Origin: an uncultured Rickettsiales bacterium | GTDB taxonomy: Bacteria > Myxococcota_A > UBA796 > UBA9615 | Length of the DNA stretch: 64,000 bases | NCBI GenBank assembly: GCA_964344575.1 | Contig: CAYFOA010000005.1 | Span: forward strand, 15,105 to 79,104 | Direction of reading: 5' to 3' | Shown: positions 1 through 64,000 of the stretch, one piece after another | How positions within the stretch are numbered: the first letter of the stretch is position 1 | How the letters are laid out: every line of letters begins with the position of its first letter | Position numbers and translations under genes: made by a program | Notes under the pieces: generated by a model | Told to the model about the DNA's origin: nothing | Seen by the model: the letters and a program-made list of their open reading frames with translations, nothing else | The model's database searches: none

Positions 1-451
1 TCCGGAGCCCCCGGATCGCCGTGTCGTAGCTCCCCTGGCGCTGGACCACGCGGTCGTGCTCGTCGCGGTCGCCGTGGATCGAGCAGATGACGAGGTCGAG
101 CTTGCTCAGCTCGTCGATCCGGGACTCGACGAACGTCCCGTTGGTCACCATCGTCGTGTCGAGCCCGAGCCGGTTCGCGTGGGCGATCCACAGCCCCAGG
201 TCCTTGATCAGGGTCGGCTCGCCCCCGTTGAAGACCCACCACCGCGTCCCCATCCGCGCGAACGCGTCCATCATGGGGAGCACCTGCTCCGTCTTCATGT
301 GGCCCGAGGGGACGTGGATGCGGGTGCAGAAGCCGCACTCGACGTTGCACCGGTAGGTCACGAGGTGCGTGACCTTCAGGGGGGTCGACAGGCCCACGCG
401 GGCGCGCGCGAGCGACGCGGCGATCTGCAAGGGCTTGTTCGGGAGACGCAT
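1..451 (-). CDS. Radical SAM domain protein, N-terminal part only. The gene continues past the window start.
   Basis: The reverse-strand translation begins MRLPNKPLQ and contains TYRCNVECGFC, the CxxxCxxC radical SAM cluster motif, followed by a GGEPTL-like motif. It is absent from the ORF track because it has no stop inside the window. The start near 451 is hand-derived. Confidence 0.6.
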   Translation of the reverse strand, partial: MRLPNKPLQIAASLARARVGLSTPLKVTHLVTYRCNVECGFCTRIHVPSGHMKTEQVLPMMDAFARMGTRWWVFNGGEPTLIKDLGLWIAHANRLGLDTTMVTNGTFVESRIDELSKLDLVICSIHGDRDEHDRVVQRQGSYDTAIRGLR

Positions 452-494
452 CGGCGTGCCACCTTAGCGCAGGGGAGGCTGCTAGCTTCGGGCC

Positions 495-1253
495 GTGTTG
501 CGCCGCCTGACGTGGGACCAGTGGAGGGCGCTGGAGGACGAGTTCGCCGCGCTGGATCCGCCGACGGAGCGGGAGCGCGCCGACGTCGTCGGGCTCTACC
601 TCGTCGCCTGCCTCGCGCTGTGGGCCTCCCAGGACCTCCACAAGCCGCTCTGGTACGCGATCAAGGGGGCGTCCTGGATCCCCGGCGAGCACCGCAGCCT
701 CGCCCGCCACCTCGTCTGGTGCTGGTGGGTCATCGCCTGCTACTCGGTCCCCGCGTGGGCGTACGGCCGGTACGTCCTGGGGATGTCCCTCCGCGACCTC
801 GGGTGGCGGACGGACGGCCTGCTGAAGCACGCCTGGATCTACGTCGCGGGGTTCGCGATCGTCCTGCCGCTCGTGTTCGTCGTCGCTCCGACGCCGGGCT
901 TCCAGGAGACCTACCCCTTCTACCGCGGGGCCGGGAGGGACCTCGGCCCGACGCTGCTGTGGGAGGCCTCGTACGCGGCCCAGTTCGCCGCGCTGGAGTT
1001 CTTCTTCCGGGGGTTCCTCCTCTTCGGGGCGTTCCGCGTGGTCGGCCCGTGGGCGATCTTCGCGATGATGCTCCCCTACCTCGCCATCCACTTCCCCAAG
1101 CCGCCCCTGGAGGCGCTCGCGTCCATCGTCGCGGGGGCGGCGCTGGGGCTGGTGGCGCTGAGGACGAAGTCGATCGTGTTCGGCGTCGTCATCCACGTGG
1201 GCGTGGCGTGGACGATGGACGCGCTGGCCGTCTGGCACCGGGGCGCCGCGTGA
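495..1253 (+). CDS. CPBP family intramembrane metalloprotease (CAAX protease / Abi-like)
   Basis: Polytopic membrane protein with the EExxxR motif (ALEFFFRGFLLFG) and downstream FxxxH / HVGVAW motifs typical of the CPBP/Abi family. Confidence 0.75.
   Translation: MLRRLTWDQWRALEDEFAALDPPTERERADVVGLYLVACLALWASQDLHKPLWYAIKGASWIPGEHRSLARHLVWCWWVIACYSVPAWAYGRYVLGMSLRDLGWRTDGLLKHAWIYVAGFAIVLPLVFVVAPTPGFQETYPFYRGAGRDLGPTLLWEASYAAQFAALEFFFRGFLLFGAFRVVGPWAIFAMMLPYLAIHFPKPPLEALASIVAGAALGLVALRTKSIVFGVVIHVGVAWTMDALAVWHRGAA
1201..1240 (+). repeat. 3' end of the CPBP gene, copy A of a long-range direct repeat
   Basis: The sequence gcgtggcgtggacgatggacgcgctggccgtctggcaccg has a 27-nt exact core that recurs at 16107..16146. 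Confidence 0.7.
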
Positions 1254-1271
1254 GGGGGAGCCCCCGAGTCT

Positions 1272-2006
1272 ATGATCTTCGCGTTGGACACCACCCGCAG
1301 AGCGTGGGACCGGCGCCGCGCGGAGCGGGCGGTCTACCGTTGGAGCCTCGGGCTCGCCGCCGGGATCGGGCTCGCCGCCGCCGCCCTCCCCGGTGAGCTC
1401 GGCGCCATCGTCGCCCGCCGCGGGTACGGGTTCTTCGCCTTCTGGTACCTGACCGTCATCCTGCTCAGCACCCCGTGGGCGCGCTTCCACCGGGGGCGGG
1501 CCGTCGCCCGCGTCATCGCCGTGCGCGAGGCCCTGGGCAACGCCACCACCTTCCACGTCGCCGGCCACGTCCTCGCCATGGGTCTCATGGAGCCGCGGTA
1601 CCTCGTCGACTACCGGAACCCCGAGGACCTGCCCGGGATCGTCAGCTCGACGATCGTGGCGATCCTCGCGATCACCTCGCTCCCGGGCGTCCGGCGGCGG
1701 ATCCCCGGGGTCGCGTGGAAGCGCCTCCACCGGTGGGTCTACGTGGCCTGGGCGCTGATCGTGCTGGTCGTGGTCATGAGCCGGCCGTACACCGCGATCC
1801 CGCACATCGGGATCGTGCTCGTCGTGATCGGGTACCGCGTGGCGCTGTGGCGCGACCGGCGGCGAAAGGGGCACCGCATCGCGGCCGCGGACCTCGCAAA
1901 CTACGCCGCGATGACGGCGACCTTCGCGACCGTGATCGTGCTGACGATGCCCGAGGCGATGAAGGACGGGCTCGGGATCGGCCTCTTCGCGGGGATCGGG
2001 TCGTGA
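1272..2006 (+). CDS. Integral membrane protein, possibly a ferric-reductase-like (MsrQ/YedZ-type) b-heme domain
   Basis: Six predicted TM segments with conserved His residues in TM helices (FHVAGHVLAMGL, RLHRWVYVAW, AIPHIGIV). The family assignment is tentative. Confidence 0.55.
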   Translation: MIFALDTTRRAWDRRRAERAVYRWSLGLAAGIGLAAAALPGELGAIVARRGYGFFAFWYLTVILLSTPWARFHRGRAVARVIAVREALGNATTFHVAGHVLAMGLMEPRYLVDYRNPEDLPGIVSSTIVAILAITSLPGVRRRIPGVAWKRLHRWVYVAWALIVLVVVMSRPYTAIPHIGIVLVVIGYRVALWRDRRRKGHRIAAADLANYAAMTATFATVIVLTMPEAMKDGLGIGLFAGIGS

Positions 2007-3688
2007 GCGCAGCGACGGAGCCGCCGCCGCGCGGGTGGCGCGTCGTGCGGGCGGCGGGCGCCGTCGTCCTGGTCTGGATCGCGCTGGACCTTGTCTTCGG
2101 GGTCGCCCTTCCCGGCGCCGCGACCCTGGAGCAGCTCGCGTTCGCGGCCGTCGTCGAGCTTCCGGTCTACGTCATCTTCGGCGGCCCCCTGGTGTGGACG
2201 GGGGGCGCCGCCGCGATCGTCGCTGCGATCACGCTGCGGAGCCGCTTCCCCGGCCCTGCGGAGTTCCTCGGGGAAGCGTTCCAGGCCGCCGCGTGGGCGG
2301 TGGTCGGAACGGCCGGGATCGTCGGCGTGCTGAAGCTCCCGGTCCTGACGCTGCCGCTGGTGGCGGTGGCCGCGGGGAGCGCGTTCGTGCACGCGCGCGC
2401 CGCCCCCGATCGACCGACCGGACGCGCTCGCACCGCGGCGGCCGTCGCCCTGGTCGCGGTCGTGGGCGGGGCCGCCGTCGTGCAGCTCCACGCGCTCGTC
2501 TGGTCGGACGAGCTGTGGCGGTCGATCGTGGCCGCGATCGACGACGGCGCCGCCCCCGCGCGCGTCGCCCTGGTCGGCTCCGTCGTCGCCGCGGCGGGGC
2601 TCGTCGCCACGCTCCTGCCGATCCCGTTGGAGCGCCTCACGACGGACCGCGCCATCCCCCGCTGGCTGCCCCGATTCGCCCTCGGTCTCTTCCTCGCCGG
2701 CGCCCTCGGTCACGAGCGCGCGCTGGCGGGTCCGTACTTCTCGCTGTGGGGGATCGACGTGCCGGAGGCGCTGCACCGGCTCGACCGCGACCCGCGCCGC
2801 GTGCACCCCGAGGCGTTTCGGCTCGCGGCCACCGACGACGGCTCCACGCTGCTCGTCGTCTACCGCCAGAGCACCCGCCTCGCCCTCTACTCGAGCCGGG
2901 GCGGCGGCGGCCGCGGGATCCCGCTCGCCCTCCCCGACGAGGGCACGCTGGAGAACGTCGTCTGGGACGGCGCGCGGGATCGCTTCCTCGTCAGCTTCGA
3001 GCATGACGACCCGACGGCCCCGGACGCGCTCCTCGTCGTCCCCCGCGCGGGCACCCCGATCGGGCGACTGGAGGTCCCCGACCACGGCTGGATCGCCTCG
3101 CTGACCATCGACGGCGACGACCTCCTCATCGGCTACGAGGCGCGGCCGACGCTGCTCCGCTGGGATCTCGCGACGGACCGCCCCCGCGAGCCCCTCCGCC
3201 TCCCCCGCCTCGGAGACGTGGAGGACGCCGTCGCGGTCGGGGGGAGGCTCTACACCGTGCCCCTGCACCACCCCTGGGGGCTGCACCTGAGCGAGGTCGA
3301 CGTCGACGCCGGCGCCATCACCCGGCAGCTCCGCATCGGGGGCGCGAACCAGCAGCTCGTCGCGGCCGGAGACCGCCTCCTCACGGGCCGCTACTACGCC
3401 TCCCGGGTGACGGTCATCGACCGCGTCGCCTGGCGCGTCGAGCGCTCCCTCCGGGCGGGCTTCGGGGTGCGCGCGATCGGCGTCGACGTCGGGCGCGGCC
3501 TCGTCGTCACCGGCGGGCAGTACGCGGGGGAGCTGCGCGTGCACGACCTCGCGGACGGCCGCGAGCTCGCCCGCGTCCCCAGCTGCGGCTACGTCAAGGA
3601 CCTCGTCGTCGTCCGCGGCGCCGCCTTCTTCGCTTCCCTGTGCGGGGTCTGGCGCCTCGACCTCGACGCCCTCGAGCAGGCCCCGTGA
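2003..3688 (+). CDS. Membrane-anchored hypothetical protein with a C-terminal beta-propeller-like domain
   Basis: The GTG at 2003 overlaps the upstream stop (GTGA). The N-terminal 200 aa are hydrophobic and the C-terminal ~350 aa are repeat-like and soluble. It shares a frame with track ORF 1475..3688. Confidence 0.55.
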   Translation: MSAATEPPPRGWRVVRAAGAVVLVWIALDLVFGVALPGAATLEQLAFAAVVELPVYVIFGGPLVWTGGAAAIVAAITLRSRFPGPAEFLGEAFQAAAWAVVGTAGIVGVLKLPVLTLPLVAVAAGSAFVHARAAPDRPTGRARTAAAVALVAVVGGAAVVQLHALVWSDELWRSIVAAIDDGAAPARVALVGSVVAAAGLVATLLPIPLERLTTDRAIPRWLPRFALGLFLAGALGHERALAGPYFSLWGIDVPEALHRLDRDPRRVHPEAFRLAATDDGSTLLVVYRQSTRLALYSSRGGGGRGIPLALPDEGTLENVVWDGARDRFLVSFEHDDPTAPDALLVVPRAGTPIGRLEVPDHGWIASLTIDGDDLLIGYEARPTLLRWDLATDRPREPLRLPRLGDVEDAVAVGGRLYTVPLHHPWGLHLSEVDVDAGAITRQLRIGGANQQLVAAGDRLLTGRYYASRVTVIDRVAWRVERSLRAGFGVRAIGVDVGRGLVVTGGQYAGELRVHDLADGRELARVPSCGYVKDLVVVRGAAFFASLCGVWRLDLDALEQAP

Positions 3689-6096
3689 TCGTGCTCCAGA
3701 CGGCCGCCATCGTCGCGGTGGGGGTGTTCGTCTTCGGCCTCCCCGGCGCGCTCCTGGGCCGGCTCCTCGTGCCCCGCGCCGCCCCTCACGAGCGCCTCGT
3801 GCTCACGGGCGCGGCCGGCTTCTCCGTGCTGCCGCTGGGGCTCTACCTCGTCGCCACCTTCGCCGACCGGCCCATCACGCCGGGGTTCGTGCTCGTGGCC
3901 GCGGCCGCGGCGAACGCCTCGCTCGGGGCGGTCCTCCTCCGCCGGGGCGGGGACGTCGAGCGACCGGACACCAGGGCGCTCGCCGCCACCGCCGCGATGC
4001 TCGTCGCGTTCGGCGTGCTGCTCGCGGGCAGCGTGCAGCCGATCGGCGGCGTCGACGTCTTCGCGACCATCCACCACTGCATGTACGTGATGGTCCTGTA
4101 CGCCATCGGGAACGACCCGAGCGTCGGGATCCCCCTGTACGACGGCGTCGATCGCACCGTGCTGAGCCTCCTCGCCCACCACCCCCACGAGCCGCTGGGC
4201 GGCCTCGGCGGGCTCTTCGGCGAGCAGCGGCCCGGCAACGTCGCCCTGCTCGCGCCTCACGTCAGCCTCTTCGGCACGGTCGGCTGGCTGACGGCGCCCG
4301 TGCTCGCGTCGACCGTCGGCGCGGCGGCCTGCTACGCGGCGGCGCGGGAGCTGGGCGCGCGACCGGCGGTGGCGGCGGTCTGCGTCGGGGCCGGCATGCT
4401 CGGCGTGCACTCGTTCCTCGGCTACGTCATCAACGAGAACCTCTTCGGCTTCGCGCTCCTCGCCGTGTTGACGTGGCTGCTCGTCCGGCGCGACCTGTCC
4501 CCGGGGATGCTCGTGCTGGCGGGGTTGCTGATGGCCCACGTCGTCGGCGTGCGCTACACGGCGTGCCTGTTCTGGCCGGCGCTGGCGTGGCGGTTCGCGA
4601 CGGTCGAAGCGGTCGGCCGGCCGGCCCGGCGCGCCGCGCTGTGGGCGGTGCCTGCGGGGGTGCTGTCGGTGCCCTGGCTCGCCCTCAACGTCGGCCTCCT
4701 CGGCACCCCCTTCGCGCACCCCGCCGGCGCGCTCGATCTCGACGCTTCCGTGGTCGAGAACCTGCTCCCGGGGACCGACGCCGTCTTCCGCTTCAAGGCG
4801 CTGAACTACCCGTTCGCCGAGGCGCTGGTGCGCGCGCCCTGGAACCCGTTCCCCAACGCGCTGATGGTGCCCCTCCGCACGGCCCAGGAGCTCGGCGCGC
4901 CGCTGCTGGCGCTGGGGCTGGGCGGGCTCGTCCTCCACGCGGCCGGGGATCGGCGGCGGGCGCTCGCGCTGCTGGCCTTCGCGGCGCCCCACCTGCTCGC
5001 GATCGCGTGGCTGGAGAACCTGAACCGGGCCCAGCTGACGTACGTCGTGCTCGGGCTGGCCCCGCTCCTCGCGTGGGCCGCGGGGGGCGCGGAGGCGGCG
5101 GTCGCGCGGCCGCGGGATCGGGCGACGTGGGCCGCGCTGGGGGGCGCCGCTGTCCTCGTCGTGGGGGGCGGGTTCGTCGCGCGGGCGGTCGACGTCCCCC
5201 CGGACGAGCGCCTGGCCGGGGACGGCGCCGCGATCGGCCCCGACCCGGGGCTCGCCCGCGAGCTCACGACCCCGCGGCTGCTGCCCGCCCTCGCGCCCCT
5301 CCGGACGGACCGGCTCGCCGCGACGGCGGCGGCGATCCGCCACCACCGCTGGCGGCGCGGGGACGGCCGCTACCGCTCGGGCGAGGTCGCGATCACGGTG
5401 CCGGTGGGGCGCGCCGAGCCGACGACGTGGAGCTTCACCCTCACCGGTCGCCCCCACCGCCGCGAAGGCGATCCGGTCCGCACCTCCCAGGGGCTCCAGA
5501 CGGTGACGCTGGCGCTGCCGGTCGCCGAGGTGGAGGTGCGCGTGCGCGGCGCCCGGGGGGAGTACGAGGTCGCGGTCGATCCCGTCGGCCCCGAAGGGGA
5601 GGTCCACGACTTCACGTTCTTCGTCCACGGCTGGTCGCAGCCCACCCACGCGGTGGCGGTCCGCTGGAAGGGGCTGCCCCTGCCGGACGTGCGCTTCGAG
5701 CAGACGGAGTCCGAGCACGAGTGGCGCACGGGCGTCACCACCAACGTGCCCCCGCGCCTGCTCGGCCTCGTGGACGTGCCGTTCACGGTCGACCTGGGCG
5801 GGCTGGAGGCGGACTGCGGCTACTTCACCTTCGTGGGGCGGGGCGGGGGAGGGCACCGACACCCCTGGACGGGGGCCCGGTCGGGCACGATCCCGCTCCC
5901 GCCGGCCCTGCGGACGGACCGCGTCGTGTTCCTCCCCGACCCCTACTGCCGCCCGGGCCCGCCCCAGCCGGGCGCGCGCTACGCCGAGGCGGCCGGCCCC
6001 TTCGGTCCGGGACGCCCGATCCGCCTCCGCGTCGATCGCGCCTTCGGGCTGCGAGGGGGCGGCTGGCTCGAGTTCCACGACCCCCCGGGCCGGTAG
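3640..6096 (+). CDS. Polytopic membrane protein with a C-terminal soluble domain, possibly a GT-C-type glycosyltransferase
   Basis: About 11 TM helices followed by a ~300 aa non-membrane domain. An alternative start is the GTG at 3685, which overlaps the upstream stop as GTGA. Confidence 0.6.
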   Translation: MRGLAPRPRRPRAGPVIVLQTAAIVAVGVFVFGLPGALLGRLLVPRAAPHERLVLTGAAGFSVLPLGLYLVATFADRPITPGFVLVAAAAANASLGAVLLRRGGDVERPDTRALAATAAMLVAFGVLLAGSVQPIGGVDVFATIHHCMYVMVLYAIGNDPSVGIPLYDGVDRTVLSLLAHHPHEPLGGLGGLFGEQRPGNVALLAPHVSLFGTVGWLTAPVLASTVGAAACYAAARELGARPAVAAVCVGAGMLGVHSFLGYVINENLFGFALLAVLTWLLVRRDLSPGMLVLAGLLMAHVVGVRYTACLFWPALAWRFATVEAVGRPARRAALWAVPAGVLSVPWLALNVGLLGTPFAHPAGALDLDASVVENLLPGTDAVFRFKALNYPFAEALVRAPWNPFPNALMVPLRTAQELGAPLLALGLGGLVLHAAGDRRRALALLAFAAPHLLAIAWLENLNRAQLTYVVLGLAPLLAWAAGGAEAAVARPRDRATWAALGGAAVLVVGGGFVARAVDVPPDERLAGDGAAIGPDPGLARELTTPRLLPALAPLRTDRLAATAAAIRHHRWRRGDGRYRSGEVAITVPVGRAEPTTWSFTLTGRPHRREGDPVRTSQGLQTVTLALPVAEVEVRVRGARGEYEVAVDPVGPEGEVHDFTFFVHGWSQPTHAVAVRWKGLPLPDVRFEQTESEHEWRTGVTTNVPPRLLGLVDVPFTVDLGGLEADCGYFTFVGRGGGGHRHPWTGARSGTIPLPPALRTDRVVFLPDPYCRPGPPQPGARYAEAAGPFGPGRPIRLRVDRAFGLRGGGWLEFHDPPGR

Positions 6097-6106
6097 AATC
6101 GACGCG

Positions 6107-9100
6107 GTGCGGAGCGCCCCTCTCGCCGTCGCGCTGCTCGGCACCCTGGCGGTGGCGGCGCCGATGCTGTTCGGGCAGGGCGTCGACGCGGCCGATGACC
6201 TCGTCTACCACGGCACCCTGCCGTGGGAGTGGCTGCGGACGGCGTGGCGCACGGGGCAGTCGCCCTGGTATGCGCCCGGCGTCGTCGGCGGCGCGCCGCT
6301 GCTCTCGGACGCCGTCTACATGGCGCCCTTCTACCCGGCGTCGTGGCTCGTCCTCGTGCTCCCCGTGCACGTCGCCTACCCCCTCGTGTGCGTGCTCCAC
6401 GCGCTCGGCGCCGCGCTCGCCACCTGGTGGCTGGCGCGCCGCCTGGGCGCCTCCCCCGGGAGCGCCGCGCTGGCGGGGGCCGCGATCGGGATGGGGCCGC
6501 TGGGGGCGACCGGCATCGTCGACGGGCGGCCGATGCAGTGGGCGATCGTCGTCTGGCTCCCGGTCGCGTTCGGCTGCCTCGAGGCGCTGAAGTCGGCCGA
6601 GGGGCGGGCTCGCTGGCGCTGGGTCGGGGGCGCCGGCATCGCCATCGCCCTGGTCCTGCTGGGGGCCCACCTCCGCCTCGCCGCTGCCGCCGGGGCGGTC
6701 CTCGTGCTGCGGGTGCTCCTCGGGGGGCTGCCCCGCGGGCCGGCCTCCGTCGCGGTGGCGCTCGGGCTCCTCGGCGGCGCGCCGGCGGTGCTGCCGCTGC
6801 TGCTGGAGTGGCGCGAGGCGTCGGCCGGGGGAACCGCGGCCGGCTCCCTGCTCGCGGCGATGGCCGGCCCGGCCTTCGGGGGCATCCACCCGGACAACGT
6901 GCCGGGGCTCCTGGCGCCGACGCCGCGGGCCATGCGACCGGACTACAGCGTCGGCCTCGTGCTGGGGGCGGCCCTGATCCTGACCGCCGGCCGCGGACGC
7001 CTGGCGTGGCGCAGCGCGGGCGGGCGGCTGGTCGCGCTCTGGGGGATCGTCGCGACCGCGGTGTTCCTCGCCTCGTTCCCCGGCGTCCGCTACCTGACCG
7101 CGCCGCTGCTGCTCATCACCCACCCGGTCAACGACATGTACCTGGGCGCGGTCCTGCCCGTCGTCGCCGCGACGGGCGCGCTGGCCCTGGACGAGGCGAC
7201 GGCGCGGTTCGGCGAGCGGCCGCGAAGCCTGGGACGTCGCGGGCTCGTCGTCGCCGTGCTCGTGGTGGGCGCGGTCCTGGTCGCGGCGCTCCCTTCGGAC
7301 CAGATCACGGACGCGTGGACCCGCGGGCTCTACCTGCTCGGGGCCGGCCGGGCGGTCGCGATCGCCGTCGCCGCGTGGCGCATGCCCGCGCGGACGTGGG
7401 TGCCGCTGGGGATGGCGGACGTCGCGCTCTACGCCCTCGCCCTGCACGTCGCGGTGCCGTCGACGCCGCTTCGGCTGGACCGGCCGGCGGCGCAGGAGTA
7501 CGCCGAGCTGCGTGACGGCTACGCCGACTTCATCGACCTCGCCAACATGGAGCCGACCCGGTACTCGGGTGAGGGCCGCGGCTTCGTGTTCGACGGAGAG
7601 TTCCCCCCCTACCGCCTGTTCGTCGAGCAGACGCAGGAGCTGCTGGACGGCCGGAGCGTGCCCCTCGGCTACGCCGCCGCCCACGGCGTCCGCGCGCTCG
7701 CCGGCGAGCACAAGCTGACGTCGGTCCGGCAGAGCGTCGCGTTGGAGCCCCTGCTCGCCCGCATGCCGCGGGACGGACCACCGACGGACGCGGACGTCGA
7801 CGTCATCCTCGCCGTGCCGGAGGCCGCCCGGGTGATCGCGCTGCACGGGATCGGCATGGCGGTCGGACCGCGCCGGGGGGTGCGCGTGCCCGGTCCCATC
7901 GCGCCGCCCTGCTACTCGCCCGATCGGTTCGTCGTGGAGCCCGATCCGGCGGCCCGGATGCGGGCGCTGCTCGCGGCCCCCTTCGACCCGCGCCGCGCCT
8001 GGCTCGAGGCGCCGCTCCCCGCTGACGTCTCGACGGCCGCGGAGGTCACCTGCCCGTCGTCGCGGGCGGTCGCCGCCAACGCCGCCGACGGTCCCGCCCT
8101 GATCGTCTTCGGGGAGCGCTGGCACCCGGGCTGGCGGGTCCTCGACGAGGACGGGACGGAGCGCCGGCCGATGCCGGTCAACCAGATCCACCTCGGGGTC
8201 GTGGTGGAGCCGGGGCAGCACCGCCTCACGCTCGACTTCGTGCAGCCCGGCCTCGCCGCGGCGGGAGCCTGCGCCCTCGGCGCGTGGTTCCTGCTGCTCG
8301 GGCTCGTCGCGCCGTCCCTCCGGGAGACCGCCGCCGCCGCCCCGCCGCCCCCCGAAGCGCGGGGCTGGCCGACCGCCGCGGCGGTCGCGCTGTCCGCCGC
8401 CGTCGCGCTCCCCCTGGCGGTCGGCCGGGGCGTCGACCTGCCCGACGACGCGCTCTTCCACGTCGTCCCCCTCTTCGAGTGGCTCCGCACCGCGCTGCTG
8501 GAGGGTCGCTCGCCGTGGTTCGTGCCCGGCAAGCTCGGCGGCACGAGCCTGTTCGCCGACGCCTCCATCCACCCGCTGTACCCCGGCGTCTGGGGGGTGC
8601 TCGCGCTCGACGCGCACCACGCGCTCGTCGCGTCGATGGTCCTGCACGCCGTCGGCACCGTCTTCGCGGTCCGCTGGATGGCGCGCTCCTTCGGCGCCTC
8701 GGCCACCTCGGCCACGCTCGCGGGCGCCGGGGTCGCCGCGGGCACGATCGGGTGCCTGAGCGCGATCGACGTGATGGTCGACACGTGGCCCGTCTTCCTC
8801 TGGTTCCCGGTGGCTCTGGGCGCGCTGGAGCGCCTCCGCCTCGCGCCGGCGGACGACGCGGCCGCCGCGCGGCGCTGGACGGCGGTCGCGGGAGCGGCCG
8901 TGGCGCTGATGCTGCTGGGCAGCCACCTCCGGTACGGCGCCGCGGCGGGAGCCGCGCTCGGGGTGTGGGCGCTCTGGCGTCCGGGCCGCCGGGCGTGGGC
9001 TCTGGGCGCGCTCGCGATCGGCCTCGCGGGGGGCGCCGTCGCCCTCGTGCCCTCGCTCCTGGAGTGGCAGCACGCCGCGTCGGACACGGCCCGAGCGGCC

Positions 9101-10633
9101 GCGCTGTCGGTGCCGGCGCACGACCAGGTGGCGCTCTGGAACGTGCCCGGCCTGTTCGCCCCGAAGCCGCTCCGCCTCCGGCCCGACTGGTCGGTGGGGC
9201 TCGTGCTCGCGGCGGCGTTCGTCGTCGGAGGCGCGGGCACCCGCGACCGGCGCCTGTTCGCGTTCGCGATCGCGCTCTACGCGACGGGCATCGCCGGGGG
9301 AGTCCCGATCCTGCGCTACCTGTTCGCGCCCCTGCTGCTCGTCACCCACCCCGTCGACACGTTCTGGGGGGCGCTGGCGCTGCTCCCCGGCGCCGCGGTC
9401 GGCGCCCTCGCGCTGGACCGGCTCCTCGCCGAGGACCGGGTCGCGTTGGCCGCCCGGCTCCGGGGACCGGCCGGCGCGGTGCTCGGCGTCGTCCTCGCAG
9501 GCGGCGTCCTCCGCGTCGCGCTGGCCTCGTCGTGGCTGCCTTCGGAGGTGGAGCGGCAGGGCGTGCTCGTCGCCGCGCTCCAGGCCGCCGCGGTCGTGGC
9601 GGCGCTCGTCGTCGTCCTCCGGATGCCCCCCGGCCGGCGCCGCACCGCGGCCGTCGCGGCGATCGCGCTGATCGACCTGGCGGCCCTGGCGGTCCGCTTC
9701 CACACGGCCCTGCCGTCGGTCCCGCTGGAGCTGGCGGACCGGGTGGAGGACGCGGACGCCGAAGCCCTCGCCGGCGGCTACCTCCACCTCGGCGAGTTGG
9801 CCGACCTGGAGGGCTTCCTCTACGACACCGGGGGGATGGGGCCGAGCGCCGACCTCGCCGACGAAGGGGAGAACTTCGACGACCTCGCGCGGTACCTCCG
9901 GGAGAACATCGTCCACCTGCGCTGGCCCGTGCACCTCGGCGTGGGCCGGGGGATCCGGGGGGCGAGCGGGCGCGCGAAGATGCCGCCTCGCCGGCCCCTG
10001 GCGCTGCTCGCGCCGCTGGCGGACGCCATCGTCGGCGACGGCCCCGAGCGCAAGCGCCTGGAGGACGACCACCCCGAGCTGATCCGGCCGCTGTTCCGGG
10101 ACGCCTCCGCCCTCGGCACCAACACGCTGCGCCTGATGCGCGTCCGCACCGCGGTCGGCGGGATCGACGGCTCGCTCCGGTTCGACGCGGGGCCGCCCCA
10201 GCCCCGCTGCTGGACTGCCCCGTCGGTGCGCGTGCTCGCCGGCGAGGACGAACGCGTGGCCGAGCTGCTGGCGGCTCCCTTCGACCCGGCGGCGCCCGCG
10301 ATCGTCGAGGACCCGACCCTCGCCGAGCGCCCGCTCGTCCCCGCCACCGCCCGCTGCGACGACACCGGCGACGTGGCGGTGGAGGCGACCGGCCCGGCCC
10401 TCGTCGTGGTCGGCGAGACCTGGCACCCGGGCTGGCGCGTCGGCGACGGCCGGCCGACCTTCCCCGTCAACCAGGTCCACTTCGGCTTCTTCGCCGACGC
10501 CTCCGACGAGGCGCCCCTCGCCCTGCGGTTCGTCCCCCCGGGGCTGCTCCCCGCGGCGGGGGCGTCGGCGCTCGCCTGGCTCACCGTCGTCGGCCTCGCC
10601 CTCGCGGCGCGCCGGTCCGGGCGCGGGGCCTGA
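6107..10633 (+). CDS. Tandemly duplicated YfhO-like membrane protein (two YfhO-family modules fused, 1508 aa)
   Basis: Both halves start with the YfhO-like N-terminus (HGTLPWEWLRTAWRTGQSPWYAPGVVGGAPLL and HVVPLFEWLRTALLEGRSPWFVPGKLGGTSLF). Both end with the YfhO C-terminal W-HPGWRV motif (ERWHPGWRV and ETWHPGWRV) plus a terminal TM helix. Confidence 0.75.
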   Translation: MRSAPLAVALLGTLAVAAPMLFGQGVDAADDLVYHGTLPWEWLRTAWRTGQSPWYAPGVVGGAPLLSDAVYMAPFYPASWLVLVLPVHVAYPLVCVLHALGAALATWWLARRLGASPGSAALAGAAIGMGPLGATGIVDGRPMQWAIVVWLPVAFGCLEALKSAEGRARWRWVGGAGIAIALVLLGAHLRLAAAAGAVLVLRVLLGGLPRGPASVAVALGLLGGAPAVLPLLLEWREASAGGTAAGSLLAAMAGPAFGGIHPDNVPGLLAPTPRAMRPDYSVGLVLGAALILTAGRGRLAWRSAGGRLVALWGIVATAVFLASFPGVRYLTAPLLLITHPVNDMYLGAVLPVVAATGALALDEATARFGERPRSLGRRGLVVAVLVVGAVLVAALPSDQITDAWTRGLYLLGAGRAVAIAVAAWRMPARTWVPLGMADVALYALALHVAVPSTPLRLDRPAAQEYAELRDGYADFIDLANMEPTRYSGEGRGFVFDGEFPPYRLFVEQTQELLDGRSVPLGYAAAHGVRALAGEHKLTSVRQSVALEPLLARMPRDGPPTDADVDVILAVPEAARVIALHGIGMAVGPRRGVRVPGPIAPPCYSPDRFVVEPDPAARMRALLAAPFDPRRAWLEAPLPADVSTAAEVTCPSSRAVAANAADGPALIVFGERWHPGWRVLDEDGTERRPMPVNQIHLGVVVEPGQHRLTLDFVQPGLAAAGACALGAWFLLLGLVAPSLRETAAAAPPPPEARGWPTAAAVALSAAVALPLAVGRGVDLPDDALFHVVPLFEWLRTALLEGRSPWFVPGKLGGTSLFADASIHPLYPGVWGVLALDAHHALVASMVLHAVGTVFAVRWMARSFGASATSATLAGAGVAAGTIGCLSAIDVMVDTWPVFLWFPVALGALERLRLAPADDAAAARRWTAVAGAAVALMLLGSHLRYGAAAGAALGVWALWRPGRRAWALGALAIGLAGGAVALVPSLLEWQHAASDTARAAALSVPAHDQVALWNVPGLFAPKPLRLRPDWSVGLVLAAAFVVGGAGTRDRRLFAFAIALYATGIAGGVPILRYLFAPLLLVTHPVDTFWGALALLPGAAVGALALDRLLAEDRVALAARLRGPAGAVLGVVLAGGVLRVALASSWLPSEVERQGVLVAALQAAAVVAALVVVLRMPPGRRRTAAVAAIALIDLAALAVRFHTALPSVPLELADRVEDADAEALAGGYLHLGELADLEGFLYDTGGMGPSADLADEGENFDDLARYLRENIVHLRWPVHLGVGRGIRGASGRAKMPPRRPLALLAPLADAIVGDGPERKRLEDDHPELIRPLFRDASALGTNTLRLMRVRTAVGGIDGSLRFDAGPPQPRCWTAPSVRVLAGEDERVAELLAAPFDPAAPAIVEDPTLAERPLVPATARCDDTGDVAVEATGPALVVVGETWHPGWRVGDGRPTFPVNQVHFGFFADASDEAPLALRFVPPGLLPAAGASALAWLTVVGLALAARRSGRGA

Positions 10634-10635
10634 GG

Positions 10636-12750
10636 ATGGTGCGGTCGCGGCGCGCGATCCACGCGGCGTCGGCCGCGCTGTTCGGCTTCGTCGCGATCAC
10701 GGGGCTGTACGTGCTCCTCGCCGAGCTGTTCACGCCCGGCTACTTCCCGATGCTCGCCGCTCACGTGTACGTCGGCCTGCTCCTCGCGATCGCCGTGCCG
10801 ATCGGGCTGGGGCTGCACCTGAAGCGGACGTCGTCGCCCGGGCTCCGGTCGATGCTGCCGGTGGTCGCGCTCCTCGCGATCCCGACCCTGCTGGTGGAGA
10901 TCGCGCTGCGGGCGGAGATCCGGAGCGTGCAGGACGTGCCCAGTCGGGACGGGCTCGACCGGCTGTTCGGGGAGATCGCCCTGCTCGTCTGGGGCACCGA
11001 CGGCGGCGACGGCGCCACGGTGGGGTCCGCGGCGGGCCTCGCGACCGGGCTGGCGCTCTTCTCCGCGGCGCTGGCGTGGTGGCTGCGCGAGCGGCAGCCG
11101 TCGGTCCCGGTGCGGTGGACGGGGGTGCTCGCGACGGCGGCGCTCATGCTCGCGGTGACGACCGGCCTGACCAGCTGGCTGGGGCGGGGGGACGCGCGCT
11201 TCGACGCGTTCGCTGCCCACTCCCTGGTCGGCCTCCTGTGCATCGTCGCGACCGTCGCCCACCTCCGCGCGCCCCGCCGGTGGCTCGGGCCGCGCCTCGG
11301 CGCGGTGGCGCTCGTGGCGGTGCTCGCGGGGGCGACCTGGGCGTGGGTCGAGACCTACCCCGAGGAGCACACCTGGCGCGTGCAGGACGACGTCCCCGAG
11401 ATGGGCCCGCGGGACCTGCACGCCGACGGTGCAGACCTCGGGCAGCCGATCGACGCCTCGCTCCTCGAAGGCTCGGCCGGTTGCGGCGAGGCCGGCTGCC
11501 ACGAGGCCCTCACCCACCAGTGGCAGGGGTCGGCGCACGCCTTCGCGGCGGACAACGCGCTGTACCGGGCGGTGGTGCGGCAGCTCGTGAGCGAGAGGGG
11601 CGCGGGCGAGGCACGGTTCTGCGCCGGCTGCCACGACCCCGTGAGGGCGCTCGCGGGCACGGTCGAGGCCGCGTACGCCGCCGGCGATCCGCCTCCCGGC
11701 GAAGGCGTCTCCTGCGTGGTCTGCCACGTGATGGTGGCGCACACCGGCGAGCCCAAGAACGGAGACGCCGCCTACCGCACGCCGATCCCCTACCCGGGCA
11801 CCGACGAGGACCAGCGCGCGGCCCGGATCCGGCTCGATCCGCGCTACCACCGGATGACGATGACCTCGCCGCTGACCGTGCACCGCGAGCTGTGCGGCAC
11901 CTGCCACCGCGTCCGGCTCGGTCCGTTCATGGGGGCCGCGGTCGAGGTCGAGGTCCAGAACGCGTACGAGGGCGAGGGCTCGATGGGGGGGTACGGCGGC
12001 ACCAGCCAGCTCTGCAGCGACTGCCACCTGCCCACGACGACGGAGCAGCCGCGGCACAGCCTGCTGCTGTACGACCACCAGATGGGTGGGCTGAACCTCG
12101 ATCTGCCGGCCTACGTGACCCACCCCGAGGCCGACCGGGCCGCCCTGGCGGACGGCGTGGCCCGAGTCGAGGCCATGATCGCGGGCGCGCTCCCCGACGG
12201 GCGCCAGTTCCCGCCCCCGCCCTTCGTGGCCGACTGGCCGCTGGCCGAGGGCGCGCCGGGGGTCCTCGCGGTCGAGGTGACGCCGACGCGCGTCGCCGAC
12301 CAGCTGGCGGTGCGCGTGACGACCGGGAACCCCCGCATCGGGCACGCCTTCCCCGTGGGCCCCTTCGACCTGCGGGAGGTGTGGCTCCGGGTCGTCGTCC
12401 GGGACGATGCCGGAGACGCGATCGCGACCCTCGGCGCCCTGGACGCCGACGGCCGCGTGCCCGAGGACGCGCCCCGCCTCGGCGCCGTCGAGCTCGACCG
12501 GTCGGGGCAGCCGCTCCGGCGGCACCGCATCTGGGACGTCGCCGGCGTCCGCGACAAGCGCACGATCCCCCGCGGCGGCACCGTCACCGACGACGTCGTG
12601 CTGGCCCTGCCTCCGGACGCGGCCGGGCCCCTCACGGTCGAGGCGACCTGGCTGGTCCGCCGCACGAACCCCGACTTCGCCGCCTTCGCGCTGGGGCCCG
12701 AGCACCCCGGGTTCCCCGTCCACGAGGTGGCCTGGGGGCGGTCGCCGTGA
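10636..12750 (+). CDS. Membrane-anchored multiheme c-type cytochrome
   Basis: N-terminal ~6-TM domain with His-containing helices, then four canonical CxxCH heme motifs (CAGCH, CVVCH, CGTCH, CSDCH) and one CX4CH (CGEAGCH). The start is the first ATG after the upstream stop. Confidence 0.75.
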   Translation: MVRSRRAIHAASAALFGFVAITGLYVLLAELFTPGYFPMLAAHVYVGLLLAIAVPIGLGLHLKRTSSPGLRSMLPVVALLAIPTLLVEIALRAEIRSVQDVPSRDGLDRLFGEIALLVWGTDGGDGATVGSAAGLATGLALFSAALAWWLRERQPSVPVRWTGVLATAALMLAVTTGLTSWLGRGDARFDAFAAHSLVGLLCIVATVAHLRAPRRWLGPRLGAVALVAVLAGATWAWVETYPEEHTWRVQDDVPEMGPRDLHADGADLGQPIDASLLEGSAGCGEAGCHEALTHQWQGSAHAFAADNALYRAVVRQLVSERGAGEARFCAGCHDPVRALAGTVEAAYAAGDPPPGEGVSCVVCHVMVAHTGEPKNGDAAYRTPIPYPGTDEDQRAARIRLDPRYHRMTMTSPLTVHRELCGTCHRVRLGPFMGAAVEVEVQNAYEGEGSMGGYGGTSQLCSDCHLPTTTEQPRHSLLLYDHQMGGLNLDLPAYVTHPEADRAALADGVARVEAMIAGALPDGRQFPPPPFVADWPLAEGAPGVLAVEVTPTRVADQLAVRVTTGNPRIGHAFPVGPFDLREVWLRVVVRDDAGDAIATLGALDADGRVPEDAPRLGAVELDRSGQPLRRHRIWDVAGVRDKRTIPRGGTVTDDVVLALPPDAAGPLTVEATWLVRRTNPDFAAFALGPEHPGFPVHEVAWGRSP

Positions 12751-14411
12751 GCCGGGCCCGGTGCGCCTGGTTGCTGGCGGTGCTGGCCGCCTGCCCCGCG
12801 CCCGACGACGACGACGACTTCGCCGTGGGCGACGACGACGACGACGACGCGACGGTCGAGACCCGTCCCCTGGGGCCGGGCTCCGAGGGGGACTTCGCCT
12901 GGGGCGACGACGTCGTCTGCGAGGACCCCTTCGCGGGGTGGGCCGGCCGCTTCGTCGAGGACGGCGCCGATCGCGGGCTGACCGAGGTGCTCGCGGGGGA
13001 GCTCATCGAAGACGGCGGCATCTACGAGGGCTACGCGTCCGTCGTGCCCGCCGACCTCGACGGGGACGGGGACCTCGACCTCGTCTTCGGGCACGACGGC
13101 GGCGCCGTGCACGCGTACCTCAACGACGGCGCCGGGGACTTCGACCCGGCCCCGACCTTCGAGTCGCCCCCGACGTGGCCGCACGGAGACCAGCCGCCGC
13201 TCCTCGCGGTGGCCGACCTCGACGGCGATGCGCTGCCCGAGGTCCTCGCCGTGGGGGAGCAGGCCTGGGTCTGGGACGACCTCGGGGACGGCTCGTGGGG
13301 CGCGCCCGCCGTGATCGCGGCGTCGTTCGACGAGCCCCCGGCGGCGCTGACGGTGGGCGACACCGACGGAGACGGCGACCTGGACGCCGTGCTCGGCACC
13401 TTCGCGGCGGGCCCCGACGGCCCGTACTTCCCGGAGCTCCTCCTCCTCAACGACGGCGCCGGGGGGTTCACCGTCGCGGGCGAAGTCGTCGCGACCGCCG
13501 GCCACGTCAGCACCCAGGCGATCACGCTGACGGATCGGGACCTCGACGGGGACCCGGACCTGTTCGTGGCGGACGGGATGTTCGACGCCGCCGCCCCCTC
13601 GGCCTTCTTCACCAACGACGGCAGCGGCGGCTTCACCGACGAGGCGGCGGCCCTGTCGGCGGACCTCGTGCTCGCGGGCATGGGGTTCGCGACCTGGGAC
13701 TGGAACGGCGACGGCGCCTTCGACTACTGCGTGACCGACGTCGGGCCGGCGCGCTGCCTCGTGTCCGACGGCGGGGGCCGGTTCTTCGAGGCCACCGCCC
13801 AGATCGGGCTGGGGCCGGCGGAGCGGCCGTTCGAGGAGCTCGAGGTCGCCACGATCGGCTGGTCGCTGGACGTCGTCGACCTGGACCACGACGGCGTGCT
13901 CGACGCGGTGCAGGCGTCGGCCCCCGACTTCGGCACGGGCCTCGCCCCGGATCAGCTCCGCTGGCCGGACCTCGTGTGGCGGGGGACGTCCGACGGCGCG
14001 TTCGTCGACGTCACCGGCGGCTCCGGCTTCGGCACGTCCGACGCCAACTACGGGTCCGCGCCGGGCGACTTCGACGGGGACGGCAGCCAGGACATCGTCG
14101 TCGCCGGCCCCGGCCGCCGGCCCCGCCTCTACCTGAACCGGTGCAGCGCCGGGGGCTGGCTGGAGGTCGAGCTGCTCGGCCCCCCGGGCAACGCCGACGC
14201 CATCGGCGCCGTGCTGTGGGTCGACGGGGCGTCGCCGCGGGAGCTCCAGGGGCCGCGGGGGTGGGGGCAGCGGCCGAGCCGGTTCCACGTGGGCCTCGGG
14301 GACGCGACGGAGGCCTCGCTGGAACTCCGCTGGCCGGACGGTGCGGTCAGCACGATCGACCGGCTCCGGCCGCGTCGTCGCGTCGTCGTCACCCACCCTG
14401 CTGCGCGCTAG
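12747..14411 (+). CDS. ASPIC/UnbV plus FG-GAP repeat lipoprotein (CRTAC1-like)
   Basis: The GTG overlaps the upstream stop (GTGA). It has a lipoprotein signal (VSRARCAWLLAVLAAC), DxDGDGxxD FG-GAP repeats and a UnbV_ASPIC-type C-terminus (AIGAVLWVDG...FHVGLGDATEASLELRWPDG). Confidence 0.75.
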   Translation: MSRARCAWLLAVLAACPAPDDDDDFAVGDDDDDDATVETRPLGPGSEGDFAWGDDVVCEDPFAGWAGRFVEDGADRGLTEVLAGELIEDGGIYEGYASVVPADLDGDGDLDLVFGHDGGAVHAYLNDGAGDFDPAPTFESPPTWPHGDQPPLLAVADLDGDALPEVLAVGEQAWVWDDLGDGSWGAPAVIAASFDEPPAALTVGDTDGDGDLDAVLGTFAAGPDGPYFPELLLLNDGAGGFTVAGEVVATAGHVSTQAITLTDRDLDGDPDLFVADGMFDAAAPSAFFTNDGSGGFTDEAAALSADLVLAGMGFATWDWNGDGAFDYCVTDVGPARCLVSDGGGRFFEATAQIGLGPAERPFEELEVATIGWSLDVVDLDHDGVLDAVQASAPDFGTGLAPDQLRWPDLVWRGTSDGAFVDVTGGSGFGTSDANYGSAPGDFDGDGSQDIVVAGPGRRPRLYLNRCSAGGWLEVELLGPPGNADAIGAVLWVDGASPRELQGPRGWGQRPSRFHVGLGDATEASLELRWPDGAVSTIDRLRPRRRVVVTHPAAR

Positions 14412-14486
14412 GAGCGGCGCCGCGCCCGCCGCGCGAGGTCGAGCACGGCCTCCACGGGGCCCTGAGCCCACCGCCGATCCCGGCCT

Positions 14487-16091
14487 ATGCTGGACGATGG
14501 CGTGCGGCAGCTTCTCCCCGTCCTGATCCTCTCGGCGGCGTGTGGGTCGGTGCCCCCCGAGCCCGAGGCGACGCCCGGCGACCCGGCGGCGACGACCCCC
14601 GGCTACGACGACGGCAGCGCGCTCGCCGATCTCGGCTTCCGCCAGTCGCAGGTCGGTCCGGACGTCGGCTACTGGGCCCGGATCGTCGGCGGGGGGGTCG
14701 TCGCCGCCGACCTCGACGCCGACGGGTTCGACGACCTGTTCTTCCCCCAGGCCGCCGGCGCCAACGCGCTCTACTGGGGGCAAGGGGACGGCACGTTCGT
14801 CGCCGACGCCTCGCTCGCCTTCGACTCCGACGTCACCGTCGCCGCGTCCACCGCGGACGCCGACGGGGACGGCCGCCTCGACCTGCTGCTGCTCGGGCAG
14901 GACGTCCTCCGGTTGTTCCTCAGCGCCGGCGACCGCACCTTCGCGGAGACCGCCATGCCGCCCGTCGACGGCGTCGCGGCCACGTCCGCGTGGGGCGACC
15001 TGGACCTCGACGGGGACCTCGATCTGTTCGTCGGTGTCTATGCTGGAGACACGCCGTCGGAAGCCGCCGGAGGCACCGAGGCGGGGCGGCCCAACCTCTG
15101 GCTCCTCAACGACGGCGCCGCCACCTTCGAGCCCCTGCCCCCGCCCCCCGGCAGCGACGGCGCGCCCCTGCACGCCCTCTTCCGGGACTTCGACCACGAC
15201 GGCCGCCCCGACCTGCTCCAGGTCAACGACTTCGGCCTCGAGGGCGACTGGAACACCATGCTCTGGATGCGCGACGGCGAGGGCGGCTGGATCGACCGCG
15301 CCTCCGAGCTCGGCATCGGGCTGCTCGAGTTCCCCATGGGCGCGCTCCACGACGACCTCGACGGGGACGGCGTCGAGGACCTCTGGTTCAGCAACATCGG
15401 CGCCACCCGCGTCTTCCAGGGGCTGGCCGAGGGCGGCTGGGTGGAGGTGTCCGGCCTGTGGGGCGCGGCCCTGCCGTCGCACCACGAGTCCGTGAGCTGG
15501 AGCGTGCTGCCCGTCGACCCCGACGGCGACGGCCGGCCCGGCGTCTACGTCACCTACGGGCCCATGTCCGAGCTCGACCACGTGCCCGACGACCCCGACG
15601 TCTACTTCGACCAGCCCGACCGGCTGCTCGTCCCGACCTCCGGCGCCGACGACGCCCCGAGCCCGTTCGCGGAGGCGCCCGCCGGTACGCTGGCGGGGCG
15701 GCTGGACGGCAACCACCGGGGCGTCGCCGAGGCCGACCTCAACAGCGACGGGGTGCCCGACCTCGTGGTCGGGGCCGTCAACGGCGAGCCGCTGGTGCTC
15801 CTCGGGCGGCCCGGCGGAGGGCGACGGCTGGCGGTCGAGCTGCGCGATCCGGCGTCGCCCAACGGGTTCGCGATCGGCGCCCGCGTCACCGTCGAGGCGG
15901 GGGGGCGGACGTGGAGCCGCGAGCTCGGCGCGGGCGGGCGCGGGAGCCAGAGCGGCGAGGGGCCCGTGCTCTGGTTCGCGGTCGGGGACGCCGGCGCGAT
16001 CGACGGCCTGGCGGTGGCGTGGCCCGGCGGCGGGAGCGACGTCTTCGACGTGGACTGCGTGGACTGCCGGATCGTGCTGACGCGACCCTAG
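14487..16091 (+). CDS. ASPIC/UnbV plus FG-GAP repeat lipoprotein, paralogous to the preceding gene
   Basis: Lipobox LSAAC, FG-GAP repeats and a UnbV_ASPIC C-terminus (FAIGARVTVEAGG...VLWFAVGDAGAIDGLAVAWPGG). Confidence 0.8.
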   Translation: MLDDGVRQLLPVLILSAACGSVPPEPEATPGDPAATTPGYDDGSALADLGFRQSQVGPDVGYWARIVGGGVVAADLDADGFDDLFFPQAAGANALYWGQGDGTFVADASLAFDSDVTVAASTADADGDGRLDLLLLGQDVLRLFLSAGDRTFAETAMPPVDGVAATSAWGDLDLDGDLDLFVGVYAGDTPSEAAGGTEAGRPNLWLLNDGAATFEPLPPPPGSDGAPLHALFRDFDHDGRPDLLQVNDFGLEGDWNTMLWMRDGEGGWIDRASELGIGLLEFPMGALHDDLDGDGVEDLWFSNIGATRVFQGLAEGGWVEVSGLWGAALPSHHESVSWSVLPVDPDGDGRPGVYVTYGPMSELDHVPDDPDVYFDQPDRLLVPTSGADDAPSPFAEAPAGTLAGRLDGNHRGVAEADLNSDGVPDLVVGAVNGEPLVLLGRPGGGRRLAVELRDPASPNGFAIGARVTVEAGGRTWSRELGAGGRGSQSGEGPVLWFAVGDAGAIDGLAVAWPGGGSDVFDVDCVDCRIVLTRP

Positions 16092-16106
16092 CGGGCGCGG
16101 GGGCGG

Positions 16107-16146
16107 GCGTCGCCTGGACGATGGACGCGCTGGCCGTCTGGTACCG
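16107..16146 (+). repeat. Remnant copy B of the CPBP gene 3' end, in the intergenic gap upstream of the metalloprotease gene
   Basis: The sequence gcgtcgcctggacgatggacgcgctggccgtctggtaccg is 35/38 identical to 1203..1240. It still reads VAWTMDALAVWYRLRP* in frame, with its TGA overlapping the ATG at 16156. Confidence 0.7.
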
Positions 16147-16155
16147 TCTCCGGCC

Positions 16156-17556
16156 ATGAGCCGGCTCCTCCTCGCGGCGCTCCTGACCCTCCTGTGCGCG
16201 TGCCCCGCGCCGGAGTCCGAGCCGGTCCCGGTCGTCCCCGAGGACCCCGGCCCCTGGCCGATCACCACGGGGCTGAGCGTGACGGACGTCGTGGTCAACC
16301 AGGGGGTCGAGATCGCGCTGCAGCGCGACGGCGAGCCGGTCGCCGAGCGGAACGCCCCCGTCGTCGCCGGGCGGCCGCTCCTCGTCCGCGTCGCCGTCGC
16401 CACGGACTTCCTCTGGAACCCGCGGGAGGTGCGCGCCGAGCTGACCCTGCTCCAGCCCGACGGGACGTCCGACCGGCGCGACCAGGTCGTCTTCGTCGAC
16501 GAGGACGGCGACCTGCTCGACCCCGACACGACCCTGCACTTCCGGCTCGCGGCGACCGACGTCCTCCCGGGGACGCGCTTCGCCGTCAGCTTCTGGGCGA
16601 CCCGGGACCTGGGCCAGGACGGCGACCCCGTGGCGTGGCCCGCGTACGGCGAGACGGCGCCGCTGCTGGCCGACGACGCCGGCGGCCTGCTCCGCGTCTG
16701 GCTCCTCCCCGTCCGCTACACCGCCGACGGCAGCGACCGCCTCCCCGACACCAGCCCCGAGCAGATCCGCCTCCTCGAGGAGACGCTCGCCGGGATGCTG
16801 CCGGTGCGGGCCGTCGAGCTGTCGGTCCTCGACCCGATCGAGACGACCGAGCACTGGGACAGCGGAGGCGCGTCCATGGGCGCGCTCCTGAGCCACCTGC
16901 GCGACCTCCGCGAGAACCTCCACGTCCCCTGGGACACGTACCTGTACGCGCTCGTCAGCCCCCGCAACACGTGGGGCGGGTTCTGCAACCTCGGCTGCAC
17001 CGCGGGCATCTCCTACCGGCCCACCAACCCGATCAACGACCGCCTCCGCGTCAGCGTCGGGCTGGGCTTCACCGGGGTGAACGCCGCCTACGTGATGGTC
17101 CACGAGCTCGGCCACGCGCACGACCGGGGGCACGCGCCGTGCGGCAACGCCGGCAACGTCGACCCCGACTTCCCCTACGTCGGCGGCTGGATCGGGACGC
17201 GCGGGTACGACGTCGTCAACGACGTCCACTACGGCACCGTCGACGCGTACGACGTCATGGGGTACTGCGACCCGGACTGGGTGAGCGACTACACCTACGC
17301 GGCCGTCCACGAGCGGATGGGGGCGGTCGAGGGGCTGCGGGACGAGCACAGCGCCCGCGCGGTGGAGGACTGGACGGCGATCGACGTGTTCGGCGGCGAG
17401 GTCCGGAAGGTCCACCCGACGCGGTCGTTCGCGTTCACCCCCGAGGGCGATCGGGTCGACGTCGAGCTCCCCGACGGCCGCACGGTCGAGGGCTGGCGCG
17501 TCCCCATGACGCACATCGACGGGGCGACGATCTTCGTCCCCGGCGCGATCGACTAG
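16156..17556 (+). CDS. Secreted zinc metalloprotease lipoprotein
   Basis: Lipobox LLCAC and the zinc-binding motif HELGHAHDRGH (HExxHxxxxxH). The ATG overlaps the stop of a CPBP-gene remnant (CCATGA). Confidence 0.7.
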   Translation: MSRLLLAALLTLLCACPAPESEPVPVVPEDPGPWPITTGLSVTDVVVNQGVEIALQRDGEPVAERNAPVVAGRPLLVRVAVATDFLWNPREVRAELTLLQPDGTSDRRDQVVFVDEDGDLLDPDTTLHFRLAATDVLPGTRFAVSFWATRDLGQDGDPVAWPAYGETAPLLADDAGGLLRVWLLPVRYTADGSDRLPDTSPEQIRLLEETLAGMLPVRAVELSVLDPIETTEHWDSGGASMGALLSHLRDLRENLHVPWDTYLYALVSPRNTWGGFCNLGCTAGISYRPTNPINDRLRVSVGLGFTGVNAAYVMVHELGHAHDRGHAPCGNAGNVDPDFPYVGGWIGTRGYDVVNDVHYGTVDAYDVMGYCDPDWVSDYTYAAVHERMGAVEGLRDEHSARAVEDWTAIDVFGGEVRKVHPTRSFAFTPEGDRVDVELPDGRTVEGWRVPMTHIDGATIFVPGAID

Positions 17557-19196
17557 CTCGAGCCGCCCGCCTTCCGGCGCTCCTCGTCGCGGACCTCGCG
17601 GCGGAGGAGCTTGCCCACCTTGCTGCGCGGGAGCATGTCCCGGAACTCGAACGCGTGGGGGACCTTGTAGGGGGCCAGTCTCTCTCTCGCGAACGCCTTC
17701 AGGGCGGCGCCGGAGACGCCGCGGGCGTCGTGGCGGAAGACGACAATCGCCTTGATCCGCTCGCCCGTCGCCTCGTCCGGGACGCCGACCACGCAGGCCG
17801 CGATCACCGCGGGGTGGTCCTGGAGGACCGCCTCGATCTCCGACGCCGAGACGCGGTAGCCCTTGTACTTGATGACGTCCGCGGTCCGCTCCACGAACCG
17901 GATCGACCCGTCCGGGCGGCGGATCACGAAGTCCCCCATCCGGTACCACGTGGACCCCTCGTGTTCGACGAACGCCGCCGCCGTCGCGGCCTCGTCGTTC
18001 GCGTACCGGCCGAGCGAGGGGGGGGACGCGACGAGCAGCTCGCCGACCTCCCCGTCGGGCACCGGATCCGTCGTCTCGGGGGCCACGACGAGCGTCCGGT
18101 AGGACTTCAGCGGCCACCCGATCGACCCCGCCTCGGGCTCGACGTCGAGCTTGCCGTAGGTCACGTGGCCCACCTCGGTGGAGCCGTAGACCGGCTGGAT
18201 CGTCGTCCCCGTCCGCGCCTTCCACCGCTCGGACGTCTCCACCGGGAGCGCGTCGCCGCCGCTGAAGCAGACCCGGAGCGAGGACAGGTCGTAGCGGTCG
18301 ACCCGGTCGCACTCCAGCAGCATCCGGTACATCGCCGGCACGCCGAGCATCCAGCGGACCCCATGGCGGCCGATCGCGGCCAGCGCGGCGTCGGGCTGGG
18401 GGACCGGCATCAGCACCGTCGGGTTGCCGCAGTTCAGGCCGACGGCGATGAAGAACCCGCGCGGCATGATGTGGAACAGCGGGGGGACCATCAGGAGCGG
18501 GTCCTTCCCCGGGCGGATGTGGCCGGCGAGCACGTCGTCGACGACGTCGCGGACGTACGCCACCTCGGAGGTGTGGTTCGCGGGGACCGCCTTGGGGAAC
18601 GCCGTCGTGCCGCCGGTGAACATCAGCTGGGCGAGGTCCCGGTCGGGGTCGACGGTGACGTCCGGCGGGTCCGGCGGCGCGCCCCTCAGCAGCGTCCCGA
18701 AGCCGTGGACGTGGTCGAAGCGGCCGACCGATCCGCGGGGGATCCGGTTCAGGAGGTGGCCGGCGGCGCGCTTCCACGCGGGGAGGAGCTCGGTCAGCGA
18801 CGTGACGACGATCCGCTTCAGGCCGGCCTCGCCGCCGGCGAAGACCTGCTGGACGTAGCCGAAGTTGGTGTCCAGGCAGATCGCCGTCTCGGCGCCGGCG
18901 TCGCGGATCATCGGGGCCAGCTCGTGGGCCGTGTAGATCGGCGAGACGGGGACGACGGCGGCGCCGAGGCGCTGCACGGCGAAGGACGCGATGACCTGTT
19001 GGGGCGAGTTCGGGAGGTAGACGAGGACGCGGTCGCCGGGGCCGACGCCGAGGCGGTGCAGCGCGGTCGCGAACCGGAGGACGGCCTCCTTCAGGGCGCC
19101 GAACGACGTGCGCGTGCCGAGGAAGATCAGGGCCGTCGCGTCGGGCTGCCGGTCGGCGACCTCGAACAAGCGGGTGTAGGTCAGCTCGCCGGACAC
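17553..19196 (-). CDS. AMP-dependent acyl-CoA synthetase/ligase
   Basis: AMP-binding motifs (FTGGTTAFPKAV, YGSTE, RMGD, KVGK) in a 547-aa protein. Confidence 0.85.
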   Translation of the reverse strand: MSGELTYTRLFEVADRQPDATALIFLGTRTSFGALKEAVLRFATALHRLGVGPGDRVLVYLPNSPQQVIASFAVQRLGAAVVPVSPIYTAHELAPMIRDAGAETAICLDTNFGYVQQVFAGGEAGLKRIVVTSLTELLPAWKRAAGHLLNRIPRGSVGRFDHVHGFGTLLRGAPPDPPDVTVDPDRDLAQLMFTGGTTAFPKAVPANHTSEVAYVRDVVDDVLAGHIRPGKDPLLMVPPLFHIMPRGFFIAVGLNCGNPTVLMPVPQPDAALAAIGRHGVRWMLGVPAMYRMLLECDRVDRYDLSSLRVCFSGGDALPVETSERWKARTGTTIQPVYGSTEVGHVTYGKLDVEPEAGSIGWPLKSYRTLVVAPETTDPVPDGEVGELLVASPPSLGRYANDEAATAAAFVEHEGSTWYRMGDFVIRRPDGSIRFVERTADVIKYKGYRVSASEIEAVLQDHPAVIAACVVGVPDEATGERIKAIVVFRHDARGVSGAALKAFARERLAPYKVPHAFEFRDMLPRSKVGKLLRREVRDEERRKAGGSS

Positions 19197-19203
19197 GCCG
19201 TCC

Positions 19204-19950
19204 TCAGGTCCCGAAGTACGCCGCGCGGACGTCGGGGTTGGCGAGGAGCTCGGCGCCGGTCCCCTCCAGCACGGGGGAGCCGTTCTCGAGGATGAGCGCC
19301 CGGTCGACGCAGGGGAGCAGCGCGCGGGCGTACTGCTCGGTGACGATCACCGAGATCCCGCGCTCCGTCCGGATGGCGGGGATCGCGTCGGCGACGACCC
19401 GCTGCAGCGCCGGCGCCAGCCCGAGGAGCGGCTCGTCCAGCAGCAGCAGCCGCGGCTGGGCCATCAGCGCGCGGCCGATCGCCGCCATCTGCTGCTCGCC
19501 GCCGGACAGGAAGCCCGCGCGGCGCTTGAGCAGGCCCCGCAGCGGGGGGAACAGGTCCAGCACGAAGTCGAGCGTGGCGCGCGCCTGGGCGGCGGTGGCG
19601 AGGTGGGCGCCGATCTTCAGGTTCTGCAGGACCGTGGACTCGGCGAACAGCCGCCGCCGCTCGGGGCACAGGACGATCCCCCGGCGGGCGCGGGCGCTCG
19701 CCTCCAGTCCCCCGATCGGCTCCCCCTCGAACGTCAGCGTCCCGAACGTCGCGATCCGCTCGCCCCCCCGCATCCGCTCCTTGCGGGCGAGGTCCACGAC
19801 GATGCCGGACAGCGCGTACATCAGCGTGGACTTGCCCGCCGCGTTGGCCCCGAAGACGCCGACCACCTCGCCGCCCTCGCAGCGCAGGGAGACGCGGTTC
19901 AGGGCCGCGAGGTTCTCGTAGTAGACGACCAGGTCGCGGGCCTCGATCAC
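19204..19950 (-). CDS. livF: Branched-chain-amino-acid-type ABC transporter ATP-binding protein (LivF-like)
   Basis: Walker A GANAAGKST, LSGGEQQ signature and Walker B LLLLDEP. The GTG start at 19950 overlaps livG's stop. Confidence 0.85.
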   Translation of the reverse strand: MIEARDLVVYYENLAALNRVSLRCEGGEVVGVFGANAAGKSTLMYALSGIVVDLARKERMRGGERIATFGTLTFEGEPIGGLEASARARRGIVLCPERRRLFAESTVLQNLKIGAHLATAAQARATLDFVLDLFPPLRGLLKRRAGFLSGGEQQMAAIGRALMAQPRLLLLDEPLLGLAPALQRVVADAIPAIRTERGISVIVTEQYARALLPCVDRALILENGSPVLEGTGAELLANPDVRAAYFGT

Positions 19951-20705
19951 GGCGCCGCCTCCTCGGGGCCGAGGTAGGCCGACCGGACCTCGGGGTGGTC
20001 GAGGACCCCCTCGGGGGGGCCGTCGGCGATGACGCGGCCGAACGACAGCGCCACCACCCGGTCCGCCACCGCGAACAGCTCCCGGAGCCGGTGCTCCACC
20101 ATCACCAGCGTCATCCCCCCGTCCCGGAGCCGCTCGATGAGGGGGACGAGCGTCGCGATCTCGCCCGGCGACAGCCCCGAGAACGCCTCGTCGCAGATCA
20201 TCAGGCGCGGCTGGAGCGCCAGCCCGCGCCCCAGCTCGAGGCGCTTGAGGTAGCCCGTCGGGAGCGTGCCCGCGCGCTGGCGGGGGACCCGGGAGCCGCG
20301 CTCGAACCCGAGCTCCTCGAGGAGGTCCAGCGCCCGCGTGTCCCGATCGCCGCGGCCCCCCAGGCGGCGCGCGCGGGGCGAGCAGAGCGGCACGACGAGG
20401 TTCCGCCAGGCGGGGAGGCCGGACCACGGGCGCATCACCTGGAAGGTCCGGGCGACGCCGAGGTCGGCCACGCGGTGCGGCTTCAGGCCGGTGATGTCGC
20501 GGCCGTCGAACCGGACGGTCCCGCCGGTGGGGCGGACGAAGCCGGTGATGCAGTTCACGAGCGTCGTCTTGCCCGAGCCGTTGGGGCCGATGATCCCGAC
20601 GATCTCGCCCGCCCGGACGGTCAGGTCGACCCCGTCGAGCGCGCGGACGCCCCCGAACCGGCGGGCGAGGCCGGCGACCTCCAGCAGGGGCGCGCCGCCG
20701 GTCAC
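19947..20705 (-). CDS. livG: ABC transporter ATP-binding protein (LivG-like)
   Basis: Walker A GPNGSGKTT and signature LSPGE. The GTG start overlaps livM's stop (GTGA). Confidence 0.85.
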   Translation of the reverse strand: MTGGAPLLEVAGLARRFGGVRALDGVDLTVRAGEIVGIIGPNGSGKTTLVNCITGFVRPTGGTVRFDGRDITGLKPHRVADLGVARTFQVMRPWSGLPAWRNLVVPLCSPRARRLGGRGDRDTRALDLLEELGFERGSRVPRQRAGTLPTGYLKRLELGRGLALQPRLMICDEAFSGLSPGEIATLVPLIERLRDGGMTLVMVEHRLRELFAVADRVVALSFGRVIADGPPEGVLDHPEVRSAYLGPEEAAP

Positions 20706-21721
20706 GCGTCCACCCGGCGCTCGAACTGGTGGTACTTGCGCGCCGCCCAGTTCAGGAGCCCCTCGGAGCGGAGCACCACGAACCCGGTCAGGAGCAGCGC
20801 GTAGAGCACGATGCGGAGGCTGCCGAAGTCGCGCAGGAGCTCGGACAGGGGGACGAGGATCAGCGCGCCCACGACCCCGCCCGCGAGCGTCCCCGTCCCC
20901 CCGATGACCGCCGCCGCGATCGGCATGATCGACAGGTCCAGGGCGAACGAGGAGATCCCCGCCCCCTGGTACAAGTGGGTGTACCAGGCGCCCGCGAAGC
21001 AGGCGGGCAGCGCGGCGAGGAAGACGGCCCGGGTGCGGACGGCGGTGACGTCGATGCCGGCCGCCCGGACCGCCTGGTCGTCCTCCCCGGTCGCCCGGAT
21101 GACCAGCCCGACGTCCTCGTCGGCGAGCCGCCGCAGCCCGAACAGGAACAGGAGCGTGGCGCCGACGAGCCCGTACGCCTCGACCCATTCCGAGCCGAAC
21201 CCGGCCACCCCCCCCAACCCCACCGTCCCCCCGAGGACGTCCCCCGCCTCGATGATCCGGGCCATCAGCAGCGGGTACATCAGCGTGACGATCGCGAAGT
21301 AGATGCCCCGGAGCGGCAGGCAGGGGCGGATCAGGAGGGTGCAGAACGCCGCTCCGACGACCGTCGCGAGGGGGATGGAGAGGGCGGTGGGGAGGCCCCA
21401 CGTCGCGCTCGCCACGGCCGCCCCGTACGCGCCCACGCCGTAGAAGAAGGCGCCGCCGAGGCAGACGAGGCCGGCGAAGCTCGCGAGGAAGTCGAAGGAG
21501 ATCGCGAGCAGCGCCATGACGCAGACCGACAGCGCCACGCGGCCCCAGTAGGGGTACGGGATCAGGAGCACGGGGAGGAGGAGCAGGCCGCCGATCAGGA
21601 GCGCGCGGGGGGCCGCGAGGTAGGCGAGCTCGCGGACCGACGACAGGGCGTACACCGACTCGGCGCGGACCCGGATCCCGCGGTCCAGGCGCTCGATCCG
21701 GCGGTCGGGGGAGGGCTCCAC
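20702..21721 (-). CDS. livM: ABC transporter permease (LivM-like)
   Basis: Polytopic permease of the Liv family, 339 aa. Confidence 0.85.
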   Translation of the reverse strand: MEPSPDRRIERLDRGIRVRAESVYALSSVRELAYLAAPRALLIGGLLLLPVLLIPYPYWGRVALSVCVMALLAISFDFLASFAGLVCLGGAFFYGVGAYGAAVASATWGLPTALSIPLATVVGAAFCTLLIRPCLPLRGIYFAIVTLMYPLLMARIIEAGDVLGGTVGLGGVAGFGSEWVEAYGLVGATLLFLFGLRRLADEDVGLVIRATGEDDQAVRAAGIDVTAVRTRAVFLAALPACFAGAWYTHLYQGAGISSFALDLSIMPIAAAVIGGTGTLAGGVVGALILVPLSELLRDFGSLRIVLYALLLTGFVVLRSEGLLNWAARKYHQFERRVDA

Positions 21722-21722
21722 G

Positions 21723-22589
21723 TCAGACCCGCTCGGCCAGCTGCTTGTGGACCCCGAACAGCCCCGAGGGGCGGACGATCAGCGTCCCGATGATCGCGAG
21801 CAGCATGACGACCATCTGGTAGTGGGGCTTGCCGTAGGCGACGGTCAGCGACTGCGCGAAGCCGAGGAGGAGCGCCGCCGCGATGGTCCCCGGCCAGCTC
21901 CCCAGCCCGCCGACGACGCACACCGCGATCGCGTAGATGAGGACCTTGTAGCCCTCCTCCACGACGACGTTGCCCAACGGCAGGAGCACGATCGCGCCGA
22001 GCCCCGCCAGCGCCGAGCCGAGGGCGACGGCGAGCGTGGCGGTCCGGTCGCTGTCGATGCCGAGCATCATCGCCGCCTGCTCGTCCTGGGCGACCGCCCG
22101 CATCGCCCGGCCCGGCCGCGTCCAGCTGGTGAACGCCCACACCGCGGCGGTCATGGCGATCCCGACGAGGACGACCGCGACGCGCTGGTGGTCGACGGGC
22201 ACGCCGAAGACGTCGACGGTCCCCTTCGAGAGCACCGGCAGCGTCTGCGTCGTGCCCCTCAGCCCGAAGAACCGCATCCCCTCGAGCAGCGCCAGGCCGA
22301 TCGCGTAGGTCGCGATCATCTCGGACATCTCCATGCCCCGGATGCGCCGCAGGACGACGACGTAGAGCAGCACCCCGAGGAGCGCGGCGGCGGCCAGCGC
22401 CCCGGCCACGGCGACGCCGAAGGGGAGGCCGAGCTCGCGGGTCAGCCCCCACGCGACCCACCCGGTGAAGACGTAGATCGCGCCGTGGGCGAAGTTCGGC
22501 AGCCGGCCGACCCCGTAGACCAGGGAGAAGCCGTACGCCATGAGGATCAGCGCGAAGCTCTGGATGGTCCCGTAGACGACGATGTCCAA
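21723..22589 (-). CDS. livH: ABC transporter permease (LivH-like)
   Basis: Polytopic permease, 288 aa, adjacent to livM. Confidence 0.85.
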   Translation of the reverse strand: MDIVVYGTIQSFALILMAYGFSLVYGVGRLPNFAHGAIYVFTGWVAWGLTRELGLPFGVAVAGALAAAALLGVLLYVVVLRRIRGMEMSEMIATYAIGLALLEGMRFFGLRGTTQTLPVLSKGTVDVFGVPVDHQRVAVVLVGIAMTAAVWAFTSWTRPGRAMRAVAQDEQAAMMLGIDSDRTATLAVALGSALAGLGAIVLLPLGNVVVEEGYKVLIYAIAVCVVGGLGSWPGTIAAALLLGFAQSLTVAYGKPHYQMVVMLLAIIGTLIVRPSGLFGVHKQLAERV

Positions 22590-22596
22590 CGGGGGG

Positions 22597-23892
22597 CTAC
22601 TCCTCCATCCAGGGGGGCAGCTTCAGCGTGCCCACGGCCGCGGCGGGGGGCCAGACGGTGACGCGCTCGCCGTCCTGCCACTGGAACACGCTCCCCACGA
22701 CGCCCTCGTTCGGGTCCGTCGACGCGATCACCTGGTGCGTCTTCGGGTCGAAGCGGACGCGCCCGTAGACCCCCATCAGGTCGATCGCCTCCAGCGCCGT
22801 CACCACCGCCTCGGCGTCCGTCGTCCCCGCCCGCTCGACGGCGTCCTTCAGCGAGTAGACCGCCATGTAGCTGCTCGACGCGCCGTACCCCTCCGGGGGG
22901 AGGCCCCAGCGCTGCTCGTAGGCGGCGACGAAGCGGGGGGTCCACTCCGTCAGGTTCGAGGCGGCGTTGCCGGCGTTGATGAGGTCGACGACGGTGTACT
23001 CGGCGCTGCCGTCGCTGGCGTCCCAGAAGCCCGGCTGCTCGGCGGCGGACATGAAGCCGACGGGGAGGCTGGCGAGCCGAAGCGACTTCCACTGCCGGAG
23101 CAGGTTCGACGTCTCCGGCATGTCCATCCAGATGAAGATGATCTGCGCCTTCGCCCGCCCCGACGCGAGCAGCCCGGGGGCGAAGTCGGTCGTCCCGGTG
23201 GGGTAGATCTCGTGGCCGACGACCTCGAAGCCGCCGTCCTTCAGCAGCCCCTCGACGAACTCCCCCGCCCGCCGCGCGTGGGCGACGTCCTGCACCATGA
23301 TGGCGACCCGCGACAGCCCGTGGTCCGTCCGGAGCCCGCCCAGCACGGTCATCAGGTCCTTGCCCAGCGTGATGACCTCGCTGGTGTTCCGGAAGCAGTA
23401 CTTGTAGGCGTCGTAGTTCTCCGCGACGGCCTTGTGGTAGGCGGGGGACAGCACGCCCGTGGTGATGATCGAGACGCGCTGGTGGCGGCTGAGCAGGTCC
23501 ATCACCGCCATCGCCGCCTCGGAGCGGACGGGGCCGCCGACGAGGAAGTCGACGCGCTTCTGGAGGATCAGCTTCTCGACCGCCTTGATCGCGTCGTCGA
23601 GGGGGACGCCGGGCTCGAGGTCGCGGGTGTCGATGACCTCGTAGGCGAGCTTGCGCTCGACGCCGCCCACGTCGACGCCGCCGGCCGCGTTGATCTCCTC
23701 GACGGCGAGCACGATCCCGCGCTCGGCGGCCCAGCCGTACAGGTAGGCGCGGGAGACGGGGACGCCGATGAGGATGGGATCGGGCTCCGCGGGGGCGGCC
23801 GCCGTGGAGGCCTCGTCGTCGGAGCCGCAGCCGAACCCCGCCGGGAGCGTCAGGGCGAGGGCGAGGAGGAGGGCGGGGAGGGCGCGGTGCAT
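22597..23892 (-). CDS. Periplasmic substrate-binding lipoprotein of the Liv-type ABC transporter
   Basis: Signal with lipobox (LTLPAGFGCGS) and a type-I periplasmic binding fold (Leu/Ile/Val-binding family). Confidence 0.85.
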   Translation of the reverse strand: MHRALPALLLALALTLPAGFGCGSDDEASTAAAPAEPDPILIGVPVSRAYLYGWAAERGIVLAVEEINAAGGVDVGGVERKLAYEVIDTRDLEPGVPLDDAIKAVEKLILQKRVDFLVGGPVRSEAAMAVMDLLSRHQRVSIITTGVLSPAYHKAVAENYDAYKYCFRNTSEVITLGKDLMTVLGGLRTDHGLSRVAIMVQDVAHARRAGEFVEGLLKDGGFEVVGHEIYPTGTTDFAPGLLASGRAKAQIIFIWMDMPETSNLLRQWKSLRLASLPVGFMSAAEQPGFWDASDGSAEYTVVDLINAGNAASNLTEWTPRFVAAYEQRWGLPPEGYGASSSYMAVYSLKDAVERAGTTDAEAVVTALEAIDLMGVYGRVRFDPKTHQVIASTDPNEGVVGSVFQWQDGERVTVWPPAAAVGTLKLPPWMEE

Positions 23893-23949
23893 CGGCGGGA
23901 GGCCGGAGACTAGGACGGGCCGGCCCCCTTCCGCAAAGCGGGGCGGGGG

Positions 23950-26292
23950 TCAGGGCGCCTCGGCGACGCCGCTGCCTTCGACGACGCGGAGGCGCTGGTT
24001 GGGGACGACGCCCTCGATCGTCTCCGTCGCCCCCCCGACCCAGCGGACGGTGACGCTGTCGACGGCGTCGAGATCCGCGAGCCCGAAGTGGACGACGCGG
24101 GAGGACTGGGCGTTGACGTGGGCCCCGGGGCCGCGGACGTCGCGCATCTGGGTGTCCCCGCCGGCGGTCAGGGTGACGCGGGCCCCGAGGGCGTCGCGGT
24201 TGCTCGTCGTCCCCTCCAGCTCCAGCTGCACCCAGCTCCGGTCCTGGCCGACGGTGTTCTCGAAGACGGCGTCCTCGATGACGATGTCGAGGTCGCCGTC
24301 GGTGTCGAAGTCCGCCCACACGAGGCTGACCGTGTCGTGCCGCTGCAGGCCCGCCTCGTGGGTGACGTCGAGGAACGTGCCGTCGTCGTTTCGGTAGAGG
24401 CGGCTGTAGTGGTTCGGGTAGATGGACGCGATCGCGAGGTCGAGGTCCATGTCGTGGTCGAAGTCGGCGAACGTCGCGTTGAAGTCCCCCTCGTCGTAGA
24501 GGAAGCCGCGCTGCTCGGTCTCCGGGTAGAAGCGGTAGTCGGGCGGGCCCTGGTTGACGAGGAACTGGCTCGGGTCGGACCACGGGTGCTCGCGGGGGTG
24601 GGCGAGGTTGGCGACGTACAGGTCCATGTCGCCGTCGTTGTCGAAGTCGCCGAAGTCGCCGCCGTAGCTGTGCCCGCCGGTCAGCAGGGGGTGGCCGGAC
24701 TCGATGCCGTCGAAGGCCGCGTTCACGTCCTCGGCGACGTCGACGAAGGTGCCGTCGCCCTGGTTGGCCCAGAGCTGGTTCGGGTAGAGGTGGTAGTTGC
24801 TGACGTAGATGTCCTGGTGGCCGTCGTTGTTCCAGTCGTTCCAGAGCACGCCGTACACCGAATACGGGTAGGTCAGCTCGAGCCCGGCGGCCTCGAACGC
24901 GTCGGTGAAGGTGCCGTCGCCGTTGCCTTCGAAGTAGCGGTCGGGGTGGGCGGGGTGGTCGGGGTAGGTGATCAGCCAGTTGCCCCAGTAGACGTCGAGC
25001 GCGCCGTCGCCGTTCGCGTCGCCGAAGCCGGCGCCGGTGGACTGGTCCCAGACCTCGACGCCCGAGCCTTCCAGCTCGGTGAAGTACCCCGCGCCGTCGT
25101 TGAGGAGGACGTGGTTGGTGGTGGCCTCGTCGGTGGTGCCGTCGCAGTCGTTGTCGAGGTTGTCGCCGACTTCGAGCGCGTCGGGGTGGACGACGTCGAG
25201 CGTGTCGTCGCAGTCGCCCTCGGACAGCGCGACGCCGTCCCCGTCGGCGTCCTGGTCGTCGAGGCCGTCGTCGGCGACGCCGTCGCAGTCGTCGTCCCGC
25301 CCGTTGCCGGCGACCTCCTCGGCGTCGGGGTGGATGGCGGCGTCGCCGTCGTGGCAGTCGACGGACTTGTCGAAGCCGTCGCCGTCGTCGTCGGGACCTG
25401 CCCACGTGGTGGTGAAGGCGTCGGCGTCGCCGTCGTTGTCGAGGTCGGCGAAGAAGGTGGTGCCCGCGACGACGTCCTCGGGGAAGCGGCCGTCGGTGGA
25501 CTCCGTGAAGCCGCCGGCGCCGTCGCCGAGGTAGACGGTGGGGCCGCCGGACAGGACGAGGTCCTCGTGGCCGTCGCCGTCGACGTCTGTCACGTGGGGG
25601 GCCGAGCCCGTGCCGAACGGCCCGGCGAGCGGCTGGAACCAGCGGTCGGCGTCGGACCACGCGCAGAAGAAGCGGCCGCGGAGCTTCATCCGGAAGTTGG
25701 CGTCGGTGGACCAGGGGAAGAACTCGCCGGGGACGAGCATGAGCGCCTGGGAGGAGCCGTCGGGTCCGAGGGTCTCCTTGACGACGCCGGGGCCGCCTTC
25801 GAGGCGCTCGCTGACCACGTGGTAGTGCTGCGTGGGGAGGAGGAAGACGTCGTGCTCGCGGACGTCGAAGTTGACGTACGTCTCGGGGTCGACGACGTCC
25901 AGCGTGCCCTCGATGGGGGGGACGAGGTCGGCGTCGGGGTTGTCGACGTCGGGGTAGGAGCGGCCGAGGCTGGTGGTGAGGCGGACGCGGTAGGGGCCGG
26001 CGGGGCCGGCGAAGCGGACGCGGATCTCCTCGACGTGGAACGGCTGCGGGGGGATGACCTTCTGGCTGTGGACGGTGCCGGCGGGGAGGTCGAACCAGCC
26101 GTAGTAGTTGCCCTGGAGGTCGGGGACCTGGGCGTCCTCGACGGTCTCCTCCCAGGGGACGTCGCAGAAGCGGTCGAAGTCGGCGGTCGGGCCGAGGGCG
26201 GGGGCGGGGGTCGGCTCGGGCTCGGGCTCGGCGGACGGGCAGCCGGCGAGGAGCGCGGCGAGGGCGGCGGCGGCAGCGACGCGGCGCACGTC
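23950..26292 (-). CDS. ASPIC/UnbV plus FG-GAP lipoprotein with MopE-like Cys-Asp metal-binding motifs
   Basis: Lipoprotein signal VRRVAAAAALAALLAGC. MopE-like motifs such as CHDGDAAIHPDAEEVAGNGRDDDCDG, FG-GAP repeats and a UnbV_ASPIC C-terminus. The start is hand-chosen within a longer GC-shadow ORF. Confidence 0.7.
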   Translation of the reverse strand, partial: DVRRVAAAAALAALLAGCPSAEPEPEPTPAPALGPTADFDRFCDVPWEETVEDAQVPDLQGNYYGWFDLPAGTVHSQKVIPPQPFHVEEIRVRFAGPAGPYRVRLTTSLGRSYPDVDNPDADLVPPIEGTLDVVDPETYVNFDVREHDVFLLPTQHYHVVSERLEGGPGVVKETLGPDGSSQALMLVPGEFFPWSTDANFRMKLRGRFFCAWSDADRWFQPLAGPFGTGSAPHVTDVDGDGHEDLVLSGGPTVYLGDGAGGFTESTDGRFPEDVVAGTTFFADLDNDGDADAFTTTWAGPDDDGDGFDKSVDCHDGDAAIHPDAEEVAGNGRDDDCDGVADDGLDDQDADGDGVALSEGDCDDTLDVVHPDALEVGDNLDNDCDGTTDEATTNHVLLNDGAGYFTELEGSGVEVWDQSTGAGFGDANGDGALDVYWGNWLITYPDHPAHPDRYFEGNGDGTFTDAFEAAGLELTYPYSVYGVLWNDWNNDGHQDIYVSNYHLYPNQLWANQGDGTFVDVAEDVNAAFDGIESGHPLLTGGHSYGGDFGDFDNDGDMDLYVANLAHPREHPWSDPSQFLVNQGPPDYRFYPETEQRGFLYDEGDFNATFADFDHDMDLDLAIASIYPNHYSRLYRNDDGTFLDVTHEAGLQRHDTVSLVWADFDTDGDLDIVIEDAVFENTVGQDRSWVQLELEGTTSNRDALGARVTLTAGGDTQMRDVRGPGAHVNAQSSRVVHFGLADLDAVDSVTVRWVGGATETIEGVVPNQRLRVVEGSGVAEAP

Positions 26293-26294
26293 CC

Positions 26295-27206
26295 TCACCG
26301 CACCCGGAAGACGTCGGCGTTGTACCCCCAGGCGACGCCCCCGCCGGTGAACACGGCGGCCTGGACGGAGACGGGGAGGACGTGGGTCGCGGGGACGCCG
26401 CCCATCTCGAAGGGGTCCTCGCCGACGTCGCCCATCGTGGCGCTGGAGTCGGGGTCGGACGCCCAGAGGTAGTGGGCGCTGACGGAGCCGTCGGCGGGCC
26501 AGTCGCCGGGCTGGCCGCCGCAGTCGCCCCCGCGGCCGGGGGTGAGGAGGAACCAGTCGCCGCCGGAGCCTTCGACGTAGACCTCGAGGCCGCTGCCGCC
26601 GCCGTCCTGCCAGTCGCCCCCGTCGTCGTCGCCGGCGACGGCGACCATGCGGGCGCCGGGGTGGAGCTCGCCGAGGACGGGTCGGAGGGCCTCGATCTGC
26701 GACGGCAGGTAGGGCTCGCCGGAGTCGGGGTGGGCGTAGCCGACGTCGAAGGCGACGAGGGCGCTCGCCTCGAGCACGACGTCCTCGACGACGTCGTCTT
26801 CGTGGCCGATGTGGACGAAGTTGAAGGCGGCGTCGTCGGCGCACTTGAGCCAGGGGTTGTCCTCGGCGCGGGAGACGACGAGGACGCCGTCGGCGTCGTC
26901 CAGGGCGAGCCGGATCCAGCCGCCGCCGTCGTCGGTCATGTCGCAGGCGACGACGAAGGCGGGCTCGGTGGGGTTGCCGCCGTCGACCCAGTAGTCGCCG
27001 TCGTCCAGGTCCGGCGCGAGGACGAGGAGGTCGGCGCAGGAGGGGACGGCGCACTCGGCGTCGAGCCCGTGCCGGTCGGTGCAGTCGGGCCCCGGATCGG
27101 GCGTCGGCTCGGGGGTCGCGGTGTCGTCGTCGTCGTCCAGCGGACCGCCGGTGGGGCAGGCGGTCAGGAGGAGGAGGAGGGCGAGGCCGGGGATCGGGGG
27201 ACGCAT
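26295..27206 (-). CDS. Lipoprotein with a fibrinogen-related domain (FReD/FBG-like)
   Basis: Signal MRPPIPGLALLLLLTAC, then DCTDRHGLDAECAVPSCADLL...DGDYWVDGG...PAFVVACDMTDDGGGWIRL, matching the FBG-domain hallmark (xCDMxTDGGGWT). Confidence 0.6.
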   Translation of the reverse strand: MRPPIPGLALLLLLTACPTGGPLDDDDDTATPEPTPDPGPDCTDRHGLDAECAVPSCADLLVLAPDLDDGDYWVDGGNPTEPAFVVACDMTDDGGGWIRLALDDADGVLVVSRAEDNPWLKCADDAAFNFVHIGHEDDVVEDVVLEASALVAFDVGYAHPDSGEPYLPSQIEALRPVLGELHPGARMVAVAGDDDGGDWQDGGGSGLEVYVEGSGGDWFLLTPGRGGDCGGQPGDWPADGSVSAHYLWASDPDSSATMGDVGEDPFEMGGVPATHVLPVSVQAAVFTGGGVAWGYNADVFRVR

Positions 27207-27286
27207 CGCGTCCGGGCAGGTTACGTCATGGCGCGACGAAGCCGGGGGGCACCGTCGGCGGGGCTGAGTCCGGCTCGCGGTCGCCC

Positions 27287-28564
27287 TCAGATCGCGACCG
27301 CCGGGGCGGCCTCCTCGGTGGGGACGTCGGGGACGTACAGGCGTCGCTGGAGGGGGCCGGCCGCGGCGATGAGGACGAGCCCGACGGCGGCCCCCGCGAG
27401 CGCTCCCCAGAGGTGGAGATCGCTCGCCGCGGGGACGTTGTCGCGGAGCCACGTCAGCCCCGCCGCCGTCGTGATGCGCGCCGCCATCCAGGCGCCGACG
27501 ACGGCCGTCGTGGCCCGCCAGTGGTGGTCGCCTCCGATCCGGGACAGGAGCAGGGGGCCGACGAGGACCTCGCCGAGGGCGAGGAGCGCGAACACCGCGA
27601 CCAGCTGCTCCGGCGCCCGGTTCGGGTCGAGCAGGGTCACCCCGAGCGAGAGGATCGCGAGGCCGAGGCCGGCGACGCGGAGGGCGGGGACGTTGCGCCG
27701 GGCCGTCGCGAGGACGACGAAGCACGCGCTTACGAGCAGGCCGAACCAGCCGACGAAGGCGGGGTTGACCAGCTCCCACCAAGCGCCGCTGAACAGGGTG
27801 GGGAGGTACACGGGGACGCCGAACACGTATCCGGTCGCGCTGGAGTAGGAGCCGCCGATCCCGCTGAACATCGGCGCCGCGGCGTCGAACCACGTCATGG
27901 CCGCGCTGTAGGGGAGCACCACCACGACGCCGAGGGCCGCCGCCGTCGCCACCACCGGGAGGTCGAGCCGCTCGGTCACCGCCTCTGCGTCGGCGTCCGG
28001 GTCGCGGGTCAGGAACCAGCCCGCCCACAGGAGCGCTGCGAGGCTCGCGGCCACGCCCGCCAGAGTGGCCGCCGAACCGTAGGCGAGCACGCCGCCGCCC
28101 TGGTTCAGGAGCATCTCCCAGAGCACCGGCCCGGCGATGGCCGTCCCCCCCGCTAACGCCCACAGCCCGATCACCATCGCGTTCCGGGCGGCCTCGTAAG
28201 GGCGGGGGAAGGGGAGGACGGCGGCGGCCCACAGGCACGGCGCGATGACGCCGTAGCCCAGCGCCGCGCCGTTCCGGGCGGCGTCCATCCACGCCGGCCC
28301 GACCACGGGGACGAGGAACCAGGACAGCGCGACGAGGAACAACCCGCCCGCGAGCACCAGCCACGGCCCGACTGCCACCGCCGCCGCCGCCGCCGCCGCG
28401 ATCCCGACGAGCGTCAGCGTGCGCTCCGTCGTCCCGGCGTAGGCCGCGATCTCGGCGTAGTGCCCGTCGACGAGGATCGGGTGCGTTCCCCACCACGCCC
28501 ACGCCTGGAGGGTCAGGATGGCGGGGAGGAAGAGGACCGCCGCGAGGCGCCGGCTGGGACGCAC
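27287..28564 (-). CDS. Polytopic integral membrane protein of unknown function
   Basis: 425 aa with 10-12 predicted TM helices. Co-directional and tightly spaced with the upstream HAD gene. Confidence 0.6.
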   Translation of the reverse strand: MRPSRRLAAVLFLPAILTLQAWAWWGTHPILVDGHYAEIAAYAGTTERTLTLVGIAAAAAAAVAVGPWLVLAGGLFLVALSWFLVPVVGPAWMDAARNGAALGYGVIAPCLWAAAVLPFPRPYEAARNAMVIGLWALAGGTAIAGPVLWEMLLNQGGGVLAYGSAATLAGVAASLAALLWAGWFLTRDPDADAEAVTERLDLPVVATAAALGVVVVLPYSAAMTWFDAAAPMFSGIGGSYSSATGYVFGVPVYLPTLFSGAWWELVNPAFVGWFGLLVSACFVVLATARRNVPALRVAGLGLAILSLGVTLLDPNRAPEQLVAVFALLALGEVLVGPLLLSRIGGDHHWRATTAVVGAWMAARITTAAGLTWLRDNVPAASDLHLWGALAGAAVGLVLIAAAGPLQRRLYVPDVPTEEAAPAVAI

Positions 28565-28567
28565 CCC

Positions 28568-29128
28568 TCAGAGCTCCCAGGTGTCCCAGGTGGTGAAGAG
28601 GCGGGCGTCGACGCCGGCGGCGCGGGCGGCGGCGACCAGGTCGGCGCGGTCGTCCCAGAACACAACGGGGCGGCCGGCGGCGACCACCGCAGCGAGCTCG
28701 TCGAAGGCCCCGGGGTCCGCTTTGACGCGGCCGCGCTCGAAGCTGAGGAGGTAGCGGTCGAAGCCGCGCAGCCAGGGGTGGTCGTCGAGGACGCGGGCGA
28801 AGTGGGCGGGGTCCGTGTCGGACAGCATCCAGAGCTCGCGGCCGGCCGCCCGCAGCTCGGCGAGGGCGCGCGCGGCGGCCGGGCGGGGGGTGAAGATCGC
28901 GGTCCACGACTTGAGCAGCGCCTCGACGTCGGCGTCTCCGGCGAGGCCCCCGAGGAACGCCCGGGGGGAGAGCCGCCCGCGGTCGAGGTCGTGCTTGGGC
29001 GGCGTCGACGGCGCCGCCCGGGCGACGTCCTCGGCCAGACCCGCCGCGACGGCCCCGGCCACCCACCGCTCGAAGTCGACGTCCACGAGGACGTTCCCGA
29101 GATCGAAGACCAGCAGCGGGTCGGTCAC
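28568..29128 (-). CDS. HAD-superfamily hydrolase
   Basis: HAD motif I near the N-terminus (VTDPLLVFDLGNVLVDVD). The start was moved from the track's GTG at 29179, which lies inside the operator palindrome, to the GTG at 29128. Confidence 0.55.
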   Translation of the reverse strand: MTDPLLVFDLGNVLVDVDFERWVAGAVAAGLAEDVARAAPSTPPKHDLDRGRLSPRAFLGGLAGDADVEALLKSWTAIFTPRPAAARALAELRAAGRELWMLSDTDPAHFARVLDDHPWLRGFDRYLLSFERGRVKADPGAFDELAAVVAAGRPVVFWDDRADLVAAARAAGVDARLFTTWDTWEL

Positions 29129-29138
29129 GGGCCGAAGG

Positions 29139-29186
29139 TTGACACGCCGGGGCGCGCCGGATAGTAAGTAAGCAATCACTTACTAA
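29139..29186 (+). promoter_or_regulatory. Sigma70-like promoter (TTGACA-N17-TAGTAA) overlapping a perfect 8-bp inverted-repeat operator (TAGTAAGT-N8-ACTTACTA) upstream of the TetR gene
   Basis: AT-rich palindrome at 29162..29186 in a high-GC intergenic region. The -35 is at 29139..29144 and the -10 at 29162..29167. Confidence 0.45.
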
Positions 29187-29197
29187 CGGGGTGCGAA

Positions 29198-29794
29198 ATG
29201 GCCCGACCGCGACAGTTCACCGACGCGCAGATGCTGGAGGCCGCCCGGGAGGCGTTCCTCGAGCAGGGGCCCGGCGTCTCGACCACGGCGATCGCCGAGC
29301 GGCTGGGGGTGTCCCAGGCCGCGCTGTTCAAGCGGTTCGGGACCAAGGAGGGGCTGCTGCTGAAGTCGATGCTCCCCGACGGGCCGCCGCCGTTCGTGGG
29401 GCAGCTGCTCGGCGGCCCCGATCCCGACCGGCCGCTGACCGATCAGCTCGCCGAGTTCGGGCGCAACGCCGTCGCCTTCCTGCGCGAGATGATGCCCCGC
29501 ATCCAGTGCATCCACGCCGCCGGGCTCGAGCCCGCGGACCACTTCGGCGACGCCGAGAACCTCCCCCCCGTCGTCGTCCGGCGGCTGCTCACGACCTGGC
29601 TGGAGGTCGGCCGGGACCAGGGCCGGATCGCCGGCGACGTCGACCTCGAGACCGCCGCCAGCGCGCTGATGGGGGCGTTCCAGTTCCGCGCCTTCCTCGG
29701 CCGCTTCTGCGGCGGGGCGGTCGCCCCCGAGGACGACGGGGACTACGTCGAGGGCGTCGTCGGCGCGCTGTTCCGCGGATTGGAGCCCCGATGA
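29198..29794 (+). CDS. TetR family transcriptional regulator
   Basis: N-terminal HTH (TTAIAERLGVSQAALFKRFGTKEGLL), 198 aa, immediately upstream of the RND efflux genes. Confidence 0.85.
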   Translation: MARPRQFTDAQMLEAAREAFLEQGPGVSTTAIAERLGVSQAALFKRFGTKEGLLLKSMLPDGPPPFVGQLLGGPDPDRPLTDQLAEFGRNAVAFLREMMPRIQCIHAAGLEPADHFGDAENLPPVVVRRLLTTWLEVGRDQGRIAGDVDLETAASALMGAFQFRAFLGRFCGGAVAPEDDGDYVEGVVGALFRGLEPR

Positions 29795-31215
29795 GAGCCC
29801 CCCTGCAGACCCTGTCCCTCCTGCCGGCGGCGGTCCTCCTCTCCGTCGCCCCCGCCGCCCCCGCCGCCGCCCAGTCGCCGCTCTCGTTCGGGGACGCCGC
29901 CCTCGACGGCGCCATCGACCGCGCGCTCGCCGCCAACTACGACGTCCAGGCCGCCCGCGCCCGCCTCGCCCAGGCCGACGCCCTGTCGTGGACCGCCCGC
30001 GCGTCGCTGATGCCGCAGCTCAGCTTCGGCCTCGGCGTCAACGTCCAGCCCTACGACGCCCTGACCTTCGGCCGGCCCGACTTCGAGATCGAGTGGCCCG
30101 ACATCCCCGGGTTCGAGCCCCCCGAGGAGGACGAGGACGAGGACCCGGCCCTGTTCTGGTCGGGCTCGGCCATGCTCAACCTCGGCTGGCAGCCCGACGT
30201 CTTCGCCCGCCAGGCCCACGCTCACAAGGCGTCGCGGCTGGACGTGCGGGCCGCCGCGGGGGACCGCGACGCCCTCGCCCAGGCCACCGCCGTCCGCGTC
30301 GCCGCCGCCTGGTTCGACCTCGCCGCGGCGAAGGCGCGCGTCGCCGTGATCGACGAGCAGATCGCGACCAACGAGCAGGTCCTCGCCGTCGCCGAGCTGC
30401 GGTTCGCGTCGTCGGACGGAGGCGGGCTCGACGTCGCCCAGCAGCGCGGCCAGCTCGCGGCCACCCGGGCGCTCCTCCCCCCCGCCCGCGCCGCCGTCCG
30501 GCAGCTCCGCGAGCAGCTCCGCGTGCTGCTCGCGCTGGAGCCCGGCGAGGAGTTGATGGAGCCCCGGGCGGAGATCCCCGAGCCGGCCCACACCATCGAC
30601 CCCGTCCTCGACGAAGCGGCGGTCCAGGCGACCGTCCAGGCCGACCCCGACGAGCTGACCGCGGACCGCCCCGACCTGCGCGCCGCCGTCGCCCGCGCCG
30701 AGGCCGCCCGCGCCCGCCACGTCAGCGCCGGGCTGGGGCTGCTCCCCACGCTGCAGCTGTCCGGCAACGCCGGCGTGCAGGGGGTCCACGCGGACGAATT
30801 CGACACCCTCTGGACCTGGGGCGCCGGTGCGACCCTGTCCGTCCCGATCTTCTCCGGCCTCGGCCCCTGGGGGAGCGTGCGCCAGGCCCGCGCCGCCGAG
30901 GTCGCGGCCGCTGCCACCCTCCGGCAGGCCACCGCGACGGCGCAGGCGCAGGTCGCGTCGGCGGTCGCGCGGGAGGACGAGGCGATCGCGCAGCTCGTCG
31001 CCACCGAGGCCCAGCTGGAGGCCGCCGAGATCGCGTTCACGATCAGCCTCGATCGCTACACGTCGGGCCTGACCGGCTACTCCGGCGTGCTGCTCGCGCT
31101 GGCGTCCAAGCAGGCCGCCGAGCTGAGCGCCATCACCGTCCGCCGCGAGCGCCTCGCCGCCCGCGTCGCCCTGCTCGACGCCCTCGGCCGCGTCGAGCTC
31201 CCGGAGGTCCGCTGA
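29791..31215 (+). CDS. Outer membrane efflux protein (TolC/OMF family)
   Basis: ATG overlapping the TetR stop (ATGA). Signal peptide plus two OEP-type repeats. Confidence 0.8.
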   Translation: MRAPLQTLSLLPAAVLLSVAPAAPAAAQSPLSFGDAALDGAIDRALAANYDVQAARARLAQADALSWTARASLMPQLSFGLGVNVQPYDALTFGRPDFEIEWPDIPGFEPPEEDEDEDPALFWSGSAMLNLGWQPDVFARQAHAHKASRLDVRAAAGDRDALAQATAVRVAAAWFDLAAAKARVAVIDEQIATNEQVLAVAELRFASSDGGGLDVAQQRGQLAATRALLPPARAAVRQLREQLRVLLALEPGEELMEPRAEIPEPAHTIDPVLDEAAVQATVQADPDELTADRPDLRAAVARAEAARARHVSAGLGLLPTLQLSGNAGVQGVHADEFDTLWTWGAGATLSVPIFSGLGPWGSVRQARAAEVAAAATLRQATATAQAQVASAVAREDEAIAQLVATEAQLEAAEIAFTISLDRYTSGLTGYSGVLLALASKQAAELSAITVRRERLAARVALLDALGRVELPEVR

Positions 31216-32405
31216 TGTCCCTGCCCCGCCCCCTCCGGATCGCGCTGCCGTTCGCCATCGTCGCGTTCGGCCTGATGGCCGCCGTCCTCCTGGTGAAGAC
31301 GCGGAGCAAGGCCGAGCGCTCGCAGGCACCGCCGCGCGCTCCCGTCGTCGACGTCCTCGAAGCCGCCCCCGGCGATCTCGTCGCCACCGTCGAGGCGACC
31401 GGCGTCGTCGTCCCGTCCCGCGAGGTCGCCATCGCCGCCGAGGTCGGGGGGCGGGTCGTCCGCGTCAGCGACGCGCTGGTGCGCGGGGGCCGCTTCGCCC
31501 CCGGCGACGTCCTCTTCTCCGTCGACGCCCGCGACTACGAGCTCGCCGTCCGCCAGGAGGCCAGCCGCGTGCAGCAGGCCGAGCTCGAGCTGGCCCTGGA
31601 GCGCGAGCGCGGGGCCGTCGCCGCCCGCGAGCTGGACATGCTCGGCGCCGGGTCGTCGGACGCCCCCGGCGCCGGCGCCCTGGCCCGCCGCGAGCCCCAC
31701 CTCGCCACCGCCGAGCGCGCCCTGGAGGCCGCCCGGAGCGCGCTGGAGCGGGCCGAGCTGAACCTCTCCCGGACCACCGTCCGCGCGCCGTTCGCCGCCG
31801 TCGTCCGGAGCGAGACCGTCGAGGTGGGGCAGGTCGTCCAGCCCGGGATGGCGGTCGCGACGCTCCTCGGGAGCGAGCTGTTCTGGGTCGACATCAGCGT
31901 CCCCGTGGACCGCCTCCGCGTGCTCGACGTCCCCGGCCTGGGGGGCGCCGACGCCGGCTCCGCGGCGGTCGTCACGCAGGATCTCGGGGGCAACGGCGGC
32001 CTCGCCCGGACGGGCCGCGTCGTCGGCCTCGCCGCGGACCTCGACCCCCGCACCCGGACGGCCCGCGTGCTCGTCGGCGTCGACGCCCCCCTGGATCCGC
32101 CCGAGGGCGGCCTGCCGCTGCTCCCCGGCGCCTTCGTCGAGGTCGCCGTCAGCGGCCGTACGCTCCCCGGCGCGATCGCCGTCCCGCGGACTGCGCTGGT
32201 CGACGGCGACGCCGTGTGGGCCGTCGGCGCCGGCGACGCGCTCGTCCGCCGCGCCGTCGAGGTCGGCTGGGAGCAGGCCGACACGGTCGTCGTGGTCGGC
32301 GGCCTCGACGCCGGCGACCGGGTCGTCACGACGAAGATGTCGCTCCCCATCGAGGGGATGAAGGTCCGCGTCGCGGGCGCCGGCGCCGAGGGCGACGACG
32401 CATGA
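31215..32405 (+). CDS. RND efflux membrane fusion protein (HlyD/AcrA family)
   Basis: Start overlaps the OMF stop. N-terminal TM anchor, then a coiled-coil/beta-barrel MFP architecture. Confidence 0.8.
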   Translation: MSLPRPLRIALPFAIVAFGLMAAVLLVKTRSKAERSQAPPRAPVVDVLEAAPGDLVATVEATGVVVPSREVAIAAEVGGRVVRVSDALVRGGRFAPGDVLFSVDARDYELAVRQEASRVQQAELELALERERGAVAARELDMLGAGSSDAPGAGALARREPHLATAERALEAARSALERAELNLSRTTVRAPFAAVVRSETVEVGQVVQPGMAVATLLGSELFWVDISVPVDRLRVLDVPGLGGADAGSAAVVTQDLGGNGGLARTGRVVGLAADLDPRTRTARVLVGVDAPLDPPEGGLPLLPGAFVEVAVSGRTLPGAIAVPRTALVDGDAVWAVGAGDALVRRAVEVGWEQADTVVVVGGLDAGDRVVTTKMSLPIEGMKVRVAGAGAEGDDA

Positions 32406-35400
32406 GGACGGTCGGCCCCATCGCCTGGATGGCGCGCAACCCCGTCGCCGCCAACCTGCTGATGCTGCTCATCTTCGCGGGCGGCTTCCTGGGGATGTGC
32501 AACGCCAAGAAGGAGGTGTTCCCCGCGTTCTCGCCGGACGTCATCGCCGTCGCCGTTCCCTACCCGGGGGCCAGCCCGGCGGAGGTCGAGCAGGGGATCG
32601 TGCTCGCCGTCGAGGAGGCCGTCCGCGGCATCGACGGCGTCAAGCGCGTCAACAGCCAGTCGGCCGAGGGCTCCGGCACCGTCACCGTCGAGTTGCTCAT
32701 CGACGCCGACGCCGACCAGGTGCTGTCGGACGTCAAGACGGCGGTCGACCGGATCCGCTCGTTCCCGGAGGAGGCCGAGGACCCCAAGGTCGCGCTGGCG
32801 TCGCGCCGGAGCCACGTCATCAGCGTCCTCATCGCCGGCGACGTCGGCCGGAAGACGCTCCACGGGATCGCTGAGAAGGCGCGCGCGGACCTCCTCGGCA
32901 CGGGCGAGGTCACGCAGGTCTCCATCGGCGGGGTGCCCCCCCTGGAGGTCGCGATCGAGGTGCGCCGGTCCAGCCTGGAGGCGTACGGGCTGAGCTTCGT
33001 GGACGTCTCCCGCCAGGTCGCGGCGGCGAGCCTGGAGCTCCCCGGCGGCGGCATCGACACGAGGGCGGGCGAGATCCTCGTCCGCGTCGCCGACCGGAAG
33101 CGGGACGGAGACGAGTTCGGGGACATCATCGTCGCCGCGACGGACGACGGCTCGGTGGTGCGGCTGCGGGACGTCGCCGCGATCACGGACGGCTACGCGG
33201 ACACCGACGAGGCGATCTACTTCGACGGGCGGCCGGCGGTCCGGCTGTCGGTCTACCGGACCGGCGACGAGACCCCCAAGGGGATCGCGACCATCGTCAA
33301 GGACTACGCGGGGACGCTGGAGGAGACGCTCCCCGCGGGGGTCTCGCTGCACCCCTGGGACGACGACTCGAAGATGCTCGAGGCGCGCATCTCGCTGCTG
33401 ACCCGGAACGCGCTCCTCGGCGGCTTCCTCGTCGTGCTCGTGCTCGCCCTGTTCCTCGACCTCCGGCTGGCCTTCTGGGTGTCGCTCGGCATCCCGATCA
33501 CCTACCTCGGCATGCTCGCCCTGATGCCCGCGCTGGACGTGAGCATCAACATGATCACGCTGTTCGCGTTCATCGTGACGCTGGGGCTGGTCGTCGACGA
33601 CGCCATCGTCGTGGGGGAGGCGGCCTACGAGAAGATGGAGTCCGGGCTGCCGCCGCTCGACGCGGCCATCGCCGGGGCCCGCCAGATGGCCGTCCCGGTG
33701 ACGTTCGCGATCCTCACCTCGATCGCCGCGTTCAGCCCGCTCCTCACGGTGCCCGGGGTGATGGGCAAGATCTTCAAGCTGATCCCCGCCGTCGTCATCG
33801 GCGTGCTGGCGTTCTCGCTGATCGAGTCCTTCTTCGTCCTCCCCGCCCACCTCGGGCACGGGCCCCCGTCCGACCGGCGGGGGAACCGGGTCAACCGGGC
33901 CGTGCAGGCGCGGCTGCAGGGCTTCATCGAGCGGCGCTACAAGCCGTTCCTGCGGGTCGCGATCGCGAACCGGGCGATCGTCATCGCCACGGCGGTGGCG
34001 CTCTTCGCCGTCACGATCGGGACGGTGGCGAGCGGCCGGGTGCCGTTCCACTTCTTCCCCCGCATCGAGTCGGACGTGGTCGTCGCCTCGGCGCGGCTCC
34101 CCTACGGCAGCCCGCTGGCGCAGACGGAGCGGGTCAAGGAGATCCTCGAGGCGTCCGCGGCGGCCACCCGGGACCGGCTCGGGGGCGGCGTCGAGGGGAT
34201 GATCAGCAACGTCGGCCGGGGCCCCGAGCCGCGCGGTCCGGCGCGGAGCCAGGAGATCGGCGGCCACCTCGTCGCGATCGAGCTGCAACTGGTGGACCGG
34301 GAGGCCCGGGAGTACGGCGCGCACGCCTTCGCGGCGGCGTGGCGGAAGGCGACGCCGCCGCTGGCGGGGGTCGAGACCATCAGCTTCAGCGGCGGCGGGG
34401 GGCCGAGCGCGGGAGCGGACATCGCGATCCAGCTGAGCCACGCCGACACGGCCGTCCTCGAGCAGGCGAGCCGCGAGCTGGAGGAGGCGTACCGGGGCTA
34501 CGACCAGCTGACGAACATCGCCAACGAGTTCGCGGCGGGGAAGCCGCAGCTGGACTTCCACCTCAAGCCCGAGGCGCGGACGCTGGGGCTGACCGCGCAG
34601 GACGTCGCCGCGCAGCTGCGGGGGAGCCTGTTCGGCGCGGAGGCGCTCCGGGAGCAGCGGGGGCGGAACGAGCTGAAGGTCATGGTGCGGCTGCCCGCGG
34701 ACCAGCGCGCCTCGGAGCACGACCTCCGCCTGATGCAGATCCGGACCCCCGCCGGCGGCCACGTGCCGCTCCTGTCGGTGGCGGAGTTCGAGCGGGGCCG
34801 CTCGCCGACGTCGATCGACCGGGAGGGGGGGAAGCGGGTGGTCAACATCACCGCGGACCTGAAGCCGGGCATCGACTCGCCGCGGGAGGTGCGGGAGGAC
34901 CTGGAGGGGGTCGTGCTCCCCGAGCTGCTCGCGAGCCACCCGGGCCTGGGCTGGGCCCCGGTCGGCAGCCAGCGCGCGCAGAAGGAGTCGATGCGGGCGC
35001 TGGGGATGGGGTACCTGCTGGCGCTGATCGCGATCTACGCGCTGCTCGCGGTGCCGTTCCGGAGCTACGTGCAGCCGGTGATCATCATGTCGGCGATCCC
35101 CTTCGGCTTCGTCGGCGCCGTGCTGGGCCACGCGATCATGGGGTTCGAGCTGAGCCTGATGAGCTTCTTCGGGATCGTGGCGCTGTCGGGCGTGGTGGTG
35201 AACGACTCGCTGGTCCTGATCGACGCGACGAACCGGTTCAAGGCGGAGGGGAGGACCGCGCGGGAGGCGATCGAGGCGGGCGCGGCGCGGCGCTTCCGGC
35301 CGATCCTGCTGACGTCGCTGACGACCTTCTTCGGGCTCGCCCCGATGCTGCTGGAGACGGACCCCCAGGCCCGCTTCCTGATCCCGATGGCGGTGAGCCT

Positions 35401-35575
35401 CGGCTTCGGCGTGCTCTTCGCGACGCTGATCGTCCTGATCCTGGTCCCCGCGCTGTACCTCGTGGTCGAGGACATCCGCGCCTGGTTCGCGGCGACGGAC
35501 GAGGAGCTCGACGCCCGCCGCTCGTCGCCGCCCCCCACGCTCCCCGACGGACGAGGAGCCTGGGACCCGACCTGA
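32402..35575 (+). CDS. RND efflux transporter permease (AcrB/HAE1 family)
   Basis: ATG overlapping the MFP stop (ATGA). 1057 aa with 12 TM helices and two large periplasmic loops. Conserved AcrB motifs (e.g. FGLAPMLLETDPQARFLIPMAVSLGFGVLFATL). Confidence 0.9.
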   Translation: MRTVGPIAWMARNPVAANLLMLLIFAGGFLGMCNAKKEVFPAFSPDVIAVAVPYPGASPAEVEQGIVLAVEEAVRGIDGVKRVNSQSAEGSGTVTVELLIDADADQVLSDVKTAVDRIRSFPEEAEDPKVALASRRSHVISVLIAGDVGRKTLHGIAEKARADLLGTGEVTQVSIGGVPPLEVAIEVRRSSLEAYGLSFVDVSRQVAAASLELPGGGIDTRAGEILVRVADRKRDGDEFGDIIVAATDDGSVVRLRDVAAITDGYADTDEAIYFDGRPAVRLSVYRTGDETPKGIATIVKDYAGTLEETLPAGVSLHPWDDDSKMLEARISLLTRNALLGGFLVVLVLALFLDLRLAFWVSLGIPITYLGMLALMPALDVSINMITLFAFIVTLGLVVDDAIVVGEAAYEKMESGLPPLDAAIAGARQMAVPVTFAILTSIAAFSPLLTVPGVMGKIFKLIPAVVIGVLAFSLIESFFVLPAHLGHGPPSDRRGNRVNRAVQARLQGFIERRYKPFLRVAIANRAIVIATAVALFAVTIGTVASGRVPFHFFPRIESDVVVASARLPYGSPLAQTERVKEILEASAAATRDRLGGGVEGMISNVGRGPEPRGPARSQEIGGHLVAIELQLVDREAREYGAHAFAAAWRKATPPLAGVETISFSGGGGPSAGADIAIQLSHADTAVLEQASRELEEAYRGYDQLTNIANEFAAGKPQLDFHLKPEARTLGLTAQDVAAQLRGSLFGAEALREQRGRNELKVMVRLPADQRASEHDLRLMQIRTPAGGHVPLLSVAEFERGRSPTSIDREGGKRVVNITADLKPGIDSPREVREDLEGVVLPELLASHPGLGWAPVGSQRAQKESMRALGMGYLLALIAIYALLAVPFRSYVQPVIIMSAIPFGFVGAVLGHAIMGFELSLMSFFGIVALSGVVVNDSLVLIDATNRFKAEGRTAREAIEAGAARRFRPILLTSLTTFFGLAPMLLETDPQARFLIPMAVSLGFGVLFATLIVLILVPALYLVVEDIRAWFAATDEELDARRSSPPPTLPDGRGAWDPT

Positions 35576-35615
35576 GTCTTTCCGGAGCGCTCCCGCGCCG
35601 GTTGGCACGGACGAG

Positions 35616-36113
35616 GTGCCGAAGCGACTCCTGCTCTCCATCCTCCTGGCCGTCGCGGCCTGCGGCTGTCGCGGCTCCTCGATCCTGGATCAGTGCCTCG
35701 AAGGAAGCCCGCTGTTCGTCCTCGACACCTGGCCGGGGTGCTCCCACATGTGCCCCTTCGACTCCTGCCTCGGCGGTTTCGGGACGGCTCCACCGATCCG
35801 CACCAACGCGATCATCGAGGTCGAGACAGGGAGCGCCGACCCGCTCGCGCTGGAGCCCGACGACGGCCTCGGCGAGGTCACGATTCGGAACGTCGGCGAC
35901 GACACGCTTCAGCTCCAGTTCGTCGAGATCGAGCGGACCACCGCCTGGACGGTGGACACGACCGACCTGACACGGCTCCTCGGCCCCGACGACTCGACCG
36001 TCCTCGTCCTCCACTACGAACCCCTCGCCGAGCTCCCCGCCGAGGGCGTCCTCCGGATCGGCTCGAACGACCGCGAGCACCCGGAGGTCGGCGTCCGGCT
36101 GCTTACCGACTGA
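35616..36113 (+). CDS. Cys-rich lipoprotein, possibly a choice-of-anchor-D-like beta-sandwich
   Basis: Lipobox LAVAACGC. A later segment (LGEVTIRNVGDDTLQLQFVEIERTTAWTVDTT...VLVLHYEP) resembles the choice-of-anchor D / ASH domain pattern. Confidence 0.5.
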   Translation: MPKRLLLSILLAVAACGCRGSSILDQCLEGSPLFVLDTWPGCSHMCPFDSCLGGFGTAPPIRTNAIIEVETGSADPLALEPDDGLGEVTIRNVGDDTLQLQFVEIERTTAWTVDTTDLTRLLGPDDSTVLVLHYEPLAELPAEGVLRIGSNDREHPEVGVRLLTD

Positions 36114-36140
36114 GCTTCGCGGGACGGGCATGATCGGCCC

Positions 36141-36662
36141 GTGAGCTACGACCTCCACGCCTTCCTCGTCCCCCCCGGCGTCTCCCCGGCCGACCACGCC
36201 CGGGCCGTCCTCGAGGCCGCCGCCCGGCCCCCGGCGCCCGCGCCGCCCGAGGCTCGCGAGTCGAACGAGCGGCTCGCCGCCGCGCTCGTCGCGAGGTGCC
36301 CCGAGCTCGTCCGGTTCGACACGGATCGCGAAGACGTCGAGCTCATCGCCGAGCCCATCGGCGTCCAGGTCACGCTGACGACCGACTCCGCCTTCGTCAG
36401 CGTCCCCTACTGGCACGAGGGGGAGGCCGCCCGGGCCGCGTTCGCCGTGATCTGGGCCGCCGTCCGCGTCCTCGCCGCCGACGCCGGCTACGCCATCCAC
36501 GACCCCCAGCGCGACGCGTTCCTCGACCTCGGCGCCGACTTCGACGCCGTCGTGGCCGGCTACGAGGCGACCATCGGGCGCGTGCACGGGATCTTCGACG
36601 ACGAGGACGAAACCGAGCCCGAGCCGCCGCCGCCGAAGAAGCCCTGGTGGAAGCTCTGGTAG
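36141..36662 (+). CDS. Hypothetical cytoplasmic protein
   Basis: 173-aa ORF with ordinary composition and no recognisable motifs. Confidence 0.5.
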   Translation: MSYDLHAFLVPPGVSPADHARAVLEAAARPPAPAPPEARESNERLAAALVARCPELVRFDTDREDVELIAEPIGVQVTLTTDSAFVSVPYWHEGEAARAAFAVIWAAVRVLAADAGYAIHDPQRDAFLDLGADFDAVVAGYEATIGRVHGIFDDEDETEPEPPPPKKPWWKLW

Positions 36663-36675
36663 CGGTCGTCCCCCT

Positions 36676-37476
36676 TCAGCGCCCCCCGATCGTCTCCACC
36701 ACCTCCGCCTCCCGCCGCCCCCGACGCCTGGGCCGGCCGGTCCCGATCCGGTCCAGGAGCACGACGCCGACCAGATCCTGCAACCCCCGGAGGTAGCGGA
36801 AGGGGCCGTACTTCGACCGCCCGAACGGCCGCCGCGCGTGGCGGACGGGGACCTCCGTGACGCGGAACCCGCGACGGTGGAGCAGCACGGGGACGAAGCG
36901 GTGCATGTCGTCCCCCAGCTCCAGCGCCGCCGCCGCCTCCGCCGTCATCGCCTTCATCCCGCAGTTGACGTCCCGCAGCCTCAGCCCCGAGAACGAGCTG
37001 CAGAGCACGTTGAACGCCCACGACGCCGCCACCTTCGCGCGGGCGTCCTGCCGGTCGCGGCGCCACGCCTGGACCACGTCGAAGTGGCCGCCGTCGAGCA
37101 CGCTGAGCAGCTTCGGGAGCTCCTCGGGGAGGTCCTGCAGGTCGGCGTCCATCGTCACCACGAACCGCCCCCGCGCCGCCTCGATCCCCCGCTGCAGGGC
37201 CGCCGACTTGCCGTGCCGCGCCCCCAGCCGGAGCGCCCCGAACCGCCCGTCCTCGTCGTGCAGCCGGTGCAGCGTCCGCCCCGTCCCGTCGGCGCTCCCG
37301 TCGTCCACCACGATCAGCTCGAACGTCCGCCCGTCCCGCTCCAGCACGTCCCGCAGCGAGTGCGCCAGCACCACCAGCGAGGCCTCCTCGTCGTGCGCGG
37401 GGACCACCACCGTCACGTCCGGCCGCGCCGGCGCCGGCGCCTTCCCCCCGTCGAGCACCCGCATCGTCGCCGTCAT
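36676..37476 (-). CDS. Family 2 glycosyltransferase (polyprenol-phosphate sugar transferase-like)
   Basis: GT2 motifs VTVVVPAHDEE, VVDDGSADGT and TMDADLQD. The start ATG at 37476 overlaps the stop of the upstream Yip1 gene by 1 nt. Confidence 0.8.
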   Translation of the reverse strand: MTATMRVLDGGKAPAPARPDVTVVVPAHDEEASLVVLAHSLRDVLERDGRTFELIVVDDGSADGTGRTLHRLHDEDGRFGALRLGARHGKSAALQRGIEAARGRFVVTMDADLQDLPEELPKLLSVLDGGHFDVVQAWRRDRQDARAKVAASWAFNVLCSSFSGLRLRDVNCGMKAMTAEAAAALELGDDMHRFVPVLLHRRGFRVTEVPVRHARRPFGRSKYGPFRYLRGLQDLVGVVLLDRIGTGRPRRRGRREAEVVETIGGR

Positions 37477-38285
37477 CAGAACCCCTCGCGGCTGATGATG
37501 AAGATGATGTAGACGATGTAGCAGGCGATGCAGACCGCGAACGGGATGAGGATCCCGAGCGCCGACTTCCAGCCGTCCTGCTCGTGGATCTGGGTGTACC
37601 CGATGCCCTGCAGCGGCAGGTACCACGCCCACGCGACGTAGTTGCAGCAGGGGATGAGCTGGAGGATCTGGACGGGGCTCGTCATGAGGACCACCCGCAG
37701 CGTCGCCCCCACGCCCTGCCGGCCGCCGCCCACGAGCAGCATGACGACGTGGTGGACCAGCGCCCACACGAACATCATCACGAGGAGCCAGACGGGCGGG
37801 ATGATGGTGTAGATGGCGCCGACGAAGGCCATCACGAGCCCCATCTCCGGCTCCCACGGGATCTCCCCCGCGGCGATGAAGATCCCCACCGCGCCCCCGA
37901 TGCAGGTGACCAGGCCGAAGTAGAAGATCGCCAGCCACGCGGTGCTGATCAGCGCGAAGAGGACCGCGCCGCCGATGGGGGCGTGGGGGTCGAGCTTGCG
38001 GAAGTAGTCGACGGGCTGCACCGCGAGCATGCCCGCCGTCTGCGCCCACGCCCGAAGCATGCCGAGGTTGGCGCGGTCGTCCCAGGGCAGGCCGAACACG
38101 CTGACCCGGTCCTCGCGCACGCAGGTCGCGCAGATCTGGCGGCTCCCCAGCCACCCCAGGCAGGCGCCGCAGGAGAACGTCCCGCAGTGCTCGCACGTCC
38201 CCACCGACGGCCGGTCGGGATGGTTCGCGCAGGTCGGGCCGAGGGGCTCCGAGGGGCCGGCGGTCGGCTCGGTCTCAAGCGACAT
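37476..38285 (-). CDS. Yip1-family membrane protein with an N-terminal zinc-ribbon
   Basis: N-terminal CANHPDRPSVGTCEHCGTFSCGACLG...CATC with four Cys pairs, then a 5-TM Yip1-like domain. Paralogous to 38694..39530. Confidence 0.65.
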   Translation of the reverse strand: MSLETEPTAGPSEPLGPTCANHPDRPSVGTCEHCGTFSCGACLGWLGSRQICATCVREDRVSVFGLPWDDRANLGMLRAWAQTAGMLAVQPVDYFRKLDPHAPIGGAVLFALISTAWLAIFYFGLVTCIGGAVGIFIAAGEIPWEPEMGLVMAFVGAIYTIIPPVWLLVMMFVWALVHHVVMLLVGGGRQGVGATLRVVLMTSPVQILQLIPCCNYVAWAWYLPLQGIGYTQIHEQDGWKSALGILIPFAVCIACYIVYIIFIISREGF

Positions 38286-38694
38286 CGGCGATCCAGACGT
38301 AGCCCCAGTTGACGAACACCGCCGCCACGACCGCCCCCCGCAGCGTCCACGCCTCCCGCTCCGACCCCGTCCGGAGCCGCACCGCGGGGACGCCCGCGAA
38401 CCGCCGCAGGGCCAGGTAGGCGACGAACAGGATCGCGCTCAGCGCCAGCGCCGCCCCCAGCGGGTTCTGGAGGAAGGCGGCGACGCCGTGCCCGTGCATC
38501 ACGTGGATCCAGGACCGCGTCATCCCGCACGCGACGCACGGGTACCCCGTCCCGAGCTTGAACCCGCACATCGACGGCAGCGCGTGGAAGGGGACGAACC
38601 GCGCCGCTACCAGCGCCGCCCCCGCGATCAGGGCCAGCGACCCCGTCAGCCAGGGATCCGCCGGCGGGGCGTCGCGGTCCAGCTCGAGGCGCAT
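38275..38694 (-). CDS. DUF2752 domain membrane protein
   Basis: CPxCGxTR-type motif (YPCVACGMTRSW) characteristic of DUF2752. 139 aa. 1-nt start/stop overlap with the upstream gene. Confidence 0.6.
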   Translation of the reverse strand: MRLELDRDAPPADPWLTGSLALIAGAALVAARFVPFHALPSMCGFKLGTGYPCVACGMTRSWIHVMHGHGVAAFLQNPLGAALALSAILFVAYLALRRFAGVPAVRLRTGSEREAWTLRGAVVAAVFVNWGYVWIADVA

Positions 38695-39530
38695 CAGTAG
38701 CCGGAGCCGCTCATCAGCCCCGCCGCGACGAACCCGAACACCACCGCGCCGGCGCAGACGCAGAAGATCGTCACCGCCAGCGGCCACAGCACCGCGATCG
38801 CGCCCTTCCACCCGGCGGTCCGGTGGATCCCGATGACCCCGAGGATGAGGAGGACGTACAGCCACAGGCCGGCGACGAGCTGCCCGCAGATCGGGATCAC
38901 GCCCCACGCGAGGATGCACCAGCCGTAGTACGTCGCCTTGAGGGTCCCCTTGAGGCCGTGCTCGTTGCCGCCGACGACCATCAGCCCGAGGTGGATCAGG
39001 AGCGCCGCCACCGTCGCCCACAACAGCGACTGCAGCGGGAACGTCAGCGCCTGGAAGCCGGACCGGAGGATCGACGGCTCGATCGACCGGAGGTACATCT
39101 GCGTGACCACGTGGTCCTCGCCGAGGAGGTCGATCACCGGCTGCGGATCCTGGGGGAAGACCGCCTGCGAGCCGTAGTTGATGCCGGCGGCGACGAAGCC
39201 GGCCGGGATCAGGACGATCAGCAGCAGGATGATCGCGTCCTTGATCCGCTCGGTCGGGTGGAGGGACTCGAAGAACGAGACGGGGTGGAGGGTCAGCTCC
39301 ATCATCGTCTGCCCGAGGGCGGCGAAGAGGCCGAGCTCGGCGCGCCGCTCCCAGGCGCAGAGCTGCTGCTCGCTGACGCGCCCCTCCTCGACGCACGTCC
39401 GGCAGATGACCTCGCCGTCCATCGTGCCGAGGCACTCGCCGCATCCGTAGTTGCCGCAGTGGGAGCACGTGCCGACCGACGGGACGCCGTCGTGGACGGC
39501 ACACATCGCCGTGGGGTGGGCTGGATCCAT
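38694..39530 (-). CDS. Yip1-family membrane protein with an N-terminal zinc-ribbon (paralog)
   Basis: CAVHDGVPSVGTCSHCGNYGCGECLG...CRTC followed by a Yip1-like TM domain. Confidence 0.65.
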   Translation of the reverse strand: MDPAHPTAMCAVHDGVPSVGTCSHCGNYGCGECLGTMDGEVICRTCVEEGRVSEQQLCAWERRAELGLFAALGQTMMELTLHPVSFFESLHPTERIKDAIILLLIVLIPAGFVAAGINYGSQAVFPQDPQPVIDLLGEDHVVTQMYLRSIEPSILRSGFQALTFPLQSLLWATVAALLIHLGLMVVGGNEHGLKGTLKATYYGWCILAWGVIPICGQLVAGLWLYVLLILGVIGIHRTAGWKGAIAVLWPLAVTIFCVCAGAVVFGFVAAGLMSGSGY

Positions 39531-39559
39531 GGCGCGCAGCCTACGATAATCGGAGGCTC

Positions 39560-41113
39560 GTGTTCAGCCGGACCGCCATCGCCGTCGCGGCCGCCGCGTC
39601 CCTCGCGGGGTGCGCGGCGGGGCCCGCGAGCGTGCAGACCGAGGCGGTCTCGGAGAACGGCCTCGTCCGCTTCGAGTTCGCCACCGAGGGGAAGAACAGC
39701 TTCACCGTCGCGGGCGCCTCCTGCGACGCCCCCCGGGGCGGGACCTGCGTCGTCGAGATCTCGATGGCCGACCTCCAGGCGGGGTGGAACGAGATCCCCA
39801 TCGAGACGCGCCGCCGCACCGGTGAGGAGGAGAAGCTGACGGCGCGGGTGTTCGTCGGCGAGGACGCGTTCCGGCGGACCTGCGAGGTGCGCCAGTCGGG
39901 CGGCCCCGACCCCCGCACCCTCCAGTACGAGATCAAGTGCGAGTTCGAGGACGGCTTCGCGGGCGAGCTCTTCGGGGAGGCGATGCCCGGCGGGCTGGCC
40001 ATCGTGAAGGCGGCCGAGGTCCGGGTGGACGAGAACCCCGCCAACGCCGGCGTCCTCCGCCCGCTCGTGGTCGGCGACCTCCCCATCGTCGTCACGAACC
40101 GCGCCGGCGGTCGCTGGGAACGCCCCCTGAAGGTCGTCGTCCCGCTGCCCCTGGTGCAGCTGTCGGTCACGGGCTGGCAGGACCCCTGGTACGAGGACGT
40201 CCTGCCGCTCCGCATCCGCGCCGAAGCGGGGGCGGAGATCCTGGTGGACGGGGAGCCGGTCCGGCCCAAGCGGGACGGCGCATCGTTCGTCCGCGAGGTG
40301 AAGATCAAGCCCGGACCGAACCGGATCCGCGTGGAGGCGAGGCTCCCCGACCGGGTCGACGCCGTCGTCGACCTGTCCATCCGCGGCAAGGCCCCCGACA
40401 CGCCGCTGTACATCGACGAGCCGGCCGTCGCCGAGCTGACGACGTCCGACCACTTCGTCCGCATCCGCGGCCGCACCATCCCCGAGGCGCGCGTCTACCT
40501 CGCCAACCGGCCCGCCGACATCGCCCGCGACGGCAGCTTCGAGTTCGTCGTCCCGCTGGACGAGGGGGACAACGAGATCGAGGTCCTCGCCGTCGTCGAC
40601 CCCGGCCCCCGGATCCAGGCCCGGCCCGCCACCAAGCGGAGCTTCGCGGTGCGCGTCGAGGGCGACGACGAGCAGCGGATCGAGCAGCGGCAGTACGCGG
40701 CGTCCGACCTGGAGGCGGCCAACGCCGAGGTCCTCGCCGACCTGGGGCGCGACCCCTGGGGCCACGTCGGCGCCAAGGTGACCTTCCCGATGGTGCTCCG
40801 GGACATGGCCACGTCGCTCGTCAAGGGGGGCTGCGAGGCCCGCATCGAGGGGGACGCGTGCACGCACGAGGTCTCCCAGGAGGTGCGCGTCGGGTTCGAG
40901 ACCCGCGAGGCGAAGGCGTGCGACGGCGAGGAGCTCCCCGCCGTCATCGAGCTCGACTCCTGCCCCGACGTCGCCGAGGGGCAGCGCGTCATCGTCGTCG
41001 GCAAGGTGCTCGGCGGGCTCGGCGGCCGCGTCGGCCAGTTCACCGTCGAGCGGCCCCGCATCCGGGCGTCCGAGCTGCGCGACGCGCCCTGGATCGTCGA
41101 GGCGCGGCGCTGA
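39560..41113 (+). CDS. Hypothetical lipoprotein, translationally coupled to the pseudokinase-FGE gene
   Basis: Lipobox AASLAGC. 517 aa with no recognisable catalytic motif. Its stop overlaps the next ATG. Confidence 0.6.
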   Translation: MFSRTAIAVAAAASLAGCAAGPASVQTEAVSENGLVRFEFATEGKNSFTVAGASCDAPRGGTCVVEISMADLQAGWNEIPIETRRRTGEEEKLTARVFVGEDAFRRTCEVRQSGGPDPRTLQYEIKCEFEDGFAGELFGEAMPGGLAIVKAAEVRVDENPANAGVLRPLVVGDLPIVVTNRAGGRWERPLKVVVPLPLVQLSVTGWQDPWYEDVLPLRIRAEAGAEILVDGEPVRPKRDGASFVREVKIKPGPNRIRVEARLPDRVDAVVDLSIRGKAPDTPLYIDEPAVAELTTSDHFVRIRGRTIPEARVYLANRPADIARDGSFEFVVPLDEGDNEIEVLAVVDPGPRIQARPATKRSFAVRVEGDDEQRIEQRQYAASDLEAANAEVLADLGRDPWGHVGAKVTFPMVLRDMATSLVKGGCEARIEGDACTHEVSQEVRVGFETREAKACDGEELPAVIELDSCPDVAEGQRVIVVGKVLGGLGGRVGQFTVERPRIRASELRDAPWIVEARR

Positions 41114-42741
41114 TGGAGATCAAGGGCTACCAGCTCAACGAGATCGCCGGCGACGGGCGCACCGGGCGCGTCTACCAGGCGACGCGGAAGGCCGACGGCG
41201 CCAGCGTCGCGTTCCGCCAGGTCAAGCCCCGCCTCGCCAAGGAGCCGGGCGTGTCGGAGTCGATCTGCCGGCTCAAGCAGCAGTGCGCGGGGCTCCGGAA
41301 CGTCGTCATCGTCCCCGTGGTCGAGTCCTTCGAGGTGGAGGGGGCGATCTGCGTGGTCGAGCCCTGGGTGGAGGGGACGACGCTGCGGAAGCGGCTGAGC
41401 GAGGGGGCGCTCCCCCGGGAGGACGTCCTCACCCTCGGCGTCGAGGTCTGCGAGGCCCTCGAGGAGCTGCACGAGGCGGGGATCGTCCACGGGGACGTCT
41501 CCCCCTCGAACATCATGCTCACGGCGCGGGGGGCGCGGCTCACGGGGATCGGGGTGGCGGCGCGGACGAACCGGCGGCGCAAGAGCAGCACGATGTTCGG
41601 CGACCCCTACGACGCCCCCGAGATGCGGAACGCGGCGGGCGCCTCGCCGAGCACGGACATCTACGCCCTGGCGGCGTGCCTCGACGCGGCCCTGAACGGC
41701 GAACAGGACGGCACCGGCGGCTTCCAGCTGACCAGCGGGCAGACCGAGGAAGACGAGCTGATCCAGGTCATCGCCGAGGCGCTCGCGTCGCACCCGAGCA
41801 TGCGGCCGCCGACGGTGCGGGCGTTCAAGCGGGCGCTGATGGGCGTCCGGATCGGGGCCTCGCCGCCGCCGCGGAAGACGCAGGACGCGCCCGCGGACTG
41901 GGACGAGGAGGCGCTGGAGCGGGTGACGGGGTCGCAGCGGGCGGCCCCCCCGGCCGAGAAGATCCCGCCCTGGGCGCCCAAGGCGGCGGCGGCGGTGGTC
42001 GGCGTGGCGGCGCTGGTGGGGCTGGGGGTCTGGATCAAGGGCATCCTCCCCGACGTCCCCGACGGCATGGTCGCGGTGGCCCGGGGAGCGACGGCGGTGG
42101 GCGGCGAGGAGGGGCCGTCGGACGAGCGGCCGGGGTTCGTGTGGACGCACCCGCGGTTCTTCCTCGACCGGACCGAGGTGACGGTGGACGCGTACGAGGC
42201 GTGCGTCGCCGACGGCGGCTGCAGCGGGGTGGGGACGCGGCTGGAGCGGCGGCAGGACGACCTCCGGGAGCCGGTCGTGGGGGTGACGTGGCTGCAGGCC
42301 AACGCGTACTGCGCGTGGGCGGGGAAGCGGCTGCCGTCGGAGAACGAGTGGGAGGCGTCGGCGGCGGCGTTCGGCGTCGGCGCGGGCGAGCCGGACTGCG
42401 GCAACGCGTGGTTCGGGGCGTGGGCGACGGGCCCCTGCGGGACGCCCGGGCTGGTGGCGGCGCCCCAGGCGATCTTCCCCGACGAGGGCGACCCCGACGC
42501 CCCCGTCCACCTCGCGGGCAACGTCTGGGAGTTCACGAACAGCGACTACCTCCCCAACCGCCGCCCCGGCACGGGCGACCTCGCGCCGGCGGGGGGATCG
42601 GTGCTGAAGGTCATCAAGGGGGGCGCGTTCTCGACGACGGGGGAGGAGCTGACGCGGGCGGCGCGGCTGGGGGTGGAGATGGACCACTGGGCGGCGGACG
42701 TGGGGTTCCGGTGCGCGATGGACGCGGAGCGGCAGAAGTGA
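41113..42741 (+). CDS. Degenerate Ser/Thr protein kinase (predicted pseudokinase) fused via a TM segment to an FGE-sulfatase (SUMF1-like) domain
   Basis: Gly-loop GDGRTGRVY is present, but the beta3 Lys is replaced (VAFR), the catalytic loop is HGDVSPSN instead of HRDLKPxN, and DFG is replaced by GIG. The C-terminal FGE fold carries motifs such as VTWLQANAYCAWAGKRLPSENEWE and GNVWEFT. Confidence 0.7.
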   Translation: MEIKGYQLNEIAGDGRTGRVYQATRKADGASVAFRQVKPRLAKEPGVSESICRLKQQCAGLRNVVIVPVVESFEVEGAICVVEPWVEGTTLRKRLSEGALPREDVLTLGVEVCEALEELHEAGIVHGDVSPSNIMLTARGARLTGIGVAARTNRRRKSSTMFGDPYDAPEMRNAAGASPSTDIYALAACLDAALNGEQDGTGGFQLTSGQTEEDELIQVIAEALASHPSMRPPTVRAFKRALMGVRIGASPPPRKTQDAPADWDEEALERVTGSQRAAPPAEKIPPWAPKAAAAVVGVAALVGLGVWIKGILPDVPDGMVAVARGATAVGGEEGPSDERPGFVWTHPRFFLDRTEVTVDAYEACVADGGCSGVGTRLERRQDDLREPVVGVTWLQANAYCAWAGKRLPSENEWEASAAAFGVGAGEPDCGNAWFGAWATGPCGTPGLVAAPQAIFPDEGDPDAPVHLAGNVWEFTNSDYLPNRRPGTGDLAPAGGSVLKVIKGGAFSTTGEELTRAARLGVEMDHWAADVGFRCAMDAERQK

Positions 42742-43496
42742 TGGCGACGACCGACGGACGGCGGGTCTTCGTGACGGGCGGCAGCGGCGCGATCGGGCGC
42801 GCGCTGGCGGTGGCGTTCGCGCGGCAGGGGGCGACGGTCGCGTTCTCCTACTTCATGGGGCACGACGGGATGGAGGCGACGAGCGCGGCCATCCGCGAGG
42901 CGGGCGGCGAGCCGCGGGCCGTGCAGTGCAACCTGCGCGACCGGTCCGGCGCGAAGGAGGCGGCCGAGGGCGCGCTCGAGGCGCTCGGCGGCGGCGTCGA
43001 CGTCTTCGTCTCCAACGCGGCCACGGGCGTCCTCAAGCCGCTGGCCGGCGTCAGCCCCAAGAGCTGGCAGGGGGTGCTCCAGGTCAACGCGGGCGCGTTC
43101 CTGGAGATGACGAACCTCCTCGCCCCGACGATGGGCGACGGCGGTCGCGTCCTCGCCCTGACGTCGGCGGGGTCCGTCCGCGCGCTGGAGCATTACGGCG
43201 CGATCGGCGCGTCCAAGGCGGCGCTGGAGTCGCTGGTCCGGCACTTCGCGATGGAGCTCGGCCCGCGCGGCATCACGGTCAACGCGATCCGGCCCGGCGT
43301 CGTCGACACGCCCGCCCTGGAGTACTTCCCCAACCGCGAGCAGATGCTCCACATCGCCCGCCTGCGGACCCCTGTCGGCCGCATCGCGACGCCGGAGGAC
43401 GTGGCCGACGTGGCCCTCTTCCTGGCGTCCGACGGGGCGAAGATGATCAACGGCGAGACGATCACGGTCGACGGGGGGTATTCGATCCTCGCCTGA
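42741..43496 (+). CDS. Short-chain dehydrogenase/reductase (SDR)
   Basis: TGGSGAIGRA Rossmann motif and the YGAIGASKAA catalytic Tyr-x3-Lys. 1-nt overlap with the upstream stop. Confidence 0.85.
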   Translation: MATTDGRRVFVTGGSGAIGRALAVAFARQGATVAFSYFMGHDGMEATSAAIREAGGEPRAVQCNLRDRSGAKEAAEGALEALGGGVDVFVSNAATGVLKPLAGVSPKSWQGVLQVNAGAFLEMTNLLAPTMGDGGRVLALTSAGSVRALEHYGAIGASKAALESLVRHFAMELGPRGITVNAIRPGVVDTPALEYFPNREQMLHIARLRTPVGRIATPEDVADVALFLASDGAKMINGETITVDGGYSILA

Positions 43497-43513
43497 CCGG
43501 ACGCGGTGATAGC

Positions 43514-46150
43514 GTGCCCCGCGTGAGAGTCGCCCCCCTCGTCGTCGCCTCCTCCGCTGTCGCCCTGCTGCTGTCGTCGTGCCCCACGACCGAGCCGCCG
43601 CCGCCCGTCGGTCCGTCGCTCTTCGCGGAGGGCTGCCCCGTCCCCGGACAAGCCCTCGCCCGCGTCATCGGCGTCGCCGGCCCGCGCCCCGGCGCGGCCG
43701 CCACGGGGACGAAGGGGGACCTGCTGCTGGCCAACGACCGGGCCGCCTTCGTCGTGACCGACACGGGGCCGCAGTCGACGTACTGGTACTACCCCGGCGT
43801 CCTCGCCGACGCGACGACGGTGGCCGACTGCGTGCCCGCGCCGGACAAGCTGGACGAGCTCGGCTACGTCTTCGTCGTCGCCGACGTGTTCGAGTTCGAG
43901 CAGTCGATCCTGCGGGCGTTCGAGGCGGAGACGGTGGAGGTCGTGAACGACGGCTCCGACGGCGGGGCGGCGGTCGTCCGGGCGCGGGGGTCCGACTCGA
44001 TCCACTGGCTCGTCGAGCACACGCTCATCAAGGAGGCGGCGGACAGCGGGGGTCGGGACTTCAGCGAGCCGTACGGCGTCGAGATCACGATCGACTACGT
44101 CCTCGAGCCGGACAGCTCCGTGCTCTTCATGGACGTCGGCGTGCTGAACCTCAGCTCGGGTCAGGTCCAGCTCGTCGACGCCGCGCTGATGCAGCACGGG
44201 CACACGATGGACGAGTTCAGCTACAGCAGCGGCCCGATCTCGGTCGCCAGCCTGAACCTCGACGCGGGCCTGCCGTGGATCCTGGCGTCCGACGGCGCGG
44301 GCGCCTACGCGCTCAACATGAGCGACGCCAACCTCGCCACCGTGACGTTCAGCGGCGTGCAGACGGGGGTCGACGTCAACCAGCTCAACGACGGGTTCAC
44401 GCTCGGCATCGGGGAGCGCAAGACGCTGCGGCGCTACCTCGCGGTGGGGCCCGGGGACGGCACCGCCGCCATCGAGGCGCTGCTCACCGCCAACCCCGTG
44501 CCCCTGCGCGACCAGCCGGCCACGGCGGCGCGGATCCGGGGTTCGCTCCAGGAGGCGGACGGGTCGCCGGCCGCGGGCACGGTGCTGGTGCAGGCCCGCG
44601 CCGGCGACGCCTCGTGGGGGAACCTCTACCGGGCGGTCGCGGGCGAGGACGGCGCCTTCACCGTCGCCGTCCCCGAGCTCGACGAGCCGTGGTCCTACCG
44701 GCTGCTCGCGGAGGGCCCGGGGAGGGACGCGGCGGCGCCCGTGTCCGTCGATCCGGGAGACTCCGGGGTCACGCTCACGCTGGAGCCGCGGGGCAACGTC
44801 GCGTACGCGATCACCGCGGACGGCGAGCCGTCCCCCGCGCGGCTGGCGTTCCTCCGCGACGACGGCAAGCGGTTCGACTTCTGGGAGCACGGCGAGGGCC
44901 GCCTCGACCTCCCCCCGGGGACGTGGGAGTGGACGGCCACGCGGGGGTACGAGTTCACCCCGGATCGGGGGACGGTGACGGTGCCGGCGGGCGGCGAGGC
45001 GGCGGTCGAGGCGTCGCTGGCGCGGGCGTTCGAGACCGACGGCTGGATCTCGGTCGACACCCACGTCCACACGATGGACAGCCCCGACAGCCGGACGGAC
45101 GTCGGCGACCAGATGAAGGGCGCGGCGGCGCACGGGCTGGACGTCGTCATCCACACCGAGCACGAGCACATCGTGGACCGGCGGTACGTCCCCGCGGAGG
45201 TGGGGGTCGACGGGTGGTCGACGAGCGTGATCGGGGAGGAGGTCACCAGCGTCGCCGTCGAGCACATGACGATGTTTCCGGTCGAGCCCGACGGCAGCCC
45301 CCGGGGCGGCTACGTCGAGTGGTACGGGATGGACATGGAGGAGCTCTTCGCGGCGATGCGGGCGCGGAGCGACGGCGGCGTCAACCTGCTCAACCACCCC
45401 GGCTGGATGAACGACATCGGCTGGGACCGGGTCGCCGCCGAGCCCACCGTCGACCCCACGCTGCTGGGCTTCACGGAGGACGACGCGCTCTGGTCGTGGG
45501 ACCTGGACGGCGTCGAGGTGATGAACGGCCACAGCAGCCCGTTCGCGGACGGCAACGGCCGGTTCGACGACTGGATGAGCATGGTCAACGCGGGCCACCG
45601 GGTGATCGGGGTCGGCTGCAGCGACGCCCACGGCCGCGAGGTGGGCTTCCCCCGGACGTACGTGACGGCGCCGTCGGACGACGTGACGGAGCTGGACACG
45701 GACGCGCTCACCGACTCGTTCCAGAGCGGCCGCGCGATGGCCAGCGCGGGTGCGTACGCCCAGGTCACCATCGACGGCGCGGGCCCCGGTGAGCTGGTCG
45801 CGGACGACGACGGCGCGGTCACGGTCTCGATCGCGGTGGAGGCCCTCGCGGAGGTGAACGTCACCCACGCGGTGGTCTTCGTGAACTGCGACCAGGCGGC
45901 GTCGATCGCGGCGACGGATCCCGACGCGGTCCTCAAGCTGGACGCGACGGTGACGGTCCCGGTGGACGGCGACAGCAGCGTGGTCGTCGCGGCGTTCGGC
46001 GAAGGCGGCATGCCCTTCGGCCTCCGCCAGTACGACGCCACCCGCACCCCCCGCGTCCTCGTCAACCCGATCTACGTCGACTTCGACGGCGACGGCGCCT
46101 TCTCAGCCCCCGGCGGCCGGGAGTGCAGCTACGACCTCGCCGCCCCCTGA
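43514..46150 (+). CDS. Lipoprotein with a PHP-type metal-dependent phosphoesterase domain (CehA/McbA-like)
   Basis: Signal VPRVRVAPLVVASSAVALLLSSC. PHP His clusters (ISVDTHVHTMDSPDS, HGLDVVIHTEHEH, GVGCSDAHG). The start is hand-placed, +/- 3 codons. Confidence 0.65.
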   Translation: MPRVRVAPLVVASSAVALLLSSCPTTEPPPPVGPSLFAEGCPVPGQALARVIGVAGPRPGAAATGTKGDLLLANDRAAFVVTDTGPQSTYWYYPGVLADATTVADCVPAPDKLDELGYVFVVADVFEFEQSILRAFEAETVEVVNDGSDGGAAVVRARGSDSIHWLVEHTLIKEAADSGGRDFSEPYGVEITIDYVLEPDSSVLFMDVGVLNLSSGQVQLVDAALMQHGHTMDEFSYSSGPISVASLNLDAGLPWILASDGAGAYALNMSDANLATVTFSGVQTGVDVNQLNDGFTLGIGERKTLRRYLAVGPGDGTAAIEALLTANPVPLRDQPATAARIRGSLQEADGSPAAGTVLVQARAGDASWGNLYRAVAGEDGAFTVAVPELDEPWSYRLLAEGPGRDAAAPVSVDPGDSGVTLTLEPRGNVAYAITADGEPSPARLAFLRDDGKRFDFWEHGEGRLDLPPGTWEWTATRGYEFTPDRGTVTVPAGGEAAVEASLARAFETDGWISVDTHVHTMDSPDSRTDVGDQMKGAAAHGLDVVIHTEHEHIVDRRYVPAEVGVDGWSTSVIGEEVTSVAVEHMTMFPVEPDGSPRGGYVEWYGMDMEELFAAMRARSDGGVNLLNHPGWMNDIGWDRVAAEPTVDPTLLGFTEDDALWSWDLDGVEVMNGHSSPFADGNGRFDDWMSMVNAGHRVIGVGCSDAHGREVGFPRTYVTAPSDDVTELDTDALTDSFQSGRAMASAGAYAQVTIDGAGPGELVADDDGAVTVSIAVEALAEVNVTHAVVFVNCDQAASIAATDPDAVLKLDATVTVPVDGDSSVVVAAFGEGGMPFGLRQYDATRTPRVLVNPIYVDFDGDGAFSAPGGRECSYDLAAP

Positions 46151-47730
46151 GCGCGGACGCGGCGGCGGAGCCCGACGAGCCACCCCGCCGCGAGGAGGAC
46201 CGGCACGCTCGATGACGAGCCGGACGTCTCGCAGGCGCAGCCCTCGCCCGCCAGCTCGCCGCCGCCGGACGCTTGGTCGGTGTCGTCGTCGTCCCCGAGG
46301 TCGTCGTCGTCGGCGTCGTCATCGTCCCCGAAGTCGTCGTCTCCGAGGTCGTCGTCGTCGGTGACGTCGTCGTCGTCGTCGGCGTCGTCGTCGTCGTCGT
46401 CCACGGGGGGACAGCCCGGCAGATCCGGTGAGCCGTCGCCGTCCAGGTCGCCGCACCCCAGGAAGACGAACACGGCCCCCCGGTTGTCGCCGCCGAAGGG
46501 AAAGCCGGGATCACTCGCCACGACGTCGTCGAATCCGTCTCCGTTGACGTCCCCGGACACCATCCTCAGCCCGAGCGATTCCGCCTTCAGTCCGGTCGAC
46601 CAGGTCAGCGCCGCGGAGTCGGGGAGGGCGATGGAGCCCGTTCCGAGGAACACATGCACCTCGTCGGGACCGATCGAGGCGGTCACGAGATCCTGGTGGC
46701 CGTCACCGTTGAGGTCCCCCAGCCGAACGGAGGCCCCGACTTGCTGGCCGCCCTCGCCCTGATGGCTCCACGACGGCTCGTACGAGGGCCCGTCGGGGCC
46801 GCCCCCCCAGGCCCTCACGATGCCGTGGTCCTCACCTACGAAGTCCGGGTTGGTGTGGAGCGGGTTGCCCATCACGATGTCGTCGAACCCGTCGCCGTCG
46901 AGGTCCCCGAGGGCTGCTCCCCAAGCCGTCAAAGGGGGCCCATCCGCCCCGCAGACCGCCCACAGCGGCGTACCCCCCAGCGGTCCGTCGGGCTCAGCGC
47001 CGGCGTATGCGCGCGTGCAGGTTCTGGTGGCCACGAAGTCGTCGAGGCCGTCACCATTCAGGTCCCCTCCTGGCGTGACGAACTCCGTCAGAATCGCGAG
47101 TTCGCCGTCGGACAGCTCGGCGACCGGAGCCTGTTGGAGGCCGACGAGGGCGCCTCCGAGGTACACCTGCGCCGAGCCTCCCGATCTGGAGAGCACCGCG
47201 TCGTCCCATCCGTCGCCGTTGAGATCGCCGGGGCCCGCGACTTCCAAGCCCTGGCCCTCCTGGGAGGCTGCCCAAGACCACTCGCTTTGCAGACCTTCGG
47301 CGCTGCCGAGGTAGAGAACGACCCCCTCGAGCGCACCGGTTCCGGGGGCGCCGATCAACAGGTCGTCGAACCCGTCGTCGTTGGGATCGCCGACTGAGGC
47401 CAGGGACGCGCTGAACATGGCGTTGGCCGAGCCGCCGGTGGCCTCCCATCCGGCGGCAAGGGGCAGCTCGTCGGCACCGTAGAAGACGAGGACGCGCCCC
47501 TCGACGACCAATCCATTGCCTTGCCAGTGGTGCGTGCCGATCGCCCAGTCGTCGAACCCGTCGCCGTCGAAGTCGCCGATCGCCAACTCGGACCCGAGCT
47601 GTTCGTCCGCGTCGTCGCCTTCGAGATACCAGTCTTGGCCGTTCAAGGTCCCCGCGGACACGGTCGGAGAGAGACGATGGTGAGGATCGCTGCCGCCGAG
47701 GTCGGGACGAGGGGGAGACACTCCACGCAC
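46129..47730 (-). CDS. FG-GAP repeat protein with a poly-Asp tract and a MYXO-CTERM-like sorting tail. The N-terminus is unresolved.
   Basis: FG-GAP repeats (GDFDGDGFDD, GDLNGDGWDD...), a poly-Asp linker and a C-terminal GEGCACETSG...VPVLLAAGWLVGLRRR. No signal peptide is found in the body frame. An ATG overlapping the upstream stop (ATGA) at 47807 opens a different frame that stops after 54 codons. Confidence 0.5.
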   Translation of the reverse strand: MRGVSPPRPDLGGSDPHHRLSPTVSAGTLNGQDWYLEGDDADEQLGSELAIGDFDGDGFDDWAIGTHHWQGNGLVVEGRVLVFYGADELPLAAGWEATGGSANAMFSASLASVGDPNDDGFDDLLIGAPGTGALEGVVLYLGSAEGLQSEWSWAASQEGQGLEVAGPGDLNGDGWDDAVLSRSGGSAQVYLGGALVGLQQAPVAELSDGELAILTEFVTPGGDLNGDGLDDFVATRTCTRAYAGAEPDGPLGGTPLWAVCGADGPPLTAWGAALGDLDGDGFDDIVMGNPLHTNPDFVGEDHGIVRAWGGGPDGPSYEPSWSHQGEGGQQVGASVRLGDLNGDGHQDLVTASIGPDEVHVFLGTGSIALPDSAALTWSTGLKAESLGLRMVSGDVNGDGFDDVVASDPGFPFGGDNRGAVFVFLGCGDLDGDGSPDLPGCPPVDDDDDDADDDDDVTDDDDLGDDDFGDDDDADDDDLGDDDDTDQASGGGELAGEGCACETSGSSSSVPVLLAAGWLVGLRRRVRAQGAARS

Positions 47731-47803
47731 GCCGACAACGCGCGACCCCTCCCAACAGCCCGGCTGTCGCGGCTGCTGTCCATCCGGCGCTCCACCCGCT
47801 GGG

Positions 47804-49515
47804 TCATGTCCGCTCTGACGCTCTGTCGCGTTGCCGGCGGAGACAGAGCAGGGGAAGGAGCACCACCGGGAACGCGACGGCTCCGTCACCGCCGCAGGTG
47901 CAGCCGCCGCCGCTGGCCCCGTCGACGACCCCGTCGCAATCGTCGTCGAGACCATTCTCGATCTCCTCTGCTCCGGGGTAGATGGCCGAGGATTGGTCGT
48001 TGCAGTCGACGGACGCGTCGTAGCCGTCTCCGTCGCAATCGGTGCAGTCGTCATCGTCGTCCGTGCCGTCGTCGTCATCCGTGGCGTCGTCGTCGTCCGT
48101 GGCGTCGTCGTCGTCCGTGGCGTCGTCGTCGTCCGCCGCATCGTCGTCGTCTGCCGTGTCGTCGTCGTCTCCAGAGGCCGGCTCGCAGTCGGTCGAGTCC
48201 GGGACTCCGTCGCCATCGTCATCGGCGCAGGCGAACCAGAGGAAGACCGCCCCGGCGTCCTCGGCGACGGCGTCGTGCCTGGGCGCCCCGACGGCGAGGT
48301 CGGCGAAGCCGTCGCCGTTGACGTCGCTGACGATGGAGACCGCGTCGCCGAATCGCGCCGAGTCGGACCCCTCCGTGTCGGCCCAGGCGTCTGTCGCCGA
48401 CGGGCCCGAGGGAGACCCCAGGACGAGGAAGGCCCGCCCATGGTTGTCGGTGGGTGCGGACATCGACGGATCGCCGACGAGGATGTCCGCGTAGCCGTCG
48501 CCGTTCACGTCCGCGACCGACACGGCGAAACCGAAGTCGTCGGAGCCCACGCCGCCGGCGATCACGGCGTCCGCGGCCTGCGACGGTCCCGCGGTCGAGC
48601 CGTAGTGGACGTAGACCGCGCCCTGGGCATCGGGCGGATCGACGTAGTCCGGTGCGCCGATCACCACGTCGCTGTACCCGTCACCGTTGACGTCCCCCCC
48701 GTCCACGCTCAGGCCGAACGTCCACTGGGGTGCCGGGCCCTCGATCGTGGCGACGGGCTCCGACTCGAGGCCGGAGGCCGAGCCCAGGTAGACCTCCACC
48801 TTGCCCTGGTTCTCGACCACGCCATCCCAGTTCGGCGCGCCGTAGGCGACGTCGTCGTAGCCGTCGCCGTTCACGTCTCCGAGTCCGGCCAGGCTGTAGG
48901 GGATCTGGGCCAACTCCTGGTCACCCACGACGATCCAGCCGGGGAGGAGGCTCAGGGTGGTCGCCGGGTCACCATGGAACAGGTAGACCCGCCCCTCCTG
49001 TTCGTAGTCACCCGTGTAGGTGCGGGCGCCTACGAGGACGTCGTCGTAGCCGTCGCCGTCGACGTCGCCGGCGCCGGCTACGACGAGTCCGAACTGCTCC
49101 TCGTCCGACTGGCCGTCGAAGGCCCACGCGGCCGGGTCGACGAGTCCGTCTGTGCTGCCGCGGTAGAGGAAGGCTTCTCCGTCGTCGTCGTTCGCAGTGC
49201 GGGCTCCTACGAGCAGATCGTCGAACCCGTCCCCATCGACGTCCCCCGCACCATCGAGCGAATACCCGAAGAGGCCGTTGGAGTACTGCTCCCAGTCCGG
49301 CTCCTCCGCCGGTCCCGTCGTCGAACCCAGGAACAGCCGGGCCGGCCCGCGTCCGCTACGGGTTGACCTACCTCCCGACTTTCGTGCGGGCCCTCGAAGG
49401 ACCAGTCCGGGGTCGAACCCGCGACGGCCAGGGCTGCGGTCTCCAAGCTGGTCTCGGTGCAGGAGATCGTCCCAAGCGCGGCCACGAGCACCACTGGAAT
49501 CGAGATTCGGCTCAT
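47804..49515 (-). CDS. FG-GAP repeat lipoprotein with a poly-Asp tract and MYXO-CTERM tail. There is an apparent frameshift between the signal peptide and the body (possible pseudogene or sequence error).
   Basis: Signal-peptide ORF 49207..49515 (MSRISIPVVLVAALGTISC...) is in one frame. The FG-GAP body (DGAGDVDGDGFDD ... GGGCTCGGDGAVAFPVVLLPLLCLRRQ) is in another frame from about 49366 down to the stop at 47804. Confidence 0.5.
48062..48169 (-). repeat. Six tandem copies of an 18-bp GTC-rich unit (cgtggcgtcgtcgtcgtc) encoding a (T/A)DDDDA linker
   Basis: Three perfect units and three variant units read directly from the sequence. A similar but less regular GTC tract lies at about 46270..46410 in the neighbouring paralog. 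Confidence 0.55.
49292..49410 (-). repeat. Imperfect ~92-nt direct duplication flanked by 9-nt repeats (CCGGACTGG and GGGTTCGAC), enclosing a GC-rich hairpin (49344..49392), at the frame junction of the FG-GAP gene
   Basis: Two copies of the GST..PDW coding segment lie 110 nt apart, which is not a multiple of 3. The stem ggcccgc/gcgggcc encloses a 33-nt loop. Confidence 0.45.
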
Positions 49516-49559
49516 CTCGCCCTCCCTCTCGCGAGCCTACCCCCGCCGCCGCGTCGGAG

Positions 49560-49636
49560 GAATTCGACAATCTCACTTCTGTCGAAGTAAATCGACATAG
49601 TGTCTTTTGTCGAATACCATCGACAAGATGTCGACG
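49560..49636 (+). promoter_or_regulatory. Three TCGACA/TGTCGA inverted-repeat sites (two with 10-nt spacers) in a locally AT-rich promoter/5' region of the AAA ATPase gene
   Basis: TTCGACA-N10-TGTCGAA at 49563..49586, TCGACA-N10-TGTCGA at 49592..49613, and TCGACA-N3-TGTCGA at 49620..49634. Confidence 0.4.
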
Positions 49637-50800
49637 CCCCTCCTCGATGTGGTCCGCGACTGGAGCTGGTGGGACCGGCCGCGGCGGGCCACTGTGCCCC
49701 GGGGCGTCGAGCTCCCCGCGGCGCTGAGCGAGACGCTCTGCCTCGTCGTTCAGGGCGTGCGCCGGTGTGGAAAGTCGACGTTGCTGGGACAGCTCGTGGA
49801 CCGCTACGGGCTCGATCCCCTGCGCTGCGCGTTCCTCAACTTCGAGGACCCGCGCCTCGTCGCGCGGCTCGATTGGACGGTGCTGGACGAGCTCGTGACC
49901 GCGTTCCGCGCGCGCCACGACGACGACCAGCCGCTCTACTTCTTCCTCGACGAGATCCAGCATGTCGACGGGTGGCAGCGGTGGCTGCGCGCCCAGCTCG
50001 ACCGCCCGCGTGGCCATGTCTTCACGATCACGGGCTCGAACGCCCACCTGCTGAGCGGGGAGCTGTCCACGTCCCTGACGGGCCGCCACCTGGTGGTCGA
50101 GCTGTTCCCCTTCGATCTGGACGAGCTCCGGACCGCGGATCCGGCCGCCGATCTCGCCGCCTACCTGGCCCACGGCGGATTCCCCGAGCCGGTGGGGAGC
50201 CCCGACCGCGACCGCCTCCTGAGGCAGTACTTCGCGGACATCGTCGAGCGCGATGTCCGGGAGCGCGCCGGCGCCCGCTCGGCGCTGCCGGTCCGGCAGG
50301 TCGTGCAGATGGTGTTCGAGGCGGCCGGCTCCGAGCTGAGCCTCCGTCGCGTGGCGGCGGCGACGGGCCTCGCGATCGAGACGGCGGGCGCCTACCTCGC
50401 CGCGGCGGAGTCGGCGTACGTCGTCCTGAGCTGCCCCTACTTCGCCTTCTCCGAGCGCCGCCGGGCGAGCCGCAACAAGAAGTACTACCCGGTCGACACG
50501 GGGCTGCGCCGCGTCTGCGTCACCCGGACGGGCGAGGACCGGGGCAAGTCCCTGGAGTGCGCCACCCACCTCGCGCTGCGCCGCCGCTTCGGCCCGGTGT
50601 TCTACTGGCGCGAGCGCGGCGAAGTGGACTTCGTCGTGCACCACGAGGGCCGCATCATCCCCGTCCAGGTGTGCTCGGACGGCCCCCAGGAGCGGCACCA
50701 CCGGGCGATCGAGTCCTTCTACGAGCGCTTCCCACAGGCCGAGGAGACGGTCTGGGTCAGCTTCGAGACGTTCGAAGAGGAGCTGGCGAGGCTGGACTGA
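49607..50800 (+). CDS. AAA-family ATPase with a C-terminal DUF4143-like domain (COG1373-type)
   Basis: Walker A GVRRCGKST and Walker B YFFLDEIQ. The more likely start is the second ATG at 49628 (MSTPLLDVV), downstream of the palindromes. Confidence 0.75.
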   Translation: MSNTIDKMSTPLLDVVRDWSWWDRPRRATVPRGVELPAALSETLCLVVQGVRRCGKSTLLGQLVDRYGLDPLRCAFLNFEDPRLVARLDWTVLDELVTAFRARHDDDQPLYFFLDEIQHVDGWQRWLRAQLDRPRGHVFTITGSNAHLLSGELSTSLTGRHLVVELFPFDLDELRTADPAADLAAYLAHGGFPEPVGSPDRDRLLRQYFADIVERDVRERAGARSALPVRQVVQMVFEAAGSELSLRRVAAATGLAIETAGAYLAAAESAYVVLSCPYFAFSERRRASRNKKYYPVDTGLRRVCVTRTGEDRGKSLECATHLALRRRFGPVFYWRERGEVDFVVHHEGRIIPVQVCSDGPQERHHRAIESFYERFPQAEETVWVSFETFEEELARLD

Positions 50801-50809
50801 CGCCGCCCC

Positions 50810-52351
50810 CTAGGTGTCGTACCACTCCGGCTTCACGAGGTTCGTGAACGTCTCGTGCTGCTTGATGGGGTTGATGCGCTGCTTGACCGCGTCGAACGTC
50901 ACCCCGAGCGCCACCTTGAGCCACCACTGGTACATCTGGCGCTTGTACTTCTCGGGGCTGAGCAGCCCCTTCATCAGCCACTTCGGGTTCACGAACTTGC
51001 GGTTGATGTCGTACAGCGCGCGGGAGATCTCGTCCCGCGTCATGTAGTCGCTCTCCATCATCGGAGTCATCCAGTCGAACTCCGTGAAGTCGTCCAGCGT
51101 GATCCAGCCGTTCTCCATCGCCTCGTCGAAGAGCGGCGTCCCCGGCACCGGGGTGATGGGGTGGAACGCGGGGTAGTCGACGTTCAGCTCCTTGGCCAGC
51201 TCCGCCTGGCGGAACATCGACTCCCGGGTCTCGTACTTCGTGCCGACGATGAACGTCGCCTGCTTGAAGATCTGGGGGTACTTGTCGAGGATGCGGAACG
51301 TCTCCCGCAGCTGGTCGTTGTTGTAGAAGCCCTTGTTGAAGTCCTTGAGGCGCTCGTCCTCGGCCCGCTCCACCCCGATGCAGAGGTGCCGCAGCCCCGC
51401 GGCGACCAGCTTCTCCATGATCCCGCGCTTCTCGTCGCGGATGATGCAGTCGCTCCGCATGAACGCGAACCAGTCGATGTCCATGCCGGAGCGGATGATC
51501 TCCTCGGCGAACTGGTCGTTCCAGCGGGCGTCGATGTTCCAGGACTCGTCGACCCACACGAACGACCGCTTGCCGTGCTTGTAGTAGAGCTCGTGGATCT
51601 CGGCGATCGTCGAGTCCACCGACTTCGTCCGCCACCGCGGGCGGAGGCTGATGTAGCCGTCCTCGTCCTCGTCCCGGTGGGCCATCTGCGTCCACCACAC
51701 GCAGAAGCTGCACGACGCCGTGCAGCCGCGGCTGTGGTGGATGGTCGCGCCGCCGGGGCTGAAGCTCAGCGACGACGTGCCGTACAGCTCCATCGGTACG
51801 AGGTCGTAGGCCGGCATGGGGAGCTCGTCGAGGTCCTCGATGAGGTGCCGCGCCCGCGTCTTGATGAACTGCTTGTCGTCGCCCTCGCCCTCGACGTAGA
51901 CGATGCCCGCGACCGAGCTGTAGTCGGGCTTCGCCTTGCCGATCTCCTCGACCAGCGCCCGCAGCGTGTACTCGCCCTCCGCGCAGACGCAGAAGTCGAT
52001 GGGGTTCTCGCCCATGTACTTGTTGAAGAGGTTCGTGAAGTGCGCCCCGCCGACGACGCGCTTGGCGCGGGGGATGACGTCTGCGGCCATGTTGATGACG
52101 CGCATCGCCTCGTGGGCGTACAGGGCGTGGTTCTCGCCGACGCAGAGGACGTCGGGGTCCCGCTCGCGCATCGCGTTCTCGAGGGAGCGCCAGCCCATCT
52201 TCAGGGGCATGCAGTCGTAGACGGAGACGTCGTGGCCGGCCTCCCGGAGGACCGCCGAGAGGTACACCAGCGACTGCGGCACGAGGTAGTTGTCGCCCTC
52301 GCTGACGAACGGCCAGTAGTACCGCGGGCTGAAGACGAACATGACCTTCAT
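50810..52351 (-). CDS. B12-binding radical SAM protein
   Basis: N-terminal cobalamin-binding-like domain (MKVMFVFSPRYYW...), a CTASCSFC radical SAM cluster and a C-terminal extension. GC is lower than its surroundings. Confidence 0.8.
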   Translation of the reverse strand: MKVMFVFSPRYYWPFVSEGDNYLVPQSLVYLSAVLREAGHDVSVYDCMPLKMGWRSLENAMRERDPDVLCVGENHALYAHEAMRVINMAADVIPRAKRVVGGAHFTNLFNKYMGENPIDFCVCAEGEYTLRALVEEIGKAKPDYSSVAGIVYVEGEGDDKQFIKTRARHLIEDLDELPMPAYDLVPMELYGTSSLSFSPGGATIHHSRGCTASCSFCVWWTQMAHRDEDEDGYISLRPRWRTKSVDSTIAEIHELYYKHGKRSFVWVDESWNIDARWNDQFAEEIIRSGMDIDWFAFMRSDCIIRDEKRGIMEKLVAAGLRHLCIGVERAEDERLKDFNKGFYNNDQLRETFRILDKYPQIFKQATFIVGTKYETRESMFRQAELAKELNVDYPAFHPITPVPGTPLFDEAMENGWITLDDFTEFDWMTPMMESDYMTRDEISRALYDINRKFVNPKWLMKGLLSPEKYKRQMYQWWLKVALGVTFDAVKQRINPIKQHETFTNLVKPEWYDT

Positions 52352-52358
52352 CGTTCGC

Positions 52359-53177
52359 TCATCCCTCCTTGCGGCCCACGGCGAGGTGGGCGCGCGGCAG
52401 CGGCGCGAGGTCGGGGTCGTCCCCGAGCCGGCGCTCCAGGTCCAGCAGGGCATCGGCGTAGTCGGCGTCCGGCAGGCGGTCCGGATCGACGCACCCCATC
52501 AAGGGTCCGTCGAGCACCCGGAACAACCCCCTCGATCGCACGACGTCCAGCCCGGCGCCGAGCAGTATAGCCGCCAGTTCGCCGGCCGCGAGGAGCCTGA
52601 CCCAGCGGTCCCCGGGGACCTCGATGATGCGGCGACGTACGGCGTTCTCGACCTGTTCTGGGGACAGCCCCGAGGGGTCCGCGAGGAGGCCGCCGGGCCA
52701 GGCCTCGACCGACGCGATCAGGTGCCCGCCGGGTGCGAGCGTCGCGGCGAGGCGCTTCGCCGTGGCGGCCGCGTCGTCGAGGTAGCAGAGGAGCTCCATG
52801 GCGAGGACGAGGTCGTAGCCTCCGCCGAGGTCGGCGACGTCGACGTCCCCCTCCCGGAGCTCCACCCGGTCGCCCACCCCGGCGGCGGCGACGTGCCGGC
52901 GGGCGGCGTCGAGGGACGGCGCGCAGGCGTCGATGGCGACGACGTGGTGCCCGGCCCGCGCCAGGGGCACCGCCCACCGCCCGATCCCGCAGGCCGCGTC
53001 GAGCACCCGGAGCGGCCGGTCGGCCTCCAGCAGGTCCCCGATCGCGTCCCCATACAGCCGCGTCTGCAGCGCCTTGAACGCCCGTCCAGGGGACTCCGGA
53101 TCGAGGAAGTCCATCCACTCGGGGTACTCGGCCCAGCCCTTGTGCAGGCCGGCGAGGTTCCAGGCGACCGCGCTCAC
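52359..53177 (-). CDS. Class I SAM-dependent methyltransferase
   Basis: Motif I VLDAACGIGRWA plus acidic post-I and motif II residues. 272 aa. Confidence 0.75.
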   Translation of the reverse strand: MSAVAWNLAGLHKGWAEYPEWMDFLDPESPGRAFKALQTRLYGDAIGDLLEADRPLRVLDAACGIGRWAVPLARAGHHVVAIDACAPSLDAARRHVAAAGVGDRVELREGDVDVADLGGGYDLVLAMELLCYLDDAAATAKRLAATLAPGGHLIASVEAWPGGLLADPSGLSPEQVENAVRRRIIEVPGDRWVRLLAAGELAAILLGAGLDVVRSRGLFRVLDGPLMGCVDPDRLPDADYADALLDLERRLGDDPDLAPLPRAHLAVGRKEG

Positions 53178-53211
53178 GCCGCCACTGTAGACGCAGACGG
53201 GCGGGCTCGGC

Positions 53212-56200
53212 TCAGGGCAGGGGGTTGACGAAGACGTTGACCCCGTCGACCCCGGAGGTGCTCAGCCCGCTGCACGTACCCGCCGTCGTGGCGACCAGGT
53301 CGAGCCGGCCGTCGCCGTCGAGGTCCGCCGCGCCCACCTCCCAGCCGGCCGTCGCCCACGCGTCCGTCGCCTCGAAGGACCAGCCGTCGCCGATCGCGCT
53401 GAGGCCGCCGCCGCCCGCGTAGTACGCGACGATCTCGGCGCCGGGGAGGACGAACGCCTTGCCGATCGGGCCGCACGACCGGGCGAACCCGTGGAGCAGG
53501 TCGGGGACGCCGTCCCCGTCGACGTCGGCCGCCCGCGGCTGGCGGTAGGGGATGGGGACGCCCTCGTACTGGATGTCCGCGCCGGCCCCGAAGATCACCA
53601 CCGGGTTGGCGACGAGGTAGGCGCCGGAGTGGAGCTGCATCGAGGTGCTGCTCCTCCCCCCGAGGAGCACTTCGTCGTGGCCGTCGCCGTTCCAGTCGGG
53701 CAGGCCGCCGACGACCCAGCCGGCCTGGGCCCCGCCCGCTCCCGTGACCTGGACGTCGGACGCGGAGGCGGCGAGGCCTCCGTTCGCCGCCATGGTGGCG
53801 TCGAAGACGATGAACGCGTCGCCGTCCGCGAACTCGGGGAAGGTGGTCCCCGGGGCGCCCGCGACGAGGTCTGTGAGCCCGCTCCCGTCGACGTCCGCGC
53901 CGGAGAGCGCGCCGGTCCACGCCCCGCTCCGCGAGCCGGCGCCGAGGAAGCCGTCGGCGTCCTCGCCCCACAGCGCGAACCAGGCGTCCGCCTCGTCCAG
54001 CGCGCCGCCGGCGAGCAGGTCCGTGCCGTCGAAGACGAACGCGCTGCCCCCGTTGGCGGCCAGGGGGGAGTGCGGTCCGCCGAGGGCGAGGTCGGGCAGG
54101 CCGTCGCCGGTCGCGTCGGGGAGGGCGGCGACCGACCGGAACCCGTCGCCCCCCGCGGTGTGGACGATCGAGACCGCCGCCGGCAGGCCCGCGGGATCGG
54201 TGACGACGTCGACCCCGAACACGATCGTGGCGTCGCCCCCGACGAACGCGAGGTCGTCGCGGCCGTCGCCGTCGAGGTCGCCGAGCGCGACGGCCGCCGT
54301 CTCCTCCACCGCCAGCACGGCGTCGGCGGCGAAGTGCTCCCCCAGGTCGAGCGGTCCGAACCAGACCTCGCCGTCGATCACCACGTCGTCGAAGCCGTCC
54401 CCGTTGACGTCCGCGCCGGCGACGAGCGACTGGCCCCACACGCCGCTCCCGGGGAAGCGGAGCGTCGCCGCGGTGACGACGAACGCGTCGCCGCCGTCGC
54501 AGTTCGCGTCGACCCCGTCCGTCCGTCCCGCCGCCGTGGCGTCGTCCCACGAGCCGGGGAAGATCGCGGGGTCGAGGTCGTCGCAGTCCCCCTGGCAGGG
54601 GAACCAGCCGTCGCCGTCGCCGTCGGCGTCGACGCCGTCGTCCACGACGCCGTCGCAGTCGTTGTCGACGAGGTCGCACAGCTCCGGCTCGCCGGGCGAC
54701 GTGGAGTCGACCGCGTCGTCGCAGTCGCCGCCCCCCAGCACCTCCGGGGCGGTCCCCGACCACGGCTCGCACTCCACCCAGCCGTCCGCATCGTCGTCCT
54801 CCTCGTCCCCGGGGACCACACCGTCGCAGTCCTCGTCGAGGCCGTCGCACACCTCGACCGCGCCGGGGTGGAAGGCGGCGTCGAGGTCGTCGCAGTCGGC
54901 GCACGCGATGTAGCCGTCGCCGTCGCCGTCCGCCTCGTCGGCGGGGACGACGCCGTCGCAGTCGGAGTCGACGCCGTCGCAGGCCTCGCCCCCGCCGGGG
55001 AGCACGGCCGGGTTGAAGTCGGAGCAGTCTCCCTCGCACGGCGAGACCCCGTCGGCGTCGAGGTCGGCGGTGTTCAGGAGCGGGTCGCCGTCGTCGCAGT
55101 CGCCGGCGCAGGAGGTCTCGCCGTCGCCGTCGGCGTCGAGGGAGGTCAGGGCGGGGTCGGTGTCGTCGCAGTCGGAGCAGGCGGGGTCGCCGTCGCCGTC
55201 GTCGTCCGCCTCGTCGGGGGGGAGCGTCCCGTCGCAGTCGGTGTCGAGGCCGTCGCACAGCTCGGCGGGGGCGGCGGGGGAGGCGCCGGGGTCGTCGTCG
55301 GCGCAGTCGCCGTCGCACACCCGGTACCCGTCGCCGTCGGCGTCGTCGCAGTCGCCCGCGGGGCCGCAGGCGGGGGCCTCGTCGTCGCAGTCCTCGAACT
55401 CCTGGGCGAGGCCGTCGCCGTCGGCGTCGACGCCGTCGGTCCCGTCGCAGTTCTGGTCGACCCCGTCGGCGTACCCGTCGGCGGCGGCGGGGTAGGCGGC
55501 CGCGTCGAGATCGTCGCAGTCCGGGCTGCACGGACCGTCGCCGGGGCAGGCCGCGCCGCAGGTGTCGTAGCCATCGCCGTCCACGTCCCGGGAGTCGACG
55601 CCATCGTCGCTGTCGTCGCAGTCCGAGCAGGCGAAGTCCCCGTCGGCGTCGGCGTCCTCCTCGCCGCCGGCGGCCGCGGTGGCGGGGTCGCAGTCGTCGT
55701 CGGCGCCGTTGCACAGCTCGGGGGCGTCGGGCGCGGCATCGGCGCGGGCGTCGTCGCAGTCGCCGTCGCAGATCCGCCACCCGTCGCCGTCCGCGTCGGC
55801 CTCGTCGGCGGGGGTCTCGGCATTGCAGTCGTTGTCGAGGCCGTCGCAGATCTCGTCGTGCCCGGGGTGCCGCGTGGGCTCGGCGTCGTCGCAGTCGAGG
55901 TCGCACACCCGGTAGTCGTCCCCGTCCGCGTCGGCGCAGTCGCCGGGGGCGAAGCAGCCCGAGTGGGCGTCGTCGCAGTCCGAGCCGCCGCACAGGGGGT
56001 GGTCGTTGAGGACGCCGTCGCCGTCCACGTCGCAGCGGACGTCGCCGCCGGCGCAGTCGTTGTCGATCCCGTCGTCGGCGACCTCCTCGGCGTCGGGGTG
56101 GGTGGCGGCGTCGTCATCCCGACAGTCCTCGCCGCCGGACGCCTCCGAGGCGAAGGTGTCGCCGTCGGCGTCGACGCCGTCGGCTCCGTCGCAGTTCTGG

Positions 56201-56376
56201 TCGACGCCGTCGCCCACCCGGTCCGGAGCGCCGGGGTAGATGGTGGGGTCGTCCCCGTCGCAGTCAGCGGCGTCGGCGGCCCCGTCGCCGTCGAAGTCGG
56301 AGAGCGCGCCCCCCGAGCCGTCGGCGCAGCCGGCCAGCCACAAGGGCAGCAGGACGGCGAGGACGCGGCCAGGCAT
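53212..56376 (-). CDS. Giant lipoprotein with ~15 MopE-like Cys/Asp-rich putative metal-binding repeats, then FG-GAP repeats
   Basis: Lipobox LWLAGC. Reiterated CxDxDxD...HPGAxExCDGxDNDCDG units across ~600 aa. C-terminal DVNGDGFDD / DLDGDGRDD FG-GAP repeats. Confidence 0.75.
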   Translation of the reverse strand: MPGRVLAVLLPLWLAGCADGSGGALSDFDGDGAADAADCDGDDPTIYPGAPDRVGDGVDQNCDGADGVDADGDTFASEASGGEDCRDDDAATHPDAEEVADDGIDNDCAGGDVRCDVDGDGVLNDHPLCGGSDCDDAHSGCFAPGDCADADGDDYRVCDLDCDDAEPTRHPGHDEICDGLDNDCNAETPADEADADGDGWRICDGDCDDARADAAPDAPELCNGADDDCDPATAAAGGEEDADADGDFACSDCDDSDDGVDSRDVDGDGYDTCGAACPGDGPCSPDCDDLDAAAYPAAADGYADGVDQNCDGTDGVDADGDGLAQEFEDCDDEAPACGPAGDCDDADGDGYRVCDGDCADDDPGASPAAPAELCDGLDTDCDGTLPPDEADDDGDGDPACSDCDDTDPALTSLDADGDGETSCAGDCDDGDPLLNTADLDADGVSPCEGDCSDFNPAVLPGGGEACDGVDSDCDGVVPADEADGDGDGYIACADCDDLDAAFHPGAVEVCDGLDEDCDGVVPGDEEDDDADGWVECEPWSGTAPEVLGGGDCDDAVDSTSPGEPELCDLVDNDCDGVVDDGVDADGDGDGWFPCQGDCDDLDPAIFPGSWDDATAAGRTDGVDANCDGGDAFVVTAATLRFPGSGVWGQSLVAGADVNGDGFDDVVIDGEVWFGPLDLGEHFAADAVLAVEETAAVALGDLDGDGRDDLAFVGGDATIVFGVDVVTDPAGLPAAVSIVHTAGGDGFRSVAALPDATGDGLPDLALGGPHSPLAANGGSAFVFDGTDLLAGGALDEADAWFALWGEDADGFLGAGSRSGAWTGALSGADVDGSGLTDLVAGAPGTTFPEFADGDAFIVFDATMAANGGLAASASDVQVTGAGGAQAGWVVGGLPDWNGDGHDEVLLGGRSSTSMQLHSGAYLVANPVVIFGAGADIQYEGVPIPYRQPRAADVDGDGVPDLLHGFARSCGPIGKAFVLPGAEIVAYYAGGGGLSAIGDGWSFEATDAWATAGWEVGAADLDGDGRLDLVATTAGTCSGLSTSGVDGVNVFVNPLP

Positions 56377-56465
56377 CCCGCGATCCTACCGTCGCGGACC
56401 ACATTCGAGCGCTGCCCCAGTCCCCCGTGTGTTAGAAGCCCCGCCCCACCCCGGAGGAGGCACCC

Positions 56466-57335
56466 ATGCATCGCGTTTTCCTGACCTGCGCCCTGTGCGC
56501 CGCTGTCCTGCTCCCCGCGTCGTCCTTCGCCAAGAAGGACAAGAAGAGCGACGAGGTCGATCCCGAGGACCACGAGAACCACTTCGAGGAGGTCGATCCC
56601 GTCGAGGTGGGGGACATCACCGTCACGTTCTCCAACCAGCACGCGCAGATGGAGTTCATCATGGTGAAGGCGAAGGTGAAGAACGACGCCGACCAGTACC
56701 TCTTCATCGAGCCGCGCGAGTCGAGCTGGATCGTCGACGGCGAGGAGGAGGCGGCCGACGCGAGCAAGCCGAAGTCGGTGCTCATCCACCCGTTCAAGGA
56801 GAAGAGCGTCACCTTCAAGATCAAGGGCGACCTCGACAAGGGCGCCGACTACCACGTCGAGGAGTGCAGCCTGAAGCTCGACGGGTTCAGCGTGGCGACC
56901 AACGAGGGGGTCTCCATCGACACCGACGACTTCCAGATCCCGCCGTCGCAGAACAAGTTCAAGGTCAACGACTTCGACTGCAAGCTCGACCACCTCAAGA
57001 ACGACACCCACTTCACCAAGGCGCAGTTCAGCTGCACCTACAAGGGCGACCACGTCGGCTTCATCGACCCCAGCGTCGCCGGCTGGCGCATCCCCTCGGG
57101 GCAGGAGTTCGCGAACGAGGAGCGGAACGCCAAGAAGGTCATGCTCACGCGCGGCAAGTCCGCCAAGTTCGCCGTCAGCTCCGACATCGACTCCGGCATC
57201 TTCGACATGGAGGAGGACGGCGTCTGGCACCTCATCTGGAACGACACGTTCAGCGAGAGCAAGCGCAAGGGCGTCGAGATGGAGACCGTCGACTTCGAGC
57301 TCGACGAGGAGAAGACCGAGGAGGAGAACTCCTAG
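56466..57335 (+). CDS. Secreted Lys/Asp/Glu-rich hypothetical protein with lower GC
   Basis: Signal peptide MHRVFLTCALCAAVLLPASSFA and a strong SD (GGAGGAGG) 7 nt upstream. Composition is very different from its neighbours (many AAG/AAC codons). Confidence 0.6.
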   Translation: MHRVFLTCALCAAVLLPASSFAKKDKKSDEVDPEDHENHFEEVDPVEVGDITVTFSNQHAQMEFIMVKAKVKNDADQYLFIEPRESSWIVDGEEEAADASKPKSVLIHPFKEKSVTFKIKGDLDKGADYHVEECSLKLDGFSVATNEGVSIDTDDFQIPPSQNKFKVNDFDCKLDHLKNDTHFTKAQFSCTYKGDHVGFIDPSVAGWRIPSGQEFANEERNAKKVMLTRGKSAKFAVSSDIDSGIFDMEEDGVWHLIWNDTFSESKRKGVEMETVDFELDEEKTEEENS

Positions 57336-58042
57336 GTCGCGTCCTCCGCGTACTTCAGCGCGCCCGCCGCCAGCTCTGCGCGGGTCGCGTCCCCGTTGGT
57401 CGCGTGGGACGGATCAACCCGCTCGATGCGTCCCGTCAGCCGCCCCCGCGCCCGCCACGGGCCGAGGTCGCCGAGCACGTCGAGGAGCTTGTGCCAGGCC
57501 GGCTCGTCGCGCATCCGCGGACGGCCGCCGTAGAGCGCGGCGCCGTCGCGGAAGACGACCGCGTCGTCGGGGCGGGCGCCGGGGAACAGCGGGCGGAGGT
57601 CGCGGGCGTGATCCGCGTCGATGAAGGTCCGGGCGTCCGCCGGCGCCGCGCCGCCCCGCCACCGCACCGTCGCCCTGCCGAAGGTCACCGACACGTCCAG
57701 ATCGGGCCGGCGTCCCCCGAACCCGGCCGCGCGCAGGGCGCGGACCCAGGGCCGCGCGCTGCCGTCGAGGATCGGCGCCTCGCCGTGGTCGAACCGCAGG
57801 TCCACGTCGTCCACGTCCAGCATCACGAGCGCCGCGAAGAGGTGCTCCGGCATCTGCACCTGGCCCGCGATCGACGAGCGGTGGGGGAGGGGAGCGTGGT
57901 CGTCGGGGTTGAGGGCCCGCATCGGCTCGGTCCCCACCGCCCACCGCCACCCCGCGCCGGCGCGCCCCGGCGTCACGACGACCGTCGCCGGACCGCCCCC
58001 GAACAGCGCCCGCCCGGCGATCCGGAAGCCGCGCCGCCTCAC
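57332..58042 (-). CDS. LpxC-like (UDP-3-O-acyl-GlcNAc deacetylase fold) protein, shorter than canonical LpxC
   Basis: Motifs FDHGEAPILDGSARPWV (cf. EAPIMDGSAAPF), HKLLDVLGDL and the C-terminal PSHATNGDATRAEL resemble LpxC. The GTG start overlaps the upstream stop (GTGA). About 236 aa. Confidence 0.5.
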   Translation of the reverse strand: MRRRGFRIAGRALFGGGPATVVVTPGRAGAGWRWAVGTEPMRALNPDDHAPLPHRSSIAGQVQMPEHLFAALVMLDVDDVDLRFDHGEAPILDGSARPWVRALRAAGFGGRRPDLDVSVTFGRATVRWRGGAAPADARTFIDADHARDLRPLFPGARPDDAVVFRDGAALYGGRPRMRDEPAWHKLLDVLGDLGPWRARGRLTGRIERVDPSHATNGDATRAELAAGALKYAEDAT

Positions 58043-58368
58043 TTGTCCGGCAGCTCGAACGTCGCCTTGTCGCCGACCCCGATCCCGCGCTCCGCGAACC
58101 ACCCCTGGTTCACCTCCAGCGCGTACAGCGCCGGCTTCGCCGAGCGGTGCGACTTCCTCGACTGGGGCTGCATGTCCTGGATGTCGACGATGACGCCGTC
58201 CGCGTCGAGGAACGCGATCGACAGCGGCACGAACGTGTTCTTCATCCAGAAGCCGAGCGTCTTCTCGGACTCGTAGACGAAGAGCATCCCGGCGTTCTTC
58301 CCCAGCTCGCGGCGGTACATCAGCCCCCGGCTCTGCTGGTCCGGCGTGAGCGCCACCTCCGCCTTCAC
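58039..58368 (-). CDS. DUF192 domain protein
   Basis: 109-aa core as in the ORF track. The upstream in-frame sequence encodes a signal-peptide-like segment ([19 protein letters not shown]) but contains no ATG/GTG/TTG. The only candidate is a CTG overlapping the ruvB stop at about 58482. Confidence 0.6.
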   Translation of the reverse strand: MKAEVALTPDQQSRGLMYRRELGKNAGMLFVYESEKTLGFWMKNTFVPLSIAFLDADGVIVDIQDMQPQSRKSHRSAKPALYALEVNQGWFAERGIGVGDKATFELPDK

Positions 58369-58478
58369 GGTGTGGCCGGCGACGTCGATCTTGATGACCT
58401 TCAGCCCCGCCTCGCTCGTCCCCGTGCACGACGGGGCCTGGAGGACGAAGAGCGCGGCGAACGCGAGCGTGAGGACCC

Positions 58479-59501
58479 TCAGAACAGCGACCCCGTCTTG
58501 CCCGCGGGGGTGCGGACGCCGAGGTGGCGGTAGGCGAGGTCGCCGGCGACGCGGCCCTGGCGGCTCCGGACGATGTAGCCCTGCTGGACGAGGTACGGCT
58601 CGTAGACGTCCTCCAGCGTGTCCCGCTCCTCGCCCACGGCGGCGGCCAGCGCGTCGATCCCCACGGGGCCGCCGGCGAACCGCTCCACCAGGGCCGTCAG
58701 GAGGCGGCGGTCCATCTTGTCGAGCCCGGCGCGGTCGACGTCCAGCCGCTCCAGGGACGACGCCACCACCGCGTCGTCGATCGACCCGTCCCCCTCGACC
58801 TGGGCGAAGTCCCGCACCCGGCGGAGCAGCCGGTTCGCGATCCGCGGCGTCCCCCGTGACCGCCGGGCCAGCTCCAGGGCCGCGCTGTCCGCGATCGGGA
58901 CATCGAGCAGGCCCGCGCTCCGGCGGACGATCGTGGCGAGCTCCTCGGCCGAGTAGAAGTCGAGCACGGCGACGTACCCGAAGCGCGCCCGGAACGGCGA
59001 GCTGAGCAGCCCCTCGCGGGTCGTGGCGCCGACCAGCGTGAACGGCGGGAGGTCGAACTTCAGCGCCCGCGCGGCCGGCCCCGCGCCGAGCACGATGTCG
59101 ATCTCGTAGTCCTCCATCGCCGGGTAGAGGACCTCCTGGACCGCCCGGTTGAGGCGGTGGATCTCGTCGATGAAGAGGACGTCCCCCTCGTCGAGGTTCG
59201 ACACGATCGCGGCGAGGTCCCCGCCGCGCTCCAGCACCGGCCCGGACGTCGCCTTGATCTGGACGCCCATCTCGCGGGCGATGACGTGCGCGAGCGTCGT
59301 CTTGCCGAGCCCCGGGGGACCCGCGAAGAGCACGTGGTCCAGCGCCTCCGACCGACGCCGCGCGGCCTCGATGAAGACGCTCAGGTTGTCGAGGATCGCC
59401 CGCTGCCCGACGTACTCGTCCAGGGTCGAGGGGCGGAGGCTGATCTCCTCGCCGATCTCGTCCGCGTCTTCCTGCACTTCGGGGGACAGGTCGCGCTCCA
59501 C
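58479..59501 (-). CDS. ruvB: Holliday junction branch migration ATPase RuvB
   Basis: Walker [10 protein letters not shown], Walker B DEIHRL and the RuvB C-terminal winged-helix. 340 aa. Confidence 0.95.
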
Positions 59502-59510
59502 GGTCCGAGT

Positions 59511-60428
59511 CTAGCCCCCCGGAGGGGTCTGTGGGACCGAGAGACGGAACATCTGATCAGCGTCCGCCGCGATGACCGGCAGGAGGTCCTTCCAGGGGGT
59601 CTCGGGGGCGACCTCGATCGGGTCGGCGTCCGCGGTCCAGGTCGTCACGATGGCGCCGACCGGGGGGCCGGGGAACATCGGGATCTGGAGCATCGTGACG
59701 ATGCGGGGGGCCTGCTTGGGGCACTCCTTCCAGATCGAGTCGATGCTCGCCGCGAGCAGCGAGCACTTCGCCTCCGGCGCCGCCACCGCCACCGCCGTGA
59801 ACGCATGCACCGCCACCTCGCAGCCGTCGACCTCCGAGGAGGTGCGCTCGGCGAGCCGCGTCTGGAGCTCCCCCGGCGCTCTCGTCTCCAGCTCGGCGAA
59901 CACCGACTCGGCGAGCTCCGGGACGACGAACGGGGGCGGCTCCGCGGCCCCGGGGATCCGGACCAGCCACTGCATCGTGTGGAACCCCGCCGCGTCCGCC
60001 ACCGCCGCCGCCTCGGCGACCCGCGACGCGGGCACGTCGGGCTGGATCGACCACATCATCCGGCCCTCGAAGCGGTACTTCGGCGCCATCTCGGCGATCG
60101 CGCGTGCCTGGTCCGCCTTCTCCCGGAGCATGTCCCCGAGGGCCTGCGCGTCGCGGACGAGGACTCCGTCGAGGACCGTCTCGTCGGGCTTCAGCACGGC
60201 CGAGACGCTGAGCTCCGGCAGCGTGGTGGGGCCGTCCCACGCGAGGAGTCCTTCGGAGGTGACGAAGACCTCCGGACGGCTGCAGTACGCCGCTTCGAAC
60301 CCGGCGCTGTCGAGCCGGGGCGCTGCGTCGGCGGCGGGGGCGGCCGCCGGCGCGGGGTCGCCGCCCCCGGAGCAGGCGCCCGCGAGGCCGAGGGCGAGGG
60401 CGAGGCCGACGGCGGCGGCGGCCCTCAC
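59511..60428 (-). CDS. Hypothetical lipoprotein inserted between ruvA and ruvB
   Basis: Lipobox LGLAGAC. 305 aa. Its start overlaps the ruvA stop. Confidence 0.6.
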   Translation of the reverse strand: MRAAAAVGLALALGLAGACSGGGDPAPAAAPAADAAPRLDSAGFEAAYCSRPEVFVTSEGLLAWDGPTTLPELSVSAVLKPDETVLDGVLVRDAQALGDMLREKADQARAIAEMAPKYRFEGRMMWSIQPDVPASRVAEAAAVADAAGFHTMQWLVRIPGAAEPPPFVVPELAESVFAELETRAPGELQTRLAERTSSEVDGCEVAVHAFTAVAVAAPEAKCSLLAASIDSIWKECPKQAPRIVTMLQIPMFPGPPVGAIVTTWTADADPIEVAPETPWKDLLPVIAADADQMFRLSVPQTPPGG

Positions 60429-61036
60429 GCCGGACTCAGCGCCTTCAGCGCGCGCCGGAGCAGCGTCTGCACCGTGTCGTCGGGGGTCGGGTCGGCCGCC
60501 GCCAGGGCCTTCTTGATCTCCCGGGCGTTGTAGCCGAGCGCCGCCAGCGCGGCCGTCGCGTCCTCCACCGCGGGGGGCTCGACGGGCATCGTCTCGTCCA
60601 ACGCCGCCGACAGCGCGGGGTGCGGCAGCAGCTTGCCGAGCTTGTCCTTCAGCTCCAGGCAGAGCCGCGCCGCCGTCTTCTTCCCGAGGCCCGGGATCCG
60701 CGTCAGGCCGGCCACGTCGTCGCGGGCGATCGCGTCCGCCAGCGCCTTCGGGTCGACCGTCCCGACCACCGCGAGGGCCAGCTTGGGGCCGATCCCGGTC
60801 ACGCTCTGGACCACCCGGAAGACCCGCCGGTCCGCCTCCGTGCCGAACCCGTACAGCGTGATCGCGTCCTCCCGGACGTGGGTGTGGACGTGGAGGACGA
60901 CCTCGGCGCCGACCGCCGGCAGCTCCATCAGCGCCCGCGGCGCCGTCAGCACCTCGTACCCGACGCCGTCCCCCGCCTCGACCAGCACCCGGTCCGGCTC
61001 CGTCGCGATCAGCTTGCCCCGCAGTCGCCCGATCAT
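60425..61036 (-). CDS. ruvA: Holliday junction DNA helicase subunit RuvA
   Basis: MIGRLRGKL N-terminus, an HhH pair (GIGPKLA...GLTRIPGLGKKTA) and the C-terminal domain III. Confidence 0.9.
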   Translation of the reverse strand: MIGRLRGKLIATEPDRVLVEAGDGVGYEVLTAPRALMELPAVGAEVVLHVHTHVREDAITLYGFGTEADRRVFRVVQSVTGIGPKLALAVVGTVDPKALADAIARDDVAGLTRIPGLGKKTAARLCLELKDKLGKLLPHPALSAALDETMPVEPPAVEDATAALAALGYNAREIKKALAAADPTPDDTVQTLLRRALKALSPA

Positions 61037-61043
61037 CGCCCTG

Positions 61044-61586
61044 CTACCCCCTCACCTTCCGCAGCGGCTTCCGCGGCTCGCCGCCGCCGCCCCCCGTCGC
61101 CTCGACCACCTTGCTCGCGAACTTCGCCGCGTGAGCGTGGCAGATGGCCACCGCGAGCGCGTCCGTCCGGTCCGCGGCGCCCTCGATCTCGTCCCGCAGC
61201 AGCTTCGACACCATCGCCCGGACCTGCTCCTTGTCGGCCGCCCCGTTGCCCGTGACCGCCTTCTTGACCGTCGCCGGAGGGTACTCGCACACGCTCAGCC
61301 CCGCCTGCGCGGCGGCCAGCACCAGCACCCCCCGCGCGTGCCCCAGCTGCAGCGCCGACCGGGCGTGCTCGGCGTGAAACACGGCCTCGATGGCGAAGGC
61401 GTCCGGCGTCGTCCGCGTCAGGATCGCGGCCAGCTCGCGGTGGAGGTGGGCCAGCCGATCGGGGAACGCCGCCTTCTTCGGCGGCCGGATCAGTCCCGAC
61501 TCGAGGTGCAGGAGGCGACCGCCGTCGCGCCGCACCAGGCCCCAGCCCGTGCAGAACCCGCCGGGATCGACGCCGAGGACGATCAC
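61044..61586 (-). CDS. ruvC: Crossover junction endodeoxyribonuclease RuvC
   Basis: VIVLGVDPG N-terminus (RNase H fold with catalytic D), 180 aa. The GTG start overlaps yebC's stop. Confidence 0.9.
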   Translation of the reverse strand: MIVLGVDPGGFCTGWGLVRRDGGRLLHLESGLIRPPKKAAFPDRLAHLHRELAAILTRTTPDAFAIEAVFHAEHARSALQLGHARGVLVLAAAQAGLSVCEYPPATVKKAVTGNGAADKEQVRAMVSKLLRDEIEGAADRTDALAVAICHAHAAKFASKVVEATGGGGGEPRKPLRKVRG

Positions 61587-62350
61587 CCGGCTGCGATCCG
61601 CTCCATCTCGGCGTCCGAGATCTCGAAGTTCGCGTGGACGTTCTGGACGTCGTCGTTGTCCTCCAGCGCCTCGATCAGCGCCAGCAGCTTCTCGGCGTCC
61701 GACCCCTCCACCGGGACCGTCGTCGACGGGATCCACCACAGGCCGTACTCCTGCAGCTCGACGCCCTCGCCCTCGAGCCCCTCGCGGAGCATCTCCAGGT
61801 CCCCGACCTCGCAGACGACCTGCCACACCGCGTCGCCGTTGTCGTTGACGTCCTCCGTCAGGTCGTCGGCGCCGTGCTCCATCCCCGCCATCATCAACGA
61901 CTCCTCGTCGATGGCGTCCCGGGCCACGAGCGCGCGCCCCACCCGCCGGTAGCTGTGGGCCGCCGCGCCGCTCGCCGCGAGGGCGATCCCGCGCTTGCTC
62001 AGGAGGTGCTTGATCTCCGGCCCCGTCCGCGCCCGGTTGTCCGTCAGCACCTCGACCAGCAGCGCCACCCCGCCGGGCCCGTAGGCCTCGTACATGATCT
62101 CCTCGTACTCCTGCCCCTCGAGCAGGCCGGCACCCTTCTTGATGGCGCGGTCGAGGTTGTCCCGGGGGAGCGAGACGGCCTTCGCCTTGGCGATCGCGAG
62201 GCGGAGGCGGGGGTTGGCGTCGGGGTCCGGTCCGCCGACGCGGGCGGCGACCATGATGTCCTTGACGACCTTGCTGAACAGCTTGGAGCGGCGAGCGTCC
62301 TGGGCACCCTTGCGGTGCTTGATGTTGGCCCATTTGCTGTGGCCGGCCAT
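61583..62350 (-). CDS. yebC: YebC/PmpR family DNA-binding transcriptional regulator
   Basis: MAGHSKWANIKHRK N-terminus diagnostic of the YebC family. 255 aa. Confidence 0.9.
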   Translation of the reverse strand: MAGHSKWANIKHRKGAQDARRSKLFSKVVKDIMVAARVGGPDPDANPRLRLAIAKAKAVSLPRDNLDRAIKKGAGLLEGQEYEEIMYEAYGPGGVALLVEVLTDNRARTGPEIKHLLSKRGIALAASGAAAHSYRRVGRALVARDAIDEESLMMAGMEHGADDLTEDVNDNGDAVWQVVCEVGDLEMLREGLEGEGVELQEYGLWWIPSTTVPVEGSDAEKLLALIEALEDNDDVQNVHANFEISDAEMERIAAG

Positions 62351-62397
62351 CGACTTCCTCCGTGAAGGGTGCGATCGGATAGCATGCGGGCCGAGTC

Positions 62398-62742
62398 GTG
62401 ACCAGCGCACCCGAGCAACGCCGCCGCCGCCGCCGCCCCCTCATCGTCGAGGTCCAGGTGCAGCAGAGCGACGAGGTCTACCTCTACACCGCGCGCAACG
62501 TCAGCGCGGGCGGCATGTTCATCGACACGCCCGTCCCCCTCCCCCCCGGGACCGCGCTCCAGCTCGAGTTCAAGCTCCCCGGCGCCGACGCCGTCGAGGT
62601 CGCCGCCGAGGTGCGGTGGAACACCGAGCTCGCCGCCGCCCCGGGGACGCGCGTCAAGCACCCCGGGATGGGGGTCGTCTTCCGGGACCTCCCCCAGGTG
62701 GTCTACGACGAGCTGCTCAGCTGGGTCGAGGGCGCCGCGTGA
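62398..62742 (+). CDS. PilZ domain protein (c-di-GMP receptor)
   Basis: RxxxR (RRRRRRP) and D/NxSxGG (RNVSAGGMF) c-di-GMP-binding motifs. Confidence 0.7.
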   Translation: MTSAPEQRRRRRRPLIVEVQVQQSDEVYLYTARNVSAGGMFIDTPVPLPPGTALQLEFKLPGADAVEVAAEVRWNTELAAAPGTRVKHPGMGVVFRDLPQVVYDELLSWVEGAA

Positions 62743-62975
62743 AGCTCCCCGTCGCCCGGTGCCCCCGGTGCCGGACCGACGTCGTCGTCTACCGCACCGT
62801 CGCCCTCGGCGAGGACCCCCTCACGGCCCCCCTGGAGACCCGCTGCGTCGACTGCGACGCCCGCCTCGACCGCTTCGGCGTCGAGCCGGAGATCGTGGAG
62901 AAGACCGAAGGCGGGCGCTGCTTCGAGACGAAGGGGTGCGACGGCTGCCCCAAGATCGGCACCCGCCCCTGGTAG
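62739..62975 (+). CDS. Small zinc-ribbon protein, translationally coupled to the PilZ gene
   Basis: The GTG overlaps the PilZ stop (GTGA). CPRCRT...CVDCDAR...CFETKGCDGC Cys pairs. 78 aa. Confidence 0.5.
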   Translation: MKLPVARCPRCRTDVVVYRTVALGEDPLTAPLETRCVDCDARLDRFGVEPEIVEKTEGGRCFETKGCDGCPKIGTRPW

Positions 62976-62987
62976 GCGGCGCGGCCG

Positions 62988-63962
62988 CTACTTCTCGTTC
63001 CGCGTGGACGTCGAGCGGCGCTTGAGCGTCTCCATGATGACGGGCGTGGGGTCGGTGTTCCCCTCGCTGCTGTCGGGGCTCGACGGCGCGATGTGGACCT
63101 GGTTGCGGCCCCCGTGCTTGGCCGCGTAGAGCGCGAGGTCGGCCCGCTGCAGCCACTCGTGCAGCTCCTCGTCCTCCTCCAGCGTGGCCACGCCGACCGA
63201 CGCGGTGACCCGGAGGCCGGGGCTGAGGCTGTCGAGGTTGAGCCGGCTGATCGACCGCCGCACCCGCTCGCCGACGTGGGCGGCCTCGGGGGCGTCGGTG
63301 CCGGGGAGGATGACGCAGAACTCCTCGCCGCCGTAGCGGACGGCCGAGTCGGCGGTCCGGACGGTGGCGCGGACGGCCTCGGCGACCCGCCACAGGACCT
63401 CGTCGCCGACGAGGTGGCCGTGGTTGTCGTTGATCGCCTTGAAGTGGTCGAGGTCGATGATGAGCAGCGACAGCGCCTGCCGGTTGCGCCGGTGCGCCTT
63501 CATCAGCCCGGGCAGCTGCTCGTCCATGTAGCGCCGGCTGTAGAGCCCCGTCAGCGTGTCCTTGCGGGCGTTCCGGACCTGGCGGCTGATGTCCTCCTGG
63601 AACGCGATGTCGGCGTGGTCCATGAGGCGGAAGCGGAGGACGACGTCGCCGATGCGGATGAGGTCGCCGTCGACGATCTTGACCGGCCCCTCCAGCATCT
63701 CGCCGCCGACCCGGGTGCCGTTCGTGGAGCCGAGGTCCTCGACGCGGACCTCCAGCGGCGCCCCCTCGACGCGGATGCAGGTGAAGCGGGCGTGGCAGCG
63801 GGAGACGGACGCGTCCTTGACCTGGAAGTTGGCGATCTCCCCGCGGCCGACCTCGATGGCCTCGGCCTCCTCGGGGAAGAGGAACCAGTCCCCGACGGTG
63901 GGGCCGCGCTGGACGAGGAGGGCGGGGCGGGGACCGACGGCGGGCAGCCCCGCGGTGTCCAC
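62988..63962 (-). CDS. FHA domain-containing diguanylate cyclase (GGDEF)
   Basis: N-terminal FHA (VGRGEIANFQVKDASVSRCHARF...GSTNGTRV) and a C-terminal GGDEF with GGEEF active site and RxxD I-site. Confidence 0.85.
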   Translation of the reverse strand: MDTAGLPAVGPRPALLVQRGPTVGDWFLFPEEAEAIEVGRGEIANFQVKDASVSRCHARFTCIRVEGAPLEVRVEDLGSTNGTRVGGEMLEGPVKIVDGDLIRIGDVVLRFRLMDHADIAFQEDISRQVRNARKDTLTGLYSRRYMDEQLPGLMKAHRRNRQALSLLIIDLDHFKAINDNHGHLVGDEVLWRVAEAVRATVRTADSAVRYGGEEFCVILPGTDAPEAAHVGERVRRSISRLNLDSLSPGLRVTASVGVATLEEDEELHEWLQRADLALYAAKHGGRNQVHIAPSSPDSSEGNTDPTPVIMETLKRRSTSTRNEK

Positions 63963-64000
63963 CGTGGAGCCTCCGCGGGTCGTGAACAGCGTGTGCTCCT

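Follow-up and report, generated by a model that had tools for sequence, protein, structure and literature searches.

Export signals out of frame in two adjacent FG-GAP/MYXO-CTERM genes of an uncultured bacterium: probable recent frameshift pseudogenes

The MYXO-CTERM tag is a tripartite C-terminal sequence made up of a Cys-containing motif, a hydrophobic helix, and an Arg-rich end; the first step of its pathway is Sec export, and 35 of 35 M. xanthus MYXO-CTERM proteins carry an N-terminal signal peptide (PMC11980579). One database protein of this type, P0167 (537 aa, “MYXO-CTERM domain-containing protein” in JGI), has the same order of parts as the two genes described here, designated A and B: a signal peptide, seven FG-GAP blades with DxDxDG Ca loops, and an acidic poly-Asp linker (SGDDDDTGDDDTGDDDAGDDD), followed by the Cys motif, hydrophobic helix, and Arg-rich tail. 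A and B differ from their FG-GAP/MYXO-CTERM homologues in that identity is only 31–46%, so these are not orthologues; in addition, both have the signal peptide out of frame, and A is missing the core of blade 1.

Split genes of this kind recall two described situations. As in the programmed -1 ribosomal frameshifting of dnaX, IS3-family transposases, and the phage tail chaperones G/GT, each gene has two overlapping ORFs that only a -1 shift would fuse, but A and B lack a functional junction heptamer and a stimulatory structure, and the databases searched yielded no orthologue sharing the two-frame arrangement. The likeness to frameshifted bacterial pseudogenes, which arise by slipped-strand indels at short repeats, includes a single small indel in a G/C or dinucleotide run, an otherwise intact gene, and (for the gene A junction) reproduction of the lesion in independent assemblies; the difference is that two adjacent paralogues are affected, each by one lesion and both near the 5′ end. 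A and B are most likely ordinary, recently inactivated frameshift pseudogenes or null alleles, with one real lesion each at a short simple repeat that cuts off the export signal.

Within the window, here the whole 64,000-nt stretch of DNA analyzed, A and B are co-oriented on the minus strand, with the gene A stop overlapping the gene B start (ATGA), and were classed as a two-gene operon. Both are of the seven-repeat FG-GAP propeller type, with a poly-Asp linker and a MYXO-CTERM-type tail. Against Pfam FG-GAP (PF01839, cutoff 22.1), the body of A scores 141.5 bits over six stretches (E = 5.5e-42) and that of B 114.9 bits over five (E = 1.2e-33). As predicted from these features, the pair would encode secreted, surface-anchored proteins consisting of a signal peptide, a seven-bladed, integrin-alpha-like FG-GAP propeller, a poly-Asp linker, and a sorting tail. 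In both, however, the start codon and export signal are out of frame with the body, and the net shift needed to join them is -1/+2; frames read directly from the sequence thus agree with the initial annotation, which had placed both N-terminal segments in a different frame from the FG-GAP body. The parts of gene A are as follows:

49520..49526, minus strand: Shine-Dalgarno-like GGGAGGG, 5–6 nt upstream of the ATG, read directly from the sequence
49207..49515, minus strand: N-terminal ORF in frame f0, ATG start, TAG stop at 49207, 102 codons
49515..49459, minus strand: lipoprotein-type signal MSRISIPVVLVAALGTISC, fitting a PROSITE-type lipobox pattern with Cys19
49410..49390 (PDWSFEG) and 49374..49342 (EVGQPVADAGR), minus strand: first strand of blade 1 and FG-like motif, in f0
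49338..49352, minus strand: frame junction ACGCGGGCCGGCCCG, f0 to f1 inside a G/C run
47804..49345, minus strand: body in frame f1, six complete FG-GAP blades, TGA stop
48047..48172, minus strand: poly-Asp tract within the f1 body
47918..48046, minus strand: MopE-type Cys motif within the f1 body
47807..47911, minus strand: MYXO-CTERM-like tail within the f1 body

The lipoprotein signal previously reported in ORF 49207..49515 is indeed out of frame with the body ending at 47804, the former being in f0 and the latter in f1. The GGGAGGG sequence marks f0 as the true, or ancestral, start of gene A. Past ~49342, f0 is out-of-frame junk until the TAG at 49207.

The break itself lies at about 49340–49350, in the G/C run, where one added G would yield DAGRARLFLGS. 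It coincides with the absence of a blade-1 Ca-loop core of ~23–26 residues (AGDVNGDGxxDVxVGA...E): the blade across the junction is 38 aa long, compared with 51–64 aa for the 13 others in A and B, and the GDxNGDGxxDxxxG core is missing exactly there. When A and B are aligned with 17 database homologues, a 26-column gap in the first blade is unique to A, the core being kept in B and in all 17 homologues. Ca-loop motifs number six in A and seven in B, as well as seven (counted by eye) in the homologues P0010, P0089, and P0167. B has the seven complete blades that close a ring; A has six and a 38-aa remnant with neither Ca loop nor strand 2. In an AF2 model of frame-restored A (pLDDT 85.4, pTM 0.86), blade 1 consists of two short low-confidence strands only. 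The best PDB matches to this model by Foldseek are the propellers of integrins alpha5, alphaV, and alphaIIb (E about 1e-20). A “110-nt offset duplication” noted earlier at the junction reduces to a 14-nt match at 86% (49315–49328 and 49407–49420) plus PDW codons. What recurs is the ordinary FG-GAP repeat motif, spaced 109 nt apart here rather than the usual 170–190 nt or so, owing to the missing blade core.

Gene B is arranged similarly, with the break at a dinucleotide repeat:

47643..47807, minus strand: N-terminal ORF in frame f2, 54 codons, its ATG overlapping the gene A stop (ATGA)
47717..47673, minus strand: hydrophobic stretch LPLVPTSAAAILTIV in f2, preceded by a charged N-region
47667..47674, minus strand: frame junction TCTCTCTC at (TC)4, f2 to f0
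46129..47670 (5′ limit approximate), minus strand: body in frame f0, seven complete FG-GAP blades
46276..46404, minus strand: poly-Asp tract within the f0 body
46132..46248, minus strand: MYXO-CTERM tail within the f0 body

The ATG at 47807 had been described as opening a 54-codon frame out of register with the body, and the f2 and f0 assignments bear this out. Removal of one TC from (TC)4, or addition of 1 nt, joins ...AAAILTIVS (f2) to PTVSAGTLNGQDWYLEG (f0). Codon log-odds favor f2 followed by f0 with the break at (TC)4 (+16.7) over the alternatives (-12.1, and -16.3 for f0 alone). Once its frame is restored, the N-terminus makes an atypical signal peptide, a point against the pseudogene reading: its N-region is long and charged, a lipobox is lacking, and Kyte-Doolittle hydropathy over 12 residues peaks at 1.9. 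The public protein for this gene, P0121 (510 aa), starts at a GTG at 47661 and has neither a signal peptide nor a hydrophobic N-terminus.

At the other end, the tails of both genes show the Cys/hydrophobic/Arg-rich order (GGGCTCGG..VVLLPLLCLRRQR in A; GEGCACE..VLLAAGWLVGLRRRVR in B). Against TIGR03382 (cutoff 15.85), B is above threshold at 18.7 bits and A just below at 15.8 bits; B scores 18.6 bits against TIGR03901 (cutoff 20). In neither gene is a signal peptide in frame with this tail, and B has its sole hydrophobic N-terminal stretch in f2 but its body in f0. Since MYXO-CTERM proteins need Sec export via an N-terminal signal peptide, A and B appear to be non-functional as encoded.

One rival reading is sequencing or assembly artefact. 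Both junctions are in short simple repeats (the G/C run and (TC)4), and the genes might really be continuous, with indel errors of a single base or a dinucleotide where the sequence is GC-rich or repetitive. For comparison, MEGAHIT contigs from the Illumina metagenome runs ERR2281804 and ERR2281805 were used. Two of these cover the gene A junction (48349..53879 and 48060..55553, with 0 gaps and 2–5 SNPs); the junction sequence is present unchanged in contigs L024 and L025, with no indel, and the gene A lesion, reproduced in independent assemblies from different runs, is real. Furthermore, even after a one-base correction the blade-1 core of A would be missing. The independent contigs break in poly-Asp repeats at 48060 and 46390, so that coverage stops short of the gene B junction, a point in favor of error there; against it, there are 0 indels in the 15.8 kb of the window that the six contigs together span, from which the gene B lesion is probably real as well, and the remaining gene boundaries checked in the window are clean. 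Sequencing error in GC-rich tracts, one of the explanations first put forward, is thus contradicted for A and unlikely for B, and artefact as an account of the pair is improbable. It is also unlikely that the genes function as annotated, with translation of B beginning at the GTG at 47661, that of A at an f1 start lying internally or upstream, and products that act in the cytoplasm or are exported independently of a signal peptide. Both bodies are long and open with well-preserved FG-GAP motifs, and gene callers predict P0121 and, on the metagenome contigs, f1 ORFs of 409 and 505 aa. But the called N-termini contain no hydrophobic segment, all characterized MYXO-CTERM proteins carry signal peptides, and a Ca-binding propeller with a Cys-rich motif and MYXO-CTERM tail makes sense only outside the cytoplasm. 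DNA of 70% GC also yields long open frames without selection, such as a 511-aa antisense ORF at 47831..49366, and immediately 5′ to the gene A body there are a strong Shine-Dalgarno sequence, an ATG, and a lipobox in another frame.

Under programmed recoding, a -1 ribosomal frameshift in both genes would carry translation from the signal-peptide ORF into the propeller body. This would account for the identical net shift that A and B require, and A does have one in-phase X_XXY_YYZ heptamer, G_GGC_CCG at 49393, beside a 7-bp stem. However, a back-of-envelope estimate puts the chance expectation for 103 GC-rich codons at ~0.9 heptamers of this type, and CCC in the YYY position is a poor shifter. 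The hairpin proposed at 49344..49392 does contain its stem (GGCCCGC/GCGGGCC, 49392–49386 and 49350–49344), but this overlaps the heptamer instead of sitting 5–9 nt downstream, and meaningful structure is not indicated: when the 121-nt region was shuffled 200 times, 144 of the shuffled sequences matched or exceeded its stability (z = +0.51). Codon log-odds prefer f0 down to about 49400, and with homology they indicate that f0 remains coding for ~45 nt beyond the heptamer, which lies that far upstream of the deduced junction (+14.8 for a break at ~49342, +2.4 for a shift at the heptamer). The frame-restored product would in any case have no blade-1 core. Gene B contains no in-phase slippery heptamer, an Rfam search gave no match, and no homopolymers of ≥6 nt able to support transcriptional slippage were found. 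With no usable slippery site, stimulatory structure, or Rfam element, and with codon statistics putting the frame change elsewhere, translational recoding, as suggested initially, is extremely unlikely. A phase-variable contingency locus, in which export is switched between ON and OFF by reversible slipped-strand indels at 5′ repeats and the population sampled is OFF, would suit surface-exposed proteins with 5′-proximal lesions at simple repeats, the classical contingency-gene layout, and A and B are OFF together. Against this, the longest repeats are (TC)4, G5, and C5, and the lesions are at (TC)4 and G3/C3 runs; high switching rates come with far longer repeats than these. The assembled gene A allele is the same in two samples, and its lost blade core is irreversible, all of which makes phase variation very improbable. 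Equally doubtful is a more general switch, by which low-level recoding or reversible slippage at the G/C run and (TC)4 would govern export of both propeller adhesins; if true, it would be an ON/OFF mechanism of the contingency type with no known precedent in this protein class or lineage, and would add a new regulatory layer to MYXO-CTERM surface-protein display.

Pseudogenization, also among the early suggestions, is favored by the reproduced gene A junction, the lost blade-1 core, the codon statistics, and the export requirement. The lesion in A may have been one deletion of 3n+1 nt taking out the Ca loop and strand core of blade 1; alternatively, the core may have been lost and a further deletion of 1 nt have occurred in GGCCGG(G)CCCGG. 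Ribosomes that start at the real ATG would now terminate at 49207 after 102 codons. In B, a 2-nt gain (or 1-nt loss) at (TC)4 would have separated the ATG ORF from the signal-less body. The “small insertion” previously considered is therefore conceivable for B, as a gain of TC, but not for A, where sequence was lost rather than gained. Premature termination in A could plausibly have come first, abolishing translational coupling and causing polarity on B, which would then have drifted and acquired its own frameshift; polarity may thus explain the paired lesions.

There is one visible lesion per gene, and the bodies are open for >500 codons with intact Ca-loop motifs, a counterpoint to the pseudogene reading; with the genes otherwise intact, inactivation would have to be recent, or the lesions tolerated. 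Both lesions are also in the first ~10% of the gene, a coincidence of about 1 in 100 for two independent random hits. The databases searched contained no close orthologue (identity ≤46% for A and ≤36% for B), so the ancestral in-frame state is a reconstruction rather than an observation; no related locus was found in genome or JGI metagenome contigs.

P0121 and the gene-caller f1 ORFs of A are best regarded as truncated or spurious products of disrupted genes, and should not be counted as functional surface adhesins in annotation. An open frame of 500 codons is no evidence of function in DNA with a GC content of at least ~70%, and blade counting together with comparison of independent assemblies can distinguish real lesions from artefacts without reads.

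In almost all of the 40-odd coding segments elsewhere in the window, the stop codon and the frame transition are only a few bases apart and the next segment has a start codon close by, and a handful of exceptional boundaries resemble two genes in one shared frame; the frame lesions are therefore specific to A and B. As to the myxosortase (MrtX) that a Myxococcota host of MYXO-CTERM proteins would encode, the window has a CPBP/Rce1-like protease at 495..1253, but with the archaeomyxosortase model MrtA this reaches only 55.8 bits, the cutoff being 200.

The minus strand of the window (GC 73.6%) carries two FG-GAP genes in tandem, gene A followed by gene B. Their main features are listed here; a frame is named from the first base of its codons, taking the window coordinate modulo 3:

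~49345 to TGA at 47804, minus strand: gene A body, frame f1
48047..48172, minus strand: poly-Asp tract of gene A, after the propeller
~47670 to the stop at 46129, minus strand: gene B body, frame f0
46276..46404, minus strand: poly-Asp tract of gene B, after the propeller

FG-GAP repeats are recognized in both by Pfam (E = 5.5e-42 for A, 1.2e-33 for B), and gene A also has a MopE-type Cys-rich motif (PF11617, 45 bits). At its C-terminus, each has a Cys / hydrophobic / Arg-rich tail, scoring 18.7 bits (B) and 15.8 bits (A) against the MYXO-CTERM model TIGR03382 (cutoff 15.85). This is a known architecture, since a database MYXO-CTERM propeller protein (P0167) shares the layout, but with an intact N-terminus. 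The 3′ end of gene B overlaps that of a convergent plus-strand gene (43514..46150) by 22 nt (46129..46150).

Neither start is in frame with its body, and on this the initial annotation was right for both genes. In gene A, GGGAGGG (49526..49520) precedes an ATG at 49515, which opens a 102-codon ORF in f0 beginning MSRISIPVVLVAALGTISC, a match to a PROSITE-style lipobox pattern; with the body in f1, a net -1/+2 shift is required. The 54-codon ORF of gene B lies in f2 and starts with an ATG at 47807 that shares bases with the stop of gene A (ATGA); with the body in f0, the same net shift is needed. FG-GAP homology and spacing in gene A are kept by f0 through PDWSFEG...EVGQPVADAG(R), and by f1 from (G)PARLFLGSTTGPAEEPDWEQ onward, placing the junction in the G/C run ACGCGGGCCGGCCCG (49352..49338). 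In a log-odds model of codon usage, for which 30 other genes of the window served as the training set, a switch at ~49342 scores +14.8, vs. +2.4 at the only slippery-type heptamer. For gene B, the model favors f2 from the ATG to ~47690 and f0 from ~47680; the junction is a (TC)4 run (47674..47667), and removing one TC joins ...LPLVPTSAAAILTIVS to PTVSAGTLNGQDWYLEG. A single break there scores +16.7, vs. -16.3 for f0 alone. A three-frame chimera of the gene B N-terminus (47782..47727, minus strand), composed of MTQRVERR (f2), WTAAATAGLLGGVA (f1), LSAC (f2), and GVSPP... (f0), yields a perfect lipobox and lipoprotein signal, but was rejected: three indels would be required, and its score is -12.1, vs. 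+16.7 for the (TC)4 break. Its lipobox is probably a GC-rich coincidence, if still a curiosity.

The frame breaks could in principle be sequencing errors, as the initial annotation allowed. Exact-protein look-ups of neighboring genes located six contigs, which derive from three Illumina metagenome runs that had each been assembled on its own (ERR2281800, ERR2281804, and ERR2281805; project PRJEB17505, MEGAHIT k127). These span 38063..46390 and 48060..55553, and match the window at 99.9% or better, with few SNPs and no gaps. The gene A junction is unchanged in two independent contigs (L024/L026 and L025), so its lesion is real DNA of this population and sequencing error is excluded. The four SNPs in gene A, two synonymous and two non-synonymous, are too few for dN/dS, and two of the four lie within the repeat where a contig ends. 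The gene B junction is covered by none of the six, and exact-product look-ups of the neighboring lipoprotein (two start choices), the public gene B protein (P0121), the 54-aa ORF, and a guessed contig-edge fragment of gene A were without success; since the assemblies break in the poly-Asp tracts, the 46390..48060 piece holds only cut genes. For this junction the evidence is indirect: over 15.8 kb of independent coverage there is not one indel difference, and the other gene boundaries checked in the window are all clean (GC3 0.95–0.99), making a sequencing error unlikely. Contig ends fall inside the poly-Asp tracts at 48060 and 46390, and also at 48349, which is ~180 nt upstream of the tract of gene A. 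At the very end of L025 there are two mismatches (48066 and 48077). Assemblies appear to be broken by the acidic linkers, whose length may vary within the population.

Alternatively, translational recoding might join each start frame to its body. The gene A overlap does have one in-phase heptamer (G_GGC_CCG at 49393), but by a back-of-envelope estimate ~0.9 would be expected by chance in 103 GC-rich codons; the nearby stem overlaps the heptamer rather than following it, and f0 homology runs 15 codons beyond it. Gene B has no heptamers, and the longest homopolymers are 5 nt. The 7 bp stem pointed out in the initial annotation is present, but the region around it is not more stably folded than shuffled sequence (z = +0.51), and Rfam searches gave only far-sub-threshold miRNA matches, on the poly-Asp repeats. 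Neither recoding nor phase variation of the two genes is supported. A 110-nt offset duplication proposed at the same site proved to be a 14-nt, 86% match plus PDW codons, an ordinary FG-GAP blade repeat motif, and was set aside as a functional element together with the hairpin.

What gave the impression of a duplication is a shortened PDW spacing: the first two PDW motifs of gene A are 109 nt apart, the later ones at least 168 nt. In an alignment of the 14 blades of A and B, the blade across the gene A junction has 38 aa, vs. 51–64 aa for the others, and it is exactly at the junction that the GDxNGDGxxDxxxG Ca-loop and strand core are missing. In an alignment with 17 database homologs and gene B, the first blade has a 26-column gap in gene A alone; in all the others it follows the signal peptide and is complete. 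There are six Ca-loop motifs in gene A, and seven in gene B and in the homologs counted by eye. Modeled with AlphaFold2 (pLDDT 85, pTM 0.86), frame-restored gene A takes the shape of an integrin-alpha-type propeller (Foldseek E about 1e-20), to which the first blade adds only two short, low-confidence strands. The gene may have undergone a single 3n+1 deletion, or it may have lost the core (or had a natively short blade) and then suffered a 1-nt deletion in GGCCGG(G)CCCGG. DNA comparison does not separate these histories: GGG CCG GCC (f1) and GGC CGG (G)CC (f0) are equally good fits to the paralogous blades. Under either, no normal protein of seven blades would result from a one-base "correction".

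The initial annotation also suggested comparing orthologs for a contiguous frame, but no ortholog, in frame or otherwise, was found among 5.8 billion proteins, genome contigs, or JGI metagenomes. Apart from the self-match P0121, the proteins matched A and B only as members of the repeat family, at no more than 46% (A) and 36% (B) identity; the genome-contig scan with the neighboring 882-aa gene gave at most 29% identity, and a 24-mer from the gene B junction had no match in the JGI metagenomes.

MYXO-CTERM proteins are exported by Sec via an N-terminal signal peptide, then lipidated on an invariant Cys, cleaved by myxosortase, and transferred to the surface; in M. xanthus, 35 of 35 have signal peptides (PMC11980579). 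As encoded, gene A would yield a 102-residue truncated lipoprotein precursor, with its propeller translated from no signal-bearing start; P0121 starts at GTG 47661 with no hydrophobic N-terminus. Judged from sequence, both genes are non-functional for their evident role, because a Sec signal peptide is needed and neither body has one in frame. Of the causes offered in the initial annotation, pseudogenisation is supported and quite probable, given the real lesion in A, the absent blade-1 core, and the out-of-frame export signals. With one lesion per gene, the inactivation is probably recent. The ATGA overlap suggests translational coupling; a premature stop in A would then uncouple B, probably silencing it, and B could subsequently gain its own frameshift, although this order of events is inferred. 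The finding is an ordinary one, of use chiefly for correcting annotation.

GC3 in the A and B bodies (46129..49345) is about 0.87 (0.86–0.88), vs. 0.95–0.99 in neighboring genes, and GC3-based segmentation called parts of them non-coding. Pseudogene decay was rejected as the cause: such substitution should bring many more indels and stops than one lesion per gene. The low GC3 is more likely intrinsic, reflecting foreign origin or low expression.

A third FG-GAP paralog (53212..56376, minus strand; 1054 aa) is intact; besides its FG-GAP repeats it has a canonical lipoprotein signal (MPGRVLAVLLPLWLAGC) and ten MopE-type Cys motifs, but it lacks a MYXO-CTERM tail. Its GC3 of 0.976 is unlike that of A and B. 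A further FG-GAP-type protein (14487..16091, plus strand), with FG-GAP_3 and ASPIC/UnbV domains, is apparently intact. Adjoining gene A, 49628..53177 (local GC ~0.62, below the window average) encodes a divergent AAA_14/DUF4143 ATPase, a B12-binding radical SAM enzyme (GC3 0.99, with unusually low GC1 and GC2), and a class I methyltransferase. CPBP / Rce1-like intramembrane proteases are the enzyme class of myxosortase; one is encoded at 495..1253 (plus strand; PF02517, 33 bits), but at 55.8 bits against the archaeomyxosortase MrtA model (cutoff 200) it is not identified as a sortase. In the lipoprotein gene at 43514..46150, four non-synonymous SNPs within 10 nt (43677..43686; A->D, G->A, P->T, R->L) are common to two or three metagenome contigs of different runs, and suggest a multi-nucleotide variant of the N-terminal linker.

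Follow-up and report, generated by a model that had tools for sequence, protein, structure and literature searches.

A conserved methyltransferase–B12-binding radical SAM gene pair in uncultured Myxococcota and a lipoprotein block inserted upstream of it

Comparison of orthologous loci has shown that two adjacent genes, encoding a class I SAM-dependent methyltransferase (MTase) and a B12-binding radical SAM enzyme (rSAM), form a vertically inherited and strongly conserved core-genome cassette, shared by uncultured aquatic Myxococcota across a broad clade. The same comparison places the ancestral site of the pair directly downstream of yebC–ruvCAB–DUF192–lpxC, and shows that a 4.2-kb block carrying a large lipoprotein gene is, as judged from the sequences, a later and lineage-specific insertion between lpxC and MTase. 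The explanation that best accounts for the locus as a whole combines a vertical core pair, an inserted lipoprotein block and a two-step tailoring of the same metabolite by the two enzymes, and we hold it with moderate confidence. All coordinates given below refer to the stretch of 64,000 nucleotides that was analysed, hereafter the window.

Gene order and the inserted block

Three genes run in the same direction on the minus strand, at the positions given by the first-pass annotation of this DNA. In order of transcription these encode a MopE/FG-GAP lipoprotein of 1054 aa (53212..56376; lipobox and Pfam), MTase with 272 aa (52359..53177; Pfam, synteny and an AF2 model) and rSAM with 513 aa (50810..52351; Pfam, NCBIfam, homologues and an AF2 model). 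The domain calls made at that stage, a B12-binding radical SAM enzyme with the motif CTASCSFC, a class I methyltransferase and a MopE-repeat lipoprotein, were borne out by Pfam. We place the start of rSAM at ATG 52351 in preference to ATG 52453, where the mechanical open reading frame opens further upstream, since alignments with homologues begin at M1 and the length in public gene calls is likewise 513 aa. The lipoprotein and MTase genes are separated by 34 nt, and MTase and rSAM by 7 nt. Direct reading of the latter junction (52352..52370, minus strand) revealed a Shine–Dalgarno-like AAGGAGG (52370–52364) within the last codons at the 3′ end of MTase, followed by the MTase stop TGA (52361–52359), the 7-nt spacer and the rSAM ATG. 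Short MTase/rSAM junctions are also present in close relatives, and the junction appears to be of the type typical of translational coupling. Scanning of positions 50500–57600 detected no promoter, and the single terminator-like site detected in this interval is on the wrong strand and at chance level. In the window's lineage the pair is probably read through from the lipoprotein gene, as judged solely from the 34-nt gap. No second copy of rSAM or MTase was found within the window.

Upstream of these genes lies the core-gene anchor of the conserved neighbourhood (58479..62410, minus strand), identified by Pfam and syntenic across loci, which includes yebC (61583–62410), ruvA (60425–61036) and ruvB (58479–59501). 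It is followed on the same strand by a DUF192 gene and a short LpxC-like deacetylase gene (together 57332..58429; Pfam and synteny), located at about 58039–58368 and about 57332–58040 respectively, the latter matching Pfam LpxC with 94.7 bits. The conserved gene order is yebC–ruvCAB–DUF192–lpxC–MTase–rSAM, and the loci recovered in a genome scan (80 of 80) all came from Myxococcota-type MAGs. Of 91 loci, 67 have MTase directly upstream of rSAM and 78 have it within 2.5 kb, leaving about 14% of loci with no MTase in the 2.5 kb upstream, while lpxC directly precedes MTase in 27 of 77 loci and lies within 3 kb in 42. The mean pairwise identity of rSAM (0.662) matches that of RuvB (0.661). The two identity matrices are correlated (r = 0.83), a value that none of 2000 permutations reached in a Mantel test.

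On its downstream side, rSAM is adjoined in the window by a gene for an AAA_14/DUF4143 ATPase, which is not kept in relatives. Genes conserved downstream in other loci are each confined to a subclade and offer no functional lead; they include those for a HAD hydrolase, a second B12-rSAM, enolase, thiolase, 3HCDH, an ASST-like protein and an MscS/cNMP channel.

When the re-oriented window was compared by blastn with its closest relative, locus L012, homology ended at 57390 and restarted at 53193, and these two breakpoints are only 28 nt apart in L012. Neither the closest relative nor any other orthologous locus has the intervening 4.2-kb block (53194..57389), which carries the lipoprotein gene and a 289-aa gene. 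In L012 the stop codon of the lpxC-like gene overlaps the GTG start of MTase as GTGA. MTase also starts with GTG in the window, 34 nt after the lipoprotein stop, and comparison of this spacer (53178..53211, minus strand) with L012 revealed a relic of the ancestral overlapping stop–start of the lpxC-like and MTase genes (…GGCGGCGTGAGC…). It is the blastn gap, together with this junction relic, that marks the block as an insertion.

The lipoprotein has the lipobox LWLAGC, 10 stretches matching Pfam Cu-binding_MopE and 13 DC[DS]D cores; 50 of its 53 Cys residues lie within the first 620 residues, and its C-terminal part consists of FG-GAP repeats. Several MopE/FG-GAP paralogues of it are present in the window, and lipoproteins of this kind are numerous in the genome. 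At this site, it was found only in the window's own contig family (L001–L003) and is missing in L012 and the other loci. The second gene of the block (56466..57335, plus strand) is divergently oriented to the large lipoprotein gene and encodes a predicted secreted protein or lipoprotein of 289 aa, for which no family match was found in Pfam or NCBIfam. The link between the enzyme pair and the lipoprotein that had been drawn from their adjacency is not sustained, given the absence of the block from all other orthologous loci; the lipoprotein is evidently not a conserved partner of the pair, and its adjacency appears to be a lineage-specific accident.

Class and family of the two enzymes

rSAM comprises an N-terminal B12-binding domain (PF02310, residues 21–134, 53.2 bits against a cut-off of 32.1), a radical SAM domain (PF04055, residues 205–379, 36.1 bits against 29.5) with the cluster motif CTASCSFC, and, at the C terminus, a conserved helical domain. 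Searches recovered 657 homologues of approximately 510 aa, and C210, C214 and C217 are present without exception in a set of 50 sequences. An AF2 model (pLDDT 84.6) matches the structures of AprD4, CysS, TsrM, MgmA, OxsB and TokK with E-values of 1e-15 to 4e-20 and a TMq of 0.58–0.67, at an identity of 16–19%. On the basis of its domains and predicted fold, rSAM can be assigned to the class B (B12-binding) radical SAM superfamily. The order of its parts, a Rossmann-type B12-binding domain at the N terminus, then a radical SAM barrel bearing CxxxCxxC and lastly a helical domain at the C terminus, is that of the COG1032 ‘BchE/P-methylase’ class B enzymes TokK, CysS, TsrM, MgmA and OxsB; in this solved group AprD4 stands apart as a non-cobalamin enzyme. 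Unlike these natural-product enzymes, with which it shares so little sequence identity, rSAM is encoded in the core genome and occurs clade-wide. Neither cobalamin binding nor methyl transfer has a diagnostic sequence motif, and both are putative for rSAM, since its best structural match, AprD4, is a non-methylase that lacks cobalamin.

None of the NCBIfam models reached its cut-off with rSAM. The top match was the BchE model (TIGR02026), which covers residues 21–489 with 195.7 bits, against a cut-off of 481.35, and which scores rSAM orthologues at 145–190 bits. This model was also the top match for every B12-rSAM paralogue tested, some reaching 230–263 bits and all remaining under 481; being the generic best model for unrelated paralogues, it was dropped as a functional lead. 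Scores against HpnJ (104.2 bits, cut-off 577.6), HpnR (75.6 bits, cut-off 650) and the ladderane model TIGR04072 (94 vs 360) were low, as were those against PhpK (63.1 bits), KedN5 (54.1 bits) and Sden_1168 (81.9 bits), with cut-offs of 575–700. The placement of rSAM among the candidate families named in the first-pass annotation found no support, its scores falling far below the BchE, HpnJ and HpnR cut-offs. HpnP, Fom3 and GenK were not among the profile matches. Sequence searches of the PDB with rSAM or MTase returned generic, weak matches only. The members of the rSAM family all come from uncultured organisms, their database names are generic or wrong, and no informative name was found among distant representatives (31–46% identity). 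Literature searches on Myxococcota B12-binding radical SAM enzymes combined with methyltransferase or BchE-like terms retrieved no paper on the family, and those on Myxococcota bchE and on cobalamin-dependent radical SAM enzymes and lipids retrieved background only. With no characterised family matched, rSAM is best regarded as belonging to an ordinary orphan subfamily of a known enzyme class.

MTase matches the Pfam families Methyltransf_23, 25, 12 and 11 with 51–62 bits. Across 31 orthologues, little or no variation is seen in the SAM-binding motif DAACGIGR or in the motif SVEAWPG, and residues D60, G64, G66 and D83 are invariant; SVEAWPG and a further motif, YPEWMDFL, are specific to the family. 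The AF2 model (pLDDT 97.3) has a methyltransferase fold and, in conjunction with the motifs, supports assignment to the class I SAM-dependent methyltransferases. The best fold match in the PDB is CmoM (SmtA), the tRNA cmo5U carboxyl methyltransferase (8joz and 4htf, TMq 0.66–0.70). Together with TM1389 (TMq 0.71), it provides the closest solved folds, cap elements included, at an identity of 20–24%; most other methyltransferases gave a TMq of about 0.51–0.59. In contrast to CmoM, MTase is strongly acidic and carries its own motifs, and the CmoM model (NF008264) matches only its SAM-binding (Rossmann) core, with 41.8 bits vs 366. The BchM model (TIGR02021) is likewise confined to the SAM-binding core (46.7 bits vs 158.9) and matches no better than those of UbiG, CpaM or the daptide methyltransferase, and the ChlM structure 4qdj gave a weak match. 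Both proteins are acidic in all orthologues, with a median pI of 4.81 for MTase and 5.95 for rSAM, and the net charge of MTase orthologues ranges from −6 to −26.

Possible substrates and chemistry of the pair

Both enzymes may tailor one small metabolite, probably hydrophobic or envelope-associated, for example a lipid or glycolipid. The [4Fe–4S] cluster of rSAM would cleave SAM to give a 5′-deoxyadenosyl radical, which would abstract hydrogen at an unactivated carbon of the substrate. rSAM would then, most likely, move a methyl group from methylcobalamin in the manner of class B methylases, the alternative outcome being a non-methylating radical rearrangement, while MTase would methylate a nucleophilic O, N or carboxylate of the same substrate. 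Our best guess, held with low confidence, is that an envelope lipid or glycolipid is tailored in this way in two SAM-dependent steps. The linkage to lpxC (42 of 77 loci) hints at such a substrate, as do the genes found near close and distant relatives, which include GT2, Arn-like genes (DegT, GT2 and PMT_2) and further B12 or SPASM radical SAM enzymes. The acidity of both proteins means that a nucleic-acid substrate is not favoured. If the substrate is an envelope lipid, HpnJ, HpnR, HpnP, the ladderane enzyme of TIGR04072, Gmm and Cds, which belong to the same enzyme class as rSAM, would be plausible analogues; lipid-modifying B12-dependent radical SAM enzymes have been reviewed (PMC13459092). 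Unlike the hopanoid and ladderane enzymes, rSAM scores far under the model cut-offs, and no shc or hpn genes were found in its loci.

Several observations weigh on the envelope-lipid proposal. The lpxC linkage is of doubtful meaning, since ruvCAB is equally linked and is certainly unrelated in function, and it could reflect mere core-genome synteny. The lack of MTase from the 2.5 kb upstream in about 14% of loci means that the enzymes could act independently of each other. The top fold match of the MTase model, a tRNA enzyme, points away from lipids. The contexts of distant relatives, in which U32 peptidase, GT2, radical SAM and Arn-like genes were seen, contain no shared partner that would fix the substrate. 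It is possible, albeit doubtful, that the cassette carries out a new cobalamin-dependent modification that defines the clade, acting on a new substrate and perhaps by a new reaction. The candidates would be C-methylation of an envelope lipid, lipid A or another, that is inherited together with lpxC, or BchM/BchE-like chemistry in which methyl ester formation precedes a radical step; in either case planktonic Myxococcota would need B12 for a core cellular function. Should a function be found, it would provide a role for an orphan family of B12-dependent radical SAM enzymes that is as conserved as RuvB throughout the clade, and would bear on the cobalamin dependence of uncultured aquatic Myxococcota.

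The CmoM and TM1389 folds at the top of the MTase matches, the RuvB-level conservation and the core-gene neighbourhood would also fit a housekeeping RNA modification, in which a CmoM-like MTase and rSAM modify a tRNA or rRNA nucleoside, rSAM acting on an unactivated carbon of the base or side chain. Two distant rSAM relatives adjoin a U32 peptidase gene, and one of them also a chorismate mutase gene; U32 peptidase and chorismate mutase are enzyme types of prephenate-dependent tRNA U34 hydroxylation. However, these neighbours belong to paralogues of 34–41% identity that have no MTase partner, the CmoM profile extends over the Rossmann core only, and MTase and rSAM are acidic across orthologues. 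Moreover, we know of no B12-dependent radical SAM enzyme that acts on RNA. We therefore consider a role in RNA modification unlikely.

BchE is the anaerobic Mg-protoporphyrin IX monomethyl ester cyclase, the name that KEGG-style pipelines give to the rSAM family. MTase precedes rSAM just as BchM precedes BchE in the pathway, so that gene order parallels reaction order. The BchE model is the top curated match and nearly full-length, MTase weakly matches BchM and ChlM, and BchE chemistry has been reconstituted in vitro (PMC13598231). These points could suggest a BchM/BchE-like two-step reaction on a non-chlorophyll substrate, with MTase methyl-esterifying a carboxylate and rSAM anaerobically oxidizing or cyclizing the activated side chain. 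Nevertheless, the BchE profile is a generic top match of B12-rSAM paralogues, all of which fall below 481 bits, and the BchM match, limited to the SAM-binding core, is unspecific. No bch, chl or puf genes were found within approximately 10 kb of the pair in the window or in the loci with genes examined, and rSAM, unlike BchE, lies in no photosynthesis context, with tetrapyrrole genes in none of its loci. In addition, true BchE proteins of Myxococcota are reported to be 60–80% identical to proteobacterial BchE (PMC10576062), a level that the rSAM family does not show. Chemistry of this type is accordingly judged distinctly improbable for the pair, and the public ‘BchE’ label is an over-annotation that could lead Myxococcota MAGs to be mistaken for those of anaerobic phototrophs.

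Weak NCBIfam matches to ApyD (74.9 bits), ApyS (23.3 bits), the daptide methyltransferase (57.2 bits) and rSAM_ocin_1 (61.3 bits) might indicate a pair for secondary-metabolite or RiPP tailoring, comparable with ApyD/ApyS, the daptide methyltransferase or the polytheonamide-type C-methylases, but all four scores are far under their cut-offs. No precursor peptide, protease, transporter, NRPS or PKS gene is conserved nearby, and RuvB-level conservation at a fixed core position throughout the clade is unlike that of accessory biosynthetic clusters. There is very little probability that the pair has this role.

Base composition and the origin of the pair

Both enzyme genes had been described in the first-pass annotation as lower in GC than their surroundings. 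This holds for rSAM, with 64.7% GC compared with 73.6% for the window, but not for MTase, which at 75.0% exceeds the window mean. The rSAM deficit is seen only at codon positions 1 and 2 (GC1 0.57, GC2 0.38); its GC3s of 0.994 is the second highest among the 29 genes scored, and its synonymous-codon log-likelihood exceeds expectation by 0.126, a value similar to those of ruvA and ruvB. For MTase, GC3s is 0.932 and the log-likelihood difference of −0.091 lies inside the window range of −0.198 to +0.172. Thus no deviation in codon usage was detected. Among 78 orthologous loci, in genomes spanning 49–75% GC, 76 have an rSAM gene of lower GC than its flanks, the mean difference being 5.3 points. 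Across loci the GC1 and GC2 of rSAM hardly vary, while its GC3 moves with that of the host (r = 0.963 against ruvB GC3). Throughout the family, the low GC of rSAM evidently stems from constraint on an amino-acid composition in which K, N, F, Y, I, M, D and E are abundant, and the dip is attributed to this composition and not to foreign origin.

The proposal that the pair is a low-GC, horizontally acquired lipid, hopanoid or antibiotic methylation cassette that landed behind the lipoprotein gene, which could draw on the GC of rSAM being 9 points under that of the window and on the downstream ATPase gene not being conserved in relatives, is barely credible, and is refuted by host-like codon use, an MTase GC that is not low, a deficit universal to the family, the retention of core-gene synteny, and an rSAM that groups with vertical orthologues and whose divergence is equal to and congruent with that of RuvB, the inserted element being the lipoprotein and not the pair. 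Codon usage without deviation and grouping with vertically inherited homologues, the two outcomes named in advance as arguing against horizontal acquisition, are those that the sequence comparisons gave. The main value of these results is corrective, in that DNA is not necessarily foreign because its GC falls below that of the very GC-rich genome around it; in the case of rSAM, the protein keeps the same composition and it is GC3 that shifts with the host. The 289-aa gene of the inserted block has an overall GC of 62% and a GC3 of 0.98.

Gene anatomy and composition of the enzyme pair

The minus strand carries three genes, all read in one direction, from 50810 to 56376. The first encodes a 1054-residue lipoprotein (53212–56376) with a signal peptide and lipobox (MPGRVLAVLLPLWLAGC), ten Cu-binding_MopE stretches identified by Pfam, 13 DC[DS]D repeat cores and FG-GAP repeats in its C-terminal part; 50 of its 53 cysteines fall within the first 620 residues and aspartate makes up 21% of the protein. 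Its stop codon is separated by 34 nt from the GTG of a class I SAM methyltransferase gene (MTase; 52359–53177, 272 aa; Pfam Methyltransf_23/25/12/11), which is followed by the gene for a B12-binding radical SAM protein (rSAM; 50810–52351, 513 aa) carrying a CTASCSFC motif. The mechanical rSAM reading frame starts at 52453 and overlaps the MTase gene by 95 nt; the true start is the ATG at 52351, since every homologue aligns from this methionine and identical contigs in public records are called with a 513-aa product. The MTase stop codon (TGA, 52361–52359) lies 7 nt from this ATG, with AAGGAGG at 52370–52364 within the final MTase codons, a layout typical of translational coupling. The stop and start positions, spacings and domain matches therefore confirm the co-directional arrangement described in the first-pass annotation, and the domain identities it gave to the three proteins hold.

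The same annotation regarded both enzyme genes as low in GC and possibly horizontally acquired. The former holds for the rSAM gene (64.7% compared with 73.6% for the window) but not for the MTase gene, whose GC content (75.0%) exceeds the window mean. The rSAM deficit resides wholly in codon positions 1 and 2 (GC1 0.57, GC2 0.38), and its GC3s of 0.994 ranks second from the top among 29 genes scored. In a leave-one-out test of synonymous-codon log-likelihood against the expectation for each gene's amino-acid composition, rSAM scored +0.126, comparable with ruvA (+0.098) and ruvB (+0.101), and the MTase value (−0.091) fell inside the window range of −0.198 to +0.172; codon usage thus gives no deviation of the kind expected for foreign origin. 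Orthologous loci repeat this picture: of 78 non-redundant examples, whose genomes span 49–75% GC, 76 have an rSAM gene with less GC than its flanks (mean difference −5.3 points). Since GC1 (about 0.56–0.67) and GC2 (about 0.38–0.45) remain steady throughout these loci and GC3 tracks the host (r = 0.963 against ruvB GC3), the GC dip is the mark of a tightly constrained protein composition and not of foreign DNA. A 289-aa gene at 56466–57335 has the same effect (62% GC, GC3 0.98), and codon usage in the lipoprotein gene is native (GC3 0.98).

Relatives, gene order and inheritance

Homologues of rSAM number in the hundreds and are nearly constant in length at about 510 aa, with 75–91% identity in the near clade and 52–59% across a wide range of MAGs whose labels read Myxococcota, Deltaproteobacteria or Oligoflexia. 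A scan limited to one genome for each species yielded 80 loci; every one comes from a MAG of this type and none from a cultured strain. The placeholder names of some of these MAGs are plainly wrong: the record titles of loci L014, L015, L025, L027, L031, L040 and others read Klebsiella pneumoniae, Rickettsiales, Enterobacterales or Bifidobacterium breve, although these records hold the myxobacterial locus and such names fit neither their GC content nor their gene content.

Clustering of neighbouring genes revealed a kept order, yebC-ruvC-ruvA-ruvB-DUF192-lpxC-MTase-rSAM. A profile search that does not depend on gene calls placed MTase directly upstream of rSAM, and in the same orientation, at 67 of 91 loci, a figure that rises to 78 when a distance of up to 2.5 kb is allowed. 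Among 77 non-redundant loci, lpxC directly preceded MTase in 27 and was no more than 3 kb away in 42. Where rSAM, RuvB and MTase were all present (41 loci), mean pairwise identities were 0.662, 0.661 and 0.479 respectively. The rSAM and RuvB identity matrices were congruent (r = 0.83; none of 2000 Mantel permutations as high), placing rSAM with vertically inherited homologues, and the MTase matrix correlated with those of RuvB (r = 0.82) and rSAM (r = 0.87). From this synteny, RuvB-like rate and matrix congruence, the pair looks to have been inherited vertically under strong purifying selection, and it is core to a clade of uncultured Myxococcota, beside ruvCAB-DUF192-lpxC. The original reading of horizontal transfer, to which the low rSAM GC had lent itself, is refuted by the native codon usage and by this placement, and retains almost no credibility.

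The lipoprotein block and other variable neighbours

The proposed link between the pair and the lipoprotein did not survive comparison with close relatives. The closest locus, L012, encodes an rSAM 91% identical to that of the window, and blastn aligned the two in three segments (yebC/ruvC/ruvA, ruvB/DUF192/lpxC and MTase/rSAM). Window positions 53194–57389 have no counterpart in L012, where the breakpoints are 28 nt apart. There the stop codon of the lpxC-like gene overlaps the MTase GTG as GTGA, and a relic of the same overlap (…GCGTGAGC…) lies directly upstream of the window MTase start. In the other close relatives L017–L019, lpxC leads straight into MTase, and in other lineages this junction holds other inserted genes. 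These alignments show the pair in the window's lineage to have been pushed behind an inserted lipoprotein gene; their adjacency is a lineage-specific juxtaposition and not a functional association. The lpxC-like gene itself (57332–58040, minus strand) encodes about 233–253 aa in the near clade as against 280–304 aa in the broader clade.

The block comprises the lipoprotein gene and the divergently oriented 289-aa gene (plus strand), which was co-inserted with it and encodes a predicted secreted or lipoprotein (MHRVFLTCALCAAVLLPASSFAKKDKK…) that has no Pfam or NCBIfam match and a high content of K, D, E, F and N. The 1054-aa lipoprotein is one of at least five large secreted proteins of FG-GAP, MopE or ASPIC type in the 64 kb (14466–16091, 23950–27225, 46129–48441, 47804–49402 and 53212–56376), a number that points to marked expansion of a paralogous family in this genome; GC3 of several of these genes (0.81–0.89) is slightly below that of housekeeping genes. 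An AAA_14/DUF4143 ATPase gene (49607–50800, plus strand) converges on rSAM with stop codons 9 nt apart; contigs of the window's own family carry it (complete in L001 and L002), but the pair is not followed by it in other relatives. Between ruvA and ruvB lies a lipoprotein-like reading frame of 305 aa (59511–60428, minus strand) with no Pfam match, whereas the corresponding place in L012 is taken by another gene, of 388 aa and in the opposite orientation; this junction is therefore another variable insertion point.

Identity and possible role of the two enzymes

By sequence, MTase is a generic class I enzyme with an intact SAM-binding motif and the family-specific motifs YPEWMDFL and SVEAWPG. 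Its AlphaFold model (pLDDT 97.3) has as its nearest folds CmoM, a tRNA carboxyl-methyltransferase, and TM1389 (fold-match score TMq 0.66–0.71), most other methyltransferases scoring about 0.51–0.59. The rSAM model (pLDDT 84.6) has class B architecture and resembles AprD4, CysS, TsrM, MgmA, OxsB and TokK (TMq 0.58–0.67), the top match, AprD4, being a non-methylase. rSAM reached the cut-off of no curated family model (bits, with cut-offs in brackets: BchE 195.7 (481), HpnJ 104 (578), ladderane model 94 (360), Sden_1168 82 (575), HpnR 76 (650), ApyD 75 (750), PhpK 63 (600)). BchE was rejected as a specific lead, since its model also tops unrelated B12-rSAM paralogues in neighbouring loci, with higher scores (230–263 bits). 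An exhaustive profile-free search gave 453 representatives below E = 1e-30, none with an informative name; full-length relatives of about 510 aa form a series down to 31% identity. rSAM belongs to an orphan subfamily within a familiar class of enzymes; the subfamily is highly conserved and is paired with a dedicated MTase.

We propose, with low confidence, that a single metabolite is tailored by both enzymes and that this is probably a lipid or glycolipid of the envelope. rSAM would form a 5'-deoxyadenosyl radical, use it to remove hydrogen from an unactivated carbon and, most likely, then deliver a methyl group from methylcobalamin, as in the general class B mechanism summarised for lipid enzymes (PMC13459092); MTase would add a methyl group to a heteroatom of that substrate. 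Weak hints at such a substrate come from the lpxC linkage, which may however be mere synteny, from genes for GT2, Arn-like proteins (DegT, GT2, PMT_2), SPASM rSAMs and additional B12-rSAMs around relatives both close and distant, and from the acidity of both proteins in all orthologues. The best fold matches, a non-methylase for rSAM and a tRNA enzyme for MTase, count against this proposal. RNA modification, with which the latter match is in keeping, seems unlikely. BchM/BchE-like chemistry, a methyl ester followed by a radical step, is more doubtful still. Public labels of rSAM members include, besides 'hypothetical' and 'radical SAM protein', the KEGG-style 'anaerobic Mg-protoporphyrin IX monomethyl ester cyclase', but this label is an over-annotation, and genuine myxobacterial BchE is reported to be 60–80% identical to proteobacterial BchE (PMC10576062). 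Tailoring of a RiPP or natural product is very improbable. Of modest interest as it stands, the pair would deserve more attention were its substrate shown to be a core component of the envelope, or its chemistry new.

No second rSAM copy was found in the window. Further B12-binding rSAM paralogues of 468–494 aa occur in many orthologous loci (26 extra cluster members across 90 loci), among them L004, L006, L014 and L017, where they lie 6–10 kb downstream of the pair, and L007, L027, L031, L041, L043, L047, L049 and others; their companions in the close clade are GT2 and a 338-aa rSAM, and those in another clade are a HAD hydrolase and enolase. Distant paralogues in L093 (a 34% relative) and L094 (41%) belong to B12-rSAM gene arrays, with as many as five members, that lie beside a U32 peptidase. 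The L093 array also adjoins chorismate mutase and an arylsulfotransferase-like protein, whose family (neighbour cluster c23) also flanks the rSAM orthologue in about 10 loci.
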